A DNA stretch of 64,000 nt from Octopus vulgaris (taxonomy: Eukaryota), in the NCBI GenBank assembly GCA_951406725.2, contig OX597837.1, positions 4,340,001 through 4,404,000 of the forward strand. The letters are read 5' to 3'. The notes beneath the pieces are model-generated. The model did not search any database. It saw nothing but the letters and a program-made list of their open reading frames with translations, and had not been told where the DNA came from. Positions 1 to 64,000 of the stretch are shown piece by piece. How positions within the stretch are numbered: the stretch's first letter is position 1; each line of letters starts with the position of its first letter. Both the position numbers and the translations under genes were made by a program.

Positions 1-80
1 AGCTATTCATCGCTTTGAAAACACCGGCTAATACACGGTGTCAGGTCTAGTAGTTTCTGAGAAAAAAGGATTATATATAT

Positions 81-160
<80 letters not shown>

Positions 161-163
<3 letters not shown>

Positions 164-300
164 CGGGCTTCTTTTAGTTTCCGTCTACCAAATCCACTCA
201 CAAGGCTTTGGTCGGCCCAAGGCTATAGTAGAAGACACTTGCCCAAGGAGCCACGCAGTGGAACTGAACCCGGAACCATGTGGTTGTTAACGAAGCTACA
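161..300 (-). mobile_element. tRNA-derived SINE family A, partial (head/core)
   Basis: Reverse complement of GGTTCCGGGTTCAG..CCTTGGGCAAGTGTCTTCTACTATAGCC..GGATTTGGTAGACGGAAACT; more than 12 copies in the window; abuts (TA)n. Confidence 0.8.
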
Positions 301-428
301 TCCTACTATTTATAGATAATTTATATTAAAACTAAATTGCAAAACTAAAATATTTGGTTTTCACCGAACACTGGTATAAACCGGAAGACTAAGATGCTAG
401 CATCTCTTAAAGGATTATAGGTCCTTTG

Positions 429-462
<34 letters not shown>

Positions 463-574
463 AAATGGCTTTTTGCAAAATTTCTATCCACAAAATATAG
501 GGGCCCTACAAATACGTTTTGGGACTGAAACCGAAACCATTTGGATGTGAAGCGAAACTTCTTAACCACATAGA

Positions 575-904
575 ATGAAATGCAAATTTGAGCTCGGCGA
601 AATTTGAACTCAAAACGTAAAGACGGACGAATTGTCTCTTACCATTTCGCCCGGTATGCTATGGATTTTGCCAGCTCGCCATCTTAATGATAATGATTAC
701 AAATTTTGGCCCAAGGACAACAAGTTCGGTGAAGGAGTAAGTGGATTGCGTGAACCCCAGTGTTCAATTGGTACTTATTTCATCGACTCCAAAAGGATGA
801 AAGATAAAGACGACCTCGGCGAAATTTGAACTCAGAACGTAAGGACTGACGAAATGCCTCTTTGCTTTTTGCCCGTCGGGCAAACGATTCTGCCGATCGC
901 CACC

Positions 905-907
<3 letters not shown>
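575..907 (-). mobile_element. Two adjacent SINE family B copies (tRNA head, Meta-domain-like core)
   Basis: Reverse complement of AAGGYGGCGAGCTGGCAGAA..GTTCTGAGTTCAAATT..GAGGTCG..TTTCATCCTTT..GTCGAT..AAGTACC, matching other B copies. Confidence 0.7.
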
Positions 908-976
<69 letters not shown>

Positions 977-979
<3 letters not shown>

Positions 980-1533
980 GCCCTGATGCAGTACCAGGCA
1001 GTGGCTCTCATGGCTTCTGATCTTAACTGATTGGAAGTGTTATCATGTACATTGTTTTGCCTTGGTATAAAAGATGGGCTACAGCAAATATTCTGCTCAA
1101 TACCACAGATTTGCTTGTCAGTTGTTTGACCTTAACCAGTTGAGCATGTCCCTTTGTGGCTGACGATATGTGCATCTCTGATCGCGAGCAGAAGTAATGG
1201 GGGAGCATCATAGCCATGTGTTGAGAGGGATTCTTTGGGGTTTGAATAATTCACCTCTGGAAACATGGGTGGTTCTTTCAACATCCTTAAACGACCCTTA
1301 TTCAGGGACCGTTTGAGTGGGATGGGCTACTCGACCTGAAGAAAATTCTAACTGGGCCCCACCTGCAAGGTCATGTGCTGTTTATCTTGATATGAGATCA
1401 CCATGTCGTGCACATATGGTTGTGATGCATGTGCCTGGTGTACCCTTATCAGATGGGTAGTCATGATGGGTATACTGGGCTTCGTATATTGTACCCCAGT
1501 GTCACTTTAATGGCATGAACTGCTCTCTCACTC
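977..1533. mobile_element. ~556-bp non-coding interspersed repeat embedded in (AAT)n on both sides
   Basis: Closely similar second copy at 56098-56652 with the same ends (AATGCCCTGATGCAG...CTCTCACTC); both copies flanked by AAT arrays. Confidence 0.85.
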
Positions 1534-1564
<31 letters not shown>

Positions 1565-2029
1565 TTTTAAAAGGATTGACGTAACTCTTCACAAGACGAA
1601 GAGCGCGATTCGTTTGTAAGATATTTTATTGGTTGAAGGATATTTCGACATTAAGTCTGTCTTTGTCAAGTTCAAAATAAGAAGTGATAAAAAATCAAAA
1701 TTATAGAAATTTAAACGTTAAAGTATGAACGAGAGCAACCAGCGTCCACGCGTTGATGGAACGACATCATCAGTTTTTAAGTTACAATTTTATAACAGGC
1801 GAAAAGAAAAAGACAGAAAGAAGACGACAGAAAAAAAAAGAGGAAAGAAAAAAGAGAAGAAGAAGTATATTTAATCAGACAGTTCTGTATATATTTGATG
1901 ATATTCTCCTGTCATCTTATTCATTCCTCCAGGGCGTGATGTTAATAATCTCCAAGCATATTTCTCCCCATGCATTATGAAAAGTGAAAGCTAAGCAGAT
2001 TCGGAATATTTTCTGAGAATATTCACTTT

Positions 2030-2880
2030 CAAGTCTTCTTCAAAACTGCAGCCGCTTGAAACGAAATGTTCGGCAATTTCTGTCGAACTACAGTTTATTA
2101 TGCCTTACGTCGAGTCTGTGCCCATTAAACCTTTTATTTAATTGTTCTGTTGTACAACCAACATAAATCAAGTTGTATTTCGTACACTCTGCCGCGTACA
2201 CCAAATGGGAATATCTACATGTCCCACCTTATGTATAAATCGTAACATTTCTCTTATGATTTGTGATAGAATTCACATCATGTTGTTGCACAATGAACAG
2301 GGCTTATTTCTCTAGCGACTCTTTTTCAAGGTCCAGCATGCAGATACTCCAATGTTCGTTTTCTTGGAGTCAGAAATGGAGGTCAATAATTCTCTTATAT
2401 TCTCATTCCGTCTAAAGACTACAAAAGGCGGCTGAGGAAATGTCTGTTTGAAAAGAGGATATTTTATCGCCATATGCCGGTAACTTTCATGCAATACTTT
2501 TGAAATGACAGCGAAATTTCAGTGCCAGTTAATCACTAAAGGAATTCTGTCACATATTGTATTGTTTTTGCTAACATTATGCGTGGAGTTTTGACTATCT
2601 TTGCTAATCTTAGCTATTTCATTTGCTCTTAGCTATTTTATTTTCTCTTAGCTATTTCATTTGCTATTGCCTTTAATCGCGATTCACAGTAACCGCGTAT
2701 GACATAATGATATACAAAAGCATTTGCATGTTTCCAGTAATCCCCTATGTCAGTAAAAATCCGCTTTATCCTCAAAAATTGGGATTTCAGATTTAACCGA
2801 ATAATATGTGGATGATTGGAGCGGCGGTGGAGATAAATGTAGGAAGAGGTGGGCTTGCAAAATAACTCTGACACTATTCT
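2030..2880 (-). pseudogene. Penelope-like element relic: RT C-terminal region, linker and GIY-YIG endonuclease
   Basis: KPTSSYIYLHRRSNHP..SQFLRIKRI..RGY (ORF 2638-2874), PPFVVFRRNENIRELL (ORF 2312-2494), and LVYAAECTKYNLIYVGCT..RFNGH read by hand at about 2110-2210. Confidence 0.85.
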
Positions 2881-3174
2881 GCCTAAGTTTTGTAACTGAT
2901 CTCATTTGCAACAGATTACAAAACCTTTGGTTTCTTCATCATCTCTTCTAGCAAAGAAATGAGCTGATGAGTTTTTTAACTTTGAAGGAGTATTTATAAA
3001 TCCGGCTTTTCTTTTCCTTCATTCCTGGAATCATTTGCTTCGTGTCAGATTAAATAGAAAAATAGACATAAATAGTGTATATCACCGTGATCACCGTGAT
3101 CGACCAGGCCATCAGATGTTGTTACACATCGCTGGTCACAATGCGCTTCGCATTGTTTTAGCCTTCAAATGACT

Positions 3175-3330
3175 TCGTCTGCCGTTACGTTCTGAGTTCT
3201 AATTCCGCCGATGTCCACTTTTCATCTTTTCAGGGTCGATAAATTAAGTATCAATGAAACACTAGGGGCGATGTAATCGACCATCCCCATCCCCCAATTT
3301 TTTAGGCTTTGTGCCTATAGCAGAAAGGCT
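3175..3330 (+). mobile_element. SINE family B, 5'-truncated, with CCCC..CTTTGTGCCTATAG tail type
   Basis: CGTTACGTTCTGAGTTC..GGGTCGATAAATTAAGTA..GATGTAATCGAC. Confidence 0.7.
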
Positions 3331-3472
3331 TATACATATATATATATATATTACATATATAATTAATCAATATAGGGTGGCAAAAAAAAAAAAAAAATTT
3401 TGTAGAATTCTTTTGCCACCAGCGGCCTAGTGGGAAAAAATTAAATAGTCATAAACCATTTTTAAGTTCAAC

Positions 3473-3683
3473 ATCAACAATCAAGGAACGGCCATAATAT
3501 TCACCCACTAGAAATAACAGCCAAAAGCTTTAACCGCAAAATAACGTTAATTCCGTAAACCAGGAGAAAATTGAAAAACATTGAAAAACATTTACCCTCT
3601 GGTTTACGGAATTAACGTTATTTTGCCTTAAACTTTGGCTGTTATTTCTAGTGGGTGAATGGCCCCGTTCCTTGATTGTTGAT
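3473..3683. repeat. Long inverted repeat, ~90-bp arms with ~35-bp spacer
   Basis: 3473-3563 is the near reverse complement of 3599-3683. Confidence 0.9.
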
Positions 3684-3687
3684 ATAT

Positions 3688-3730
<43 letters not shown>

Positions 3731-3877
3731 CCTCCTCCCCTTCCTTCTCCCCTCCTCTCTCCCCACCCTCCTCTCCTCTTCCCCCTCTCCTCACCCTCTC
3801 CTCCTCCCCCCCTTCTCCCCCCTCTTCTCCTCACTACACCACACGACTTCACACATCACATCATATATGATGTGCCA

Positions 3878-4220
3878 TACTAATACATACACCAACTAAT
3901 ACATACTAATACGTACTAATACATACTAATACATACTAATACATACACCAACCCTATACATACACACGTCCAGACCCCTCATACGCACTTATACTCTCTC
4001 ATACACACACACACACACACACTTATACATACTAATACGTACTAATACATACTAATACATACTAATACATACACCAACCCCATACATACGCACGTCCACA
4101 CCAATCCTACGCACTAATACTCTCTCATACACACACACACACACACACACCCTTATACATACTAATACATACACCAACCCTATACATACACACGTCCAGA
4201 CCCCTCCTACGCACTATTAG
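3878..4220. repeat. Compound tandem repeat, ~125-bp units built from ACATACTAAT and CA runs
   Basis: Repeated ACATACTAATACATACACCAACCCYATACATAC.CACGTCCA. Confidence 0.75.
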
Positions 4221-4313
4221 CTGGTCCTTCAACCATATTATCAACCCTATTATCTCCCCTTATTTCGCTCTCACGTCTCATGTTTGATCTTTGACCTCTG
4301 GCCGAAATCAGAT

Positions 4314-4527
4314 CGCCATGTTGATTCGTTAGCTACTGCACGCATTTTTTTTCTCTCCTTCTTTCTGTGTTTTTTTTCTGTCTGTGTATCTTTCTGTTGA
4401 AGAGCGTAGGCTCGAAACGTTAAAGACTTGTTTTATTTATATTTCCTGAGCGCCATACTAATACAATTGTTCGTTTGTTTTCCACCTGCCATCGTCTTTT
4501 GTCTATTTTCATAAAGCTTCCCGTTAT
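4314..4527 (+). mobile_element. ~210-bp non-coding element H2 with minimal hammerhead-like motif (4389-4426)
   Basis: TCTTT-CTGTTGAA-GAGC GTAG GCTC-GAAAC-GTT-AAAGA; related copies at 14457, 48240 and 50831. Confidence 0.7.
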
Positions 4528-4534
4528 ATATATA

Positions 4535-4812
4535 TCACCGTGACCGACCAGACTATCAGATGTTGGTTCACATTCTTTTAGTCTTCAAATGACGCCACCC
4601 CGCTGGCTAAGCGAGCAGGCCAACAGAAGAAAGAGTGAGAGAAAGTTGTGGCGAAAGAGTACAGCAGGGATCGCCACCATCCCCTGCCGGAGCCTCGTGG
4701 AGCTTTAGTTGTTTTCGCTCAATAAACACTCACAACGCCCGGTCTGGGAATCGAAACCGCGATCCTACGACCGCGAGTCCGCTGCCCTAATCACTAGGAC
4801 ATTGCGCCTCCA
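4535..4812 (-). mobile_element. tRNA-derived SINE family C
   Basis: Head GGAGGCGCAATG.CCTAGTG.TTAGGGCAGCGGACTCGCGG..GGTTTCGATTCCC with A- and B-box-like motifs; copies at 43420 and 43750. Confidence 0.8.
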
Positions 4813-5286
4813 CAAATAGTGTATATAGTGTATAATAAATGAGTAAAGAAGTACATTCCTTACTATTGTGTTTTTAACATTGTATTGTCTAATCTATCCC
4901 TCTAATCTTTTCAAGATGATCGTGGGTTTGTCGTTTAGCTCTAGAACCCGCTCTGAATGCACCGACTTACGATGGAAAGTATTGCATCTATGAATACCAA
5001 CAACATCCTTTTTGTTTTTTAATCATAGCTTCTCTGGGTCTGCTTACGTAATCTGTCTTTTTCTTTTCTACTTACTGAAGAATGTAGGAAGTGTGTATAT
5101 TGAAGGAGATTTGGTTACAATTTATAGCAGGTCGAGCAACTTGATAGAAGTCCCTACTTGAAGTCAAATTATTTGTAAATGTAAAGCGATTGAATCGATT
5201 TGTTTAATTTGAAAACAGACAATGTGAGTCGTCTGGAGAATTTCTATAAATGGCGAAGCCATAAACAAAGAGAACGAGGGACAGGG

Positions 5287-5348
<62 letters not shown>

Positions 5349-5499
5349 TGAGAAAGAGAAAAGAAAAACTTCGCCTTTCGTTTCCACTTAGATTCCTCTA
5401 TTCAATATTTATTGTTTCTGGTTAGTTATCAATTAACGAAAGACAATATGGAGGCGCCAAACTATGGAGAAGAAATTATGCATACACACACAATATTCA

Positions 5500-5585
<86 letters not shown>

Positions 5586-5703
5586 GATAGATAGATAGAT
5601 AGATAGATAGGTAAATAGATATACATATATATATATGTTTATGTATGTATATATGTGATAATATATGTGTGTATATATATGTGTGTATATATATGTGTGT
5701 ATA

Positions 5704-5748
<45 letters not shown>

Positions 5749-5777
5749 GTATGCATATATATGTATGTATGTATGTA

Positions 5778-5819
<42 letters not shown>

Positions 5820-5947
5820 TTATATATAAATATATATTGTGCAAGACATTGTAGATCTTTAGCTGGGCTAAAAAGTCACATTCGATCACAGCACCAGTAA
5901 CAGTTAAGCTTCGTGCAATGGCCATACTCGATAACGAGGGGGTAGCC

Positions 5948-6000
<53 letters not shown>

Positions 6001-6008
<8 letters not shown>

Positions 6009-6646
6009 AATATTACTTTATAAAAATATGGTAAAGTAAAGTGAATTCTTTTACTTTACCATATTTTTATAAAGTAATATTTCTGATATACCGTAAATGG
6101 TCGTTTTACATACCGAACACTGCTCGGTCAAATTAATTATTAATTAATTAATTTTACCCTTTTTTATTGACAATATAATACTTTCTCCCTAAAAATTTTA
6201 ACTACAGTTTTGCCTCTGTAGGAATGCACAACTCCGTAACTCATGTGGGTGGACGGGGACAATGCTAGATCTCATTTGTATTTTTGAATTCGCTGGTACT
6301 GGTGGTCGGACATAGTTTGTCCGGTGTTAATCATATCGGACGGGTATGTTTTGATTTTTAGTACTTTCAAATCCAAATCAGAAGAAATCTCGGAGCTGAT
6401 GAAGGAAATGATGGCGTTTATGGCCAACTAATCCAGAAACAGGCTTGTCCTCGGGTGATCTCATAGGGATGTGATCTTTCGTTGATTTTCCCTTATATCT
6501 ATGTGAGTTATTTCTGAGTATGCATTGTCTGGGAGATTTTTCTTGCAGTAGAAGAAATAGCCAAATTTTTGGCTGCTATTTCTAAAAAGCTCGGTATGTG
6601 GTAAAGTAAATTATTTTACTTTACCATATTTTTACAAAGTAAGATT

Positions 6647-6654
<8 letters not shown>
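6001..6654 (+). mobile_element. Non-coding Penelope-like terminal structure in (TA)n: inverted and direct 40-bp end repeat plus hammerhead motif
   Basis: Perfect 40-bp inverted repeat 6001-6040/6050-6089; same 40-mer repeated at 6615-6654; hammerhead at 6393-6452. Confidence 0.65.
6393..6452 (+). ncRNA. Type I hammerhead ribozyme motif with GUC cleavage triplet
   Basis: GAG-CTGATGA(A)-GGA...TCC(A)-GAAAC AGGCTT GTC-CTC: intact core, stems I, II and III identifiable. Confidence 0.6.
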
Positions 6655-6711
<57 letters not shown>

Positions 6712-7030
6712 TATATATATGTATGTATATATGTGTGTGTAGTAACTAGACAAACTACACATGGCCTAACCTCAAAGACCAGATCTCAATTTGTTTTCTC
6801 GAGGTATTTATTCTCTAGAACTGATAGGGAACTAGTTGGGACCATGCCCGGTATCAGTATGTAATAAATAAATATCTATTAAGAAATAATATCTATTGTT
6901 CTCCTACGTGTATGTATGTATGTAAGCATGTATTTATTTATGTATGTATGTATGTGTATGTATTTATGTAGGTAAGTATGTGTATATATATGTGTATTAT
7001 ATACATTAAATATATATGTATGAGTGAGTA

Positions 7031-7074
<44 letters not shown>

Positions 7075-7273
7075 CTTTTATTCTTTTGTTTGTCATTTCA
7101 CTGCGGCCATACTTGAGCACCGCCTTAAGGTGAGTTTTATTCGAAGAAATCGACCCCAGGACGTATTTTTGGTAAGCCTAGTACTTATTCTATCGGTACT
7201 TTTGCCAAACCGCTAGTTTACATGGGCATACACATTCCAACATCGGTTGTCAAGCGATGGTATGTGTGTCGAG

Positions 7274-7315
<42 letters not shown>

Positions 7316-7321
7316 CATACA

Positions 7322-7415
<94 letters not shown>

Positions 7416-7418
<3 letters not shown>

Positions 7419-7572
7419 TGATCTGCCCCACCTTTTTTTTTGTTCACGATTCCTTTTCATCGGAATTCGCCCCCCACCTTTTTCCTTTTCACGATCCTTT
7501 TTGATCGGAATTTGCCCCCATTTTTTCCTCCTTTTGTTCGTCTTCTGTCCCTTCTGTGTGGCCATTAGAGAA

Positions 7573-7575
<3 letters not shown>
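7416..7575 (+). mobile_element. Tx1-like 3' terminal fragment between (ATCT)n and (ATGT)n
   Basis: CGATCCTTTTTGATCG and CCCTTCTGTGTGGCCATTAGAGAAAT resemble the 3' UTR and end at 33537-33655; internal ~46-bp duplication. Confidence 0.55.
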
Positions 7576-7605
<30 letters not shown>

Positions 7606-7672
7606 TGTATGTATGTATGTATTATGTATGTATCTATCTATCTATCTCTCTATATGTCTATCTAAATGTAAG

Positions 7673-7706
<34 letters not shown>

Positions 7707-8418
7707 TGTTTGTATGTATGTATGTATGTATATATGTGTGAGTGTGTGTATAACTGGTTAAATGTGTTGGCAACCATTAGGAGTCATTCGTGACTTTCGG
7801 CTGGGTACGTAGTTACACCTATTGACCTCTGATGATATTTCATCTGTTAACTATTGATTTCATGTAGGCCACTGTTTATACACATTACCATCTATTTACG
7901 TCTGATCTTGTTCATTTGTCAATTCTTGTGCTTCTAGTTCGAAATTTATTTTCAACTTGATTAATGCGATTCACTTTTACAGATTTCTATCGTTGTATTA
8001 TTATAGTGTCATGTAGTTGTATGGAAGAGCTAAGGGGCAGAAAATGTGTGAGTGCTTTCGAAGTTTTAAATATATGTTCGATAGGATGACAAGATAAAGA
8101 AAAGAACAACAGCTCAACGAATAGACATGCCTTTTATGAATTGTTGCAAATGATACGGCGATGGCAACACCGCAAGGAACGACTTATGAATAGATTCTTA
8201 AGAGGCTGGCAGTATTTCAGCTGGATCATCTTCCTGAAAGAAATATGCTGAGCGAGGGCATTGTGCTCGTGTTGTCATTAACGTCATGGCATCACTTATA
8301 TCGGCTCCGCCATCATGAATAGCCTCCTTTGAGCGCTTGACATCTGATATAGCGAAAAACAGTAACTGCACTAGCTCGGCAAAGAACACACACACACACA
8401 CACACATATATATAAATG

Positions 8419-8583
8419 TCACCGCGTGTGTACCGTTGGCGATTTTTTTCCTCTGTCTTTCCTTTGGATCTTTCCTTCTATGTTTCCGACGAAGAGCTTT
8501 CCGTCTATCCTGAGCGTCCAATAATACAATATTTGTTCCACGTCCTCGCGTTGTTGTGTTTTTTTGTGCTTTCTTGTTTGGAT

Positions 8584-8589
<6 letters not shown>
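8419..8589 (+). mobile_element. Short element H1, hammerhead 3' half deleted
   Basis: Matches 37953-38136 and 49706-49912; ends at (TA)n. Confidence 0.75.
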
Positions 8590-8638
<49 letters not shown>

Positions 8639-8998
8639 ATAGGCGCAGGCGCGTCTTTATAGGTGCAGGTATGACTTTACAGGCACAGGCAGGGTTGTGT
8701 GGTAAGAAGATATATATATATATACTGAAACAAGTAAAAGAAAGCTTACACAAACATACACAAACATACACACATACACAACGTCCCATGTGGTAGGCTT
8801 GAAAACTGCTAAGAAATATCTCTCCTAGCAATCAAGTGAAGCTTGGTTAACGCACAAATACAAAATATATATCCACCAATGCGTTGTGGTCTACCTCGTT
8901 CTCATTGTATAGTGGCTGTGTGGTAAGACTTCTGCCCCGACATCCGAAACTCTGAGTTTTATTATGGCAACCGACTAAATGTCACATATGTTATATAT

Positions 8999-9565
8999 AT
9001 TGGGTTGTCAGGAAAGTTCGTGCCGATTTTTAAAAGAAAGAAAAAGGTCAATAAATACTTGCCATTACATTTTTAATCAACCAAATATGAACCATTTTGT
9101 TGCACAATGCGTCTCCATCTTTTCTTTAAATGAAAATACCCTCTTCCCAGAATTGAAGGGGTTTCATGGCGAAGAATTCATCAAGGTATCTTTTTACGTC
9201 ATCCAAGGAATTGAAATTTTTACCATTAAGACTATTCTGCAGAGACATGAATAAGTGGAAATCCGAAGGAGCAATATCTGGTGAATATAGAGGGTGGGGT
9301 AACACATCTCAGCCGAGCTGAAAAAGTTTTATCTGGTTCCCAAATCATCAAGTGCCGAAAATGAACTTTCTTATCTTCCATTTAATAGGGTTACAGAATT
9401 AAAACAGGTTATAGGAACATAAACCTTCTTCCACGAAAAGATAGCTTAAACTGTGCCCTAAATGGAGGTGTAGTCAAATCGTTATTTTATGAACTCAACC
9501 ATGTTCTAAAATAAGTGGAAAGGTAAGCTACTATAAATCGGTACGAACTTTCTGGACAACCCAAT
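8999..9565 (-). mobile_element. Internally deleted mariner element
   Basis: TIRs ATTGGGTTGTCAGGAAAGTTCGTGCCGATTT / AAATCGGTACGAACTTTCTGGACAACCCAAT with TA flanks; minus strand encodes HPLYSPDIAPSDFHLF..SLQN..F..W (mariner YSPDLAPSD motif). Confidence 0.9.
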
Positions 9566-9788
9566 ATATATAGAGAGAGACAGATGAGTGAAACAAGTAA
9601 AAGATAATTCAAATAACTCATCTTGATATACAACGCTGCTTTGAATCTCTTTACGTGGAAATGAAGTTTGAAAACATGTCTTTACAGAAGGTCATCTTCA
9701 AAGAAAATTCTTTGTTATAACGTTAAAGAAACAAAACCAAGCATTCGCAACAAGCTGTCTAAAGCATATTACTTCGACTTTTATATTT

Positions 9789-9789
9789 G

Positions 9790-9830
<41 letters not shown>

Positions 9831-10082
9831 CGTGGTTGTAGTGGTGGTGGTGGTGGTGGTGGTGGTGGTGATGGTGGTAGTAGTAGTAGTGGTGGATTTG
9901 GTGGTAGTGGTGGTGGTGGTAGTAGTAGTAGTGGTGGTGGTGGTAGTAGTGGTAGTAGCAGCAGTAGTAGTAGTAGCAGCAGTAGTATTAGTGGTAGTAG
10001 TAGTAGTAGTAGTAAGAAGTAGTAGTAGTATAGTAGTAGTAGTAGTAGTAGAAGTAGTAGTAGTATACTAGCAGTAGTACTG

Positions 10083-10155
<73 letters not shown>

Positions 10156-10171
10156 TAGTAGTAGTAACAGG

Positions 10172-10203
<32 letters not shown>

Positions 10204-10216
10204 CAGCAGTAGTAGT
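9789..10216. repeat. Compound (GTA/GTG/GCA)n trinucleotide array
   Basis: Direct inspection. Confidence 0.95.
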
Positions 10217-10455
10217 CGAAGCAACACTACTCCGTGCAGCCAAAATACAGCAGTGTCCATATGTAAAAACAAACGCATATAAAAGACTCTGGATGTCTCT
10301 CTGTTTGGTAACTTCCATTATGTCGCAGTTTACTAGAAGAAAAGAAGAAACAAAAAGACGAAAGAAAAATTCAGTAAATCTTGAATTTATGAAAGATAAC
10401 CTGAAACGTGGACGTCTTTTGACGAAGTACATTACCGTTGCCAGCTGTTTTATTG

Positions 10456-10500
<45 letters not shown>

Positions 10501-10809
10501 GTTTAAATATTTGTTGTGCAAATATATATACTTCAGCATATTCTGTTATTTTTACCCTTGATATATGTTTTCAACGTTGAACACAAGCTATTAACTTGGA
10601 TTCTTTCTGTTAAAATTGCTTTCGAAGTACATTTTTTGCAATGCAATATGGTCGGAATTGTCGTGACGGTGTCAGTTTGTTGATGTGCTGTTACGATAAA
10701 TGAAAACTGTTTGATATATGACGAAAACGGGGATATTCACTTTACTGCATTTGCCTCACGTGTCAAACGTTCGCATGGCGTCCCTGCAAAAATATAATTA
10801 CGTATGTAT

Positions 10810-11216
10810 TCTTTTTAATTCTTTTACCTATTTCAGTCATTTGACTGCGGCCATGCTGGAGCACCGCCTTTAATCGAGCAACTCGACCCCGGGACTTATT
10901 CTTTTGTAAGCCCAGTACTTATTCTATCGGTCTCTTTTGCCGAAACGCTAAGTAACGGGGACACAAACACACCAGCATCGGTTGTCAAGCAATGCTAGGA
11001 GAACAAACACAGACACACAAACACATACACGCATATATATATACATATATACGACGGGCTTCTTTCAGTTTCCGTCTACCAAATCCACTCACAAGGCATT
11101 GGTCGGCCCGAGGCTATAGTAGAAGACACTTGCCCAAGGTGCCACGCAGTGGGACTGAACCCGGAACCATGTGGTTGTTAAACAAGCTACCTACCACACA
11201 GCCACTCCTGCGCCTA
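10810..11216 (-). mobile_element. Full-length SINE family A
   Basis: tRNA-like head GGCGCAGGAGTGGCTGTGTGGTA, core, internal TA/TG run, tail GGTGCTCCAGCATGGCCGCAGTCAAATGACTGAAA. Confidence 0.9.
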
Positions 11217-11222
11217 TGTATG

Positions 11223-11581
11223 CAGTGGTTCTCAACTAATTTTTGCTTTTATTTATTTATTGACCCCTTCGTTTACTGTTTCACTCTGGTGGACCCCCAT
11301 AGCTATTCGATATTTAAAGACTGATCCTAAAGATACACCTTTCAAAATTCCTGTCCATATTTTGTTTTTCACACATTCTCTGAGAGAACATGTTTTATTG
11401 GCCGGAAACAGATTTAAAAACGTAATACGTTAGAGAACGAAACATAACTGGCTTCTTGCAAGAAATACATCGAAAGCCATTTTTTGACGAGTCTTTAAAA
11501 CACTTCTGTAGATTTCCAATTAGCTGTTTTGCTTGCGTAAGCACCAGAAAATCATAGAGGCACCCCGGTTGAGAATTGCTG
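11223..11581. mobile_element. hAT/Charlie-like MITE
   Basis: Ends CAGTGGTTCTCAAC / GTTGAGAATTGCTG with GTGGACCCC subterminal motif; 8-bp TSD not preserved. Confidence 0.5.
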
Positions 11582-11730
11582 CTTTAACAGCCGACAATTT
11601 AGCCTGAAATTTACCAGATGTAATACCATCGCACAAATAAAAATATAAACGTGACCCCTAGTCAATACAAAACCTACAACCACAAATATTTTCCGTTCTC
11701 CAAAGAGAATTCTTTTTTAGCCATACATAC

Positions 11731-11786
<56 letters not shown>

Positions 11787-11889
11787 TAATTATAATAAAG
11801 GGTTAATTGCAACAAGTTGCTCAAAACCACATACCTAAAATATTAGAAATGGCAGCCAAATAGGTCAAAATATAGATGCGCCTTTTTAA

Positions 11890-12122
11890 AGACTAGCCAG
11901 GCTCATGGGCCCGGTTTCCCGGTTTCTATGGCGTATGTGTTTCCCAACTGGACGGCACGCCAGTCCATCGCAGCGTTACTCCTTTTTGCTAGCTGGGTCG
12001 ACTGGAGCAACGTGAAATGAAGTCTTTTGCTCAAGAACACAACGCGTCGCCCAGCCCATGAACCGAAATCACAATCTTACGATCATGACGCTTGACACCC
12101 TAACCACTAAGCCAGCCCCACC
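11890..12122 (-). mobile_element. tRNA-derived SINE family D with V-domain-like body
   Basis: TGGCTTAGTGGTTAGGG..GTTGTGTTCTTGAGCAA..TTCACGTTGCTCCAG..CTGCGATGGACTGGCGT.CCGTCCAG..GAAACCGG. Confidence 0.7.
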
Positions 12123-13439
12123 ATATATATATTTATACATATAATGGAATTATGCTGAGAGTACTGGATCGATCCTCTTGAATGTAGTGATCCTCTAAAA
12201 TGTGTAGCTTTGCACTTATGTTAGAAATAAATAAGAGGAATAGCAGTTGCTAATTTTCCTTTTAGAATTTCTGGTTTTAGTAAGGTATATCAATTATATA
12301 GTATCTGTTTGGAATGGCTGTTTGTTATACATCAACACGAACGAGGAAACAAAGGATGGTTCAAGCGCATGCCATTACAAGTGGCACTTGAAAGAATAAT
12401 GTATTGATCCTTTCGGTAATCAACTGGTTAATCACCGAAGACAGCACGTGTTAGCTAAATGGAAGAAGGCAGTACCGACTTGTTTCTGCCGAAAAATACT
12501 GTCTAATTAGAAAACAAATAGGAGAAACAGAATGGTGAAAATATCAAAATTACGATCACGAAGCACTGAAAGAAAACACGATTTATTGAGTCTAGTTAAA
12601 GAATACAACGAACCAGAAGCTAACGGCACACCGCCCCGTGGGGGTTGAATGCGAACGATAATTACATTACTGGAAAAAACTGTTTGTTAATATCCCATAT
12701 GATGATTTCGTTTCCGGCAAGAAAGCTTGCAAATAGTCAACTACAACAATGGTATATTGAAATGTTGAGTTCGTATATATATATATTTTTTGTTTTTGTT
12801 TTTGTCTGCTTGGCTTCCCATCGTTATACAGCTGAAAAGTAGAATTTATTCAAATTTCAAAAATGATAGAGAAGATTTTCCTCCTTACAACACTATAATG
12901 AAAAAGACAAAACAAAGTTTCCGTGTTCATTTAAATAACATTCAAAATGTTTGATAAAAGAAAAAAACAAAACAAAACAAAGAAAACCAATTTATGAGAC
13001 AATATTCTTGTTTTCTTCTCTTATTTGTTTCAGTTATTTGACTGCGGTCATGCTGGAGTACCGCCTTTAGTCGAACAAGTCGACCCCAGGTCAATATATA
13101 TATCTGAACACTTGTAGAGATGAGCCACATTTGAAATAAAAAATGCAAATTCTCCACTTTATCTTCAAACATTCAGTTTTGGAGAGAATCCCTTGATGAA
13201 GCGTGTGTTTGTTTGTTTGTGTGTGTGTATGTGTGTGTTTGTGTGTGTGTATGTGCGTGTGTGAGTGTGTGTGTTTGGGAAATGTTCATGTTTATACTGT
13301 GTAACTTCGATCACGCCGCTTTCATATCTTTCACGCCATAAAATCGAACTGACCTTAACACCTAGAAAGCCCTAAAAGGAAAAATATGATTGAAAAAAAA
13401 AACACCTTACGGAATAGCAGAAAACAACAGAAAAATCTT

Positions 13440-13905
13440 AAAAACACCTCACAAGGGCAGAGTTCAAATCAGAAATTTAATCAGAATTCTTAGTAAGAGA
13501 ATGTGGAGATAGGGGATGTGGAACATGCAACAACACGAACAACTTCATATACTTGGAAAGTGGTTCCCACATAAAATTCAAGAGCGGATCCCTTTTCAAA
13601 ATAAATGCAAATATGAACAGCAAAATGCAAAACCTCATATACTGCATTGCCATCCTATACTGCAAAGAAAATTACATTGGTGAAACAAATAATTCCCTCT
13701 GCCAACGTGCAATAATCCACAGGCAACATATTCGACAAGAGGAATTATGCAAGATTCCATTAAGTATGCATCTGGAAATATGCAGCGATGGAAAATTGAA
13801 AATTCAAATTTTTTCCCTTTAACAAATGCGCACGGACGATCTGCAATACCGAAAAGCGATGGAACTACGGTTCGTCAAAAAATTCTCTCCAAAGTTGAAT
13901 GTTTG
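13440..13905 (+). pseudogene. Penelope-like GIY-YIG endonuclease relic
   Basis: CGDRGCGTC linker followed by NLIYCI..CKENYIGETNNSLCQR..HRQHI..HL (ORF 13553-13822). Confidence 0.85.
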
Positions 13906-14174
13906 AAAGAAAAGCGGAGAGAGTACATTTTGCAAGTATTATATTAATGTCCTCATGTGCAAAAACATGATATTAGAAGAGGCGTGATCGAAGTTATATG
14001 GACATGTTCTCGAACACACACACTCAAACGCGAACACACACAAACCCTCTCTCTCATACACACACACGCTTCATCAAGGGATTCTCTCCAAAACTGAATG
14101 TTTGAAGGTAAAGTGGAGAATTTGCATTTTTATTCCAAATATGGCTCATCTCTACAAGTGTTCAGATATATATA

Positions 14175-14390
14175 TATTTCTTTATTGCCCACAAGGGGCT
14201 AGACATAGAAGGGACAAACAAGGACAGACAAAGGGATTAAGTCGATTACATCGGCCCCAGTTTTTAACTGGTACTTTATTTATCGACCCCGAAAGGATGA
14301 AAGGCAAAGTCGACCTCGACGGAATTTGAACTCAGAACGTAACGGTAGACACATCGCCCGGCGTGCTAATGTTTCTGCCAGCTCGCCGTT
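14175..14390 (-). mobile_element. SINE family B with Tx1-type tail
   Basis: Tail TTTGTCCCTTCTATGTCTAGCCCCTTGTGGGCAATAAAGAAAT. Confidence 0.85.
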
Positions 14391-14456
14391 CACATATATA
14401 TATGTGTAACATTGGGATGGCCTAGCTTTACGTATATATATATATATATATATATA

Positions 14457-14655
14457 GGGAGAGTTTACGAAAAAAACTAAAGACGAAGACAGGTGGTGTA
14501 CAAAACAAACAGATGTATTTGTATAACGCTCAGGAATAGAAAAAGTATTTTACGTTTCGAGCCTACGCTCTTCTACAGAAAGGGACACAGAAAAAACAAG
14601 GAGAGAAACAAGGAGAGTAAAAATGTGTGTAGTGGCTAACGATCTATCATGGTGA
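14457..14655 (-). mobile_element. Short element H2 with hammerhead-like motif, in (TA)n
   Basis: CTTT-CTGTAGAA-GAGCGTAGGCTC-GAAAC-GTA-AAA. Confidence 0.7.
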
Positions 14656-14728
<73 letters not shown>

Positions 14729-15097
14729 ATATATATATATTTCATTTTATTTTATTTTTTTATTAATTGTGAATTTGCAAATATTATACTAATGTTTTTC
14801 CATGCAGAACTACATTTCATCAAAAAATTCCCACCAAAATGGAATGTTTGGAAGGGAGAGACAGTACGTTTTGCATTCAAAATATAACTCAAAGAGGAGA
14901 AAAAGAAAGAAAGAGGGGGAAAAAGAAGGAAAGGAGAAGGAGAGAACAAAAACGAAATGATTTCATGATGTCCAAACCACAGCCTTTTTTTGTTTTGAAG
15001 AGGTCACCATCCTTAAACCCATTCCAATAATATGGTAAAGGACTAAATAAATAAATAAACGAATGGTGAATAGGAAGGGGGATACCCCTTATATATA

Positions 15098-15169
<72 letters not shown>

Positions 15170-15184
15170 CGTCTACCTACCTAC

Positions 15185-15262
<78 letters not shown>

Positions 15263-15639
15263 GTCTATCTATTTATCTATCTATCAGCCTATCTACCCAC
15301 ATATATTTGTATCGATCCATCTCCATTGTCATGAAAACTCACCCTAAATATAAAAAATAATGTTCTGTTCTAAGCAAGGCCCCGCCAAAAACATGTGTTT
15401 AATATAAATGAACAAGCTGTTTGTACATTCACAAAATTTTATTTGACAAGTTCGAGAAACAACGAAAACGTTAATAATAAAGAAGAAATAAAAAGATGTT
15501 TCTTCCAAAATTCTGACAACTTTTTCTTAATATTCAATTTCTGTACCACACACCTAACACCCTCTTCCTCTCTCTCCTCCTCCTGCCTCTCTCCCCCTCC
15601 CTCTCTCTGTCTCGCTATATATTAATATATACATACATT

Positions 15640-15865
15640 TGTGTGTATGTATGTTTCTGTCTGTGTTTCTACCGCACCTCTGCTTGACAACCGGTGTTGG
15701 TGTGTTTACGTCCCCATAACTTAATGTTTCGGCAAAAGAGACCGCTAGAATAAGTATCAAGCTTAAGAAAAGCCAATGTGTTGTGGTCAATACATTCGAC
15801 TAGATATTCTTCGAGGTGGTGCTCCAGCATGGGCGCAGTCTAATGAGTGAAACAAGTAAAACATA
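15640..15865 (+). mobile_element. SINE family A, 3' half
   Basis: GCTTGACAACCGGTG..GGCAAAAGAGACCG..GGTGCTCCAGCATG. Confidence 0.8.
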
Positions 15866-15904
15866 ACCGATAAAAGACATGCAAACCCTCTCGCGTTTCC
15901 TTTC

Positions 15905-16450
15905 TCACTCTCATTCTTTCTCTCTCTCGCTCTCTCTCTCCTTTCATTACTCTTTCGTTCATTCTTTCTTTTCTTTCCTTCCTTCTATCTATCTTTCCAT
16001 CTGTCCCTCGTTTTCTATCCTTCATTCTTCTTTCCTTCCGTCTTTCTTTTCCCGACTTTCTTTCTCTCTCTCCTCCCTTCTCTCTCTCTCCCTTCTTTAC
16101 TCTTTCGTTCATTTTTTCTTCTTTTCTTTCCTTCATTCTCTCTATCTTTCTTTCTGTCCCCTTTTTTCTATCCTTCGCTCTTCTTTCCTTCTTTCTTTCC
16201 CCCTTCTTCCTTCTTTCCTTCCTTCTTTCTCTTTCTCTCTTTCTTTCTCTCTCTCCTCCCATTACTCTTTCGTTCATTCTTTCTTCTTTTCTTTCCTTCC
16301 TTCTATCTATCTATCTATCTTTCTGTTCCCCTTTTTCTATCCTTCTTTCTTTCCTTCTTTCTTCCCCCCTTCTTCCTCCCTTTCTTCTTCCTCTTTCTCT
16401 CTTTCTTTCTCTCTCCCTCTCTCTCTCTCTCTTTCCTCCCCTCTCTCTCA
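15905..16450. repeat. Polypyrimidine tandem repeat, about three units of 150-165 bp
   Basis: TTACTCTTTCGTTCATT recurs near 15947, 16097 and 16262. Confidence 0.75.
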
Positions 16451-16596
16451 CAGAAAACATCTACGAAATGAAACCCTCAAAATACTTAATCATTATAGAA
16501 AGACGTTCTCCTTCCATAATTCTATAAATTAATGTAAATATCCTAATAACATACATGTTTTTTTGTACCTTATGGACAAAGATCGATTATAAATAT

Positions 16597-16830
16597 CTAT
16601 TTCTTTACTACCCGCAAGGGGCTAAATATAGAGGGGACAAACAAGGATAGACAAAGGGAGTAAGTCGATTACATCGACCCCAGTGCGAAACTGGTACTTT
16701 ATTTATCGACCCCGAAAGGATGAAAGGTAAAGTCGACCTCGGCGGAATTTGAACCCAGAACGTAACGACAGACGAAAAACCGCAAATCATTTCGCCCGGC
16801 GCGCTAACGTTTCTGCCAGCTCGCCGCCTA
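16597..16830 (-). mobile_element. SINE family B with Tx1-type tail and 15-bp TSD
   Basis: ATCGATTATAAATAT at 16582-16596 and 16831-16845. Confidence 0.9.
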
Positions 16831-17291
16831 ATCGATTATAAATATTGATCACTAATTCCTAGTGGTTTAACAACATTTGTATGTTTTATATAGATGTACT
16901 ACATTCGTCGACAAATATTTCACAATGATAAAGACCTCGTTAGGATAAAGTAAGCAATAATTTAACAATAATTTAACGCCATCAATCATTCGTTGAAATA
17001 TATAATAAACATTTTTGCTCTTATGATATCGCATTGTTTTTTGCAGTAGTTTATTTTGTCAGTTTCAGGTCAAATGTCTATTGAATAGAAGTATGTTGTT
17101 CGTTAAATTTATAACAATTTTTCTTCCCCCAGAGTGTTTATATTAAGACAGCTTTGTGCGTTTTGATTCATTAAGTACAGCGGGAGGAAATCTCTCATGA
17201 AAAATGCCTTTTATGTTAGAAATAGAAATACATACATGATTATTTTGATCCTCGCTGCTTCTTGAGCCGATAGAATATATACATACATACT

Positions 17292-17359
<68 letters not shown>

Positions 17360-17367
<8 letters not shown>

Positions 17368-18140
17368 TTTTCTGGCCACATTTATAATATCGGGGCTTGC
17401 TGCTCTCCACTATAACTCTTAATACAACCTCCTTGCTCACCGTTATGGTCTCGACCATTCTTTCAACGTCCTCCAGGGCAGCGTGAAGGATTATCTCCAG
17501 GATCTGTCGTTGCCAAATCTTCGGTGGCATTCTCGTTATTTGGAGGACCTCTATCTTCTCTTCTACATCCAGCAGTACTGCAGCCACCAGCCAGGCGACA
17601 TCTACCTCGGGGGGGAGGGGGGATATAATCCATCCTTACCTTGGAAGCCCGCCTTCCAAAGTAAGTAGGGAGAAGTATTACCTCGTCCGTTTTCAGGAAG
17701 AGCGGGGGGCTACCGAATGTTGCCTGGCCTTCTCCTCGGATGCAAATCGCACCTCCACATTAGCGTATTTTCTAAGTCTTATATATCATTGCCTTTTGTT
17801 GCGAGTTATTTATAACTTCACTGGGAGGGGTCGCTTTTACTTCATGCCCATCCCTTCGCAAGATTTCCCTATACATGTTCAACTCCGCCTTCTTAAAACA
17901 AATCTTATCTGTTTTTTCACCAGCCGCAGCAACAAAATTCATTTGTTTTTTTCCACCTTCATTTTCCCCATCTTCCGGTTTGCAATATTTAAACTTCTCA
18001 TTAATTCTTCTTCAGATGTCGTTACGTCTGAAGAACTGAAATCTTCATAAATCATTAAGACGCAAGCAATGCAAAACAAGGGGTGGGGGTGGGCAGCATT
18101 AACAAAACTGCCGTAAGGCAGCAAAAATAAGTGTCTCAAG
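17360..18140 (-). pseudogene. Degenerate L1/Tx1-type ORF1 relic (RRM-like region and broken zinc knuckle)
   Basis: KYANVEVRFASEEKARQHS..VILLPTYFGRRASKVRM..PEVDVAWLVAAV..VIVESSKPRYYKCGQKSHI aligns with the ORF1s at 21922 and 27761; cut off by (TA)n. Confidence 0.75.
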
Positions 18141-18170
18141 ACACCATATTAATAACAAATATAATTCGAT

Positions 18171-18316
18171 TCTTACTTGTACTTACTTGTGGTGACATTC
18201 ACCTTGGGCGGGTTGAGTCGGCTTCTTCCTTGGAAGAAGTTTCGTGAGAATATGAGGATTTCACAAGCGGTCACCAACAATCATGCATATGGAGACATCC
18301 TGTTTGCCGCAGATTT
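18171..18316 (-). mobile_element. LINE-like 3' end (partner of 19860-20173)
   Basis: Inverted copy of 20005-20170, with (CAAGTA/AAGT)n tail. Confidence 0.55.
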
Positions 18317-18324
18317 TACAGGGA

Positions 18325-18379
18325 ATTAAACACACCAGCATCGGTTGTCAAGCGATGTTGAGTGGGGACAAACACGCAT

Positions 18380-18432
<53 letters not shown>

Positions 18433-18596
18433 CGACGGACTTCTTTCAGTTTCCGTCTACCAAATCCACTCACAAGGCTTTGGTCGGCCCGAGACTATAG
18501 TAGAAGACACGTGCCCAAGGTGCCACGCAGTGGGACTGAACCCGGAACCATGTGGTTGGTAATCAAGTTAATTACCACACAACCACTCCTGCGCCT
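18325..18596 (-). mobile_element. SINE family A
   Basis: Head and core match other A copies. Confidence 0.85.
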
Positions 18597-18655
18597 ACTT
18601 ATTTACTTTTTCTAAAATTTTCGCTGGTCTTGCAACCTTTTCAAATACAAAAACG

Positions 18656-18704
<49 letters not shown>

Positions 18705-19859
18705 TACATACATGCGTAGGCAGGCATCTATTTACACTCCAGTGTACACGAATGCACGCGTTGATATATATAAAAGTAAATAGATGCTCGCCTTTATGCT
18801 CGCTTAGATATACATGCACACGAAAATGATAAATGTTACACAAAGAAAGATGGCATCTCGTACATCTGAGTCTTCTATTTGTTTCTAAATTTCACGTTTC
18901 TCGAGCATTCGCGTTCCTATCCACTTGTTTTATTTTTCTACATTCCTCTCTTCTATGTATATATAACATCGATTGGTTCACCCATACAAACACAATATCA
19001 TCCTTCAGTTCCACTGACAAAAAAATTCTATTTATTCGATAAGCTCTTTCTTTTGAACATTTTCAAGAAAGGACCGCTTCTTTTTTTATCACAAGTTTGG
19101 CATTTCCTATTTATTATTTCTCCAGTGCTTTCATTATAAAGCTGAGTATGTTTATATACTTTTAACGTTCACCGAAGCATGCAAAATGTAATATCCACTC
19201 AAAGTCCAGCATTAAATACAAAGTTTTTTATGAAGTTTTCTGGATTTGTTTCTTCTTTTGTTAAATACTTTAGAGTTCATTTAATATAAAAAAATATGTA
19301 TTGAAATATTGGCTGTGGTTTCTCCTTGTAGGCACAAGAATATCTACACAGACAAACGCATACATACACAGAGCTATATATATATTATACATGCGCACAT
19401 GTAGATTTAGATATATGTATCTATCAACGAATCTATCCATCTATATGTCTCCCTGTTTATCTGTTTCTCTATATATCTCTTCCTCAGTCTGCCTGCCACT
19501 CTCTCTCTCTCTCTCTCTAAACACACCCACACGCACACAAACACACATGCACACAAATAGACACACAAAACTCGTTTATAAAATTTTAAATTTTCCGTCA
19601 GTTTTTGCTGTGAGGAGCTGAAGAGTCGAAACTCAAACGTTTCAGACCCAGTCCTTCACGAAGAGGAAAGAAAACTTGAAAAGAGATAAATTAAAGAGAG
19701 GCAGCAAAGTTTTATATCCTCTAACTTAAAAACACTGAGTGTAAAACACTGTGGCCTTTCGTTCATTTCCCTGCGTTTTATCTTTGCCCTGGAGAAGGAT
19801 GGAGAAGGACTATGTCCGGACATCTATTTCCCCACATAATATAAGTCTTGCCGACGCAG

Positions 19860-20173
19860 AACAAGTCAACCCCATTCGACTCTATTTTAATACCGAGTGG
19901 TATTAGGGCCACAAACCGGCAGACGGAGCTCTGGTGAAAATCCTCGGAGTTTCTGTTTCGGCAACCGGCGGCTCCTCGGTCGTTCTGTCCCTGCGTCTGC
20001 GGACAATCCGCGGCAAACAGGATGTCTCTACATGCGGGATTGTTGGGGACCGCTTGTCAAATCCACATATTCCCACGAAACTTCTTCCATGAATACAATG
20101 CCTCAAGGGTGGTGGAAAGAAGCCGACTCAACCCGCCCAGGGTGAATGTCGCCACAAGTACAAGTAAGTAAGT
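19860..20173 (+). mobile_element. LINE-like (RTE-type?) 3' fragment
   Basis: Ends CCCAGGGTGAATGTCGCCACAAGTACAAGTAAGTAAGTA; second copy at 18171. Confidence 0.5.
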
Positions 20174-20559
20174 AGAGTCTGTTTTAAACCGTCCAACACG
20201 AAATAACTGCACTCCCCTAGAATCAGTAATCATTACGCACATCCAGTGAAGTTTAAACATAGAAAAGCAGTACCTTGGCATATCTTTAAAGTATTCGTAA
20301 CATGGTTGCTGACTTTCTGCTTGGATCATATACACTGAACTATTCCCATCAACTGTTTCACATTTTGAAAATGTTGTAACTGAGGAAGGTATTACGTAAT
20401 ATATGTATTTCCTTCTATATATTACGCATACCGGAAACGGGCGTAGTAAATGATTTCAAAATATCACTAGTTGACTTGACCTGATTATTAGTGCTTATAC
20501 AGCTCGCTTCCAATACAAACTAGCCGTCTTAGACTCCACAGATGCGGATACTCTTACAA

Positions 20560-20577
20560 CACAGACACACAAACACG

Positions 20578-20657
<80 letters not shown>

Positions 20658-20822
20658 TATATACGGCGGGCTTCTTTCAGTTTCCGTCTACCAAATCCAC
20701 TCACAAGCCTTTTGTTGGCCCGAGTCTATAGCAGACGACACTTGCCCAAGTTGCCAGGCAGTGGGACTGAACCCGGAATCATGTGGTTTGGTTAGCAAGC
20801 TGCTTACCACACAGCCTCTCCT
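20560..20822 (-). mobile_element. SINE family A, 5' half
   Basis: Head and core match other A copies. Confidence 0.8.
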
Positions 20823-21921
20823 AAAACCTTTAAGGTGATTCCCTAACACAACCATTGTTCAATAACTACAAAAATGAAGGAATAATTTGATTTTTAATTA
20901 TTTACATTGAACTTAAGTTACGATATTGCTGTATTCAACTGATCTTAAGATTTGATTCTGTCACTATTGGGGTGATTGGTGGAACCTTTCCAGATACGTC
21001 TGGTGCATAGAAGACCCATTATATATTGGCGTTAACGTAATTAATGTACTGAACTAAATCAGAAAAAAAAAGAAACAGGCATTAATTAAAATGAAATACA
21101 TTGTGATGACTGGAATCTAATATCAAAGCTATTAATAGTACTCAAAAATTTCATGGGAGACAATTTATTTAAAAATTAATATACAGGTGCAGGAGTGGCT
21201 GTGTGGTAAGTAGCTTGCTAACGCACATGCGCAATTAGTCAGTTGCTTCCTGTTCAGCCAGAGTGGACGCGAGTCAATCAGCTCCGTCCAATTAAAGAAA
21301 AAAGACCAAAAGCGGAAAGTTGTCGAGGTAAGTGATTTTGTTTATTGTGAGTTGGGCATAATTTATTGCGTGCCAATTATTATTTCAGTAAGTTGTGTCC
21401 AACTCTGAGACAATTTCGCCTGCTCTCGGCGGCTGCCGTTTTTGTGTTCATTGAAAAAAAAAAAGAAAAAACAGTGGAGGGGCGTATCCTCAGAATTCAA
21501 TACAGTTACTGTTAAAATTACCGTTGGCGGTAGCCAGTGCTGTATTTGGGTTTGTTGAATTTATTCCCTTGTCAGAGTACTTCGCAAGAAAATTATAAAA
21601 ATAAGCCACTATTGGATTACCTTTCGGACCCATTTTTGTGGAGGTTGTGTTGCAGTTGCGGCGTTCCAGGTTCAACCCAGGCCGGGAGTACCGCAAGGCC
21701 AGAATATTTTGCTGTGTTTTTTCTGTTTATTAACTTTCTTTTGAACTTCATTTAACCCCCCCTTTTGTTTTTTTTCTTTATTGCGACTTTCCGTTAATTT
21801 CTTCCCTTCTGTTGTGCTTTCTCCTTTTTGTTTTTTCAAAAATCTATCAAATTTTATTTGGACTTTTGAACTTTTTTCTTCCTGCTTTTGAGTTTAATTT
21901 GAATATATTTAAAAAAAAAAC

Positions 21922-22788
21922 ATGGCAATGAAAAATAACAAAATTTTGGAGTGGGAAATCATACCCCCTAAAAAGTGGTTAAAAGACCGTGAAGATAGGA
22001 CGGTGGTGTTGAGAACCTACTCCAAGGCACTTGACACCATTGCCCTATTCGAAAAGACGGCAATTGAAAAGGAGTTGGAAGAGTATTTGCCAACAATTAA
22101 ATTCATTTCCAAGGGTGTCAAATATGCAACGGTGTGGTTGCTATTTGACACCCCCGAAGAGGCTTGCAAATTTGCTAGCAAATCCCTGGAGGGTAAGGAA
22201 ATCTTATTCCTGCCCACGTACAAAAAAAAGAAATTGATGAAAGCTTGGATTTGCGGACTGCCACCCGACATAGAACCCGAGTGGATAGAGGAGACTATCC
22301 GCCGGGGTCTGGGTGACAGCGAAACTAAGCTCCTCAATGTAAAAGTTCTTCCTGCGGCTGCTTGGGTTGGGTCAAAAGCAATTTTGACCCTGTGGACCCA
22401 ATCAGCCAATCTGGTTCTTCCAGATTTTTTGAAAATGGCCGGGTGTAGGTACCCGGTGATGCTTGAGGGTCGCCCCCCTAAGTGTCATCGGTGCTTGGAG
22501 TCCGGCCACATAAATAAGAACTGTCCTCGGGAACAAAATAGGATCCCGGAACAGTTAAGTAAAACCCCTCTAGAAGAGGGAACGATAACGGCCGAGAAAG
22601 CAGAGGACTCCTCAAACAGAGGCCGAAAGAGGAAGGTGAGCAACAATGGGTGCTCACCAAAGGATAATAGGGATGAGGAGAGGAAGGCGAATCTTCCAGC
22701 CACGGAGGAGACGCACCCTCCCTCAGTTGAAAAGGGAAAAAAAAGAAAAAGAGGAAGAAAAACGGGACATTACCGGCTGTCAGTGTAG
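21922..22788 (+). CDS. L1/Tx1-type ORF1 nucleic-acid-binding protein (RRM-like region and CCHC zinc knuckle)
   Basis: 288-aa ORF with GRPPK-CHRCLESGHINKNC (CX2CX4HX4C); collinear with ORF1 of the Tx1 element. Confidence 0.85.
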   Translation: MAMKNNKILEWEIIPPKKWLKDREDRTVVLRTYSKALDTIALFEKTAIEKELEEYLPTIKFISKGVKYATVWLLFDTPEEACKFASKSLEGKEILFLPTYKKKKLMKAWICGLPPDIEPEWIEETIRRGLGDSETKLLNVKVLPAAAWVGSKAILTLWTQSANLVLPDFLKMAGCRYPVMLEGRPPKCHRCLESGHINKNCPREQNRIPEQLSKTPLEEGTITAEKAEDSSNRGRKRKVSNNGCSPKDNRDEERKANLPATEETHPPSVEKGKKRKRGRKTGHYRLSV

Positions 22789-23159
22789 CACCGGAATGTC
22801 CCGGAACTACGTCGGTTGGGGTTGTGCCACCGACAAGAGAAGGAATACCGTTGGCGGAAACTGTGCCGCCAACGAAAGAACTGAACGTATTGGTCCTCTT
22901 CTATAGAGGAGGAGAAATTGAAAAAGTGATGGAAGAGCACTACAAGGGAGCACCTTTAGCCTTCACACAGGACCCCGAATGGCCTCCGCAGGTAGCTGTG
23001 GAGGCCGTGGCGTTCGACGTGACGCTTGGGCTAAAGGAGCTCAATGAAGATTATAACTTGGTCCCGGGCGACGCGAACTCGGAACTTGACTACGTTCTGA
23101 GGGAGGCGTGGTTGATGGTGGAGGGCGCGGGCACAAGCTATTTCGAGGACGATATGTAA
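22732..23159 (+). CDS. -1 frame C-terminal extension of ORF1 (fused product ~412 aa)
   Basis: The -1 frame is open from the GGGAAAAAAAAG run through KKRKKNGTLPAVSVAPEC..VVPPTREG..FEDDM*. Confidence 0.6.
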
Positions 23160-23180
23160 TTATTGAACTGTTATTATTAG

Positions 23181-23303
23181 TAATGGACTTAAGTCCAAAA
23201 ATTGAAAAATTGTAAGAGGATTAATACCTCGTTTTGTATTAATAATGGACTGCTAAGTCCAAAAATTGGAAAAATTGTAAGAGGTTTAATACCTCGTTTT
23301 GTG
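23181..23303 (+). repeat. Tandem duplication (~60 bp x2) in the 3' UTR
   Basis: TAATGGACT..AAGTCCAAAAATTG..AAAATTGTAAGAGG.TTAATACCTCGTTTTGT occurs twice. Confidence 0.9.
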
Positions 23304-25474
23304 TTTATCTTTAAGAAGAACAATGTTTTAGAGAAGCGAAAGCCGGCGGGCGCTTTTTGTCTTCTCCCATCCTTATCATCTTTCTTTCATTATCATTCAC
23401 TTCATTAATGTCCTCGTCCAGTCCGCAAAGCTAACTTAATCTGTGTACTGCCTTTATGGCAAATGTTTTGAAATAAAGTAGCTTGTTTACCAACCACATG
23501 GTTCCGTGTTCAGTCCCACTGCGTGGTACCTTGGGCAAGTGTCTTCTACTATAGCCGCAGGCCGACCAAAGCCTTGTGAGTGGATTTGGTAGACGGAAAC
23601 TGAAAAGAAGCCCGTCGTATATATGTATATATATATATGCGCGTGTGTGTTTGTGTGTCTGTGTTTGTCCGCCTAGCATTGCTTGACAACCGATGCTGGT
23701 GTGTTTATGTCCCCGTTACTTAGCGGTTCGGCAAAAGAGACCGATAGAATAAGTACTGGGCTTACAAAGAATAAGTCCCGGGGTCGAGTTGCTCGATTAA
23801 ATGCGGTGCTCCAGCATAGGCGCAGTCAAATGACTGAAACAAGTAAAAGAGTATAAGAGAGTTGAGAAGAAATATGCGTTTTGGTAGGTTTGTGACAATT
23901 CTGAATATGTTTATATATTATTAAGCATCTTAAGCTAAGCCTAGTTTAACACTTGTCGGCATAATATTGGTAACTGGAGAGAAAATAGGAGTTTAGTGAA
24001 TGCACACAGACTGGCGTGATAAATTTAAAAAAGTGACGGAGGAAAATTCTCAAGTGTTTCTATGGCATAGAAAAGTAGTTTTAAATTGGCTGCTAACACA
24101 TTTGATTTGGAGACAAAAGTAATTTTTTATTAATATGAATGACCCAGTTAAAAGAAACGAGGAAAAGAATTACATTATCAATCCTGATCACGAAAAGTAG
24201 GAGGGGTAACTTCAGCATTTAAGTTAATTAATTTTAATTTAATATAGAAAGCAATGATAAATGAGAGTTTTCACCGCAGAACTCTGTTGTTAATTAGTTA
24301 AAATTACACAAATTAACATTTGCATTGAATATAATACAGTTAACTAATTCGTGATATTGCAATTAACCTTATCAATGAATTTATACTTCTTCTTAATAAG
24401 GTCTTAATAATCAATTCATTAGAATAAAACCTTGCCAAATAAAAAGGAGACCCTTAAATTACCATATTAAAGAAAATAATCCCAGGTAATGGCCTATAAT
24501 TAGGAGCTCCCTGAGATCCCAAATATCTGTAAAATTATATTTCAAGGTGTCAGCCCCAAATTTCTTGAGCAAAATTATGTATTTACATCATATTTTGCAT
24601 ACAGATGCAATTTTAAATAATCAATTTTCTCTGCTTCACTAAATTCTTTATGTTATTAATTATATATTTAATTATGTTATCATGTCCACTATTATCAATT
24701 CCATACATGCAAACGAAGTCGCTAATGATAATTCCTGCTTTAGTTAACTTACATAACTCCGTTGATCCTATCATAACTATCACAATCACGTGTAATTTCC
24801 TCAATAAATATAAGCAGTAAGTATCCAATTAAAATAAGGTGCTGTAATTATTTAATGTATGTTTATTTAGTGTACCGGGCTAAATCAAAATCCCCCAATC
24901 GATCCTGAAAAGGTGTTAGTACATACATATCCTGAAATAAACTACCATGAAATAATTATAGTTACAAGACCAGCAAGAAATAGCAACTAAATCACATACT
25001 GCCTTAAAAAGGAAGATATATATTGAATAATATCCTGATCTGAAATGATTGAACGAAGAGTGGGACGGTCGTGGTAGGAAAGCCTTTGGTTATATCTCTG
25101 CTGAATCAGGCCTCACTTTGGAGAAAAAAATCATCAAAAAGGTGAAAACAAACAAGCAACTTAAAGCTCCATGGGCTCATCAAACGAAACATGCTCGTTC
25201 GGCGTAAGTAACGGAATGGTGGGATTTCAAAATCATTCCTAGAAATGGGGATGCTATTGGTCAAAGCAGAAGATTTTAGTTACTAGCCAGAATCAAATGA
25301 AATAGCTAAATAGTAAATAAAAATATATATTAGACATTTACTCGAAAATTATCACATTTTATCATTTTGGCAATATTCAGCGCTATTCCGTGCTAAATAT
25401 TTCTTTCTTCTAGAAACAAAAGACCTGAAAAGTTTTAGGAGATAGGGATAGATGATTATATCGAACGCGTGCAC

Positions 25475-25622
25475 GCGCAGGAGTGGCTGTGTGGTAAGTA
25501 GCTTGCTTACCAGCCACATGGTTCCGGGTTCTTCTACTAGTAGTGTCTTCTACTATAGCCTCGGGCCGACCAAAGCCTTGTGAGTGGATTCGGTAGACGG
25601 AAACTGAAAGAGGTACGTTGTA

Positions 25623-25676
<54 letters not shown>

Positions 25677-25730
25677 TGGGTGTGTATGTGTGTGTCTGTG
25701 TTTGTCTCCCCAAACATCGCTTGGCAACAA
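25475..25730 (+). mobile_element. SINE family A, 5' part
   Basis: CGCAGGAGTGGCTGTGTGGTAAGTAGCTTGCTTACC; an uninterrupted version of the site split at 21222. Confidence 0.85.
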
Positions 25731-25985
25731 AGTCTGAAATTTTGTGTGGGGAGGGGGCCAGTCGATTACATCGATCCCTGTGTTCAACTGGTACTTATTT
25801 CGTCGACCCCGAAGAGATGAAATGCAAAACAGACCGCAACGGGATTGAACTAAAGATCCACGGGAAATGCCGGTATATATTTTGTCCAACGTTATCGATT
25901 TTGCCAGCACACAATTTTTGTTAAATGATATTCAGAAGAAAGAACCGTATCTTGCTGCTGGGTATTGAGTACAAAGATAAAGTGT

Positions 25986-26410
25986 GGATCTTTTCGGTTT
26001 GAACGGCAGTTTTTTCTAGCGGTATCATATGAAATTGTCACCCATAATTATGACCCTAGAATCGATCTATTGCATTTCAATGTTTTAGGTTTAGAGTTAG
26101 TTAGGGTTAGGGGTGGGGGAAGGGTATCTTTTTTTCTTCACAAATGTAAATAAACCCAATCTGTTTCTTAAACGAGGGACATATTCATACGGCACAGAAT
26201 TTTTTTTTTACTTCAATAGACGTCAGTGATTGGTTGAAATAACAGAAATTGAAGAAAAAACAACAAATATCTTACAAACTATAGAATTTTCTCAATAAAG
26301 CCAAGAGAAAAAGATGTTTTATAAATACATTTTACCAGTATACGAAGTTTTAAAGTGTTTAGTTACTTGGAAATTATTTTTAAAAACTGCCGTTCAAACC
26401 GAAGAGATCC
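25986..26410. mobile_element. 425-bp TIR element with internal TTAGGG repeats, flanked by a 91-bp direct repeat
   Basis: TIR GGATCTTTTCGGTTTGAACGGCAGTTTTT / AAAAACTGCCGTTCAAACCGAAGAGATCC; flanks 25895-25985 and 26411-26501 differ at 3 positions. Confidence 0.85.
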
Positions 26411-27360
26411 TCGATTTTGCCAGCACACAATTTTTGTTAAATGATATTCAGAAGAAAGAACCGTATCTTGTTGCTGGGTATAGAGTGCAAAGATAAAGTG
26501 TAAATTTGGCATAAATAAGTGGTTTCATGATAAGGATAAAATATCTGAAGAAACGTTTTGTGCTGAGAAGAAATGACCCATTGCAAATCAAATTCTACCG
26601 ACGCAGATTCTTCGTATTTATTGAAATGTTGACAGATGACGTTTCTACTGGGAGTTTAATAATTCAAATAAAGTACTTTGTTTTTGATAGGAAGAATATC
26701 TTAGAAATGCGAAAAAAGACAACGGAAAGCAAAGAAGCAAACAGAATATTTGATTTAAGGGAAAGATACAGGAACTAAATTACTTTATATGCGTTATACA
26801 GTTTTTCAGAGCATAAAACCTCTCAGAGATATTCTGTTGCTCTGTTTCTTTTTGTAATGTGGCAAATATAAAAACATATGTATAGGAAATATGGCACCAT
26901 ACATACTGCAAGATATTCGTGGAATAGGAAAATTACATTAATAAAATAAGTCATTATTAACTTCACTTTATTTCAGCAATGTATTTGAGAGGAGAGCTGG
27001 TTGTTAAACAATTCTGTCTTTCTTCTTTTATAAATATCAGATTTCGTTCCTATGTAAGAAATCAATGCTAACAAATAGAGTTTTGCTTCGTGCTGCATGT
27101 ATTTGCGTTATTAGTTACGCCGAGCGATTTCAAGTGTTCTCAGAGGAGAATCGTAATTTGCTTCTTGCCTACAAACATAAAATGGGAATGCACGTGCCGC
27201 TTACATGTCTAACATTCGCTGCGTTGTCATACGAAAGAAATCTATTTTCCCACAAGACTGAGCTGATTCTTATCTATCTATTCATCTCTCTCCATATATA
27301 TATATATATATATATATATCCCCCTTCTCTCTCTTTATCTATTTATCTCTCTCTCTCTCT

Positions 27361-27396
<36 letters not shown>

Positions 27397-27418
27397 CTAT
27401 CAATCAATCAATCAATCA

Positions 27419-27584
<166 letters not shown>

Positions 27585-27760
27585 GGACGTGCTGTCACTT
27601 CGGCTCCGAAGGTAATCGTTTATTTTGACTATTTATAGCCCATATTTTGTGTACATTTTTGCAAATAAGGTGTGTAAGGCACCCAACTTTCGTTTGAGTG
27701 CTTTTCCAAGGGAGTTTCAACCCCATTTCATTTCTGTAATTTTCTTCTCGACATTAGAAA

Positions 27761-29954
27761 ATGTCGAGATATTTTATTGTAGAACGCTGGTCGCGTTCCT
27801 TTATGGACCAGCATTTTCCTAGTTTGGAAACGCTAGGAGAAGAAAAAAAGAACTCATGCACGCAAAGTGCAAATCTAAATGACGTGGCAGTGAACGCTGC
27901 AACCACTTGCGATAACAACACTGTCACCACCACCACTAACAACAACAACAACAAGACTACTACTGCTACCACCACCGCCTCCACCACCACCACCACCGCC
28001 ACCTCATCCACTACCTCAACTAACAACAACAATAACAATGACAACAAGAATAACAACATTTGCGCCACCATTTCGACATCTGCTGCCACGGCTGTCTCTT
28101 CTGCCACTGACACCACCGCCAACAACAATAACAACAACAACAATTCCGTTCAGACCTTGTTTCATCCAACAACAAGAACTGAAGGGAATAAACAAAAGAC
28201 TGTGACCACCAAACAAATTGACAAAAGCTGCTCGAATGCAGGGATAAACTATGCAAGTAATTTTCCACCCCTTCCTACTTGCACAATCAAACCAAATACA
28301 CCGATTTTACCAACTGCAGCCAACAACAACATCACCACCAGCAACAACAATAACAAAACAACAACAAATTTCGCCGAGGCGATAAAAGAAAAAAAGACAA
28401 CAGTATATTTTACTGCACAACAAATAAAAGATACGAACATTTTAATAACGGAAGTAGATGGTATAGTAAAAATAAACATACCACAAGAAATATTAGAAGA
28501 TGAAAAGAAAAGAACAATTATATATAAAATAATTAATAAGAAAACAAAAAGTCCAGAGAAGGCTAACACAAGCAAAATCGAAAAATGCTTGAAACCCATC
28601 TGGAACTACAAAGAGTATGTGACCTGGTGGAACAAGTTCGCACACATACAAGTGGTCTTCCACACTGAAGAGTTAGCAAGACGTTTCTCAACGCTAACTC
28701 TTCATTCAGATGAACTTCAACTAACACCAAGCTATCGTGGACAGAAAGTGACTAAGATCACTTTAAACAATGTCCCAAAAATAGCTAACAATCTATGGCT
28801 AGTAAAGGCCTTATGTGTGAAAATGGAAGATTTCACAATTTTAGAAACTACGGTCACGGAGCACAAAAACTGGGTGGGAAAAAAGTAGAATTTCTACTAC
28901 ATATAAACCAAGAGGACATAAAGAAAATACCCACCCAGATATGTGTATCAGAAGACCACAAGTTGTATGTGGTCGTCGATGGCAGAAGACCACGTTGCTA
29001 CATATGCGGCAGTGAGCAACACCTAAAAAAAGACTGCAAATATGCCGCAAGAAAACAACAGCAACAACAACAGCAGCCGGAAAAAACAAATAAACCAGCT
29101 TTACTACCCACACCACGTTTTGCACGAACAGGACTAATCACAGAAAATCAACAAAAAACAAACCTCACCAACCAAACATCCACACCAACCGCAGCAAGAA
29201 CAGAAGCAACACCAACAACAACAACAACCAAGAATAAACCAACTCCCAAACCAAGGGCATCTGCCAAAAAGACACTCATCGAAAATGAAGAAACAATTAC
29301 TAGTCCAAATCCCCACAAAATTGACACCCCAAACAACACAACAATACCTACAATCACTCAAACACAAAATACCCACACCCCACCTCCAAAACCGCATACA
29401 CCACAACCTAACGCTCACCAACCAACACCAACAACACAGTCTACAATAGACCCCAATATTTTCCCTGTCCCAAGCTCTGATTTCTCTGATTTGTCATTAG
29501 ACGAAGAAGACACAGAAGATTGGCAAATAGCCACAGGGGGGAGAAGAAAAAGGGGAAAAAAAGAAAAGAAAATATAACAAACAAAGCAGGAAGATTCACC
29601 ACTCCCGAAACAAAAACATCCACAGAAAACAAACACATCAACACAAACACACCATCATGAAACCCCCCAACAATGTTGACAGCCATAAACACAAACAACC
29701 ACGACCTAATGGAACACATTAGGTCAAACACCAACATAACTGAAAACGACATAAAAACAAATAACCACCCACGCACAACACCACCACAACACATTAAAAT
29801 AATACACGTAACACAGAACACATACAGCACCCTGAAATCTCTTTACCCTGATGCAGTAGGGAGATTTCAAAAGTATTCATCAAAGAAACTATACAAAAAC
29901 CTCATGGAAGAAGACTGTGAGGTGAAAAACAAAAGACTTTCGAACAACAAGTAA
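27761..29954 (+). pseudogene. Tx1 ORF1 (Thr/Asn-rich N-terminus, RRM-like region, CCHC knuckle), broken by two -1 shifts and one TGA
   Basis: ORFs 27761-28888, 28795-29577 (GRRPR-CYICGSEQHLKKDC) and 29673-29954; shifts at about 28880 and 29555; TGA at 29658. Confidence 0.85.
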
Positions 29955-30022
29955 CCTTTTCTCTCTCTCTTTCCTATTTTGCACTTTCTTTTCGTGTGTA
30001 AAACACAATTTTTTATCGGAAC

Positions 30023-33000
30023 ATGCTCAGAATAGGCAGTATAAATGTACGTGGCTTGGGGTCGCCTTGGAAACAAGGCTACCTGTTAAATGACATCAAG
30101 TCACTAAATCTGAATATCATAGCCATCAGTGAGACCAGACTCCACAGCTCGCGGGCACTCCGGCACAGTTTCGGTACACATTTCAACATTTATTTTTCTC
30201 CGTGTCTACCGAGAATGGGCGGAGGTGGCACCGCGGTGCTTCTCCGGAAGAGTCTGGATCTCAAAGTAAGAGCAATTTTCCTAGACCCGGAGGGTAGGCT
30301 GGTCGTTTTGGATGTCGATGGCAGCAATGAGTGTGCTTTTCGACTGATAGCAGTTTATGCTCCGTCCTTAACAGGCCGACCAGATTTCTTTCGACGTCTA
30401 GAGTCTTTCATGGGAACGTCTCGTCCTTTACTTTTAGTGGGGGATTGGAATGCCACCCTGGACACGCATCTAGACTACGTGGGCAGAGATAGCAATAGAA
30501 GGGGATGCAAATGCCTCAAAGACCTGCTCAGACGTTTCCAACTGTCTGACAGGTACCGACTGGACCACCCGAATGTGCCAATGTGGACATGGAGTAACCG
30601 CATCGGGTCGTCCAGATCATACTTAGATAGAGTATTCTGTAGGACAATAGATAAAAATAGTGTAGGTTGTCCACAATTTCATATAGTCAGTTACACAGAT
30701 CACAAGTTTGTGACTTGTACACTTGACTTAGATAAGACACATAGGCAGGGTCCTGGTTACTGAAAACTGAACGCGTCTTTTACAGCACGACAGGTTTACA
30801 GGGACCGGATCAGCACATTAGTTAAGAGAGCTTTGACGGGTACCATCATCAACAACAGATGGTGGTATGCCCTAAAAAAAGCAATTAAAGTAGAATCAGT
30901 CAGATACAGTAAAGCCCTAGCATTAGACCGAAATAGAATAGAGGGAGAATTAGTTAAGGTTTTAGAAGAGGCACTTAGAACTGGCATCGCGTCCAACGTG
31001 CTGGCGGCGAGATTGGCCCTCGACCAACACCTCAACGCCAAACACGAGGGATGCGTTGTCAGAGCTAGGATGCGTGCTCTGAGGAACGAAGGAGTTGGAG
31101 CCGCCCAAGAGGCCCGAGTGGTGGAGACGCAACGAGGCAACAGAGCCACCATCAAGTCTCTTATAGATGAACAGGGGCGCGAATTGCTCGAGCCTAAAAG
31201 GATGTGTGGGGCTTTTCAACAACACTTCACCCAACTGTTTGGGACAAGTGGTGGGTCAGAACGCAGAGTGGACTTTAGTGCCTGCCTTGCTACGACTCTC
31301 AGCAAGAGAGGTGGAGTCTTGTGAAAGGCCTATCACAGCTGCGGACGTACAGGATGCGATGGTAGGCTGCGCGAGAGTATTATAAAACGGGAGTATTCCT
31401 GCTTTTGTAAAGCGAGGAGCAGTAGCACTGATTAAGAAAGACCCAAACAAGGGGGACGTCATAGATAATTTCAGGCCCATCACTCTCCTCAATGCAGATT
31501 TGAAAATTTTGGCCAAGGTGTTAGCCGAGAGGTTGGCGCTTGTCATCAAGAAACTAATCGACAAGGCGCAAACATGCGCCGTGCCGGGTAGAAGTATTCA
31601 TGACAACCTCCATCTGATGCGCTACATCATAGACAGGGTAGTTAAGAATCCTGGCATGGGTGGGGCGCTGATCAATTTGGATCAATCAAAAGCTTTCGAT
31701 AGGGTAGACCATCACTACTTGGAGGCTGTCCTTAAAGCGTCTGGTTTCGGTCCAGTTTTCCGCGGTTGGATCGCTGCCTTATACAGCGGCATCCGCTCAG
31801 TAGTTCGCGTAAATGGTCATCTATCCAGACCTTTTAACATCATGCGTTCGGTTCGTCAGGGATGCCCCCTCTCATCGCTCCTGTATGTATTGACTCTTGA
31901 GCCACTACTGCGGAAACTGGCGACGCTGAGGGGCATCCAACGAGAGCTGGGATGCGGGAGGAGCGTGTCTGCATACGCGGATGACGTCACCGTCATAGTG
32001 TCGAGCTACAAGCACATCGAACTGGTCGGCGAGACACTAAAAGAATACGAAGCGGTAACGGGAGCAAAAATTAACCGGGAAAAGTCAGTGGGCTTGCGGC
32101 TCGGTACCTGGAGAAGCAGGCCCATGCCGTCCAACAGCGACTCCATCGTGGGACGCTGGACGGACGGACCGGTTAAATTGCTCGGGGCCTGGTTCGGTCC
32201 GGACCTCTAAATGGAGAAGAACTGGGGCGAGATAACGACTAGGGTGGCTACTCTCACCCAGAAATGGACTGAGAGAAAGCTATCCCTAAAACGTCGGGCG
32301 GGGGTGGCGAACGCGTACATCGCATCCGCCATCGAGTATCGTCTGACCGTCGTGCCTTGTCCCGACCCTACCATCACCAAACTGGAACGTATACTCTTCC
32401 GCTTCTTGTGGAAGGGAAACGTTCCGATGGTTAGGCGATCCATTTGCTGTCAACACCCGCTAAATGGAGGGCTGGGCATGCCGTGGTTGATGATGCGCAG
32501 ACATGCGCTGAGACTGCGACATCTCCGGCGCTTCATAGACAACGGTGAACAGGTGTGGTCGCCTTTTGTGCGGCGCGCTTTCCCGCAGCTCGTCTCCTTG
32601 GACGAACTACAGTCATGGATCAAGCAGAGGCCGAGGCTAGGCGAATGGCACCGCGAGTGTCGCGTTGCTCTCAAGCAACTCTGCCGTCCGGGATCGAACT
32701 TGTGCGACTCCATCACAACAAAGGCATTCTATAGAGGATTAGTGGAAGGGAGGTGCGACGACGAACTCGGACAGAGTCTGGGCGTCGACGAGGAACACCT
32801 GACCCGCCTGTTCAGGACAACTTTCGGACCGGGACCTATGAACAATCACCAAATATCCCTGGCCTGGTAGTGCTATCGAGAAGCATTACCTGTTCGGGAT
32901 AAGCTCTACAGACACGGTTCCAGACACACTGGACCGATTTGCCCGAGATGCGGTCAGAGCGACGAAACCGTTCTGCACGCACTCGTGCAATGTCCAACCA

Positions 33001-33358
33001 TTTCAGACCTGTGGGCTTATGCCGAGCGGCTGCTGACACGTGTGGGACGAATCCGCCTATCGGCCGAGTCTATCGTGAGAATTGCTCCGCCCCCTTCCTT
33101 CAACCGGGAAGGCAAGGCAGTTTTCATCGTACTGGTGGCCATGGTGAAAGAATGTGTGTGGTGGACCCGAGCGAAAGGATTAGAGACAAACACTTACCTC
33201 TCTGGCCAATCGCTCATCAACTTTTTCAAGTACCACTTGAAAAGGAAGGTGAGAATGGAGAGGGAAGTTTTGTCTCGCGAAAGATTAAAAAAAGACGGGT
33301 GAATGTTGCAAAGATGGTGCGTGCGAGTGACGAAACCATTTTGAGCATGATCCTGTAG
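30023..33358 (+). pseudogene. Tx1 ORF2: AP endonuclease, reverse transcriptase, C-terminal zinc finger
   Basis: SINVRGL, ISET, VYAP, GDWN, SYLDRV, TDH (APE); FRPITLLNAD, LDQSKAFDRVDH, VRQGCPLS, YADD (RT); CPRCGQSDETVLHALVQC; stops at 30761, 32208 and 32868, frameshifts, and an apparent deletion near 31375. Confidence 0.95.
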
Positions 33359-33655
33359 ATCGTAAAAAAGAAAGAAAGAGAGCATTTTGATCTCATGTGG
33401 TTATTTCCTCCCTGACTGAGGTTCCCGTGGTCTTTTCTGTAGGCTTTTCTTCCCACGGATGAACCCAATCTTGTTTTATCAATGTTTTTATCATTATTTC
33501 TGTGATACACGATTTCTTTTCTTTTTTTCCTCCTCTCGATCCCTTTTGATCGCAATCTTACATTTATTTTCTTTTTTTTCCACCCTCGAAAAGAAAAGCT
33601 CTGCATTTGTATTTGTCCCCTCTGTATTCAGCCCTGTGTGGCTAATAAAAGAAAG

Positions 33656-33708
<53 letters not shown>

Positions 33709-33712
33709 AACA

Positions 33713-33774
<62 letters not shown>

Positions 33775-33804
33775 CATATCTATCTATCTATCTATCTACA
33801 TATC

Positions 33805-33850
<46 letters not shown>

Positions 33851-33856
33851 CATATC

Positions 33857-33887
<31 letters not shown>

Positions 33888-33958
33888 TTATCTATCTATT
33901 TATCTATCTATTTATCTATCTATCAATCTATCTATCAATCTATTTATCAATCTATCTA

Positions 33959-33995
<37 letters not shown>

Positions 33996-34338
33996 ATCTA
34001 TCTATCTATGCGCCTACACACTTTATATTATACTATCTATATGATATCATATATTATATTTGATTATATTGAACAGCGAGTAGGAAATTGGCAGGACTAA
34101 AAGAGCAGCGAGCAAAATATGATGCAGTATTCAGGTAAGTATCTATCCGTTTTGGGATCGAACCTCGACCAAGTCAATTTTGCTGTTCACTCCACAGAAG
34201 TCGATGAAATAAAATACAAATCAAATATTGAAGTAGATTGAAATCGAATATGCCTTTCCCTTAAATAGCAAGTGTTGTACGGATGCTAGAAATCTTATTT
34301 TGAGCGTGGACAACGGATAGCAGAATCTGTACAGCCCC

Positions 34339-34939
34339 AAAGGCGGAGAGCTGGCAGAAACGTTAGCACGCTGGGCGAAATGCTGAGCGGTATTTCGTCT
34401 GCGTTACGTTGTGAGTTCAAATTCCGCCGAGGTCGACTTTGCCTTTCATCCTTTCGGGGTCGATAAATTAAGTACCAGTTACACACTGGGGTCGATGTAA
34501 TCGACTTAATACCTATGTCTGTCCTTGTTTGTCCCCTCTGTGTTTAGCCCCTTGTGGGTAATAAAGAAATAGGTATTTCGTCTGCCGCTACGTTCTGAGG
34601 TCAAATTCCGCCGAGGTCGAATTTGCCTTTCATCTTTTCGGGGTCGATAAATTAAGTACTAGTTACGCACTGGGGTCGATGTAATCAACTTAATCCGTTT
34701 GTCTGTCTTTGTTTGTCTTCTCTGTGTTTAGCCCCTTGTGGGTAGTAAAGAAATAGGTATTTCGTCTGCCGTTACGTTCTGAGTTCAAATTCCACCGAGG
34801 TCGGCTTTTCCTTTCATCCTTTCGGGGTCGATAAATTAAGTGCTAGTTACGCATTGGGGTGGATGTAATCGACTTAATTCCTTTGTCTGTCCTTGTTTGT
34901 CCCCTCTCTGTTTAGCCCCTTGTGGGCAATATAGAAATA
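34339..34939 (+). mobile_element. Trimer of SINE family B with Tx1-type tails, single flanking TSD
   Basis: Units joined as tail AAAGAAAT|AGGTATTTCGTCTG at about 34571 and 34755; TSD AGAATCTGTACAGC at 34322 and 34940. Confidence 0.9.
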
Positions 34940-35064
34940 AGAATCTGTACAGCGCCGCGCATAATGTATTGATCTACGAAATTTTACGTTACCAGTTCAA
35001 ATCTCGCATTGACCTACTTTACCTCTCAGTCCTCCAGGGTCGATAAGCTAGTGGCTAAGTCAGA

Positions 35065-35280
35065 GTGGTGGGCTGGTAGAATCGTCAGCACACGAGACAC
35101 AATGCTTTGCGACGTTTCTTCCAGCTTTACGTTCTGAGTTCAAATCATACCGGGGTCAAGTTTGCCCTTCAACCCGTTTTAGGGCCAATAAAAAGTAAGT
35201 ACCAGTTGAGCACTTGGGGGTCGATATAGTCGACAAACATTCTTCTCCAGAATTTCAGGCCTTGTGCAAATAGTTGAAAA
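35065..35280 (+). mobile_element. Diverged SINE family B
   Basis: GTTCTGAGTTCAAAT..AAGTACCAGTTG..GGCCTTGTGC. Confidence 0.65.
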
Positions 35281-35524
35281 GAGTGATTGCTGGTTATGGC
35301 ATCGTTGCGGATGCAGGAATGGAAAACAACGAGGGCATAGATGTGTGTTTAAGTAGTTGGGGGTTTCACCACGATGTTCAGGGTTCAGTCTGACTGTTTG
35401 ACACCTTATGCGAGGGCCCCCTACCATAACCTGGAGTTAAGTAATGCTTTCGAAAGTGTATGAAGCCCTGTCACATGTGTATGCGGATATATAAAATATA
35501 TACACACGCATATAAATATATCTT

Positions 35525-35865
35525 TTTTCTTTTACTTGTTTCAGTCATTGCGCTTTGCCCATGCTGGAGCATCCTCTTTAGTCAATTTGGTCCCAGTACT
35601 TATTTATTTTTAAGCCTATCACTTATTCTATCAGGTTCTATTCGCCGAGTAGCTAAGTTCGGAGGTCGTAAACAAACAAACACCGGTTGTCAAGCTGTGG
35701 TGAGGACAAATACAAACGCACACACACATACATATGTGAATATATATACGACGGACTTCTTTCAGTTTCCATCAACTAAATTCACTAGCAACGCTTTGGT
35801 TGCCCGGAGCTATTGTAGAAAGACTTGTCCAAGGTGCGACACTGTGGGAGGGAAACCAGAACCAT
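35525..35865 (-). mobile_element. Diverged SINE family A
   Basis: Core and tail motifs of family A. Confidence 0.7.
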
Positions 35866-36190
35866 GAGATTTTGAACCCAGGACCTCGTGATTGCAAACC
35901 ATTTGGCAAAATTACGATATATACACATAGTGTATGTCTGTGTGTATGTGTGTGTGTAGTGCGTTTGTGTATGTGTTGAAAACTTGTAAACAGCGAAAGC
36001 CCTTAATACACTAAGAGAATCTTCCAAAGCTGGCGACTCTGTTTTTAATTTAATATATTTTTAATGTAATTAATAATATTTAATTTAAGAAAATATTCAG
36101 CTATTGTGACTATTTAAAGAATTGTTTACAGTTTTGAACACACGCACAAACACACATATGTATATCTACACGCACACTCAAACATACACG

Positions 36191-36237
<47 letters not shown>

Positions 36238-36431
36238 CACACAATATAAATATATATATATATACATTTTTGCATGCATACATATATGTTTATAGATATA
36301 CATGTATATATATATATATATTTATATATTCGTGTATGTCTATATGGTCATAACTACGTGATTTGCATATACAAATATATATAAGTATATATATGAATAT
36401 ATATACACACATACATGCATATATATATATG

Positions 36432-36464
<33 letters not shown>

Positions 36465-36478
36465 GTATATATATGAAT

Positions 36479-36521
<43 letters not shown>

Positions 36522-36535
36522 TATGTATATGTATG

Positions 36536-36597
<62 letters not shown>

Positions 36598-36665
36598 CAT
36601 ATATGTGTATATATATATATATATGTATGTATGTATGCATATATGTGTGTATATATATATATGTA

Positions 36666-36729
<64 letters not shown>

Positions 36730-37042
36730 GAGTAAAAGCACTTAATAATTTGTTTTTACTATTTTGGATCGTATCTCCTTTTCTCATTGGGAATTGATAA
36801 CAATTGTCGTCTGGTTTTTGTTTCCTATATACAACTCGAGGGAGATTTTGAATGAATTAGGAATTCATTATTCGCAAAATTCTAAACTTCTTTTATTACT
36901 TAATCCAAAATATTATTCTGTCGGCCCCTTCAGATTCTGCATCCTACAAATTTGTATATTTATTTTATACAAACACACACAAGCAACACACCCGCCAACA
37001 CAAGTAAAGTATAGAAAATAAAAATAAAAATATATATACTTT

Positions 37043-37757
37043 GTGATAAAATGCAGACGGCTAGCTGGATGGATTCTCCGAACTTTCAGAACAAGAGAGA
37101 AGGAGACACTGATGGTCCTATGGAAAACATTCGTCCTCAGCCGCTTGGACTACTGCTCCCAACTATGGTCACCACACAATATAAAACTAACAGCAGAACT
37201 CGAAGCAATTCAGAGAAGCTACACAAAGAAAATCGTCTCAATGCAAAATATCAGCTACTGGGAAAGACTGAAGGCATTAAACCTCTTCTCCCTAGAGCGG
37301 AGGCGGGGGAGATATGCGGTGATATACATCTGGAAAATCTTGGAGGTCTGGTCCCAAACTTTGGCATTAAAAGTTACCCAACCGCAAAACGGGGCGCCAC
37401 TGTATGGTGCCAAAGATTCCAACATCACCATCAAAATACAGGTCCAGATACTGCAACAGCTTGGGTTTCAGAGGACCACAGCTCTTCCACATCCTCCATA
37501 AATGCCTGAGAGACTTGCATGGTGTGGATGTGGGTTTCTTTAAAACTAAACTGGATCTCTTCTTGTCGGGAGTCCCAGATGAACCTACCTCACGACAGGA
37601 GACGCAGATGCGGGCAGCAGCGTCGAACTCCCTTGTTGATCAAGTGCCACGTATCAGAGGTGGATTCACATATTAGTGTAGCTCATTCAGCGGTGGTGCC
37701 CCAGCATGGCCGCGGCCTTCGGGCTAAAACATTTTTAAGGATTTAAGGATTTAAGGA
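37043..37757 (+). pseudogene. 5'-truncated CR1/L2-group LINE: RT C-terminal region, 3' UTR and (ATTTAAGG)n tail
   Basis: GWILRTF..LWKTFVLSRLDYCSQLWSP..LEAIQR..SYWERLKALNLFSLERRR..FKTKLDLFL; 8-bp tandem tail. Confidence 0.9.
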
Positions 37758-37952
37758 TATGTGTACACACATACACATACATACGCATAAATACACGCAG
37801 ATACACACACAGACATACACGCACGCACACACACACATGCTCACACAGAGGATGTACTGATGAAACCTTGTAATTTTACAGGCAGGAGTTGAATGCTGCA
37901 TCTCATCTAATGTCTAAGTCTATATATACACACACACACACATATATATATA

Positions 37953-38132
37953 TAGTTAATCCAAACAAGAAAGCACAAAAAACACAACAACGCGAGGACG
38001 TGGAACAAATATAGTATTATTGGACACTCAGGAAAGAAGGAAAGAAGGAGAGTTGAACGTTTCGAGCGGAGCTCTTCGTCAGAAACATAGGAAAAGCAAA
38101 GATCCAGAGAAGAGAAGACAGAGGAAAAAATC

Positions 38133-38136
<4 letters not shown>
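37953..38136 (-). mobile_element. Short element H1 with minimal hammerhead motif (38052-38086)
   Basis: GTTT-CTGACGAA-GAGC TCC GCTC-GAAAC-GTT-CAAC; canonical CUGANGA/GAAA core. Confidence 0.75.
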
Positions 38137-38203
<67 letters not shown>

Positions 38204-38547
38204 TTGTATAATCCAACCAAAATATCTCTGTTTCGCAATCGTAAACAGAATTACTATTTAGGCTTAAAATACACCGTACATATTCAAAGAACCTTCTTGG
38301 TTTCGTGGTACGGAACGTTCTTCCTGGTATTCTTATATTTTTTAATATTTTACTTTTTTCAGTAATTTGGATGTAGCCATGCTGAAGCACCGCCCTTTTG
38401 TCGAAGAAGAAGACCCCTGGAATTATTCCTTGTAAGCCAGGTGCTTATTCAACCAGTCTCTTTTGCCGAACAGCTAGGTTACGTGAACGGAAATACACCA
38501 ACATCGGTTGTCAAGCGATTGTAGTGGGGGGATAAACACAGACATAA

Positions 38548-38624
<77 letters not shown>

Positions 38625-39630
38625 AAAATACAAAGTGGGACAAAAAGCAAAACATTTTGATAACGATACAAAAAACACGGACGGGACATTCGAAGCCTTC
38701 AATCTTCAGTCAAGAACCGGATCATCCTCGCAATTTCGGCTGATTAATCTTGTGATTGCTCCAATCTGGCCAACCCCAAGGAAAATCTAAGCTAAGCGCA
38801 TTAGATTCCTTGGAAGAAAGCTTCGGATGTATACAAAACAAGGACAGTAAAACGGAGGATGTTACACGATTATGAATACAAAAATAATACGTAAAAACAA
38901 TAATAATAATATTAATAACAATAACAGGACATCACGAACAGGCGTCTTTCGACTAGGACGAATTAAGCTCAGCTGGCGTACGCGAAGCAAAATGGAAGAT
39001 GGAGATAAGATTAATAAAAGTCTATTAACAATGACAAGATCAGACCAACAATCGTTTCAATTCATCACTTGCAGCATAAAAATTAATCAAATTTAATTTA
39101 ATTCAACTAAATTAATTTTGTTAATTGCTACAATTGAGAATATCTTCGGGGAAGGATGTACAAAGAAACTCATCGTACTTAAAACAAAATGAAAAAGAAA
39201 TAAACAAAAAAAAAAACGGGAAGAACACAGTGTACCATTAAAGTCACTAATAATCACTGTTATAAAAATAGATACAGTTATAAAAAAATAGAGTTAGCCA
39301 TGAATATAAATGATGATAATGCAGACATGCCCACGCAAAAATACGAATAATGGTGATACGTAAAAAAACAAAACAATAGATAGCTTATAATATTATGGAA
39401 GTAGTGTAGTGAAATAATTGGGTGTTCAAAATAACCATATATACACACATGCAGTCCTTATTCGCATAATCACCGAACCTGGAGCTTATTTATGGTCTGT
39501 CCAAAGCACTTACTCAGCATTACCTGACACCTTTGCGTCTTATTGGCACCATTACCTCTTATAACCTATATATATATATACATATATACATATATATATA
39601 TGCATATGCATATATATATATATATGTATG

Positions 39631-39680
<50 letters not shown>

Positions 39681-40030
39681 CACACATACAAATATAAGCA
39701 AGGTTAATATACTAAATTAATTAAAAGAATAAAATTATTAATTAGTAGGAAGATAAAGGGGGATTATAAGAAGATTAAAGGAGAATAGAAAATAGAAGTA
39801 AATGTGCTGAAATGAGCTTCCATAAATTCGGATACAAGAAGAGAAAAACTAGACGCGGAGAACACAAAAAAAAAAATATAAATTATTGAGCGAAGTTTGG
39901 AATAAATAATAAAATAGAAGATAATTAATTAATGAAACTAATACTATATGTACAATTTAAATGTTAATTATAAAAATCTCTATATTCATATGTACTATTA
40001 TTTTTGCAAAAGCATGTACTCACATTCATA

Positions 40031-40080
<50 letters not shown>

Positions 40081-40371
40081 AGGTATACTAGCCATCTCAA
40101 TATGGTTAACCACTAAGGGTGGGTGTTACTGTAGCTTGTTCAGAGATTTATTATTGCTATATATATATATATAAGTATATATGCATATACGCACAGACAC
40201 ATACACATATATACATACTTATACATACACATACGTACACATATGCGCAGACACATGTCTACACAAATATCGAATATAGAAGAAAAACAGTGAAAAAATT
40301 ATACATACTATAAATTATGTTATTTAATCTATTTAAAATAGGTTCTATTAATAGTTACATATATACCCACC

Positions 40372-40416
<45 letters not shown>

Positions 40417-40479
40417 CAAATGCCCATATATATACATATATATATACGCATATATATATGTGTGTATATATATATATAC

Positions 40480-40542
<63 letters not shown>

Positions 40543-40567
40543 TATATATATATACATATCTATCTAC

Positions 40568-40638
<71 letters not shown>

Positions 40639-40679
40639 TGCACATATACATACATAAATATACAAATATATATTTACCC

Positions 40680-41050
40680 ACGTTCTCGAATTTGTGGGGA
40701 ATGGACTAGTCGATTACATCGATCCCCACTATTTCACTGGTACTTAATTTTTCGACCCCGAAAGAATGAAAGATTAAGTCAACCTTCGCGGAATTTGAAC
40801 TCAGAACGTAACGACAGACGAAATACCTATTTCTTTACTACCCACAAGGGACTAAACAGAGAGAGAACAAACAATGACAGACAAACGGATTAAGTCGATT
40901 ACATCAACCTCCAGTGCATAACTGGTACTTTGTTTATCGACTCCGATAGGATGAAAGGTAAAGTCGACCAGGCGGAATTTGAACTCAGAAGGTAAAGTCA
41001 GACGAAAGAATTTCGCCCGATATGCTAACGATTCAGCAAGATCGTCGCCT
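40680..41050 (-). mobile_element. Nested SINE B pair: Tx1-tailed copy followed by a copy with a different tail
   Basis: Junction AAAGAAAT|AGGTATTTCGTCTG at about 40827 (minus strand). Confidence 0.85.
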
Positions 41051-41300
41051 TGGGGATAATAATAATCCCTTTTACTATAGGCACAAGGTCGGAAACTTTT
41101 GGGGAGGGAGCTAATCGATTGTATCGATCCCCAGTATGTATGTATGTATGTATGTATGTATGTATGTATGTATGTATATTTGTATGTATGTATGTATGTA
41201 TGTATGTATGTATGTACGTATGTATGTATGTATGTATAAGCTGTATTTTTAAAATCTTTTATTAAATGTAACAAGCCCGAAAACCTTTTGATACCACCCA

Positions 41301-41330
<30 letters not shown>

Positions 41331-41336
<6 letters not shown>

Positions 41337-41600
41337 ATATTTCGGAATGGTCATATTGCCAGTTTAGCCAATAAAAATACACGCACTATATATTTGGTGT
41401 TATTTTGCTTCAGTGATATTTATTTTTTACATTAATCTTAATCTTATTTCGGCCAGAGTTCTTTCGTCACACTCCTGTGACCGCATCAGTGGTCCTTTGT
41501 TTTCTTCTTTTGTATTTGTGTCTCTCCTTACTAACCGAAATATAACAATATCTGTTTCAACACACGACTTCACATAAAAAATCTTGCACAACAAATATTT
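41331..41600. mobile_element. Short element H3 with internal inversion; hammerhead-like motif at 41451-41495 (-)
   Basis: 41331-41533 is inverted relative to the copy at 45985-46279; bounded by ATTGTTATATTTCGG / CCGAAATATAACAAT. Confidence 0.75.
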
Positions 41601-41604
41601 AAAC

Positions 41605-41646
<42 letters not shown>

Positions 41647-41649
41647 TTT

Positions 41650-41850
41650 AAAATTTTGGCACAATGTCAGCAATTCTGGGGGAGGAGGTTAAGTCGATTA
41701 CATCGACCCGAGTCCTCAAGTGGTACTCAATTTATCACCCTCGGAAGGATGAAAGGCAAAGTTGATCTCTGCGCAATTTGAACTCAGAACGTATAGACGG
41801 ACGAAACGCCACTAAGTATTTTGCCTGACATGCTAACGGTTCTGCTATCT
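41650..41850 (-). mobile_element. SINE family B
   Basis: Family B core motifs. Confidence 0.75.
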
Positions 41851-42497
41851 TGCTTTACATATATACACGCACACACACACTTAAACACTCACAAAACCAA
41901 ACACACACACACACTCACAAACGCACACACATATACACACACTCATACAATTTTGTATATGTTCTATATTTAATGTAGTATTTAATTTTTGCTGCTTTCT
42001 TTTTCTAAGCTGATATAATTTTATATTTCTCAATGCGAAGCCTACAACGAAAGTTCAAATCTAATTAAACTTTGATTGTCTCTATTGAATTTATGATAAG
42101 CATTATAATTCTTCTCCCTAGTGTTATCTATATAAACCAGATGAATTTCAATTCTACGTAAAATTAAATTTTGTATTCGATGATACCGTTGATGTTCTCC
42201 CATTGGTATCTTTATGAGGTATCTTTATGTATGTTTATATGCCTTTGGGATAGCTAGTTACGAATTAAGGAACACAATTATGATTTCATGTAACGGCAGC
42301 TGTACAGGAATAATGAAAAATAGCATCGGAATAACAGCAGATAACTACGACCAGCAATGATGGCGCTTGTGGCAATATTCAAATAATTTTCGTGTAGGAA
42401 GTTTAGGTAGCCAATAGGGTTTTCTTACGTATGCATGAGACTAACGTTTGTTATGCACGAAAGTTATTCTATCACGTAGTCAGGTCACATTTCAGAG

Positions 42498-42652
42498 CAG
42501 TGGGAGTGTGGTAAGAAGCCTGCTTCCTAAACAAATGGTTCCCGGTTCAGTCCTGCTGCGTGGTAGCTTGGGCAAATGTCTTCTATTTTGCCTCGGCCCG
42601 ACCAAAGCCTTGTGAGCGGATTTGGCTAACGGAAACTGCAAGAAGCCCGTCG

Positions 42653-42685
<33 letters not shown>

Positions 42686-42935
42686 GTGTGTGTATGTGTG
42701 TGTGTGTGTCTGTGTGTGTGTGTGTGTGTATCTTTGTGTCTGTTTATCCCGCACCGCCGCTGGTCAACCGGTGTAAGTTTGTTTACGTTTGAGAGTGTTT
42801 GTTTGAAACTGATAGAACAAATAGTTGGCTCTAAAAATTCTCGGGATCGATTTGTTCGACTAAAAACCCTTCAAGACGGTGCTCCAACATGGCCTCAGTC
42901 AAGTGACTGGAACAAGTAAAAGACAAAAGATAAAA
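42498..42935 (+). mobile_element. SINE family A, diverged full length
   Basis: Head, internal TA/TG run and tail present. Confidence 0.8.
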
Positions 42936-43419
42936 GGAAACTGGGAAACCGAGGCCTTTTTTCAACGTGGGTAGTACCGTCTCCAAGAGGGCATTAGGCA
43001 TATTAGAGAAAGCGTTAGGCTTCGAAGATGGGGATACTGAGAAGGTCGGTGAGGTAACATAATTAACACATTAAATTTTACCTATAGTAGTAACCATATT
43101 ATAAATGATAAAACTAGTAATGGTTATTAAAATAAATAGTGCGCTGCTATTTCTAGCAGGTCGAGTAACTGTGTAGAATCTACACAGCAGCTCGTGGTAA
43201 TATGCAAAATTTAGTTAGATCTCTTCAGGCACAAGTTGCGATGTATAAATTAAATTTACAGCTTTTTTCTTTATCATTTCTCTGTCAAAAGCTTATACAA
43301 TTCATTTCTAGAGTAAAATCTATAAATTATCAACCATGTTAACCCATTCGCGCAGACATTTTTCTAGTAAATGAAATTGCCTGAAAATTCACAGTCGCTG
43401 TTATTTTGACTTAAATAAT

Positions 43420-44045
43420 AACTGTTGTTTGTTCCTTCTCGAGCCACGCCTGGCTCATAAGGACCGGTTTCCCGGTTTCCGTGGCGTATAGGTTCCCCAT
43501 CTGGACGGGACGCCGGTCCGTCGCAGGTGAGCTGCAAGATGCAGGAGGAAAGAGTGAGAGGAAAGTTGTGGCGAAAAAGAGAGCAGAAGTTTCGCCATTA
43601 CCTTCTGCCGGGGCCGCGTGGAGCTTAGCTGTTTCCCTCATAAACACACACACACATCGCCTGGTCTGAGATTTGAACCAGCGATCCATCGACCGCTGCT
43701 CTAACCACTAGGCCATGTGCCTCCACAAATAACAACTTCGTTTATGTCACCCTTTTCAAGCTTAGCCAGGCTCATGGGCTCGGTTTCCTGGTTCCTGTGG
43801 CATATATGTTCCCTCCAGCTGGACGGGACGGCAAACCATCGCAGCGTTATTCAAGAAACAGGGAGTGTGAGAGAAAGTTGTGGCAAAAGAGTACAACAGG
43901 GGTCGCCACAACCCCCTGCCGGAGCCTCGTGGAGTTTTTAAGGTATTTTCGCTCAATAAACACACACAACGCCAGGTCTAGGAATTGAAACCGCGATCCT
44001 CCGACCTCGAGTCCGCTGCCCTAACCACTAGGCCATGTGTCTCCA
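43420..44045 (-). mobile_element. Two tandem SINE family C copies with V-domain-like tails
   Basis: Heads GGAGRCACATGGCCTAGTGGTTAG at about 43725 and 44045; bodies contain GTCCCGTCCAG..GAAACC. Confidence 0.8.
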
Positions 44046-44236
44046 CAAATAACAATTGAAAAACAAAAATTTAGTTGAAATTCGTTAGATACCGACGGCG
44101 TACACGTTAAGAACCTGTTTCATTCTTTGATGCAGATCATACACGAATCACAATTTGTATCAAGTATTTGTTTTATACCCTTATAAATTAAGGGTCAGTT
44201 TAAACGGTCGACCGGCATGAATGGGTTACGTTAGAT

Positions 44237-44450
44237 AAGGCGGCGAGCTGGTAGAAACGTTAACACCTCGGGCGAAATGCTTTGCAGTATTTCGTCTGCT
44301 GTTACGTTCTGAGTTCAAATTCCGGCGAGGTCGACTTTGCCTTTCATCCTTTCGGGGTCGATAAATTAAGCACCATTTACGTACTGGAGTCAATCTAATC
44401 GACTGGTGCCCTCCCCAAAAATTTCGGGCCTTGTGCCTAGAGTAGTAAAC
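44237..44450 (+). mobile_element. SINE family B (non-Tx1 tail) with 18-bp TSD
   Basis: GAATGGGTTASGTTAGAT at 44219 and 44451. Confidence 0.9.
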
Positions 44451-45262
44451 GAATGGGTTAGGTTAGATTAGTCGTGGCACCTCACTAGCCACCTAAGTGG
44501 GTGCTAGGCATGACAACCACTTAAAAGGCGCGCTACAAAGTTAAATAAAATAAATGATTGAGAATCTCTGCATCAGAGTGTACCGCATAACCAGGTCTTA
44601 TCTCAAACAAATAAAGAAACAAATCTGAAGTAGAAAAAAGATATCTTCATACTTTGAAATAATTAAAAACGTGAGAATAATAATTAATATTTTTGACTAA
44701 TTGAACACCTGGGAAAGAAAGAAAAGCAAAAGAAAAAAATATCAAATCAATTTTTTTAATAGATTTATGAAACCATTCTGAGAATTGTTTTCTATTTCGG
44801 AACTTTTGAATCGAATGGTTATTGTTGACAATTTAAGTAATAGAAAATATAGATAATTATTACCATACCTTATCAAGATATTTCTCTTATCTTCATGTTT
44901 TAACGATTTCAATTTATTTTTTAAAAAGCTTTCTTTTCCCCTGGTTAATTTCGTTTATAAAGGCATCAGAATATCGTATTTTTCATTTCGATTCACTTAT
45001 TTTTCCATCTTGATTTCTCTTTGATAACTTGAAACGTTTGTACAAACATTATAGTCAAGCATACACAAACGTTTGTCAACCATGAGTGGTATTACGTATT
45101 ATATATGTGTGTGTGTGTATGCGTACGCGCGTGTGGGTGTGTATTATACGTATTGCATGTATATCTAAATTCCTACGTATAATAATACACACATACACAC
45201 ACACATATATATCCATATTCACACACTCACATCACCTTGCTCACACAAGTACACAAACACAT

Positions 45263-45497
45263 AAGGCGGCGAGCTGGCAGAATCGTTAGCACGCCGGGCG
45301 AAATGCTTAGCAGTATATTTCGTCTACCGCTACGTTCTGAGTTCAAATTCCGCCGAAGTCGACTTTGCATTTCATCCTTTCGTGGTCGATTAAATAAGTA
45401 CCAGTTACGCACTGGGGTCGATATAATCCAATTAATCTGTTTGTCTGTCCTTGTTTGTCCCCTCTGTTTTTAGCCCCTTGTGGCTAATAAAGAAATA
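45263..45497 (+). mobile_element. SINE family B with Tx1-type tail
   Basis: Ends TTTGTCCCCTCTGTTTTTAGCCCCTTGTGGCTAATAAAGAAAT. Confidence 0.9.
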
Positions 45498-45506
45498 TAA
45501 TACGTG

Positions 45507-45547
<41 letters not shown>

Positions 45548-45984
45548 TATATACAGTCCCACATAAAAGTATGTACACCCCTACAAATTTTCAGTAAAAT
45601 TGCCATTACTCTGATAATATCGAAAGAATTCAAACGAAATTTATACTGAATAAAATATATTATACATGCAAACATTATACAAATTTGGAAGGCAAGACAA
45701 TATACATTTTAAAAGATATGGACAAAATATTAATTTTCAAACGTTACAATAATATGTACACCCTGAAGGAAATTTGCTATACTCAATATTTTAACCACTG
45801 TTTTCACTAAATTCAAATATTGCTAATTTGAATTCTAATAAATTATTTCTCCTGGCATTTTTGCACTGATCATTGTTATTGCATCTGCAGGAATTCTGAT
45901 TTGTGTACAGTGGTGAATATTTTCTTCATTGTGATTAAAATGGCACCAAAAGGAAAATAATTGTCTGAAGATTTGAAGAAAATT

Positions 45985-46279
45985 TGAAGAAATACAAAAT
46001 ACAAAATGGCTGACCGTTGGTAAGGAGAGACACACAAATAAGAAAGAAGAAAGCAAAGGACCACTGATGCGGTCACAGGAGTGTGACGAAAGAACTCTGG
46101 CCGAAGTAAGATTAAGATTCATGTAAAAAATAAATAACGCTGAAGCAAAGTAACACCAAATATATAGTGCGTGTATTTTTATTGGCTAAACTGGCAAAAT
46201 GACCATTCCTAAATACAACAATATCTGTTTCAACACACGATTTCACATAAAAAATCTTGCGAAACAAATATATAAAAAC
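45985..46279 (+). mobile_element. Short element H3 with hammerhead-like motif (46058-46102), inserted in the Tc1 ORF
   Basis: GGACCA-CTGATGCG-GTCACA GGAG TGTGAC-GAAA GAAC TC-TGGCC; possible TSD TGAAGAAAATT at 45974 and 46280. Confidence 0.7.
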
Positions 46280-46346
46280 TGAAGAAAATTATTTTTAATT
46301 TACACAAGAATGGTTTAAGATACGAGTTAATTAGCAAACGAATATA

Positions 46347-46726
46347 CACTACCGTCAGAAATTAATTAGCACCCTTGATTTGCTCTTCACTCAAGGTATG
46401 TGCTGTCACCTAGTGGCCATATCTCGAACTATTGCTTTGTTGCGAGTTCACTGTTGCGCAGAACGATGACGTAACTTTGTTTGCAGAGCAGTTTGAGAGT
46501 CTACAGCCTTATGATGCTGACATAGCAGTGCAACAACAACTTGGAGTGCGGATGCAGACAAATCTTCCTTTGTTTAATAGATATAGGTAGCGCCTCGCAA
46601 GGACCGAAATCGCACCATACTAAGTTTTCTCATCGCGTAAGACGTTTTGAACAGCTCATAGGTTAATTGATTTAACCTATTTAATGTAGAAATTTGAGAA
46701 GTGCTAATTAATTTCTGACGCAAGTG
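46347..46726. mobile_element. Tc1/mariner-type MITE nested in the Tc1 ORF
   Basis: TIR CACTACCGTCAGAAATTAATTAGCAC / GTGCTAATTAATTTCTGACGCAAGTG with TA TSD; host reading resumes after it. Confidence 0.9.
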
Positions 46727-47798
46727 TATATTAGCGTAAACACAGTTGCCAAAGTAATTCAGAAGTACAAAGCTACTGAGCGGCTAAGCAATAAACACAG
46801 TCGAGGTCGTCCTTCTATTTTAACTGCGTGTGACACACGCCACATCCAACGTCGTACCGCTTCATCTTAGGCTCATCAAGTGTCTTCTGTTAGTGGAAAG
46901 AATGTATCCACCCAAACAGTTCGCCAATGTTTGAACTGATGTGGCCTTCATTGGTGCATTCCTCGTAGGAAGCCTTTCCTCACTACCAGGCATAAATTAA
47001 ATCGCCTTTCTTTTGTTGAGACCTATGTGAGCAAGGGGAAGGTGTCTGGGAATAAAATTTGTTTTCCTGACGGGACCAAAATCATCTTGTTTGGGTCAGA
47101 TAGTATTCAACGAGTATGGCAAAGACCAGGTGAAGATAACAGCGACAAATGCACTGTACTTACTGTTGAAACACGGCGGAGGAAGTGTTATGGTTTGGGG
47201 ATGCATGGGTGTGACTGGTGTGGGAGGACTCACATTTTTTTGAGAGAATACTGGATTCAAAGCTTTGTTGTGACACATTGCAGAAAACAATGTTGAAGAG
47301 TATCGAGGAACCATTAAAACATTCCATGTTCCAATATGATAAGGACCCAAAGCACACTTCAAAGATGACGACTAAGCTATTATCAGATAAGTTAAAAGTA
47401 TTGCCTTGGTGTACCATGTCACCTGATTTAAAACCAAAAGAACACCTGTGGGTGTTTTGAAAAGGAAAGTTGAGGAAAGAAAGCGCTGCAATGTAACACA
47501 GATGAAACGTCATTCAGGATGAATGGAGGTCGATTTCATCGATTATATTGGGTATTTTAGTCGACTTTATACACAGAAAACTTAATGCAGTCCTTGAACA
47601 TAAAGGCGGTCACAGCGGATATTCAGTATAGCAAATATAGAGAAGGGGGAGTAAAAGAATAAGAGAGAGAAAGAGAGAATTACCTCTGAATATCCTTGTT
47701 GCGTATTTTAATTTTACACACCTTATTTTGAAATTGTATGGATAATACCATACTAAATTCTGGTGCCTCAACTTAAGTACCATATTCATCTGAATCTC

Positions 47799-47884
<86 letters not shown>

Positions 47885-48009
47885 AATATAGCCATGTGCA
47901 TATTTATGTATATGGATGTGCTTGGAATTTAATGCGCTAAATAGATATATTTCTGCTATATATAGGAGTGCACCTTCAGCAGTAATATAAGAGTGAGTGG
48001 GTGTATGTA

Positions 48010-48117
<108 letters not shown>

Positions 48118-48239
48118 AATCTATCTATCTATCTACTTATCTACCTATCTACCTATCTCTCTCTCTCTCTTTCTCTACATCCCTCCCACTAACTTCTCCT
48201 CTCTCTCTCTCTACATATATATATATGTATGCATATAGC

Positions 48240-48381
48240 TGAAATTTATAGAGAAACAAAATACGAAGATAGCCGTTTGAATAACAAACAAGTGTATCAG
48301 TTTGATGCTGGGGAAATATGAAAAAAAGTCTTTTATGTTTCGAGCCTACGCTCTTGAACAGAAAAGAATAAAAGGAAAAAT

Positions 48382-48422
<41 letters not shown>

Positions 48423-48440
48423 AGAAAATGTGTAGAGTTC
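48240..48440 (-). mobile_element. Short element H2, diverged
   Basis: CTTTTCTGTTCAAGAGCGTAGGCTCGAAACATAAAAGAC. Confidence 0.65.
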
Positions 48441-49154
48441 AGCAGTCCAAATATGTATATATATGTACAGATATGTGTTTACATAAATGTGCGCATGCGT
48501 ATTTTATCTCCATAGCTACAGGTGCATATGCAATCCTATTAATATTGATACGTTATATGAGTGTGCATATCTATGATTCTTCTAAATTGTGTTTTATGTA
48601 CGACTTTCTATACATTTTCAGTCTTTCTCTCACACAGACACGAATATATACATAAATACATTAGTTTTAAGTTTGTGCATATGTTCTCTCGCTGTATAGC
48701 ATGTACATAGATTAACGGGCGTATGAATATACACATAAGTATGTATGAGGGTATATCGTTTATCAATTTTTTCTTTTCTTATTTCGTTATTCTGTTTCAT
48801 AAGTATGTTAATGGTTAGACGTATTTACCCTTTAAATATGTATATCGATTTTTTAATACAGTTTATTTTGACACATCGCATCTGAAGTTCAATTAACCTT
48901 TAACCCTATTTAATACTAAACATTTTTCTAAACCAGTGATTTTCAACAATATTTTGTCTGTGAAACCCTTTGATTTCTATTTAACCACATTGACCCTTCC
49001 ATGGACATTCGATGTGTAAATATCTTTTTAGAGGCACAGAGGTGACTGTGTGGTAAGAAGCTTTCCCTCCAACCACATGGTGCCGGATCATTTCGACTCC
49101 GGTTCAGAACCATTGTTCTAAACTTTGGTTTCTATTTCCAGCTGTTTTATCCTA

Positions 49155-49590
49155 TCATGTTTTATCCTTGTTTTCGTCATTTGATTTCGGCCATGCTGGA
49201 GCACCGCCTTTGGTCAAACAAATCTACCCAAGCACTTATTCTTTGTAAGCTTTGTAAGCCTAGTACTTATTCTATCGGTCTATTTTGCCGAACCGCAAGG
49301 TTACGGAGACATAAACACACCGCCATCGGTTGTCAAGTGATGTTGGGGGGACAAACACAGACAAACAAACACACACACACACACAGACACACACATATAC
49401 ACACACATATATATATACATATATACGACGGGCTTCTTTCAGTTTCCGTCTACCAAATCCACTCACAAGGCTTTGGTCGACCCGAGGATATAGTAGAATA
49501 CACGTGCCTAAGGTCCAACGCAGTGGGACTGAACCTGGAGCCATGTGGAATGGTAAACAAGCTACTTACCACACAGCCGCACCTACGCCT
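49155..49590 (-). mobile_element. Full-length SINE family A
   Basis: Head, core and tail present. Confidence 0.85.
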
Positions 49591-49653
49591 ATAATGCCTA
49601 TTGCTGACATTACTCTTTATATTTCATAAACACAAACTCTGCATACCTCCGAA

Positions 49654-49692
<39 letters not shown>

Positions 49693-49705
49693 TGCGTGGG
49701 AGGTG

Positions 49706-49910
49706 TGACTGCGTATGTACCGTTGGCGATTTTTTTTTCTTCTGTCTTCCCTTCTCTGGATCTTCCCTTCTCCTATGTTTCCGACGAAGAGCTCCGCTTG
49801 AAATGTTAAACCCTCCTTCTTTCCTTCTTTCTTTAGCGTCCAATAATACTATATTTGTTCCACGTCCTCGCGTTGTTGTGTTTTTTTTGTGCTTTCATGT
49901 TTGGATTAAC

Positions 49911-49912
<2 letters not shown>
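49706..49912 (+). mobile_element. Short element H1 in (TA)n
   Basis: GTTTCCGACGAAGAGCTCCGCTTGAAATGTTAAAC. Confidence 0.75.
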
Positions 49913-49968
<56 letters not shown>

Positions 49969-49971
49969 CAT

Positions 49972-50016
<45 letters not shown>

Positions 50017-50790
50017 CATATACATATGTATATATGCGTGCGTGTGTATATATATGTAGATAGATACACACTTATATATACATACATATATGCATGTATG
50101 CATAGATTGATGAATGTATGTACGTATACAATAAATTCGATACTCAATGGGAACCAATTAGTAGATCTTCACCATATACCGTTGGAGCACGAAATGTAAT
50201 TTATACTTGGATGAAATCCTTCATATCTTTATCTCTACATAAAGGTTATTAAATGATAGACACAAATTAATTCCGAGATGCGCGTATTCTTCCCGGAAAG
50301 TGTTTAGGTAATTCCCACATATTAATATTTAATAAGATGTCACATACGTTAATGCATAAGGAGAAACTATTTCATCAAAAAATTGTAGATTTCCTGTAGT
50401 TAGCTATTAACAATCTCGCAATACATTTCACTTATCTTTTTCTCAAAATTCTTCTCCAATCCCTTCACAAACTCTCATGATTCCTCATTATTTATGTATC
50501 TTTGAAGTTCCTGCTAACTTAATCTTATGTTATCTTTGACACAGTTACAGCTTCTTCAAATACGAATATGTAATTTTACTCTTTTACTTCCTTCAGCCAT
50601 TTGACTGCGGCAAGGCTGGAGCACTGTAGTCGAACAAATCGACTCCAGGACTTATTCTTTGTAAGCCTAGTACTTATTCTATCGGTAACTTTTTGCAGAA
50701 CCGCGAAGTTACGGGGACGTAAGCACACCAAAATCAGTTGTCACGCGATGGCTGGAGACAAATAGAGACACAAAATACGCACACATAAAT

Positions 50791-50829
<39 letters not shown>

Positions 50830-50830
50830 A

Positions 50831-51040
50831 CGCCATGATAGATCGTAAGTTCCTACACGCATTTTTTTCTCTCCTTGTTTCTCTCCTTGATTTTTTCTGT
50901 GTATCTTTCTGTCGAAGAGCGTAGGCTCGAAACCTAAAAGACTTTTTCTATTTCTACTCCTGAGCAGTATACTAATACATTTGTTTGTTTGTACTCCACC
51001 TGCCTTCGTCTTTTGTTTATTTTCGTAAACTTTCCCGTTA
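50831..51040 (+). mobile_element. Short element H2
   Basis: TCTTTCTGTCGAAGAGCGTAGGCTCGAAACCTAAAAGAC; ends at (TA)n. Confidence 0.7.
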
Positions 51041-51184
51041 TATATATATATGAATATACGTACATACATATATACATTAGTATTATTATTATAGCTATTT
51101 TTGTCTGTCAGTCTCTCAATCTATCTCTCTGGCCTGTCTGTCTATCTGTCTGACTGCCAGCCCCCCTCTCTCTATCTATCTAAC

Positions 51185-51630
51185 TCTTCAAGTATCACTT
51201 GAAAAGGAAGCTGAGACTAGAGAGGTACGTTTTGTCGAGCGAATGTTTAAAAAAAAAGATGGGTGAATGTAGCAAGGGTGGCACGTATGAATGATGAAGC
51301 CACCTTGAGCATAATCCTATGAACCCGGAAAAATTTCAAACAGTTACTTACTTGCAAATAAATCTGTTAACATGTGACATTATTGACCGAGGTTACCGTG
51401 GTCTTTCCCGTAGGCTTTTCTTTCCAAGGATAAACCTTATCTGCTTCCCTCTTTACACTTTACATCAAGACATTTCTGTGATACTGGATCCCTATTGAAC
51501 GGTTTTTCTTTATTTTTTACGATCACTTTTGATCGACCCCCCTTTTTTCTTTTTTTTCTCCCCCAAAGAAAAGCTCTACTTTGTAATTTGTCCCTTCTGT
51601 GTTCAGCCCTGTGTGGCTAATAAGGAAACA
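51185..51630 (+). mobile_element. 5'-truncated copy of a related Tx1 subfamily, in (ATCT)n
   Basis: Homologous to 33225-33655 (FKYHLKRK.., GCCCTGTGTGGCTAATAA); followed by (ATCT)n. Confidence 0.9.
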
Positions 51631-51769
<139 letters not shown>

Positions 51770-51840
51770 TTATCTATCTATTCACCTGTCTATCTCTCTA
51801 CGTACCTGTCTGTCCATATATCCCTTTAACTCCCTCTCCG

Positions 51841-51935
<95 letters not shown>

Positions 51936-52215
51936 GCCTGTCTGTCTGTCTATTTGATCTCTTTGAACTCCTGTCAACTTTCTAGATTACATTCTTCAGA
52001 GGAGCGGTAGCATGAGTAAGATGTGTGCCGTTAACTTCTCCGATTAATCAGTCTCCTATCCTCACCATCTCATTCTTTCAAAAAATTCTGTTAGCAGATC
52101 TTTATCAGATACTACTCACTCAGAGGAGGTTCTCCCGTTATAATTGCATGGGTAACCTAAATTAATGGAAAGTTTTCAAATTACTACATTATATATAGCA
52201 AAAACTACCATAAGA

Positions 52216-52262
<47 letters not shown>

Positions 52263-52521
52263 TAACTTTGATCGTGTGTGGGCGTATGTCATCTTTTTAA
52301 AGCTTTTCAATACGCACACACACCGACTTATATATATACATGCATACATACAAACACACACACACTCACGAATACTTACACACATGCACACACACAGACA
52401 CACACACTCATACGTCAACTCATACGCACGTATATGCGTTTATGTTTGTTCAGATAAGAAATGCAAATTTGAACTGCGTCATTCCGATAGAATGCGTTGC
52501 CATAGAGCTATAAGAGACTAG

Positions 52522-52552
<31 letters not shown>

Positions 52553-52699
52553 CGAGAGAGTGAGAGAGAGAGAGAAGCAAGCGAGTGAGAGAGAGAGAGA
52601 GAGAGGGAGAGAAATAGTGAGACGAGATATTCATATATGTATATATATTAAAGTATGCATATATTTGCACATGTGTATATATATATATATATATATACG

Positions 52700-52731
<32 letters not shown>

Positions 52732-52828
52732 CATATATATAAAGTATGCACTTATATGTATATATATATATATTTATATATACATAAGTATATATATATA
52801 CATATATATATTTATAAAGTATACATGA

Positions 52829-52869
<41 letters not shown>

Positions 52870-52906
52870 TCTCTCTCTATCTCTCTCTCTATATATGTAC
52901 GTATAC

Positions 52907-52960
<54 letters not shown>

Positions 52961-53431
52961 TAGATAGATAGATAGATATATATATATATTTATATTTATC
53001 TGCGCAGATATAAAGAGAATGCAAAAGAGGGTGGGAGAGAGAGAGGAGAAGAGATGCGATGCGAGTGAGGGATGAGCACCAGACAGTGTGGTGCAGCGAG
53101 TGTTGCTAAAGAAATGGAGTTCTGGGGGAACTGAATACTCTGGAAGATGCTTGAGTGAATAAATTAGTGGTGAAATGATTTTTCTGAAAAATGTAATTCA
53201 CGGAACTCTATTAAAGTTTATTCAATACCCGGAGAACACGCTGTTATGCTACAACAACAACAACAACTACAACTACAGCAAGAAAAACAACTGCAACTTT
53301 AATAACAACTGCAACAACAGCAACAATAAGAAATGATATAATCGTCGTCATCACCATCACCATCGGCTACAGCACCAATTAAAGAATATAAATTAGAACG
53401 ATAGCTGAAAGAACGTCAACGACGTAAAGTA

Positions 53432-53453
53432 AATAATAATAATAATAATAATA

Positions 53454-53534
<81 letters not shown>

Positions 53535-53618
53535 GTAATAATAATAATAATGATAGTAATGATAATAATAATAATAATAATAATGATAATAATAATAATA
53601 ATAATAATGATAGTAATG

Positions 53619-53652
<34 letters not shown>

Positions 53653-53681
53653 TAATAATAGTAATGATAATAATAATAATA

Positions 53682-53766
<85 letters not shown>

Positions 53767-54055
53767 TGATGATGATAATAATAATACTAATAATGATATT
53801 GATGATGATAATAATAATAATAATAATGATGATAATAATAATGATGATAATAATGATGATGATGATAACAATCATCATAGCATTTGCAATTTCATTAGTA
53901 GTAGTTGCAGTAGTAGAATTAGTATTAGTACTAGTAGTAGTTGTAGTAGTGGTAGTAGTAGTAATGATTGTAATATCAGTAATATAAGAACAATAGCTAA
54001 TATCATGACGATAATAATATTATTAATATAAGAATAATAGTTATGATGATGATGA

Positions 54056-54105
<50 letters not shown>

Positions 54106-54120
54106 TTAGTAGTAGTAATG
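53432..54120. repeat. Long compound (AAT/GAT/GTA)n array
   Basis: Direct inspection. Confidence 0.95.
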
Positions 54121-54439
54121 ACAATGGCAATCATCGAAGAATAGTAGGTACCCCGAAGAATTTTGTCGGCAAATGCCTTGTATTTCAATAAAGATATTCT
54201 ATATAAAGTATGCATAGAAAATAGCTTTATCACAATGGAAATTGTGTAGCAGATAAAAAAAGCCTTTAGTTTAAAAGGTTTGCTTTCATATGTTTTCAGA
54301 AAGGAAACTGGACGACCAAAAAGAGTGCATGGTTATATAAACATCAATAATGTGTCTATCTTCAAGGCGATTTGATATTCCCACTCCAACTGATGCGGCT
54401 GGTAAATATAAAACAAACGATGATAATATATTGCCATTA

Positions 54440-54647
54440 TACATCTATATATATGTATGTGTATGTGTATATGGGTATATATGCATATGATATGTTAGTG
54501 AGTGTGTATGTATGTGTTTGCGTGGGTATGTGTGTATATATATGTGTATATGTATGTATGTATGTATATGTATATGTATATATAATAATGAACGCGGCTA
54601 TACGTCATATAAGACCAAGAAGGAAAAATCATATATATATATATATG

Positions 54648-54699
<52 letters not shown>

Positions 54700-55283
54700 T
54701 GTATATGTATTTATATATATGTGTATATATATAGAGATATATATATATATATAAATATGTATATGGATAGATAAATATATGCATATATATGTATGTATAT
54801 GTATAAATATATATGTATATATATATATATAAATTTACATATGTATAAACATATATATGTATATATATATTTGTATATATATATATACATATATATATAT
54901 GTATATATATTTATATATACACATATATAGATGTATATATATATATATGTATATATGTATACATATATGCGTATATATATGTATGTATATATATATATAT
55001 ATCAATATGTGTTTGTATATATATATAGATATACTTGTATATGTGTATACATATATGTATATATATATATGTAAATATGTATATATATATATATCAATAT
55101 ATATATGTGAAAATATGTAAATATGTAACTATCTATATATATGTATATCGATGTATGTATATATGTATATATATTCATTTATATATGTGTGTATATATAG
55201 ATATTCTATATACTTACGTGTTTTCATGTGTATGCATTTAAGTGCATCATTATGCATATATTTATGTTGTTTATATATATAGC

Positions 55284-55337
<54 letters not shown>

Positions 55338-55340
55338 GTA
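54440..55340. repeat. Degenerate (TA/TG)n low-complexity tract
   Basis: Direct inspection. Confidence 0.9.
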
Positions 55341-55474
55341 TACATGTGGTTATAAGTATATGTGTTTGCTTGTGTTCTCTATGTACACAAGTACAATTAT
55401 TAAGTTTCCCGTGCATATATCAGATTTTAAAATAATAATAATAATAATATTAATAATAATAATAATAATTGGTC

Positions 55475-55990
55475 TATTAGACAAGTATATTGATTCAAAG
55501 TGACAGAAGAGTCGCATGAACATGAGCCAGAGGCAATGACGGTGAATAATAATTATAGAATTTTATAATAGAATTTCTCCTTAAAGACTGGTCGTAATGC
55601 TGAAGGAGACCACATGTGATTGTAGAAAACTAAAAGAAAAAATACTGTAAGATCATAGACTTTGTAATACTATTTAATAGTCGAGTGAATATCAGAAAAA
55701 TTGAGAATATTTCTCAATATCAGAATCTAGACATGGAGTTGAAGAATGTGTAGAAGACAACGTTTGCAATTATTTCTGTGATAATTGCCATACTTGGTGC
55801 AACACCCAACCGTCTTTACAAGAGGTTGAAAGATAATGGAATTAAGACACGCATTGTCAATCTGCAGAAAAGTGGCATTTTTGCATTCTAGACGAATCCA
55901 AAGAATGATTTTTTTTGTTGAGATCTTAAGAGACTTGTTATTACTAAACTTCAAGATAACAGCCATGCTAACAAAAGTAACATGTCATAA
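55475..55990 (+). pseudogene. R4/Dong- or NeSL-like restriction-like endonuclease (RLE) relic flanked by (AAT)n/(GAT)n
   Basis: Hand translation across frameshifts: HEHEPE..RIL*NF..RP.VIV..KKYCKIIDFVI..YQNL..EL..ISVIIAILGA..LQKS, resembling the RLE motifs RPD..IID..KY..L..VIGALG. Confidence 0.65.
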
Positions 55991-56021
55991 TTTCCATGAT
56001 GATGATGATGATGACGATGAT

Positions 56022-56097
<76 letters not shown>

Positions 56098-56100
<3 letters not shown>

Positions 56101-56652
56101 GCCCTGATGCAGCACCAGGCAGTGGCTCTCATGGCTTATGATCTTAACTGATTGGAAGTGTTATCATGTACATTGTTTTGTCTTGGTATAAAAGATGGGC
56201 TACAGCAAATATTCTGCTCAATACCACAAATTTGCTTGTCAGTTGTTTGACCGTAACCAGTTGAGCATGTCCCTTAGTGGCTGACAATATGTGCATCTCT
56301 GATCACGAGCGGAAGTAGTGGGGGAGCATCATAGCCATGTGTTGAGAGGGATTCTTTGGGGTTTGAATAATTCACCTCTGGAAACATAGGTGTTTCGTTC
56401 AACATCCTTAAACAACCCTTATTCAAGGACCTTTTGAGCGGGATGGGTTACTCGACCTGAAGAAAATTCTAACTGGGCCCCACCTGCAAGGTCATGTGCT
56501 GTTTATCTTGATATGAGATCACCATGTCGCGCACATATGGTTGTGATGCATGTGCCTGGTGTACCCTTATCAGACGGGTAGTCATGATGGGTATACTGGG
56601 CTTCGTATATTTTACCCCAGTGTCTTTGATGGCATGCACTGTTCTCTCACTC
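56098..56652. mobile_element. Second copy of the (AAT)n-embedded ~556-bp repeat
   Basis: Matches 977-1533 end to end. Confidence 0.85.
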
Positions 56653-56720
<68 letters not shown>

Positions 56721-56731
56721 TAATAATAATA

Positions 56732-56784
<53 letters not shown>

Positions 56785-56788
56785 AATG

Positions 56789-56847
<59 letters not shown>

Positions 56848-57620
56848 CAATGCCATTCATTTTTAGGAACCAGAGAACTTACTGTCCAAGTTCAGGAGGT
56901 TTTCTGTGATCGAAGGAATTCTGGAATAACCCTGCCAGACGATTCGGACAGACAACGGAATGAGAATGTCTGATAGACGTCAAAAACTGGCGCAAGTGCA
57001 TGCGCTGTAGAGATTATGGTCTCCTCGTTAATAGCTACTAGCTCTATCGATGCCTAGTGACCTGAGGTCATTGAACAAGGGGCCTTGATTCCAAGCTGAC
57101 TCCGAGCGACGCACATTTATGCACCCCTTTCTAAGAGACGTCATGTCTGTGAAAGAAAAGAAAAGAGGGTTAGGGATGATTCAACTTCGCCCTCGAGAAG
57201 GTTAACTGATCTAGTTTCCAGTCAAGCATCGAAAGGGTTTTTCAAATTGTATTTCCTTCTAAAAGGATCATGACGATAAAAAAAAATTCCCTCTTGACAG
57301 ACTATGTACGTGACTACTTTTGTATTAAATGCTTGTCTTTAAGAGTTTGTGGGGGAGGGGCGATTTGAAGAATTCACAGGCTTATTTATTGGTGGCCACT
57401 TGCCTGTCATTTAACACCCCCTTCATCAAATTTAGTGATGCTTTTCGAACAATGAAGTTGATGAACAAAGGTTCGACTTGTGTGATTTACTGTTGTTGCT
57501 GTCGTTAATTTTGTGACTATTTTTGTTTTTACTTTTATATTATTTTTTTTTGTGATTGTATTTGTGTCTAATGATTATCTTTTCAATTATTCTGTCTTTC
57601 ATTGTGAAGCTGTGAATGTG

Positions 57621-57664
<44 letters not shown>

Positions 57665-57764
57665 TACACACACAAGCACATCTATATGTGTTCTTACATG
57701 AACAGCTATACAAATATATAAATGTATGTATGTATATCTATCTCTCTGTGTCTGCCTTTCCAGG

Positions 57765-57833
<69 letters not shown>

Positions 57834-58619
57834 GTCGGGCTGTCAGTACGTCTGTCTGTCTGCCTGCCTGCCTGCCTGCCTGCTTGTCTGTCTATCTGTC
57901 TATCTGTCTATCTATCATTCTAGCATAGATCCCTTGTATATGTACATGCATATGTGTATGTGACTGTATATGTTTGTGTGTATATTTGAATATATGTATA
58001 TATCTATATGTAACAAACTAAGGAAACGAATTCTTTCAAAGGGGTGTGTAAAATACCCAATTCACTGGTATGTCTGTTGAATACCACCTAAATATGGGTA
58101 TAAAGCAAAAGCAAATTACAAACAATAAATTAAATTGAGATATACAACTGACAATGCAATAATTTATTTATATCATAGTATAACATAGTGTACTATGAAT
58201 ATAATATAATATAATATGATATAAGATAACATAAACAATTATTTAAAAAAACAAAATAGCCAACAATTTGTTTCGACTTATATACAGCTTTTGATATATA
58301 AACCATTCATTTCCCTTATATAAGTCTTACCAGAGCCAATGATTTAAAGACAGACGAAATTCCGCGCGAAAGGACGACAGGATTGTAAAAAATTATATCA
58401 AAGGCTGTGCTAGTGGAGTTAAAATTTTAGTGGTTTCTAGACCATTTGGGGTCTGTTTCTAACAGACTGGCGTTGTAATTATTCAATTCCCTTATTGTAA
58501 TTTTAATATGAATTAACCATTATGGTATTTTAGTATGCTGGCCACTGATAAATTCATTAAATAATGACTTTATCCTTATTGCATATAAAAATATGTATAT
58601 GTGTGTACATACATACATT

Positions 58620-58858
58620 GTAATCCTCTGTGGACTAGTGTACCCTGTAAGTTTTATTATCCATTTTGGAGGCTGGTAGCGCGGGGTTTTGGATTTTTCA
58701 GCATTAAACTGCATATTGTCATCCTCAGCCCATCTGTAAATTGTGTCCAACTCCTGCTGCAGGTGTGCAACATCGCTGGGATTCTGTATTTTCTGCGAGA
58801 CCTTCGTATCGTCTGCGTAGCTAGCAAGGATGGCTATCCGGGTAGCTGAGGGCATATC
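58620..58858 (-). pseudogene. CR1/L2-group RT core fragment
   Basis: DMP..SYADDTKV..LQQELDTIYRWAEDDNMQFNAEKS. Confidence 0.85.
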
Positions 58859-59112
58859 GGTTGACAAGCAATGGTGGGGGACAAAGACAGATACGCAAAC
58901 AAACAAACACACATACACACAGACACACACATATATGTATATATATATACGACGAGATTCTTTCGGTTTCCGCCTACCAGATCCACTCACAAGGCTTTGG
59001 TCAGTCCAAGGCTATAGTAAAAGATACTTGCCCAATGTATCACGCAGTGCGACTGAACCCGATCTTTGTGGTTGGGGAGCAAGCTACTTACCACACAGCC
59101 ACCTCTGCACCT
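58859..59112 (-). mobile_element. SINE family A
   Basis: Head and core motifs of family A. Confidence 0.8.
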
Positions 59113-59116
59113 ACAA

Positions 59117-59147
<31 letters not shown>

Positions 59148-59262
59148 TGTATATATATATTATTATTATTGTTTATTTACATATATATATATATAGAGAG
59201 AGAGAGAAAGTGAGAGAAAGAAACATAGATATAGATATATGGTTTATACACACACACACACA

Positions 59263-59456
<194 letters not shown>

Positions 59457-60039
59457 ATGTGTTTGAGATAAAAGCTATAATTGAGTAAAACACTGCACAT
59501 ACTCACAATTTTTTTGAAACTAACGTTAACTATTATCTCACTAAATTGTGATGGAATAACCAAGACGATCGAAATAATAAGAGATAAAAAATGTTATTGT
59601 GATATTTGATATAGCCTCTGTCTGCTAAAATATCTATTATTGTGGCTTAAATCTTGCACTGATGGCGACACTCATATTCCATTCCCAAACACTAACACAC
59701 CTATTTAAAGATAATTCCAGTGTCCAAATGTATTTATTATATACGTATGCATGTATAGATAGCTAGACAGATGTATAAATGCACACACACAAACACTCAT
59801 ATATGCATACTTACATATATACATACGTATGTATATATATATATGTGTGTGGGTACATTACCACTCAGTTACACACACATAAATAATTTTTGAAAGTTTT
59901 ATGTGAAAGGCAGGATCTTCCCATTGCACAGTTGGTGGGATTTCAAATGTTACCTCCAACTCCGAGCCTTGACCCAACTAGTTTTGCTTTTACAGTTTCT
60001 GTGCCTGCAGGACGTTTGTATTGTTTTCTATGTCGAGGA

Positions 60040-60270
60040 CGACAGATGAATACCTATTTCTTTACTACCTACAAGGGGACAAACAAGGACAGACAAACGG
60101 AATAAGTCGATTACATCGACCCCAGTGTGTAATTGGTACTTATTTAATCGACCCCGAAAGGATGAAAGGCAAAGTCGACCTCGGCGGAATTTGAACTCAG
60201 AACGTAACGCCAGACGAAATACGGTTACGCATTTCGCTCGGCGTGCTAACGTCTCTGCCAGCTCGCCCCA
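60040..60270 (-). mobile_element. SINE family B with Tx1-type tail followed by AGGTATTCATCTG
   Basis: Same tail junction as at 34571 and 40827. Confidence 0.85.
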
Positions 60271-60442
60271 TTTTATTCTTGAATACCATCAGGGATCATG
60301 ATCATCATGATCATCATCATTATCATCATCAACTACAAAGAGATTCTCTTTAACGTTGGTTGGTAGCTCAACGTTAAATCAAAAATAGAGAATAAGAATG
60401 AACGAAAGAGGTAGATAGATAAGTAGGTAAGTGTATATATAT

Positions 60443-60523
<81 letters not shown>

Positions 60524-61442
60524 GGCGAGGTTTAGCAAAGACATTCTATCTGCAAAATGATTAAAACTAACAGATTAATCCAGTGAAAATGATAAAGAAC
60601 TTCTAATCCAGAAATGCAAATGTTAGACGTTTGAAGTGACAAACGGCTAATCGAGCGGACCTTTCGATTAGCACGACACTCTTGGTAGCCAGAGTAAATA
60701 TTAATTTAAGTTCTTAGATGTAAGCAGGACCTAGCTTTGATCAGAATAACCTTTCTCTTAATATTTACAGTGTCTTGTATCCGTTCATTATTTGCTTAAG
60801 TAGATATTTACGCGATTCATCATTACTTGTCGCGGAGTCAACAATCTTTATAAAACACTCCGTTTCATCTCAGCGTGTACAAATGGCCGAAGGTAGACGA
60901 GAAATTTAATCCCACTTTCAGATAGTTTACTGAGAAGCCATGTTGTCTCTGTAGCAAAATGTTCAAGCGTGCTTTGTCTTGAAGCCAGTTACTTTAGCTT
61001 GTTTTCGCCAAGTTCAGTAGATGATATTAAGTTCGCAGAACCCACTAATCCGGGGGGAAAGTTTGTATTGATTCTTAACGAATCGTTCATAGAAGTGTCA
61101 CAAACACAATCCTCAGCCATTGTTTGCTGTTCAGTTAATATACTTTCGGGAAAGGAAGAAAGGCGTTCTCAAGCAAATTTCAACGAATTAAGCCCGGCTC
61201 TTTTGACATTTTCATTCCGCTAATGAATATTGCGTTTTAAGTATTTGAAAGCAGCGAAAATGCGGCGCTATGTGTATATATATATATATGCATATATATA
61301 TATATGCACAGAGAAATATATATTGTCTACATAATTAGAACATCATAATTTCTTATATCGATTTGCCTGTCTTATACTCTCACGGTTTCTCTTATATGTG
61401 TGTATGTATATATACATATACTCACACGCACACACACTCGCA

Positions 61443-61486
<44 letters not shown>

Positions 61487-61959
61487 CGCATATATGCATA
61501 TATAAATTATATATATTTGTCTGTGTGTATAGTTTGTATTCTCTCATATTTCTATATCTTTATAGCTCCCTCTATCTATCTATCTAAGCATATATATATA
61601 TATATATATATATGCGTGTGTGTGTGTGTGTGTGTGTGTACACACATACATATATATGCATATGTATCTGTGTATACATATACATATATGTGTTGTATAT
61701 ATACAACGCACAGACATATATATATATATACAAGTATATGTATGTGAGTATATGTATATATATATATATACGCATGTGTGTATTTACGTGTGTGTATGTA
61801 CAGAGAAATCTTGAAGTAATATATTAAATGACTATCCATTTATTAAATTAGAATCTTGCGTCATAATTTCTGCCTATGATTTCTACAGAAGATATCCGTG
61901 TGTATGGAGTAAATCATTAACTTTTCTGACACCAACACAAAAGACCGCTGAGAAATCAC

Positions 61960-62125
61960 ATTCTCTTCCACTCTAGGCACAAGGCCCGAAATGTTTATCG
62001 ACCCCTCGAAAAGATGAAAGGCAAAGTCGACCACAGCGGAATTTGAACTCAGAACATAAAGACAGACGAAATACCGCAAAGCAAAACGCCCGGCATGCTA
62101 ACGTTTCTGTCAGCTCGCCGCCTTA
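61960..62125 (-). mobile_element. SINE family B, internally deleted
   Basis: Head AAGGCGGCGAGCTG; tail GGGCCTTGTGCCTAGAG. Confidence 0.8.
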
Positions 62126-62644
62126 AATCACATTATTAAATGAAAGATTAAGTATTTGTGAGTTCTAGACAAGCCATATTGCAAAAATACCTATGGCCAA
62201 AAGTGTATAAATATTGAGTAGCCCTTTGTTTACGACAGTATATTAAGGGTTGCAGTAGTTTCAACACATAATATCTCTCTGTTTTGAAAACAAACAGGAA
62301 ATGAAGCAATGTGGTTTGTAATAGTTATTAAGTGCATTTAATGGAAGCGGTTCAAACAGCCAAGATGTTCTGCACGTGACAATGCCGACTCAGAGTTAAC
62401 TAAGGTTACATTAATTCCTTAATTCAGATTCCGAAGAGTAACCTGTTCTTATCTATTGACGTTAGCGACACACACACACACACACACCACACACACATAC
62501 ACACATGCATATGTATATGTAATCTTTTGGACTAATGGCTATGTATCATTTAGGGAGTGAAGCAAAGCACGTTCACCTTATGGGCTGCCAAATCTATCTT
62601 CCGTTTCCTTCATCAATTATACACGCGCACACACACTCACACAA

Positions 62645-62767
<123 letters not shown>

Positions 62768-62815
62768 AAGGAAGAGAGAGTGATTGAGACAGGTACAAGT
62801 ACAAACATTCATATA

Positions 62816-63166
62816 TGAGGAGGAGGAGGAGACCCCCTTTGGTCATGAATGACCATGGGATTGCACCTAGAAAATTCCCTTCCGAGGCACAAGTCCGGAC
62901 AAGGTTGTTCTGTGTAAGGCCAGCAGTAGCTCATGCATACCAGCCTCCTCTCTCCCCATCACTGATGTTATCCAAGGGAAAGGCAAAGGGGCCGATACGG
63001 CTTAGTAGCAATGATGTCGCAACACATTTCTACAGCTGAGTGAACTGGAGCAACGTGAAATAAAGTGTCTTGCTCAAGAACACAACACCCAGTCCGGTCC
63101 AGGAATCGAACTGACAACCTTACAATCGTAAGCTCTACGCTCAAACCACTGAGCCATGCGCCTTCA
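62816..63166 (-). mobile_element. tRNA-derived SINE family D with a different (RTE-like?) tail
   Basis: Head GAAGGCGCATGGCTCAGTGG..GTTCGATTCC; GTTGTGTTCTTGAGCAAG core shared with 11890; tail ..CATGGTCATTCATGACCAAAGGGGG then (CCT)n. Confidence 0.75.
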
Positions 63167-64000
63167 CAAACATACATACAGATATATATATATAAAATTT
63201 ATAATAATAGTCATAATAAACTCTAATTACAATAGAGGGCACACAATGTGCCTGCTTGCTAGAAAGAGAAGCCAAATCCTTAAGTAAACCACCGAATTAC
63301 ACTGAAATATCCAACTGTCAAACAGAAATCGGGCAAGTGAGTAATGATTATGAGAATCATAACAGAACAGAGCTGTGGAATGTAGAATTGGATATATTTG
63401 GATCAGGATTTCGAGTTGTGGCCCATTTTTGTTGGATTTAGCTTGAGGATTTAGCTTCTCTTTCCAGCAAGTAGGCGCATTTTGTGGCCTCTGAAACAAA
63501 TAAATAATATAAGAAAGAACCTGAACAATTCCTCTGACGGGTTCCCATAGTGCTTCCTTCTACCAAAATTCACGTAAATGTCTTTGGAGTACGGATGATC
63601 GAATCCCTATCGATCTAGCTGAGAGACCAACTTCTGTACATTCATAAAAGTATGATATTGAACGAAGACAATTATGAAGTACTATTGACTCGGTTATTAT
63701 TCTTTCTAATTAAAAACCCAGTGTTAATCAACTGTTCCGAGGAAAATACAACTTATTGTCGAATAAAGATTTGTTTAGTCCGATGTTATTGTCTTTCTTT
63801 TTCTTTTCTTTTATTTTGAATAATTAAAAAGGAGAATTCTTATGGCGTCACCAAAACATAAAATTTACAGCATAAATGAATATTTATATAATATCTCAGC
63901 GCAACTCAAAGGGGTGGGGGCGGCGAGGAAAAGAAAGAAAGTGAAACCCAGTATCATTCTTCAATACAAATGTCCTGTTAAGAAATGTAAATGAAGATGA

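Follow-up and report, generated by a model that had tools for sequence, protein, structure and literature searches.

The window analysed here, a stretch of 64,000 nucleotides of Octopus vulgaris DNA, contains a 2.25-kb repeat (the half-element) that codes only for a predicted RNA-binding protein (ORF1) and splits the head of a tRNA-like SINE. The question raised by this locus is how such a repeat is copied and why it lies at this position. The evidence indicates, with a probability of about 0.9, that the half-element is a non-autonomous, ORF1-only retrotransposon which has inserted independently hundreds of times at a single base of the SINE head, and that a 5.5-kb partner element likely supplies the endonuclease and reverse transcriptase (RT) for its copying. 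As judged from sequence, the ORF2 of this partner would be borrowed in trans.

The half-element and its site in the SINE head

All features described lie on the forward strand. Positions 21185-21207 are the 5' portion of the host SINE's head, which includes the A-box-like motif TGGCTGTGTGG (21196-21206) and is directly followed by the insertion; the SINE remainder (23476-23855) begins with the target AAGTAGCTTG and carries a B-box-like motif (23506-23517), a TA/TG microsatellite and the tail, in agreement with the split described by the initial annotation. Nine SINE copies without interruption are present elsewhere in the window. The SINE head carries A-box- and B-box-like motifs. Among 30 tRNA loci of eight anticodon types, its best local alignment was with a genomic tRNA gene (z 10.4), and it was not called a tRNA in ARAGORN and Rfam scans. 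The element starts with a target-like 5' end, AAGTAGCTTGCTAAC (21208-21222), which consists of 10 bp equal to the 3' flank followed by CTAAC, the latter inherited with the element subfamily; the 3' flank AAGTAGCTTGTTTAC (23476-23490) is the start of the SINE remainder. These 15-bp flanks had been taken for a target duplication. However, they are identical over 10 bp only, and the sequence at positions 10-16 of the 5' copy depends on the element subfamily, not on the host SINE, so a clean duplication was not upheld.

A genome-wide exact pattern count showed that the half-element is multicopy, with 217 exact 3' ends, 201 of which are directly followed by the SINE sequence AAGTAGCTT. The reversed-pattern control gave 0 and exact empty SINE sites numbered 66,274 in 2.8 Gb, which together exclude chance placement. 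In a census of three chromosomes (C1-C3), all 44 copies adjoined this site, 41 were full length, none contained an ORF2 in the stretch from ORF1 to the 3' end, and none had poly(A) at the 3' junction; the SINE head was absent on the 5' side in two. No endonuclease or RT domain was found inside the window copy. The results confirm the earlier claims of a repeated element at one SINE position, without enzymes and without copies running on into ORF2. The copies are interstitial and are found on many chromosomes. Contigs of four public sequencing runs break at the SINE with loose ends at 21185, and the joints in them that skip the insert derive from other SINE copies.

The 5' UTR of the window copy (21223-21921) is of type A; there are at least three such types of 5' end, which are exchangeable and differ over the first ~355 bp. 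The half-element contains 22 T-runs, and their abundance in the 5' UTR makes transcription by Pol II likely. ORF1 (21922-23159) encodes 412-414 aa when uninterrupted, comprising two predicted RRM domains (about residues 23-183; the structure model matches tandem RRMs), a CCHC knuckle (22483-22524), a basic linker and an acidic C-terminus. The RRM-like region and knuckle noted initially were found again. ORF1 of the window copy is split into 288 aa and 142 aa in a different frame by one frameshift in the A-run 22737-22744, which has 8 A compared to 10 A in an uninterrupted 414-aa copy. Pfam gave no match for the two ORF1 halves of the window copy and only a weak, sub-threshold zf-CCHC match for intact copies, and Transposase_22 did not match half-element ORF1. 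Atlas clusters near ORF1 (CCHC-type and ZCCHC3-like, 0.90-0.92) provide a lead only, and word-indexed searches returned just two Octopus sinensis proteins as distant relatives, a number that reflects the sensitivity limit of such searches and is not evidence of absence. The 3' UTR (23160-23475) has an internal ~62-bp tandem duplication (23175-23308) and ends in AATA; of the terminal AATAAA annotated before, AATA is the element's own and the final AA is target sequence. Near its end lies a hairpin with a 4-bp stem, TGCC-TTTAT-GGCA (23449-23461), common to the partner and all families at the site, which is likely an ORF2p recognition signal.

Independent insertion into different SINE copies

The shared position could be due to common descent if one SINE had taken up the insert and the SINE's own LINE had amplified the whole unit. 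Indeed, nearly all copies are complete and flanked by the two SINE halves, an uncommon state for LINEs, and the first Mantel test (Pearson) of insert against SINE body distances was positive (r 0.61, p 0.009). This value was caused by three outliers: L113 was mis-anchored on an upstream element, L100 had an internal deletion and L127 had a broken SINE body. After removal of these rows, L106 having been excluded beforehand (66 of 70 copies kept), the distances were uncorrelated (rank Mantel r 0.02, p 0.39). Given that the inserts are 2.6% and their host SINE bodies 8.5% diverged, and that the two are uncorrelated, the insertions were independent. Twenty insert pairs identical over 620 bp lay in SINE bodies 2-14% apart, and identical inserts occurred in different SINE subfamilies. 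Head and body variants of the SINE were associated on the two sides of the insert (Fisher p 0.012), and the SINE halves and the insert did not show the single genealogy of a composite retroposon. Furthermore, 5'-truncated copies (five of ORF1-only families and three of the partner) also adjoin the SINE head at this position and show duplications of 1-17 bp; as they keep a fixed 3' end, they argue for retrotransposition. Unrelated families, including the autonomous 5.5-kb one, insert at the same base, mixed stacks are present, and Pol III read-through would be barred by the 22 T-runs. Amplification as a composite unit is thus highly unlikely. A Dada DNA transposon was also rejected as the identity of the insert, because the only ORF is of the RRM-CCHC type, no transposase is present and 5'-truncated copies share a fixed 3' end.

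Alternatively, a host tRNA gene could be the true, selected target, with the SINE as an abundant decoy sharing its sequence. The site does lie at the D-loop/A-box end of the tRNA-like head, and Dada elements are reported to insert in tRNA genes near the A box (in the part of PMC8869645 available). However, all 3' flanks that were read consisted of SINE body or of a stacked element. In addition, older elements begin with and adjoin the older SINE variant AAGAAGCTTGCTTCC, whereas younger ones use AAGTAGCTTGCTAAC, indicating that the elements track the SINE. With tRNA genes of eight anticodon types sampled, we consider a tRNA-gene target unlikely.

The probable autonomous partner and selection on ORF1

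The initial annotation had suggested looking for an ORF2-carrying Tx1 element that shares target and 3' end. An ORF2-bearing element with this target and a related 3' end was found: a 5.5-kb L1/Tx1-type family with endonuclease and RT and 108 exact ends, located at the half-element site in 30/30 junctions read and in 30/30 by position (overlapping sets). Its ORF1 has 467 aa; its ORF2 carries Exo_endo_phos, RVT_1 and zf-RVT and is uninterrupted in 14 of 45 rows (≥91% identity). Among solved structures, ORF2 is closest to L1 ORF2p (E 7e-66, vs E 8e-22 for R2). The partner shows features of the Tx1 clade, namely an APE, an RT and a C-terminal zinc domain in ORF2, a type I ORF1, which PMC5203782 describes as compatible with Tx1, and sequence-specific insertion; none of the homologues among the matches listed for it is named Tx1. 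Nearest-neighbour distances of 0.6% (partner) and 0.5% (half-element) show that both were active concurrently.

The same target, the related 3' end and the homologous ORF1s (E 2e-20) would also fit a half-element that arose recently from the autonomous one by simple deletion, its ORF1 being a remnant in decay. However, blastn detected no DNA similarity between the two elements. They share only the covarying 3' hairpin, the 3' signal in common being about 35 nt, and their ORF1s are 27% identical, implying that the half-element is not a recent deletion product. The 17 half-element ORF1 rows form a clade of their own (support 100/99), and no ORF2-bearing element with ORF1 and UTRs >90% identical to the half-element was present among the 44 census copies. 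The hairpin test covered four base pairs in related sequences, and the structure had been derived from that same set. In it, 95.7% of cells were paired with seven compensatory cells; this was reached by 0/500 shuffles, and all slid controls were lower.

A decaying remnant is also contradicted by the dN/dS of the ORF1 core (0.11-0.18), far under 1, as the check proposed at the outset revealed: the half-element ORF1 is under purifying selection, judging from these substitution patterns. Between families dS is 1.6-1.9, near saturation. In family A, pN/pS did not differ between shared (0.14) and private (0.24) variants (p 0.33; 13 copies chosen for open frames). A stop-free frame of at least 412 aa was kept in 25 of 135 ORF1 matches, and the family has expanded without ORF2 while retaining ORF1. 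A recent origin as a simple deletion derivative is therefore extremely unlikely.

ORF2 might instead come from another LINE, such as the neighbouring element at 27586-33655, whose ORF1 is homologous to that of the half-element (23%, E 2e-9) and which has a similar GCC...GGC hairpin. This neighbour, for which a role had been considered, is located in (TCTA)n and not in a SINE, and its ORF2 is 52-60% identical to that of the true partner; it was rejected. Target choice follows the endonuclease according to the available text of PMC4494074, and an active family that inserts at precisely this target exists in the genome, making another donor very improbable. L106 was likewise rejected as partner, being a divergent half-element 3' fragment.

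Proposed mechanism and relation to known elements

We propose that Pol II transcribes the half-element from its own exchangeable 5' UTR, that ORF1p (two predicted RRMs and a zinc knuckle) would coat its own RNA in cis, and that partner ORF2p would bind the 3' hairpin in trans. ORF2p would nick the SINE bottom strand at 5'-CTT/AC-3' and prime reverse transcription there. With less confidence, the transcript may run on for a few bases of SINE sequence, where the target AA would complete the poly(A) signal begun by AATA; its 3' end would therefore pair with the primer at the nick, and poly(A) would not be copied. The target-like 5' end might, also with less confidence, anneal to the upstream side and favour complete insertions with seamless joins. 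The 3' copy of the site would remain usable, and later elements would therefore stack behind earlier ones. A second ORF1-only family inserts at the same SINE site, and stacks, including mixed-family ones, are observed there.

ORF1-only LINEs, which occur in three clades, and transposon-targeting Tx1 elements are each already known. HAL1 of mammals is non-autonomous, encodes ORF1p only and arose more than once (PMC5753468; PMC5786205, as far as available). The half-element likewise encodes ORF1p alone, but this protein is of type I (two predicted RRMs and CCHC) without Transposase_22, and the element has no poly(A), one fixed target and an invertebrate host. The HAL1 parallel drawn initially thus holds for architecture and not for descent from mammalian L1 or a strict type II ORF1p. 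The CR1-derived Ag-Sponge is also an ORF1-only non-autonomous LINE; it belongs to another clade, and the part of PMC5786205 available mentions no target specificity. Tx1-clade elements target other repeats (Tx1L into Tx1D, Tx1-Mar into Mariner-N4, Keno into U2), and for this group together with SINEU, same-target non-autonomous riders and tandem insertions are described (PMC4494074, in part). The octopus partner similarly combines APE and RT with sequence-specific insertion into a multicopy element and same-target riders. However, its target is a SINE head, its riders code for protein and outnumber it (217 vs 108 exact ends), and nearly all copies are placed with single-base precision. The available text of PMC4494074 names no SINE target or ORF1-only rider for the clade. 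In the literature searched, the combination of ORF1-only and transposon-targeting elements was not found; the families may already be deposited, with their target undescribed, in Repbase/Dfam or the repeat library accompanying PMC13282606.

A likely parallel is provided by the enzyme-less telomere elements of fruit flies. HeT-A and other telomeric Jockey elements of Drosophila include ORF1-only elements that share a target with ORF2-bearing partners, form head-to-tail stacks, conserve ORF1 and repeatedly lost ORF2, with ORF1-only lineages founding new families (PMC5537684; PMC13534243, in the portions available). The half-element resembles them in coding capacity, shared target, stacking and ORF1 conservation. 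In contrast, the octopus system is L1/Tx1-type, its copies are interstitial and not telomeric, its target is an interspersed SINE that occurs on all chromosomes and needs an endonuclease cut, and no host function is evident.

A wider reading, to which we give even odds as a whole, is that the octopus SINE head is an interspersed 'telomere-like' niche in which one L1/Tx1-type element supports long-lived ORF1-only parasites. These would have arisen at least twice and would swap 5' UTRs and ORF1 halves, their target-mimicking 5' ends following SINE subfamily turnover. Their re-insertion into occupied sites would be about fifty times more frequent than insertion at empty sites, as the junction of element and target would itself be the better target. 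If so, target sharing, not telomere biology, would drive repeated ORF2 loss, and the system would provide an RNA-templated integrase that is compact and base-precise and needs a cis signal of 35 nt.

Repeated ORF2 loss has been described as peculiar to Drosophila telomeric elements (PMC13534243, in part). In the octopus the same ecology is seen around an interspersed SINE, in a different clade and a different phylum, so that one can test why ORF1 is retained by a parasite (cis packaging) when ORF2 can be borrowed. As partner ORF2s are uninterrupted, more than 66,000 harmless sites are targeted base-precisely and the cis signal is very short, targeting, trans-mobilisation and full-length integration could be assayed directly. 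For the host, each insertion parts the A and B boxes of the SINE and would likely act as a brake on SINE transcription, with under about 1% of sites hit.

The half-element in the window and its copies

The half-element, an ORF1-only retrotransposon at 21208–23475, is an insert of 2,268 bp with the first bases AAGTAGCTTGCTAAC, lying between the head of a tRNA-like SINE directly before it (21185–21207) and the SINE body, which restarts at 23476 with AAGTAGCTTGTTTAC. Nine other copies of the host SINE in the window are unbroken. The insert contains one gene, which the initial annotation described as a near-intact ORF1. An unbroken 414-aa frame was found elsewhere in the family; the window copy itself is split into 288 and 142 aa because its A-run is 2 bases shorter than that of the unbroken copy. 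Such breaks are frequent across the family, and some of them may be assembly errors. A stop-free frame of at least 412 aa was kept in 25 of 135 protein matches.

Of 40 candidates scored in a DNA search with the half-element, 19 were near full-length matches and 20 started at base 356, and the same shared SINE base was the end point in 30/30 loci read. The exact 24-mer of the 3′ end occurred 217 times in the genome (reversed control, 0) and was directly followed by AAGTAGCTT in 201 cases, confirming that the element is multicopy and specific to the SINE site; exact empty sites number 66,274. In a census of chromosomes C1–C3, all 44 copies abutted the site without poly(A): 37 were 1.9–2.3 kb long with the SINE head upstream, four were full length with a different element upstream, one was a 106-bp internal deletion and two had no recognisable 5′ junction. 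None of the 44 continued into ORF2, a possibility raised initially; its sole occurrence was in a separate element upstream of one copy. Mini-elements were seen at the site, one of 106 bp with the 5′ and 3′ ends only (L033) and one of 31 bp with the 3′ hairpin region only (L151).

A probable autonomous partner at the same site

Further 3′ ends were sought at the site: 14 and 108 matches were obtained, and two of the 14 had RT and zinc domains. The predicted ORF2-bearing element at the same target was thereby found: this probable partner, 5.45–5.73 kb long, has an ORF1 of 467 aa and carries a 1,140-aa ORF2 frame with Exo_endo_phos, RVT_1 and zf-RVT domains. It has 108 exact 3′ ends, and copies abutted the site in 30/30 best matches and in 30/30 taken by position (the sets overlap). 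ORF2 was full length, stop-free and at least 91% identical in 14 of 45 protein rows. Nearest-neighbour distances, over 30 partner copies and 27 of 30 half-element copies, were 0.6% and 0.5% respectively, so both were recently active. The closest solved relative of the partner is L1 ORF2p (E 7e-66; R2, E 8e-22), which makes it L1/Tx1-type by solved structures rather than by comparison with named Tx1 references. Partner 3′ ends at C9:2664555, 2669975 and 2675429, spaced by about 5.4 kb, probably represent a tandem stack of autonomous copies. An unbroken 1,138-aa ORF2, 68% identical to the partner's, lies at C6:37279573-37282968 and belongs to another, potentially active family.

A degraded L1/Tx1-type LINE at 27586–33655 (ORF1 with CCHC, endonuclease, RT and zf-RVT; several stops and frameshifts) is inserted in a (TCTA)n microsatellite. 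Its ORF2 is 52–60% identical to the partner's and its 3′ hairpin is similar to that at the SINE site; it is a relative of the partner with a different target, a second specificity in one lineage. Tandem copies of another tRNA-like SINE lie at 34300–34800, with the tail TTTGTCCCCTCTGTG...GCCCC...AATAAAGAAA. By eye, this tail resembles the 3′ ends of both LINEs, so this SINE may be mobilised by their lineage.

Blastn showed no similarity between half-element and partner except an A-run, and their ORF1s are 27% identical. All families at the site have the last ~35 bases in common, including a 4-bp hairpin, for which 95.7% of cells paired and seven were compensatory across 35 distinct ends; 0/500 shuffles scored as high and all slid controls were lower. 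With four pairs on related sequences, this gives support short of proof. ORF1 residues 1–205 are predicted to fold as two RRMs plus a knuckle (mean pLDDT 73.7, eight sequences); the best Foldseek matches of the model were tandem-RRM proteins (E 4e-5), and VIA gave a best Z of 8.1, to a single RRM. Core dN/dS was 0.11–0.18 between families (dS 1.6–1.9, near saturation); two unsaturated pairs gave 0.13 and 0.18 and a third close pair 0.45, with looser constraint in the linker and C-terminus. A tree of 22 rows placed 17 half-element ORF1s in a single clade (100/99), separate from autonomous ORF1s; among the 17 is an Octopus sinensis protein that is the only close named relative. That 'uncharacterized protein' (XP_029652367.1, 281 aa, three accessions) is itself a half-element ORF1, 75% identical over the core.

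Independent insertion and the junctions

Hitch-hiking with SINE amplification was considered as an origin of the copies. An initial Pearson Mantel test of 69 copies was positive (r 0.61, p 0.009), a signal lost once three outliers (L113, L100 and L127) were removed. In the remaining 66 copies, inserts diverged by 2.6% (last 620 bp) and host SINE bodies by 8.5%, and the two distances were uncorrelated (rank Mantel r 0.02, p 0.39). Insert ends were identical in 20 pairs whose SINE bodies were at least 2%, on average 7%, apart. One head variant was associated (Fisher p 0.012) with body variants on the far side of the insert, the pattern predicted when the two halves are a single pre-existing SINE. 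The 5′-truncated copies, necessarily separate insertion events, likewise abut the SINE head and carry duplications ~1–17 bp long. Hitch-hiking is thereby largely refuted: the copies are independent insertions into different SINE copies.

The 5′ 'duplication' of full-length copies belongs in part to the element itself: 16 of 18 type-C copies carry AAGTAGCTTCTTACC or a one-base variant there, irrespective of which SINE variant follows the insert. Type A 5′ ends mostly carry CTAAC, and a three-T variant recurred in three copies. In one copy, L006, the target is duplicated over 16 bp and the element's own target-like start comes next. The RNA thus likely begins with target-like sequence, which would anneal on the upstream side of the site. 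As for the annotated terminal AATAAA, AATA belongs to the element and the last AA is supplied by the target. The transcript may read through into the SINE and pair with the nicked primer, which would account for the absent poly(A). R1 elements show a comparable read-through effect.

A guild of elements at one site

Three 5′ UTRs are exchangeable within the half-element family, and chimeras join another family's ORF1 start to its 3′ end. One chimeric subfamily (L046, L050, L051 and L057; also L104, L108, L109, L115, L120, L121 and L123) combines a type-C 5′ UTR, a B-like ORF1 start (70% to the half-element) and the A-type last 630 bp (95%). When 30 other ends at the site were read, the majority came from further ORF1-only families. 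The ORF1 of a 1.49-kb ORF1-only element (L156:21-1506) groups with the partner's (90/82, long branch). It represents a family, with 20/20 loci (L271–L290) ending at the site, 78–100% identical to the query and none with ORF2 ahead of the 3′ end. This family, older than A, is likely a second origin of ORF1-only elements at the site. Older members begin with an older SINE variant and also abut it.

Single SINE heads also hold stacks: three B half-elements then one A (L178:1493-9731, C1 near 29.27 Mb), and half-element C, partner and half-element A (L177:1909-9901, minus strand). Another element lay directly behind 10 of 20 copies of the 1.49-kb family (of 11 non-SINE flanks, the remaining one was a microsatellite), site occupancy being roughly 0.7%; young family A had upstream neighbours in 4/44 and downstream neighbours in 0/44. 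The occupancy difference and the upstream-only neighbours of A indicate that new insertions likely use the 3′ copy of the site, with already occupied sites preferred. Local chromatin or co-mobilisation by read-through may instead account for the clustering.

ORF1-only LINEs on record belong to Jockey (HeT-A), L1 (HAL1) and CR1 (Ag-Sponge) (PMC5786205; HAL1, PMC5753468; HeT-A, PMC5537684). In Jockey, ORF2 is reported to have been lost repeatedly in telomeric elements and not in others (PMC13534243). Tx1 families with non-coding riders are described that target DNA transposons, LTR elements, U2 or microsatellites (PMC4494074). Active L1-Tx1 families, 13 in number, are listed in an octopus repeat annotation of 2026, whose main text mentions neither target, nested, ORF1 nor non-autonomous (PMC13282606). 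A literature search, with subscription journals and Repbase outside its scope, turned up no Tx1 that targets a SINE and has ORF1-only riders. The half-element is not HAL1 by descent; with its partner it probably works like HeT-A beside TART, here with L1/Tx1-type parts and a SINE target. The initial reading of a coding, non-autonomous element holds, and borrowing of ORF2 is likely, the half-element being multicopy and site-specific, with ORF1 under constraint and an ORF2-bearing element at the same site. The system at this SINE site is larger than the window alone shows.

Follow-up and report, generated by a model that had tools for sequence, protein, structure and literature searches.

The length of the target site duplication (TSD) is a main criterion by which non-autonomous DNA transposons are classified, and it mirrors the geometry of the transposase. 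In a 64-kb stretch of Octopus vulgaris DNA (the window), an earlier note, made from the sequence alone, reported a short element with terminal inverted repeats (TIRs) lying between two copies of a 91-bp direct repeat, which is about ten times the usual length for such elements. The question raised by this locus is whether the repeat was made by the ends of the element, and if so, whether making it is the habit of a family or a single accident.

Anatomy of the element and of its flanking repeat

The element is 425 bp long with a GC content of 32%, and its coordinates agree with the earlier description: the TIRs are 29 bp each, they differ by a single mismatch at position 7, and both outer ends read GGATC (Table 1). 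A 24-mer from the TIR matches the window only at the two ends of the element, where 0.00 matches were expected from 100 shuffles, and no second copy of the element, its TIR, its interior or the 91-bp repeat was found in the 64-kb window. The longest stop-free frame overlapping the element is 74 aa, and Pfam gave no matches for the 14 scanned reading frames that overlap it or its right repeat. No tRNA was found by the tRNA scan, and the Rfam scan produced eight weak matches, each far under the gathering score and none credible for the element. Single-strand folding gave z = −5, which is explained by the TIR stem.

The element is real and cleanly built, and is a non-autonomous TIR element of the unclassified MITE kind. 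MITE families also have many copies of uniform length; the window has this one copy, and the element is presumably an abundant octopus repeat. MITEs are defined as small, non-autonomous elements with TIRs and no coding sequence (as described in part of PMC2872659). Like them, the element is under 500 bp (MITEs are below about 500–600 bp), has TIRs and is non-coding; it is unlike them in that a MITE has a short TSD typical of its family or superfamily, whereas the flanks here show the 91-bp repeat alone.

Table 1. Features of the locus, in window coordinates
Feature	Position	Strand	Remarks
Possible target half-site just outside left repeat	25878-25893	+	post hoc, weak
Left copy of 91-bp direct repeat (putative target duplication), unique AT-rich DNA	25895-25985	+	no third copy in window
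TIR element, MITE-like, non-coding	25986-26410	.	no Pfam match; Rfam matches below gathering score only
Left TIR	25986-26014	+	29 bp, GGATC start
Telomere-like tract, degenerate, with two perfect TTAGGG units at its end (26101-26112)	26084-26112	+	sequence reading
Canonical G-quadruplex motif	26104-26124	+	four runs of 3-5 G, loops of 3, 1 and 2 nt; G4Hunter 2.2
Right TIR	26382-26410	-	29 bp, 1 mismatch to left TIR
Right copy of 91-bp direct repeat	26411-26501	+	3 mismatches
Possible partner half-site just outside right repeat	26502-26517	-	post hoc, weak

The direct repeat had been described as exactly abutting, with three mismatches, and this is what we find: the two copies are identical at 88 of 91 positions, there are no intervening bases at either end of the element, and the similarity stops sharply on the outward side. 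When abutting lengths from 2 to 400 were tested, n = 91 gave 88/91 (binomial p about 1e-44) and the runner-up was background. Among 159 inverted-repeat candidates in the window, no other that lies outside TA microsatellites is abutted by a direct repeat of at least 15 bp; the output for these candidates comprised 40 rows, of which 8 are this element and 32 are TA repeats. The junctions read ..GTGT / element / TCGA.., and the repeat starts with TCGAT and ends with AGTGT. No additional short duplication is present at these junctions, and outside the 91-bp repeats there is neither a TSD of 2–12 bp nor a pair of TG..CA ends.

The repeat copies differ at 3 of 91 positions and the TIRs at 1 of 29 (Fisher p = 1, with wide intervals), so the two appear compatible with a single age. 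The three mismatches in the repeat fall within 17 bp, a clustering that is not significant (p = 0.08). Immediately outside the repeats, 11 of 16 bases match between the left flank and the reverse complement of the right flank, with a one-base offset. This was spotted post hoc, and it was equalled by 29 of 3000 random site pairs; it may be a weak lead to target half-sites.

The target DNA is unique sequence directly downstream of two SINE remnants, and is not a microsatellite. The window as a whole is AT-rich, with many microsatellites and dispersed SINE-like repeats, the SINE families presumably being of octopus type. Head-to-tail arrays of a 184-bp SINE-like unit, which we assume to be an octopus SINE family, lie at 34389–34939 and 40708–41055 (three copies, 90% matches). 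A near full-length LINE, interrupted by stops and frameshifts, occupies 27758–33300; its ORF1 (zinc knuckle) is long and of low complexity, and it has endonuclease, RT and zf-RVT domains. An ORF1-like piece is also found at 21913–23159. A Tc1-type remnant lies at 46341–47300, with 32-bp inverted repeats at 46341 and 46732; its transposase-like sequence (HTH_Tnp_Tc3_2 at 46940) continues past the second repeat, which may therefore be internal. Five other TIR or palindromic MITE-like elements were noted, at 8992–9572 and 5947–6709 (both in TA runs), 63234–63492, 41329–41535 and 46016–46224, and none of these five has a long non-microsatellite flanking repeat.

The G-rich tract and the search for relatives

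Within the element there is a telomere-like tract, which reads as the earlier note gave it and which that note thought could bind telomeric proteins. It has two perfect TTAGGG units preceded by degenerate ones. The TTAGGG dimer is not a chance occurrence, because it is unique in the window and is found in none of 5000 shuffles of the element; a looser 10-mer, allowing one mismatch, is no commoner than chance would give (5 matches against an expected 4.8). Two TTAGGG units are short for an array of telomere-protein sites, and the tract runs into a G-quadruplex motif, which leaves the idea of telomeric binding weak. This motif, which the earlier note does not mention, is the sole canonical four-run motif in the 64 kb, and shuffling the element 5000 times gave such a motif once; a C-rich stretch at 3727–3807 equals its G4Hunter score. 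Judged by its sequence, the region would be better read as a G-quadruplex motif than as a telomeric tract, and the tract most likely represents a cis-acting motif inside the element, either a predicted G-quadruplex or a protein site, and not a captured telomere.

Pfam was used to scan 148 frames in the window for a partner enzyme (134 of the 140 longest among 171 filtered frames, plus those around the element). The domains found were those of LINEs and one Tc1-type HTH at 46940, whose ends are unrelated to the element, and there was no partner transposase or tyrosine recombinase in the 148 frames. The exact TIR 24-mer had no matches in the collection of non-eukaryotic genome contigs. Phage and plasmid searches with blastn returned 1 and 33 records respectively; among the matches listed, all are AT-rich, 48–54 bp long and cover 11–13% of the element, and are attributed to chance.

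The contigs were also scanned with a degenerate G-rich pattern, which was modelled in part on a coral repeat and so was not blind. This gave 29 loci, all of which were self-compared and seven of which were read by eye; 27 were attributed to bacterial hairpin repeats or to chance, and two were kept. Six of the loci (L015, L020, L024, L005, L016 and L023) are bacterial intergenic hairpin repeats with nearly the G-rich motif of the element, the match being 23/23 bases in L015, L020 and L024. The resemblance is taken as convergence.

The two loci that were kept are L003 (JAKSDK010000821.1, 1472–1597) and L025 (JAAXHD010000145.1, 610–885). Both are GGATC-ended MITEs on short contigs without long frames in bacterial genome bins, and these contigs look like stray animal DNA; the type is presumably one found in coral genomes. 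All six aligned ends, from the element, L003 and L025, share GATC at positions 2–5 together with T14, T15, G20 and G21. The GATC was not part of the search pattern, and the G-rich motif is shared by construction of the search. Unlike the element, the look-alikes are largely palindromic and about 126–137 bp long, with two in tandem in L025, and they have no flanking repeat: a long one was found at 0 of the 2 loci (from tests of abutting lengths up to 132 and 136 bp, and from whole-locus self-comparison), and no short TSD was found at either. Their TIR matches of 25/30 and 23/30 mark them as older than the element, and they are of different families. The Repbase terminal rule asks that positions 1–11 align with at most one mismatch and that TSD length be equal (from a section of PMC4455052), and membership of the element's superfamily was rejected, there being three mismatches in positions 1–11 and no TSD at L003 or L025. 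Because the look-alikes lack a short TSD, GGATC ends are not tied to a canonical fixed TSD. The evidence works in both directions, since long repeats are not universal among such ends either.

Comparison with known systems

Target-specific superfamilies carry TA, TTAA or TWA motifs at their insertion ends. There are none at the junctions here, and Tc1/mariner, piggyBac, Kolobok and PIF/Harbinger were rejected for this reason; the outcome is no different under the hybrid-end model considered below. A fixed TSD of 4–11 bp, as in hAT, MuDR, Merlin, P, Zisupton and Sola, is not visible, although a hybrid-end product would hide one inside the 91-bp repeat. The A, F and S Cryptons were rejected, since the element has 29-bp TIRs and Cryptons have none. 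TRIM, LTR and KolobokP-like composite elements were also rejected, because such elements would have terminal repeats bounded by TG..CA or by TIRs and an outer TSD beyond them, which this locus lacks. Coral CMITEs, which are TTAA/piggyBac elements according to part of PMC2872659, are unrelated. It is concluded that the element is not a member of any family that could be tested.

A CryptonV element would share its termini with an autonomous CryptonV and would have a microsatellite target. The CryptonV group was described from cnidarians, with some families being microsatellite-specific (cited to a Repbase report in the relevant part of PMC8869645). Like the Cryptons and CryptonV, the element shows unusual target behaviour, but it has TIRs, long repeats and a site that is not a microsatellite.

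The earlier note took eukaryotic DDE transposons to make TSDs of 2–11 bp. This is too narrow, because the IS481EU elements, which are DDE transposons of parabasalids, make TSDs of about 4, 15 or 25 bp (in the portion of PMC10045372 that describes them). They resemble the element in being eukaryotic TIR transposons with longer TSDs of mixed length, but their ends are TGT..ACA, their TSDs are discrete and they are found in parabasalids only. The GGATC ends and 91-bp repeat therefore exclude the element from this group. About 25 bp is also the longest TSD that was found for a eukaryotic TIR transposon family in the text consulted.

There is a parallel in bacteria. IS1549 and IS1634 are flanked by long direct repeats of 8–514 bp, varying by copy, for which no mechanism is proposed in the relevant part of PMC2266710 (published in 2008). 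They share with the element the combination of TIRs and long direct repeats, but they are bacterial and autonomous, their ends start with C, and there is no sequence link. An element of their kind would be expected to have long, variable repeats at most of its copies and a transposase of the IS1634 type. If long duplication proves to be a family-wide trait, the element would work like IS1549 and IS1634 (the IS1634 family). Long flanking duplications are also made by retroelements: HERV-K has sporadic TSDs of 111 and 250 bp, for which recombination-based alternatives are discussed (PMC5488345, in part), and the LINEs R9 and Dualen make duplications of 126 bp and of median 900 bp (PMC9977147, in part). 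In contrast to these, the element has TIRs, no LTR, and no poly(A) or 3′ tail. Neither this element nor a eukaryotic TIR family with TSDs of about 100 bp was found in the literature searched, which lay outside Repbase Reports, Dfam and subscription journals; the portions of PMC12139950, PMC9713403, PMC13652916, PMC5753468 and PMC8969392 that were covered contain no matching family.

Origin of the 91-bp duplication

The duplication most likely arose by the ends of the element being joined 91 bp apart, either at insertion or in a later reaction of the ends, and we consider it highly probable that one or other of the readings in which the ends made it is correct. This follows because the repeats are not LTRs, and because a tandem that was there already would need a TSD-less element to hit its junction, which is about a 1 in 180 event.

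The best explanation, to which we give an even chance, is that the element is a MITE of a family whose transposase joins the ends at loosely spaced sites, giving variable duplications. A transposase acting in trans would recognise the GGATC-ended TIRs and mobilise the MITE, and its ends would be joined to the target at two sites on opposite strands, 91 bp apart where a few bases are usual. The intervening 91 bp would then be copied so as to flank the element on each side, either through fill-in (by strand displacement or with the help of a helicase) or through a passing replication fork. If the loose spacing is a property of the family, duplications would range from zero to hundreds of bases, as with IS1549 and IS1634. 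The exact abutment, the absence of an outer TSD, of TG..CA and of TA, TTAA or TWA, the look-alikes without a short TSD, the divergences of repeat and TIRs that fit a single age, and the precedent of IS1549 and IS1634 all argue for this explanation, and the similar inverted outer flanks, spotted post hoc, are as expected if each end were to pick its own half-site.

The proposal of an unclassified transposon with long or variable duplications stands in so far as this is an unclassified, non-autonomous TIR element with a 91-bp repeat that has the features of an insertion-made duplication, while the family habit is drawn from n = 1. A family-wide habit of long TSDs, judged on this one copy, has a chance that is even or slightly below. 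Against it are the selection of the locus by the earlier note, which favours rare accidents, the lack of a long repeat at both look-alikes (which are older and of other families), the lack of an autonomous partner among the 148 frames, and the sporadic long duplications of elements whose TSDs are normally short (HERV-K, maize hAT).

These last examples bear on a rival reading, of a single event in a family whose TSD is short or absent, which is a serious possibility though well short of an even chance. It could happen by hybrid-element insertion or sister-chromatid transposition, where the left end and the sister's right end insert 91 bp away on the homologue, or by a local hop after which two copies 91 bp apart recombine by unequal exchange. 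In either case the old and new short TSDs would be concealed inside the repeat, at its last and first bases, the three mismatches could be allelic differences, and the anatomy predicted (derived from the P-element model) is exactly that observed; if the assembly had fused two such alleles into a chimera, the appearance would be identical. The look-alikes without long repeats are in keeping with such an event. Alternative transposition that places an element where the two units of a direct duplication meet is documented for P (hybrid-element insertion) and Ac/Ds (reversed-ends transposition), and DDE integrases give sporadic long TSDs (parts of PMC3744419 and PMC5488345 respectively). The documented cases are, however, rare by-products of families with 8-bp TSDs, seen in 3 of 7611 maize hAT insertions, and the maize duplications span 8 kb to 5.3 Mb and involve two elements (PMC3744419, in part). 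A one-off event also requires that the family have no target motif, the look-alikes lack any short TSD that could be hidden, and the window contains no second copy close by. Since a one-off hybrid-end or aberrant insertion gives the identical anatomy, a single copy cannot tell a family habit from an accident.

The remaining readings do not have the ends of the element make the repeat. A 91-bp tandem might have existed beforehand, or been made at a staggered break repaired by the host, with a TSD-less element then entering its junction. The absence of a TSD at the look-alikes would fit, and DNA transposons without TSDs (Spy) reportedly exist, but a random insertion into a 182-bp tandem strikes the junction about once in 180 (arithmetic), and the divergences of repeat and TIR look alike in age; this reading is improbable. 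Still less probable is that the repeats belong to the element, making a 607-bp unit with terminal direct repeats that is TRIM-like, composite (KolobokP-like) or of the tyrosine-recombinase (Crypton) type. Molluscs are said to have composite DNA transposons with long terminal direct repeats (KolobokP), and Repbase and Dfam may list non-autonomous elements that carry TTAGGG-like tracts in their interior under CryptonV or among unclassified DNA elements. Against this, there is no 2–12 bp TSD outside the repeats, which start with TCGAT and end with AGTGT, and the TIRs lie on the inner side of the repeats. Cryptons are, moreover, described as having 4–6 bp repeats, and neither TIRs nor long direct repeats (PMC3212892 and PMC13465315, both in part).

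Going beyond the preferred explanation of loosely spaced joining, the element may be one of a widespread unclassified group in animals, defined by GGATC ends and a G-quadruplex/TTAGGG motif in the interior; a transposase would join the two ends independently at loosely spaced half-sites, with duplications that range from absent to roughly a hundred bases and upwards. We suggest this tentatively, at a little under an even chance. If the event was one-off, the locus is simply a tidy natural example of alternative transposition. If a eukaryotic TIR family does routinely duplicate about 100 bp, this would point towards a different integration chemistry, and such a family would have been overlooked or left unclassified under TSD-based annotation. 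A high-copy family would let the spectrum of lengths and the rules of target choice be read from one genome. Such a group would be the eukaryotic equivalent of IS1549 and IS1634, and would steadily seed short tandem duplications, which remain when copies excise.

What the first reader, a model, noticed from the sequence alone, without database searches (positions are those of the whole stretch)
33607..33655. SINE B subfamily carries the 3' end of the Tx1 LINE
Seen: the LINE ends TTTGTCCCCTCTGTATTCAGCCCTGTGTGGCTAATAAAAGAAA. SINE B copies (14175, 16597, 34339 x3, 45263, 60040) end TTTGTCCCCTCTGTGTTTAGCCCCTTGTGGGTAATAAAGAAAT, keeping a small GCCC..GGGY/GGCT hairpin before AATAAA. Known: shared 3' tails mark LINE-SINE pairs mainly in stringent clades (L2, CR1, RTE), whereas L1-group elements are usually regarded as relaxed and poly(A)-dependent. 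Inference: a stringent Tx1-SINE partnership; other B copies (3175, 44237, 61960) use a different tail, implying a switch of partner LINE.
Basis: partly seen in the sequence, partly recalled or inferred. Interest (0 to 1): 0.7.

Follow-up and report, generated by a model that had tools for sequence, protein, structure and literature searches.

The report
SINE borrows Tx1-type retrotransposon tails
A short parasitic repeat in what is probably an octopus genome ends in tails copied from L1/Tx1-type retrotransposons, suggesting that this animal lineage picks its RNA by a structured tail rather than by poly(A), unlike mammalian L1.

Summary
A decayed L1/Tx1-group LINE (27585-33655), a truncated relative (51187-51629) and eight SINE B units share a coterminal ~43-nt tail, far above chance. 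One named copy (60040) lacks 15 nt of it. Between the two LINEs the tail core is 35/37 identical, against 107/136 at the ORF2 end and 136/251 in the rest of the UTR. No copy carries poly(A), and three insertions end at the tail inside 14-16-bp target duplications. New here: the 'different' SINE tail is also L1/Tx1-derived. It matches (28/31 nt) the 3' ends of related elements found as contamination in a bacterial MAG. Those elements keep a two-hairpin, poly(A)-less end across lineages only 48% identical in ORF2, with compensatory changes. So the partner switch is within one LINE clade. Stringent recognition is inferred, not assayed. Against it: the window tail shows no two-sided covariation, and the SINEs do not share the LINEs' (ATCT)n target. 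Shared tails are well known, and L1-clade pairs exist in maize and Chlamydomonas. I found no animal L1/Tx1 pair in ten literature searches; Repbase and Dfam were not checked.

The parts
27585..33655 (+). Full-length but decayed L1/Tx1-group LINE, ~6.07 kb, both ends in (ATCT)n
   Evidence: ORF2 stops at 30761, 31383, 32208, 32868 plus frameshifts
27761..29577 (+). ORF1, frameshifted near 28790-28888, with a CCHC zinc knuckle
   Evidence: Pfam zf-CCHC E 0.0019, just under the curated cut-off
30023..33358 (+). ORF2: APE-type endonuclease, reverse transcriptase, C-terminal Cys region
   Evidence: Pfam Exo_endo_phos E 1e-14, RVT_1 E 2e-32; best solved relatives are L1 ORF2p; RT 70% identical to an Argonauta hians protein
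33612..33654 (+). Tail 1 on the LINE: interrupted stem with apical AGCC/GGCT hairpin, AATAAA, no poly(A)
51187..51629 (+). 5'-truncated relative LINE (ORF2 end plus 3' UTR), in (ATCT)n; tail 51587-51628
7420..7575 (+). Third LINE 3'-UTR fragment; tail lacks 12 nt (5' arm of the apical hairpin); 5' flank (ATCT)n
   Evidence: blastn E 1e-4 to the LINE UTR; model R1 E 0.037
14175..14386 (-). SINE B with tail 1; 16-bp target duplication (1 mismatch)
16598..16829 (-). SINE B with tail 1; 15-bp perfect target duplication
34342..34939 (+). SINE B trimer: one headed and two headless units, each ending in tail 1; one 14-bp perfect target duplication around the whole
40828..41050 (-). SINE B unit with tail 1, followed by a headless unit (40670-40827) with a truncated tail-2-like end
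45264..45497 (+). SINE B with tail 1 that keeps the LINE's GGCT arm; no target duplication found
60053..60271 (-). SINE B with tail 1 lacking 15 nt, followed by ~17 nt resembling the start of a second unit
44239..44452 (+). SINE B with tail 2a; tail matches foreign L1/Tx1-group 3' ends at 28/31 nt; 18-bp target duplication (1 mismatch)
61963..62123 (-). SINE B with tail 2a, internal deletion; 10-bp target duplication
3174..3330 (+). 5'-truncated SINE B with tail 2a
35066..35285 (+). Older SINE B with tail 2
41063..41130 (-). 3' end of a SINE B with tail 2a and a short (ATT)n, directly upstream of the 40828-41050 unit
41643..41853 (-). Older SINE B with tail 2b
692..905 (-). Older SINE B with tail 2b; its best match in foreign element L001 lies at that element's 3' end
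25715..25880 (-). Old SINE B fragment with a truncated tail 2

Best explanation
SINE B is a Pol III-type SINE whose body ends in a GTCGA..TCGAC hairpin. Behind that point it has, more than once, acquired the last 40-60 nt of LINEs of one cephalopod-associated L1/Tx1-group clade, probably by template switching during reverse transcription. These LINEs end in a structured, poly(A)-less tail. The likely mechanism is that ORF2p binds this stem-loop and starts target-primed reverse transcription at the tail's end, as L2/CR1-type stringent LINEs do; a SINE RNA carrying the tail is then copied in trans. Tail 1 (the younger SINE subfamily) comes from the lineage of the window's LINEs, tail 2 (older, heterogeneous) from sister lineages not present in the window. 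Shown: shared tails, their conservation, absence of poly(A), target duplications, relationship of the LINEs. Inferred: direction LINE to SINE, ORF2p binding, dependence on the tail, and which family did the mobilising.
For: Coterminal match above chance. Tail core 35/37 between the LINEs versus 107/136 at the ORF2 end and 136/251 in the rest of the UTR, though a second block, 33411-33470, is also conserved at 49/60. No A-run longer than 4 at the 8 window ends shown, and 0-1 extra A after AATAAA in 49 of 49 foreign matches, which come from overlapping loci and are not all distinct. 3 of 5 independent tail-1 loci end at the tail inside 14-16-bp duplications. An 11-pair stem is kept in 88.9% of cells versus 37-61% when slid, with 5 pairs varying only by A-U/G-U. 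39 of 45 loci are arrays of relatives (RT 52-55% identical) in one MAG. Whole SINE copy 44237 against all 45 loci gives 20 matches at E 1.25e-4, all at those elements' 3' ends; the next best is E 0.23. A model built only from 7 window tail-2 copies hit 6 sites in 8 loci at E<=10, all of them element 3' ends. Over whole 6.4-6.8-kb elements the best match lay within 45 nt of the 3' end in 19 of 40 tail-2 comparisons and 0 of 20 control comparisons. Foreign lineages 48% identical in ORF2 keep GGCCTYGTGCC unchanged, plus a second hairpin with two-sided changes at 2 pairs (covariation reached by 1/500 shuffles); fold z-scores -1.8 to -4.1 in 6 of 6. Tail-1 bodies differ by 0.11, tail-2 bodies by 0.24 (28 pairs each). 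Stem recognised generally and loop specifically is shown for zebrafish L2 (PMC4176376, passages).
Against: No two-sided covariation in the window's own tail alignment (0 of 11 pairs; 0 of 8). The window LINE ends fold no better than shuffles (z 0.01 and 0.14 for 65-66 nt; -1.7 and -1.2 for 48-49 nt). 0 of 5 independent tail-1 loci lie in (ATCT)n while 3 of 3 LINE 5' junctions do, whereas SINEU shares the target of its Tx1 partner (PMC4494074). SINE 60040 and LINE fragment 7420-7575 lack the hairpin's 5' arm; if lost before insertion, the hairpin is dispensable. Four positions of tail 1 differ from both window LINEs in most SINE copies, so neither is the exact donor. Tail 1 matches the foreign ends only weakly (model R1 best E 3.7; 2 of 20 best matches at the 3' end). 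The tail-2 model does not find the window LINE ends. The ORF1-only relative at 21223-23474 has no significant tail match. The covariation control ignores relatedness, and 8 of its 9 rows are close kin. No partner for tail 2 was seen in the host genome itself.
Confidence: 0.7

Rival explanations
1. The tail was captured from the LINE but is not a recognition signal. It is conserved in the LINE for another reason, such as Pol II 3'-end formation around AATAAA, RNA stability or base-pairing with the target at priming, and ORF2p is relaxed.
For: AATAAA lies at the end of the foreign elements and of the 33.6-kb LINE. Two window elements lack the hairpin arm. Weak folding of the window tail. The ORF1-only relative inserted with a ~15-bp duplication without a significant tail match. 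SINEU is carried by Tx1-Mar without a shared 3' end (PMC4494074, section 19).
Against: A Pol III SINE has no use for a poly(A) signal, yet it took tails from this clade at least twice and ends at the same position as the LINE. No poly(A) on any insertion examined. Loop sequence invariant across 48%-identical ORF2 lineages.
Confidence: 0.18
2. Tail 1 is a passenger. It came in once by recombination and spreads inside multimeric SINEs, whose real terminal signal is tail 2 or belongs to another LINE clade (RTE, CR1).
For: 4 of 8 tail-1 units are followed by a headless unit or its start. At 40670-41050 a tail-1 unit precedes a tail-2-like end. Some tail-2 copies end in (ATT)n. The SINEs ignore the (ATCT)n target.
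Against: Three duplication-bounded insertions end exactly at tail 1. Tail 2 itself maps to L1/Tx1-group ends. The CR1-like LINE end in the window matches SINE A, not SINE B.
Confidence: 0.07
3. The direction is reversed: a SINE B end became fixed at the 3' end of an ancestral LINE.
For: SINE copies vastly outnumber LINE copies, and the SINE's CTTGT loop is common to tails 1 and 2.
Against: The two LINEs, 21% apart at the ORF2 end, share LINE-specific states, and their similarity runs on into the UTR with no SINE body. Relatives in another organism carry tail-2-like ends with no SINE B body anywhere in 391 kb. Tail-1 SINE bodies are young.
Confidence: 0.04
4. Chance similarity of T-rich, low-complexity ends.
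For: The tail is T/G-rich and short; a similar TTTGTCCCC occurs inside SINE A.
Against: Dinucleotide-preserving shuffles, coterminal position and negative controls.
Confidence: 0.01

Closest known systems
Maize/sorghum ZmSINE2, ZmSINE3 with LINE1-1_ZM; Chlamydomonas SINEX-3_CR with L1-1_CR (Ohshima 2012 PMC3472496; 2013 PMC3747384)
   Same: L1-clade LINE shares ~45-80 terminal nt with a tRNA-type SINE; last 45 nt more conserved than the rest; hairpin with compensatory stem and conserved loop; stringency inferred from sequence.
   Different: Plants and a green alga, not an animal. L1-1_CR and SINEX-3_CR end in poly(A), while these ends have none. Here one SINE body carries several tails from different lineages of the same clade.
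SINEU with Tx1-Mar in crocodilians (Kojima 2015, PMC4494074)
   Same: A SINE thought to be carried by Tx1-clade elements.
   Different: SINEU has snRNA heads and poly(A), shares target choice but no 3' terminus with a LINE (stated for SINEU-1). Here the 3' terminus is shared and the target is not.
Stringent L2/CR1/RTE/Nimb pairs (UnaL2-UnaSINE, ZfL2; bivalve SINEs with CR1, CR1-Zenon, L2, Nimb tails of 35-61 bp, PMC11481361)
   Same: Short coterminal shared tail, stem-loop, tail swapping on a common SINE body.
   Different: Different LINE clades; Tx1 does not occur in the bivalve paper's main text or in the table of 58 pairs. Those tails usually end in microsatellite repeats.
Microsatellite-targeting Tx1 families Kibi, Koshi and crocodilian (TTCC)n/(TTTC)n families (as described in PMC4494074)
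   Same: APE-RT LINE inserted in a simple repeat.
   Different: The target here is (ATCT)n; phylogenetic closeness to Kibi/Koshi was not tested.
Octopus SINEs OK, OR1, OR2 (Ohshima and Okada 1994; paper not held; the name OK is recalled)
   Same: tRNA-type SINEs of octopus; SINE B may be one of them.
   Different: Identity could not be checked. OR1/OR2 are called CORE-SINEs (PMC4824008, PMC4758252); the CCTTGGG-type CORE motif occurs at 7 sites in the window, all in SINE A and none in SINE B.

Membership tests
L1 group (L1/Tx1) non-LTR retrotransposons | ORF2 with N-terminal APE endonuclease and RT closest to L1 | tested here: met
   Pfam hits; solved-structure hits: L1 ORF2p 90-92 bits versus R2 53-61 bits; L1 endonuclease
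Tx1 clade | RT groups with named Tx1 references (Tx1L, Keno, Kibi, Koshi) | not testable with these tools
   No named Tx1 reference was available; the tree only places the element in a 15-row set (95/93) with Argonauta, Acanthosepion and the foreign loci
Tx1 clade | ORF1 with RRM/CCHC knuckle rather than the mammalian type | tested here: inconclusive
   zf-CCHC E 0.0019, under the cut-off. The homologous ORF1 at 21913 resembles CCHC/ZCCHC3-RBD clusters at 0.89-0.93. The LINE's own segment gave unnamed clusters only. Link of such ORF1s to Tx1: PMC5203782 passage
Tx1 clade | Target-sequence preference | tested here: met
   3 of 3 5' junctions abut (ATCT)n, which with margins covers 2.3% of the strand; 2 of 3 3' flanks; small sample
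SINE-LINE pair with shared tail | Significant similarity confined to the 3' termini of both | tested here: met
SINE-LINE pair with shared tail | Matching insertion signature (target, duplication length) | tested here: inconclusive
   SINE duplications 14-16 bp; LINE duplications unreadable inside the microsatellite; (ATCT)n target not shared (0 of 5)
SINE-LINE pair with shared tail | Overlapping age profiles | not testable with these tools
   Two to three LINE copies only; tail-1 bodies lie 2-10% from their majority
Stringent-type LINE | 3'-terminal stem-loop conserved beyond the rest of the UTR | tested here: met
   35/37 versus 136/251; invariant hairpin across foreign lineages
Stringent-type LINE | Compensatory base changes in the stem | tested here: inconclusive
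   None two-sided in the window set; 2 pairs in the foreign second hairpin, among related rows
Stringent-type LINE | Retrotransposition depends on the tail; ORF2p binds it | not testable with these tools
   Needs assays
Relaxed (mammalian-type) L1 | Insertions end in poly(A) | tested here: not met
   No poly(A) at 8 window ends or 49 foreign matches
tRNA-derived SINE | tRNA-related head with A and B boxes | tested here: inconclusive
   Box-like motifs seen by eye (box consensus recalled). ARAGORN found 0 genes in the window and Rfam 0 matches on copy 44237
CORE-SINE | CORE domain motif in the body | tested here: not met
   0 of 7 motif sites fall in SINE B; only one 11-nt motif was tested, not the full domain

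The most novel reading that the evidence does not exclude
Coleoid cephalopods harbour an old L1/Tx1 clade that is stringent and poly(A)-independent, recognising a small GC stem with a CUYGU loop. One octopod SINE body has captured tails from at least three of its lineages (tail 1, 2a, 2b). In the lineage seen in the window the recognition hairpin was lost from its ancestral place and re-formed on top of the second stem. This would be the first animal L1-group case of strict tail recognition and would support stringency as the ancestral state of the whole L1 group.
Probability: 0.35. Interest if true: 0.8.

Novelty: new variant of a known kind. Interest (0 to 1): 0.62.

Why it matters
Ohshima's proposal that L1-group elements were first stringent and relaxed later rests on two plant/algal pairs; among 58 tabulated pairs none is an animal L1 or Tx1. 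A cephalopod clade with conserved poly(A)-less structured ends, intact copies (loci L003-type, 1158-aa ORF2) and SINEs carrying several natural tail variants makes that question directly testable in animals, by tail swaps and ORF2p binding. It may also name the engine behind part of the octopus-specific SINE expansion: SINEs are 11.6% of the O. vulgaris genome, mostly unclassified, and 13 L1-Tx1 families are recently active (PMC13282606, passages).

Tried and rejected
ARAGORN and Rfam gave nothing useful: microsatellite-driven miRNA hits only, no tRNA match. The idea that the apical hairpin of tail 1 is simply tail 2's hairpin with swapped pairs was tested two ways. A hand-made score trained on tail 2 ranked the two LINE ends 14th and 16th of 127,912 sites, but its layout was chosen after seeing the likeness. 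The unbiased Infernal model missed both ends, and model R1 aligns the outer stem of tail 1 to the foreign second hairpin instead. The register is left open. The ORF1-only element's end looks similar by eye but failed every test (P 0.08), so it is not counted. The SINE body tree had no well-supported branch; tail labels cluster but the order of events is not shown. The 8-bp 'duplication' at 60040 was rejected as chance. The CR1-like LINE end and the 556-bp repeat at 978/56099 are not the source of tail 2. Six more distant RT loci (L039-L043, L045) lack the 11-nt hairpin, but at least three hold little or no 3' UTR. Source names for the RT relatives could not be looked up, so the Tx1 label has no name-based support. 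The 1994 octopus SINE paper, SINEBase supplements and one MetaSINE supplement could not be seen and may bear on SINE B's identity. Metagenome and viral collections stayed unchecked, and no eukaryotic genome collection, Repbase or Dfam was available.

Full report
Setting. The window is repeat-rich animal DNA. The LINE's RT is 70% identical to an Argonauta hians protein and 55% to an Acanthosepion pharaonis protein, the best named hits, so an octopod host is likely (inference). The LINE runs from about 27585 to 33655 between (ATCT)n arrays. It has a frameshifted CCHC-type ORF1 and an endonuclease-RT ORF2 broken by four stops and frameshifts. Its nearest solved relatives are L1 ORF2p. 'Tx1' is likely from ORF1 type and target choice but was not tested against named references.

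The observation. The shared tail is real and coterminal. The pattern search gave 8 sites against 0.00 expected. UTR-versus-SINE alignments placed the match at the last ~44 nt and beat all 300 shuffles for 6 of 8 and 7 of 8 tail-1 units with the two LINEs, and for 0 of 7 tail-2 copies. A model built on nine tails recovered, beyond its training set, copy 60040 (E 8.5e-5) and a third LINE end at 7539-7576 (E 0.037). Copy 60040 lacks 15 nt and the 7.5-kb fragment 12 nt, both removing the 5' arm of the small hairpin. SINE tails match the LINE tails at 30-36 of 42 positions, the two LINEs each other at 37 of 42; neither LINE is the exact donor.

The tail belongs to the LINE. The two LINE copies are 107/136 identical at the end of ORF2, 136/251 over the UTR without tail, and 35/37 in the tail core; one other UTR block is also conserved at 49/60. 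Their similarity continues upstream of the tail with no SINE body. In the SINE the tail begins just after a body hairpin, the same point at which tail 2 begins. Tail-1 bodies are less diverged (0.11) than tail-2 bodies (0.24), each over 28 pairs, with three tail-1 units belonging to one tandem insertion. This fits capture of the LINE end by an older SINE.

Structure and ends. Both LINE ends and three of five SINE tails folded show an interrupted stem topped by a GC-rich hairpin. The 11 pairs hold in 88.9% of cells against 37-61% when slid, but no pair changes on both sides, and folding energies of the LINE ends are not unusual. A 4-6-bp apical stem is possible in 7 of 8 tail-1 units: it is listed for six and seen for 34339c. 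No element ends in poly(A). Three of five independent tail-1 loci have 14-16-bp target duplications starting within a base or two of the tail's end. Four of eight units have no run of four T; the other four have one of 4-5 T. No terminator marks the end, so SINE RNA should run past the tail, and copying must start at a point the tail defines (inference).

The unexpected result: tail 2. A scan of prokaryotic genome assemblies with an RT alignment returned 45 loci. 39 are head-to-tail arrays of relatives (RT 52-55%) within one MAG (CAXXMW01 contigs), evidently eukaryotic contamination; its source was not pursued. Two lineages are present, 48% identical over ORF2 and each 42% identical to the octopod-type protein P0121. 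They fall with the window LINE, Argonauta and Acanthosepion in one set at 95/93 support. Both end in a C-rich, A-rich stretch, a hairpin with invariant GGCCTYGTGCC, a second hairpin and AATAAA, without poly(A). The second hairpin shows two-sided changes at 2 pairs (5 cells; 1/500 shuffles, relatedness not controlled), and these ends fold better than shuffles (z -1.8 to -4.1). SINE tail 2 matches the first hairpin and its upstream stretch. Copy 44237 agrees at 28/31 nt; the whole copy searched against all 391 kb gives 20 hits at E 1.25e-4, all at element ends. A tail-2-only model found 4 hits at E<=1 in 45 loci and 6 at E<=10 in 8 loci, all at element ends. Best matches fell within 45 nt of the end in 19 of 40 tail-2, 2 of 20 tail-1 and 0 of 20 control comparisons. 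Tail 2b copy 700 matches the L001 lineage and tail 2a mostly the L003 lineage, a hint (one copy) of separate captures. Tail 1 relates to these ends only weakly: 16/18 nt for the 51-kb LINE (E 0.007), and model R1's best hits are element ends at E 3.7.

Mechanism. The most likely reading is stringent recognition: ORF2p binds the terminal stem-loop and primes reverse transcription at its end, and SINE B exploits this by carrying the tail. The model comes from zebrafish L2, where the stem is recognised generally and the loop specifically (PMC4176376, passages). Here binding and dependence are inferred. The main difficulty is that the LINEs sit in (ATCT)n (3 of 3 5' junctions; 2.3% of the strand) and tail-1 SINEs do not (0 of 5). 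The active partner may therefore be a sister family with the same tail and no such target; O. vulgaris has 13 recently active L1-Tx1 families (PMC13282606, passages). Rivals are a tail conserved for 3'-end formation with a relaxed enzyme (0.18), a passenger tail in multimeric SINEs (0.07), reversed direction (0.04) and chance (0.01).

What is known. Seen: Ohshima 2013 passages and all of Table 1, with no Tx1, octopus or animal L1 pair. Ohshima 2012, first third: three SINEs with L1 tails among 58. Kojima 2015, passages, part 3 of 5 and sections 3 and 19: SINEU with shared target but no shared 3' end found for SINEU-1. Passages only of PMC11481361, PMC4758252, PMC4824008, PMC3531059, PMC5786205, PMC11203168, PMC5203782 and PMC8967140. 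Ten searches showed no SINE sharing a 3' tail with a Tx1 element. The library lacks most subscription papers, the 1994 octopus paper, Repbase and Dfam, so prior annotation is not excluded.

Verdict. Observation confirmed; interpretation partly supported and extended. It works like a stringent LINE-SINE pair, in a LINE group where animals had no such pair in the sources seen. New variant of a known kind; interest 0.62.

Noticed in passing
window 21223-23474 (+): ORF1-only, HAL1-like non-autonomous element: ORF1 homologous to the LINE's ORF1 (E 2e-9), CCHC knuckle, no ORF2, internal ~60-bp direct repeat in its 3' part. Inserted into the head of a SINE A with a ~15-bp duplication; ends in GAAATA like tail 1, but tail similarity is not significant.
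   Followed up: partly
window 37015-37760 (+) with SINE A ends (e.g. 10847-10882, 15810-15836, 49188-49208): A CR1/L2-like LINE 3' fragment ending in (TTTAAGGA)n shares about 20-35 nt near its end with the SINE A tail (best E 0.017): a second, conventional LINE-SINE pair in the same window.
   Followed up: partly
window 34342-34939, 40670-41050, 60035-60271: Tail-1 units are repeatedly followed by headless units restarting at the same internal point, implying a multimeric source. Copy 16597 ends one base, and 60040 about 17 bases, into such a unit.
   Followed up: partly
L001-L038, L044 (CAXXMW01 contigs): A bacterial MAG record holds many contigs made of head-to-tail arrays of largely intact ~6.5-kb L1/Tx1-group elements separated by short spacers: eukaryotic contamination, and possibly repeated insertion into a regenerated target.
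   Followed up: partly
L039-L043, L045: Six other MAG contigs carry more distant L1-group ORF2s (RT 35-45%), also likely contamination.
   Followed up: no
window 978-1533 and 56099-56652: A 556-bp repeat, 95% identical, flanked on both sides by (AAT)n at both loci, without a clear reading frame; possibly a (TAA)n-targeting non-autonomous element.
   Followed up: no
window 13094-13202 and 14068-14175: Inverted duplicate (96%) in which one copy is the empty site of the SINE B insertion at 14175, confirming that insertion's boundaries.
   Followed up: partly
SINE A copies, e.g. window 23700-23860: SINE A carries a CORE-like motif and, just before its tail, the same GTCGA..TCGAC-type hairpin segment as SINE B, suggesting a shared tail-swap point across both families.
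   Followed up: no
window 33411-33470 and 51384-51440: A second conserved block (49/60) in the LINE 3' UTR, not shared with the SINE; function unexplained.
   Followed up: no

Follow-up and report, generated by a model that had tools for sequence, protein, structure and literature searches.

Why does the tail of an octopus SINE end, exact to the base, inside the head of another copy of its own family? In the accessible text of PMC13282606, SINEs are put at 11.6% of the Octopus vulgaris genome, and of the recently active families most are left unclassified. One SINE, here SINE B, lies tail to head in a trimer and a dimer within 64,000 nucleotides of this genome (contig OX597837.1, positions 4,340,001 to 4,404,000; hereafter the window), animal DNA rich in microsatellites. 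The original prediction read the arrays as nests, grown by a Tx1 endonuclease that cuts AGRTATTT-like sequence at one fixed site in the family's own head. The features that bear on this reading are collected in Table 1.

Table 1. Positions in the window of SINE B loci, their targets and the LINE copies.
Feature	Position	Strand	Remarks
Trimer: old decayed SINE relative (host), 5' remnant	34316-34338	+	left TSD copy at 34322-34338
Trimer: head, positions 1-49, including an A-box-like motif and one arm (5') of the 12-bp hairpin	34340-34388	+	3 differences in 49 sites
Trimer: body of unit 1, from position 50 through the B tail	34389-34571	+	least diverged
Trimer: unit 2, headless	34572-34755	+	B-box-like motif kept; tail variant GGGTAGT
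Trimer: unit 3, headless	34756-34939	+	terminal tail variant GGGCAAT
Trimer: right TSD copy (34940-34956) and remaining old host SINE	34940-35047	+	host resumes from head position 17
Dimer: upstream part (head, core, B tail)	40828-41051	-	deletion across hairpin apex; tail GGGTAGT
Dimer: downstream unit, headless from position 50	40680-40827	-	short non-B (A-like) tail
Solo B copy at non-SINE look-alike of head site	60055-60272	-	tail GGTAGT; 15-nt tail deletion
Look-alike target	60038-60054	-	first 8 bp repeated at 60287-60280, 7 nt before head
Solo B copy	16598-16830	-	tail GGGTAGT; 15-bp TSD plus extra G (or 16-bp TSD, 1 mismatch)
Solo B copy in TA repeat	14175-14388	-	tail GGGCAAT; 14-bp TSD, 1 mismatch; deletion across head hairpin
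Solo B copy, TA-rich flank	45263-45497	+	tail GGCTAAT; no TSD found
Near full-length L1/Tx1-type LINE	27584-33656	+	inside TATC repeat; ORF2 broken by stops and frameshifts
3' fragment, same LINE type	51187-51630	+	TATC repeat follows
3' fragment, related LINE	7421-7575	+	between TATC and TATG repeats; ends GAAATA like SINE tail

SINE B and its candidate partner LINE

The SINE B monomer, at about 232 nt, lies within the limit of 1 kb for a SINE. It is built from a head of some 90 nt, in which A- and B-box-like motifs occur, and a core, and closes with either the B tail or a short tail of the A type. Head positions are counted from the first A of the head's AAGG. A head-plus-core profile matched 23 times in the 64 kb, several matches being partial or weak, and the SINE B dataset comprises the eight B tails of this one window. 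The box-like motifs were judged by eye against what we take to be the consensus. SINEBase sets its tRNA criterion at 60% or more identity to a tRNA over 60 nt; in the repeat, ARAGORN called no tRNA gene and Rfam returned no tRNA match. Three of the six B-containing loci have clear TSDs of 14-17 bp, and a fourth has one of 8 bp.

Antisense translations of the repeat match Octopus bimaculoides proteins. In one of these (P0002, kelch-like 10 isoform X1), residues ~418-470 correspond to an antisense SINE piece annotated as an in-frame exon. This exon stops at about head position 50, and is either a true exonisation or an annotation artefact.

The near full-length LINE in the window encodes the ORF2 domains PF03372, PF00078 and PF13966 (APE, RT and zf-RVT), and its ORF1 (ORF 28789-29577) contains a CCHC knuckle, CX2CX4HX4C. 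The best PDB matches of its endonuclease are L1 endonucleases, and among the matches listed the closest named relative of its RT by identity is from Argonauta hians (70%). None of the 120 RT matches listed bears the name Tx1, and Atlas gave RVT_1 only. An APE, an RT, a C-terminal zinc domain and a CCHC knuckle in ORF1 are presumably the marks of Tx1, and the LINE has all of them; it fits Tx1 by these features rather than by its place in a tree of named families.

The B tail shares 33-38 identical positions over 45-47 nt with the 3' end of this LINE (seven of the eight tails; the deleted tail at 60055 was omitted), so the Tx1-type tail of the original prediction holds as a tail in common with an APE-RT LINE. 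Judging by this similarity, the LINE at 27584-33656 is the tail donor or a sister family of the donor. Consistent differences nevertheless separate the SINE B tails from the window's LINE tails, and the true partner may therefore be absent from the window. In the best reading, taken whole at about even confidence, SINE B is a SINE of the tRNA type that an L1/Tx1-type LINE mobilises, and part of its family is directed by sequence into heads of its own superfamily.

All three LINE 3' ends in the window run into TATC/TATG repeats, which this LINE family (27584-33656, 51187-51630 and 7421-7575, all plus strand) appears to target. A second element, at approximately 21590-23490 (+), has a gag-like ORF with a CCHC knuckle (21913-22788), no visible ORF2 and a different 3' end; it is possibly an internally deleted LINE.

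Landings at head positions 50 and 17

All eight B tails terminate in GAAATA, and three of them abut head position 50, exact to the base. These joins (34571/34572, 34755/34756 and 40828/40827 on the minus strand) are real and lie where they had been predicted. The target motif drawn from them fares differently. Its A belongs to the tail, since GAAATA closes every tail and none of 11 intact heads reads AGGTATTT. In addition, 15 of the window's 19 AG[AG]TATTT sites are away from any tail, and the LINE 3' ends sit on TATC/TATG repeats instead. Two of the eight tails (14175, minus strand; 45497, plus strand) precede TA-rich sequence unlike the head site. A family head follows four of the eight B tails, in events that may not be independent; Kojima, in the available text, calls a SINE target-specific when over 20% of its flanks belong to a single kind of repeat (PMC4494074).

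Other SINE-related sequences touch the same part of the head. A lone 21-nt stretch at 58364-58344 (-) has 95% identity to the position-50 head sequence, with no SINE around it and no insertion, and a headless A-type unit at 3170-3335 (+) starts about 5 nt past position 50 with a different repeat joined upstream. A second kind of tandem is found at 906-556 (-) and 41140-41051 (-), where A-type tails ending in ATT repeats are directly followed by a complete head; these probably reflect insertion into the ATT tail of an older copy.

The trimer marks a landing site that the original prediction, with its single site, had overlooked. A 17-bp TSD with one mismatch encloses it, and both TSD copies bear the divergent letters of the host, an old relative whose downstream part has 64-75% identity to young copies. 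The downstream piece matches profile positions 18-129 (E 6.8e-9, whole-window search), and the rebuilt empty site matches head profile positions 11-128 (E 1.4e-12); left of the break only about 6 nt of host align. The break in the host falls in the A-box region, after head position 16 and before position 17. Same-strand relatives cluster at 34090-35280 (+), with an old copy at 34090-34238, the host at 34316-35047 and an A-type copy at 35064-35234. A CCCC that precedes both array heads was set aside, the trimer's CCCC being part of the TSD.

The flank of the solo copy at 60055 (-) resembles the position-50 head site at 15 of 17 nt, as had been predicted; one of 120,175 background positions is as good. 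Its first 8 bp, with two departures from the head sequence among them, are found again just before the element, and 231 of 400,000 random 25-nt windows contain this 8-mer (chance 5.8e-4). The flank is therefore target DNA, and it is not a SINE remnant, since the empty site gave no head-profile match. The similarity covers 17 nt downstream of the nick only, and the short TSD requires a 7-nt filler. The flank at 16597 begins with GATATTT, in agreement with the original prediction, and its likeness to the head site ends with those first 7 nt (9/17 overall, background 8%); the extra G at this locus may be a TSD mutation.

Besides the position-50 joins, five flanks match the head 7-mer at 20 of 35 positions where 9.75 are expected (p 3e-4), or at 14 of 28 (p 0.012) when 60054 is left out. 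The chance of at least two of six independent events falling in a same-strand head is 8e-4. These figures support the view that the landing of SINE B in heads of its own superfamily is sequence-directed. This part of the original prediction is supported, with TSDs marking the landings at position 17 and at the head-like site of 60054; the single site and the AGRTATTT motif are given up.

The tails also differ according to what follows them. At one position of the tail stem-loop, T (GGGT/AGGT) occurs in all five G-followed tails and in none of the three others (p 0.018); when only GGTATT-followed tails are set apart, the association is not significant (p 0.14). The trimer, landed at position 17, bears the other variant. 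Since the variant ties target to source, it is our main reason for placing target information in the RNA. An inherited master would produce the same link, as would two partner LINEs.

We looked for older joins in protein databases. In antisense frames, a join-spanning profile matched two of 26 longer candidates, neither of which carries the exact position-50 join, and did not match the one candidate of near length. A tail-core profile returned 35 matches, a few of them unrelated repeats. In four of the 35 peptides a B tail appears to lead into a further unit downstream, at head positions estimated as ~16-19 (P0010), 18-27 (P0030), ~40 (P0015) and 50-65 (P0008, ambiguous). They are old copies seen at the protein level only, two of them near position 17, and the frame of the tail core cannot count position-50 joins because it contains stop codons shortly ahead of such a join. 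A GTDB scan with a 17-nt join pattern was discarded; the pattern was too short, and its 120 loci were all chance, with no alignment above 54 nt.

How the joins may have formed

The joins, TSDs, shared tail and two landing positions (17 and 50) demonstrated above are best accounted for, at about even confidence, by a loosely specific endonuclease acting together with read-through RNA that pairs with the target, the RNA being made by copies in which the join is already present. The LINE endonuclease would nick loosely at TAT(C/T)T-like sequence. A source copy at position 50 whose tail has no terminator would produce RNA that extends into head sequence; such read-through is possible because no T4 run is common to the nine units checked (four have private ones). 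The RNA overhang would then pair with the nicked strand, which would favour priming at matching sites, for the most part other heads, and recreate the join. Finally, the 5' end of the cDNA would anneal to identical host sequence without a scar, so that the array would consist of one head and headless units inside one outer TSD. It may also be that some units moved jointly, as a ready-made dimer from a position-50 source. Such pairing between RNA and target has been established in R1Bm and SART1Bm (PMC7265360), and homology-led 5' joins have been proposed for R2 and R1 (PMC6895275), in the parts of these sources available.

Several observations count against the pairing reading. The tails number only eight, the landing at position 17 has the other tail variant, and the unseamed arrangement, in which a head would be followed by a TSD and then by a full new copy, occurs at none of the three position-50 joins. 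Another, the TRGC that precedes the nick at both positions 17 and 50, is left unexplained by RNA pairing and suits endonuclease specificity alone. Here a sister Tx1 family would cut heads near TRGC/RRWATYY (nick at the slash) and mobilise one tail variant. RRWATYY follows six of the eight tails (a motif drawn post hoc, background 0.36%), the differing SINE tails leave room for a partner outside the window, and Tx1-Mar with SINEU-3 offers a precedent in the available text of PMC4494074. Against it stand the 3/3 LINE ends on TATC/TATG repeats, the lack of a match on the upstream side of the nick at 60054 and at 16597, and the one-sided, 17-nt match at 60054. Endonuclease specificity as the cause, part of the original prediction, is therefore unproven, and on its own we think it quite unlikely. 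Self-targeting in either form, by pairing or by the endonuclease alone, we regard as probable.

An extension of the pairing reading is more tentative, and we rate it as possible but doubtful: SINE B may program itself, each landing adding its target to the read-through RNA that the following generation makes and giving subfamilies a short guide. The guide would be position 50 for one tail variant and position 17 for another. A microsatellite-cutting Tx1 enzyme would thereby be steered to heads of the SINE's own superfamily, where it would gain a landing place that does no harm and, in the case of position 50, the use of the A box of the host.

The composition of the arrays bears on whether they grew by insertion at all. 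The trimer units are 7.7-10.9% diverged from one another, as unlinked copies are, and carry differing haplotypes, each also found in copies elsewhere. As the original prediction held, local tandem duplication or unequal crossover after insertion is hard to sustain against this divergence, the identical join at unlinked loci and the differing tails of the dimer. It has been proposed for arrays in bivalves (PMC11481361) and squamates (PMC10702118), as far as the available texts go, and it would suit the one change private to units 2 and 3; for SINE B we consider it highly improbable. An HDV-like ribozyme or rolling-circle origin, considered by eye, was rejected, with family-wide haplotypes differing between units and Rfam empty.

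The order of assembly is suggested by the core region. Unit 1 differs there at 1 of 116 sites and units 2 and 3 at 7 and 8 of 117 each (pooled 15/234, p 0.026), in a comparison picked after looking and confined to the core. Its own head, with 3/49, resembles units 2 and 3 and looks older than unit 1 (p 0.08). Over whole bodies no age difference was found among the trimer units (p 0.19; second test p 0.33). The core sequences thus lean towards unit 1 having probably been inserted last. The tree of eight units is a star, with none of its five branches supported, and therefore cannot decide the order; monophyly of the trimer is not rejected (p-AU 0.36).

Under a fixed multimer master, the position-50 join would have arisen once, dimers and trimers would be copied as one transcript, with no growth by re-insertion, and solo copies with an inner tail would come from priming inside a multimer. 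It would account for the single outer TSD, for the linkage of join and tail variant, and for the base-identical join, in which position 50 is always G although three of the six intact young heads carry A or C there. All three position-50 joins could stem from one origin. The divergence check that was to separate the two readings gave a divided answer, in that the units are not mutually close and yet units 2 and 3 share their private change; en-bloc copying may apply to these two, given also the monophyly test. The younger core of unit 1 argues against a master (p 0.026, post hoc), as do the unlike unit number and terminal tail of the two arrays, which are the only two available. A complex SINE family, dimeric or trimeric, would have a single fixed multimer structure in many copies. 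Two landings with TSDs of their own, of 17 bp in the old head and 8 bp at the look-alike, cannot be explained by a fixed master. We judge it rather unlikely as the whole explanation.

The dimer adds less to the question of age. No TSD was found around it, and its two parts do not differ in age (p 1.0 and 0.29). Its downstream unit does have the other tail type that had been predicted. The deletion in its head sits at the expected 5' join, and a similar one occurs in a solo copy; the two heads with hairpin-apex deletions are those at 14388 (-) and 41051 (-).

These deletions also suit breakage at the apex of the head hairpin, in which the RNA would be cut or skipped at the apex and the RT would jump to the tail of another RNA in a single event. 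In the fold of the trimer head the 3' arm begins with position 50 (z -4.9), the hairpin forms in three of four folded heads, 83% of cells pair over 10 heads, and jumps without homology are known (PMC6895275, available text). Covariation was not above that of shuffles, however, and RNAalifold preferred another structure; random inner tails are predicted where one variant is seen, and 60054 and position 17 are left unexplained. We hold this course of events to be very unlikely. The 12-bp hairpin may still explain where the first join formed, but not the linkage with the tail variant.

If pairing by read-through RNA is correct, a non-autonomous element alters its partner's choice of target by a few letters of RNA, which amounts to heritable targeting. 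It would also supply a mechanism for arrays of one head plus headless units that are now ascribed to unequal crossover, for example in bivalves, and what octopus repeat libraries give as 'dimer' consensus families may represent insertions nested in one another. If the join is only an inherited master, SINE B is an ordinary complex SINE.

SINE B among known systems

Self-nesting may have a parallel in Zepp of green algae, a LINE that nests in its own earlier copies; Zepp is autonomous and SINE B is not. Targeted SINEs driven by Tx1 and SINE arrays with headless units have both been published. In the literature covered, with Repbase and Dfam outside its scope, we found no account of an octopus SINE that targets its own head.

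The closest published case in mobilisation is SINEU-3 of crocodilians with its LINE Tx1-Mar (Kojima 2015, PMC4494074; described here from the available text). Like SINE B, SINEU-3 is mobilised by Tx1 and uses another repeat as target: 313 of 347 copies adjoin Mariner-N4_AMi, with a TSD of ~16 bp. Its tandems were at first taken as a subfamily and later as sequential insertions. SINEU-3 targets a DNA transposon, whereas SINE B targets its own head; SINEU-3 tandems sandwich a TSD, whereas the SINE B joins are scarless; and SINEU-3 has a target in common with its LINE, which is not seen for SINE B and the LINE of the window. The same text describes Kibi and Koshi, Tx1 families targeted to microsatellites, much as the window's LINE ends in simple repeats at all three of its 3' ends. 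The likeness is one of target only, the repeats being TC or TTC in Kibi and Koshi and TATC/TATG here.

For the proposed pairing, the available accounts of R1Bm and SART1Bm (PMC7265360, PMC6895275) describe a target-like 3' end of the RNA that pairs with the nicked strand and sets the start of RT. These are autonomous LINEs with strict endonucleases and rDNA or telomere targets, while the pairing of SINE B is inferred and its target is its own family.

The architecture of the trimer recurs in the TSD-(SINE)n-TSD arrays of the bivalve Scapharca broughtonii, in which the first head is full, the other units are cut off at one head position and only one TSD encloses the whole. Inner tails are truncated there and complete in SINE B, and unequal recombination rather than targeting is proposed for them in the text available (PMC11481361). 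The SINE-derived satellites of squamates similarly repeat part of a SINE in tandem and have leading and trailing monomers (PMC10702118, in part). The criterion for such satellites is at least four middle monomers and similar units within a locus; the trimer, with one middle monomer and units as diverged as unlinked copies, is by this criterion no SINE-derived satellite. Squamate satellites are long, homogenising arrays of partial SINEs, whereas SINE B forms two or three unhomogenised units that end in a LINE-derived tail.
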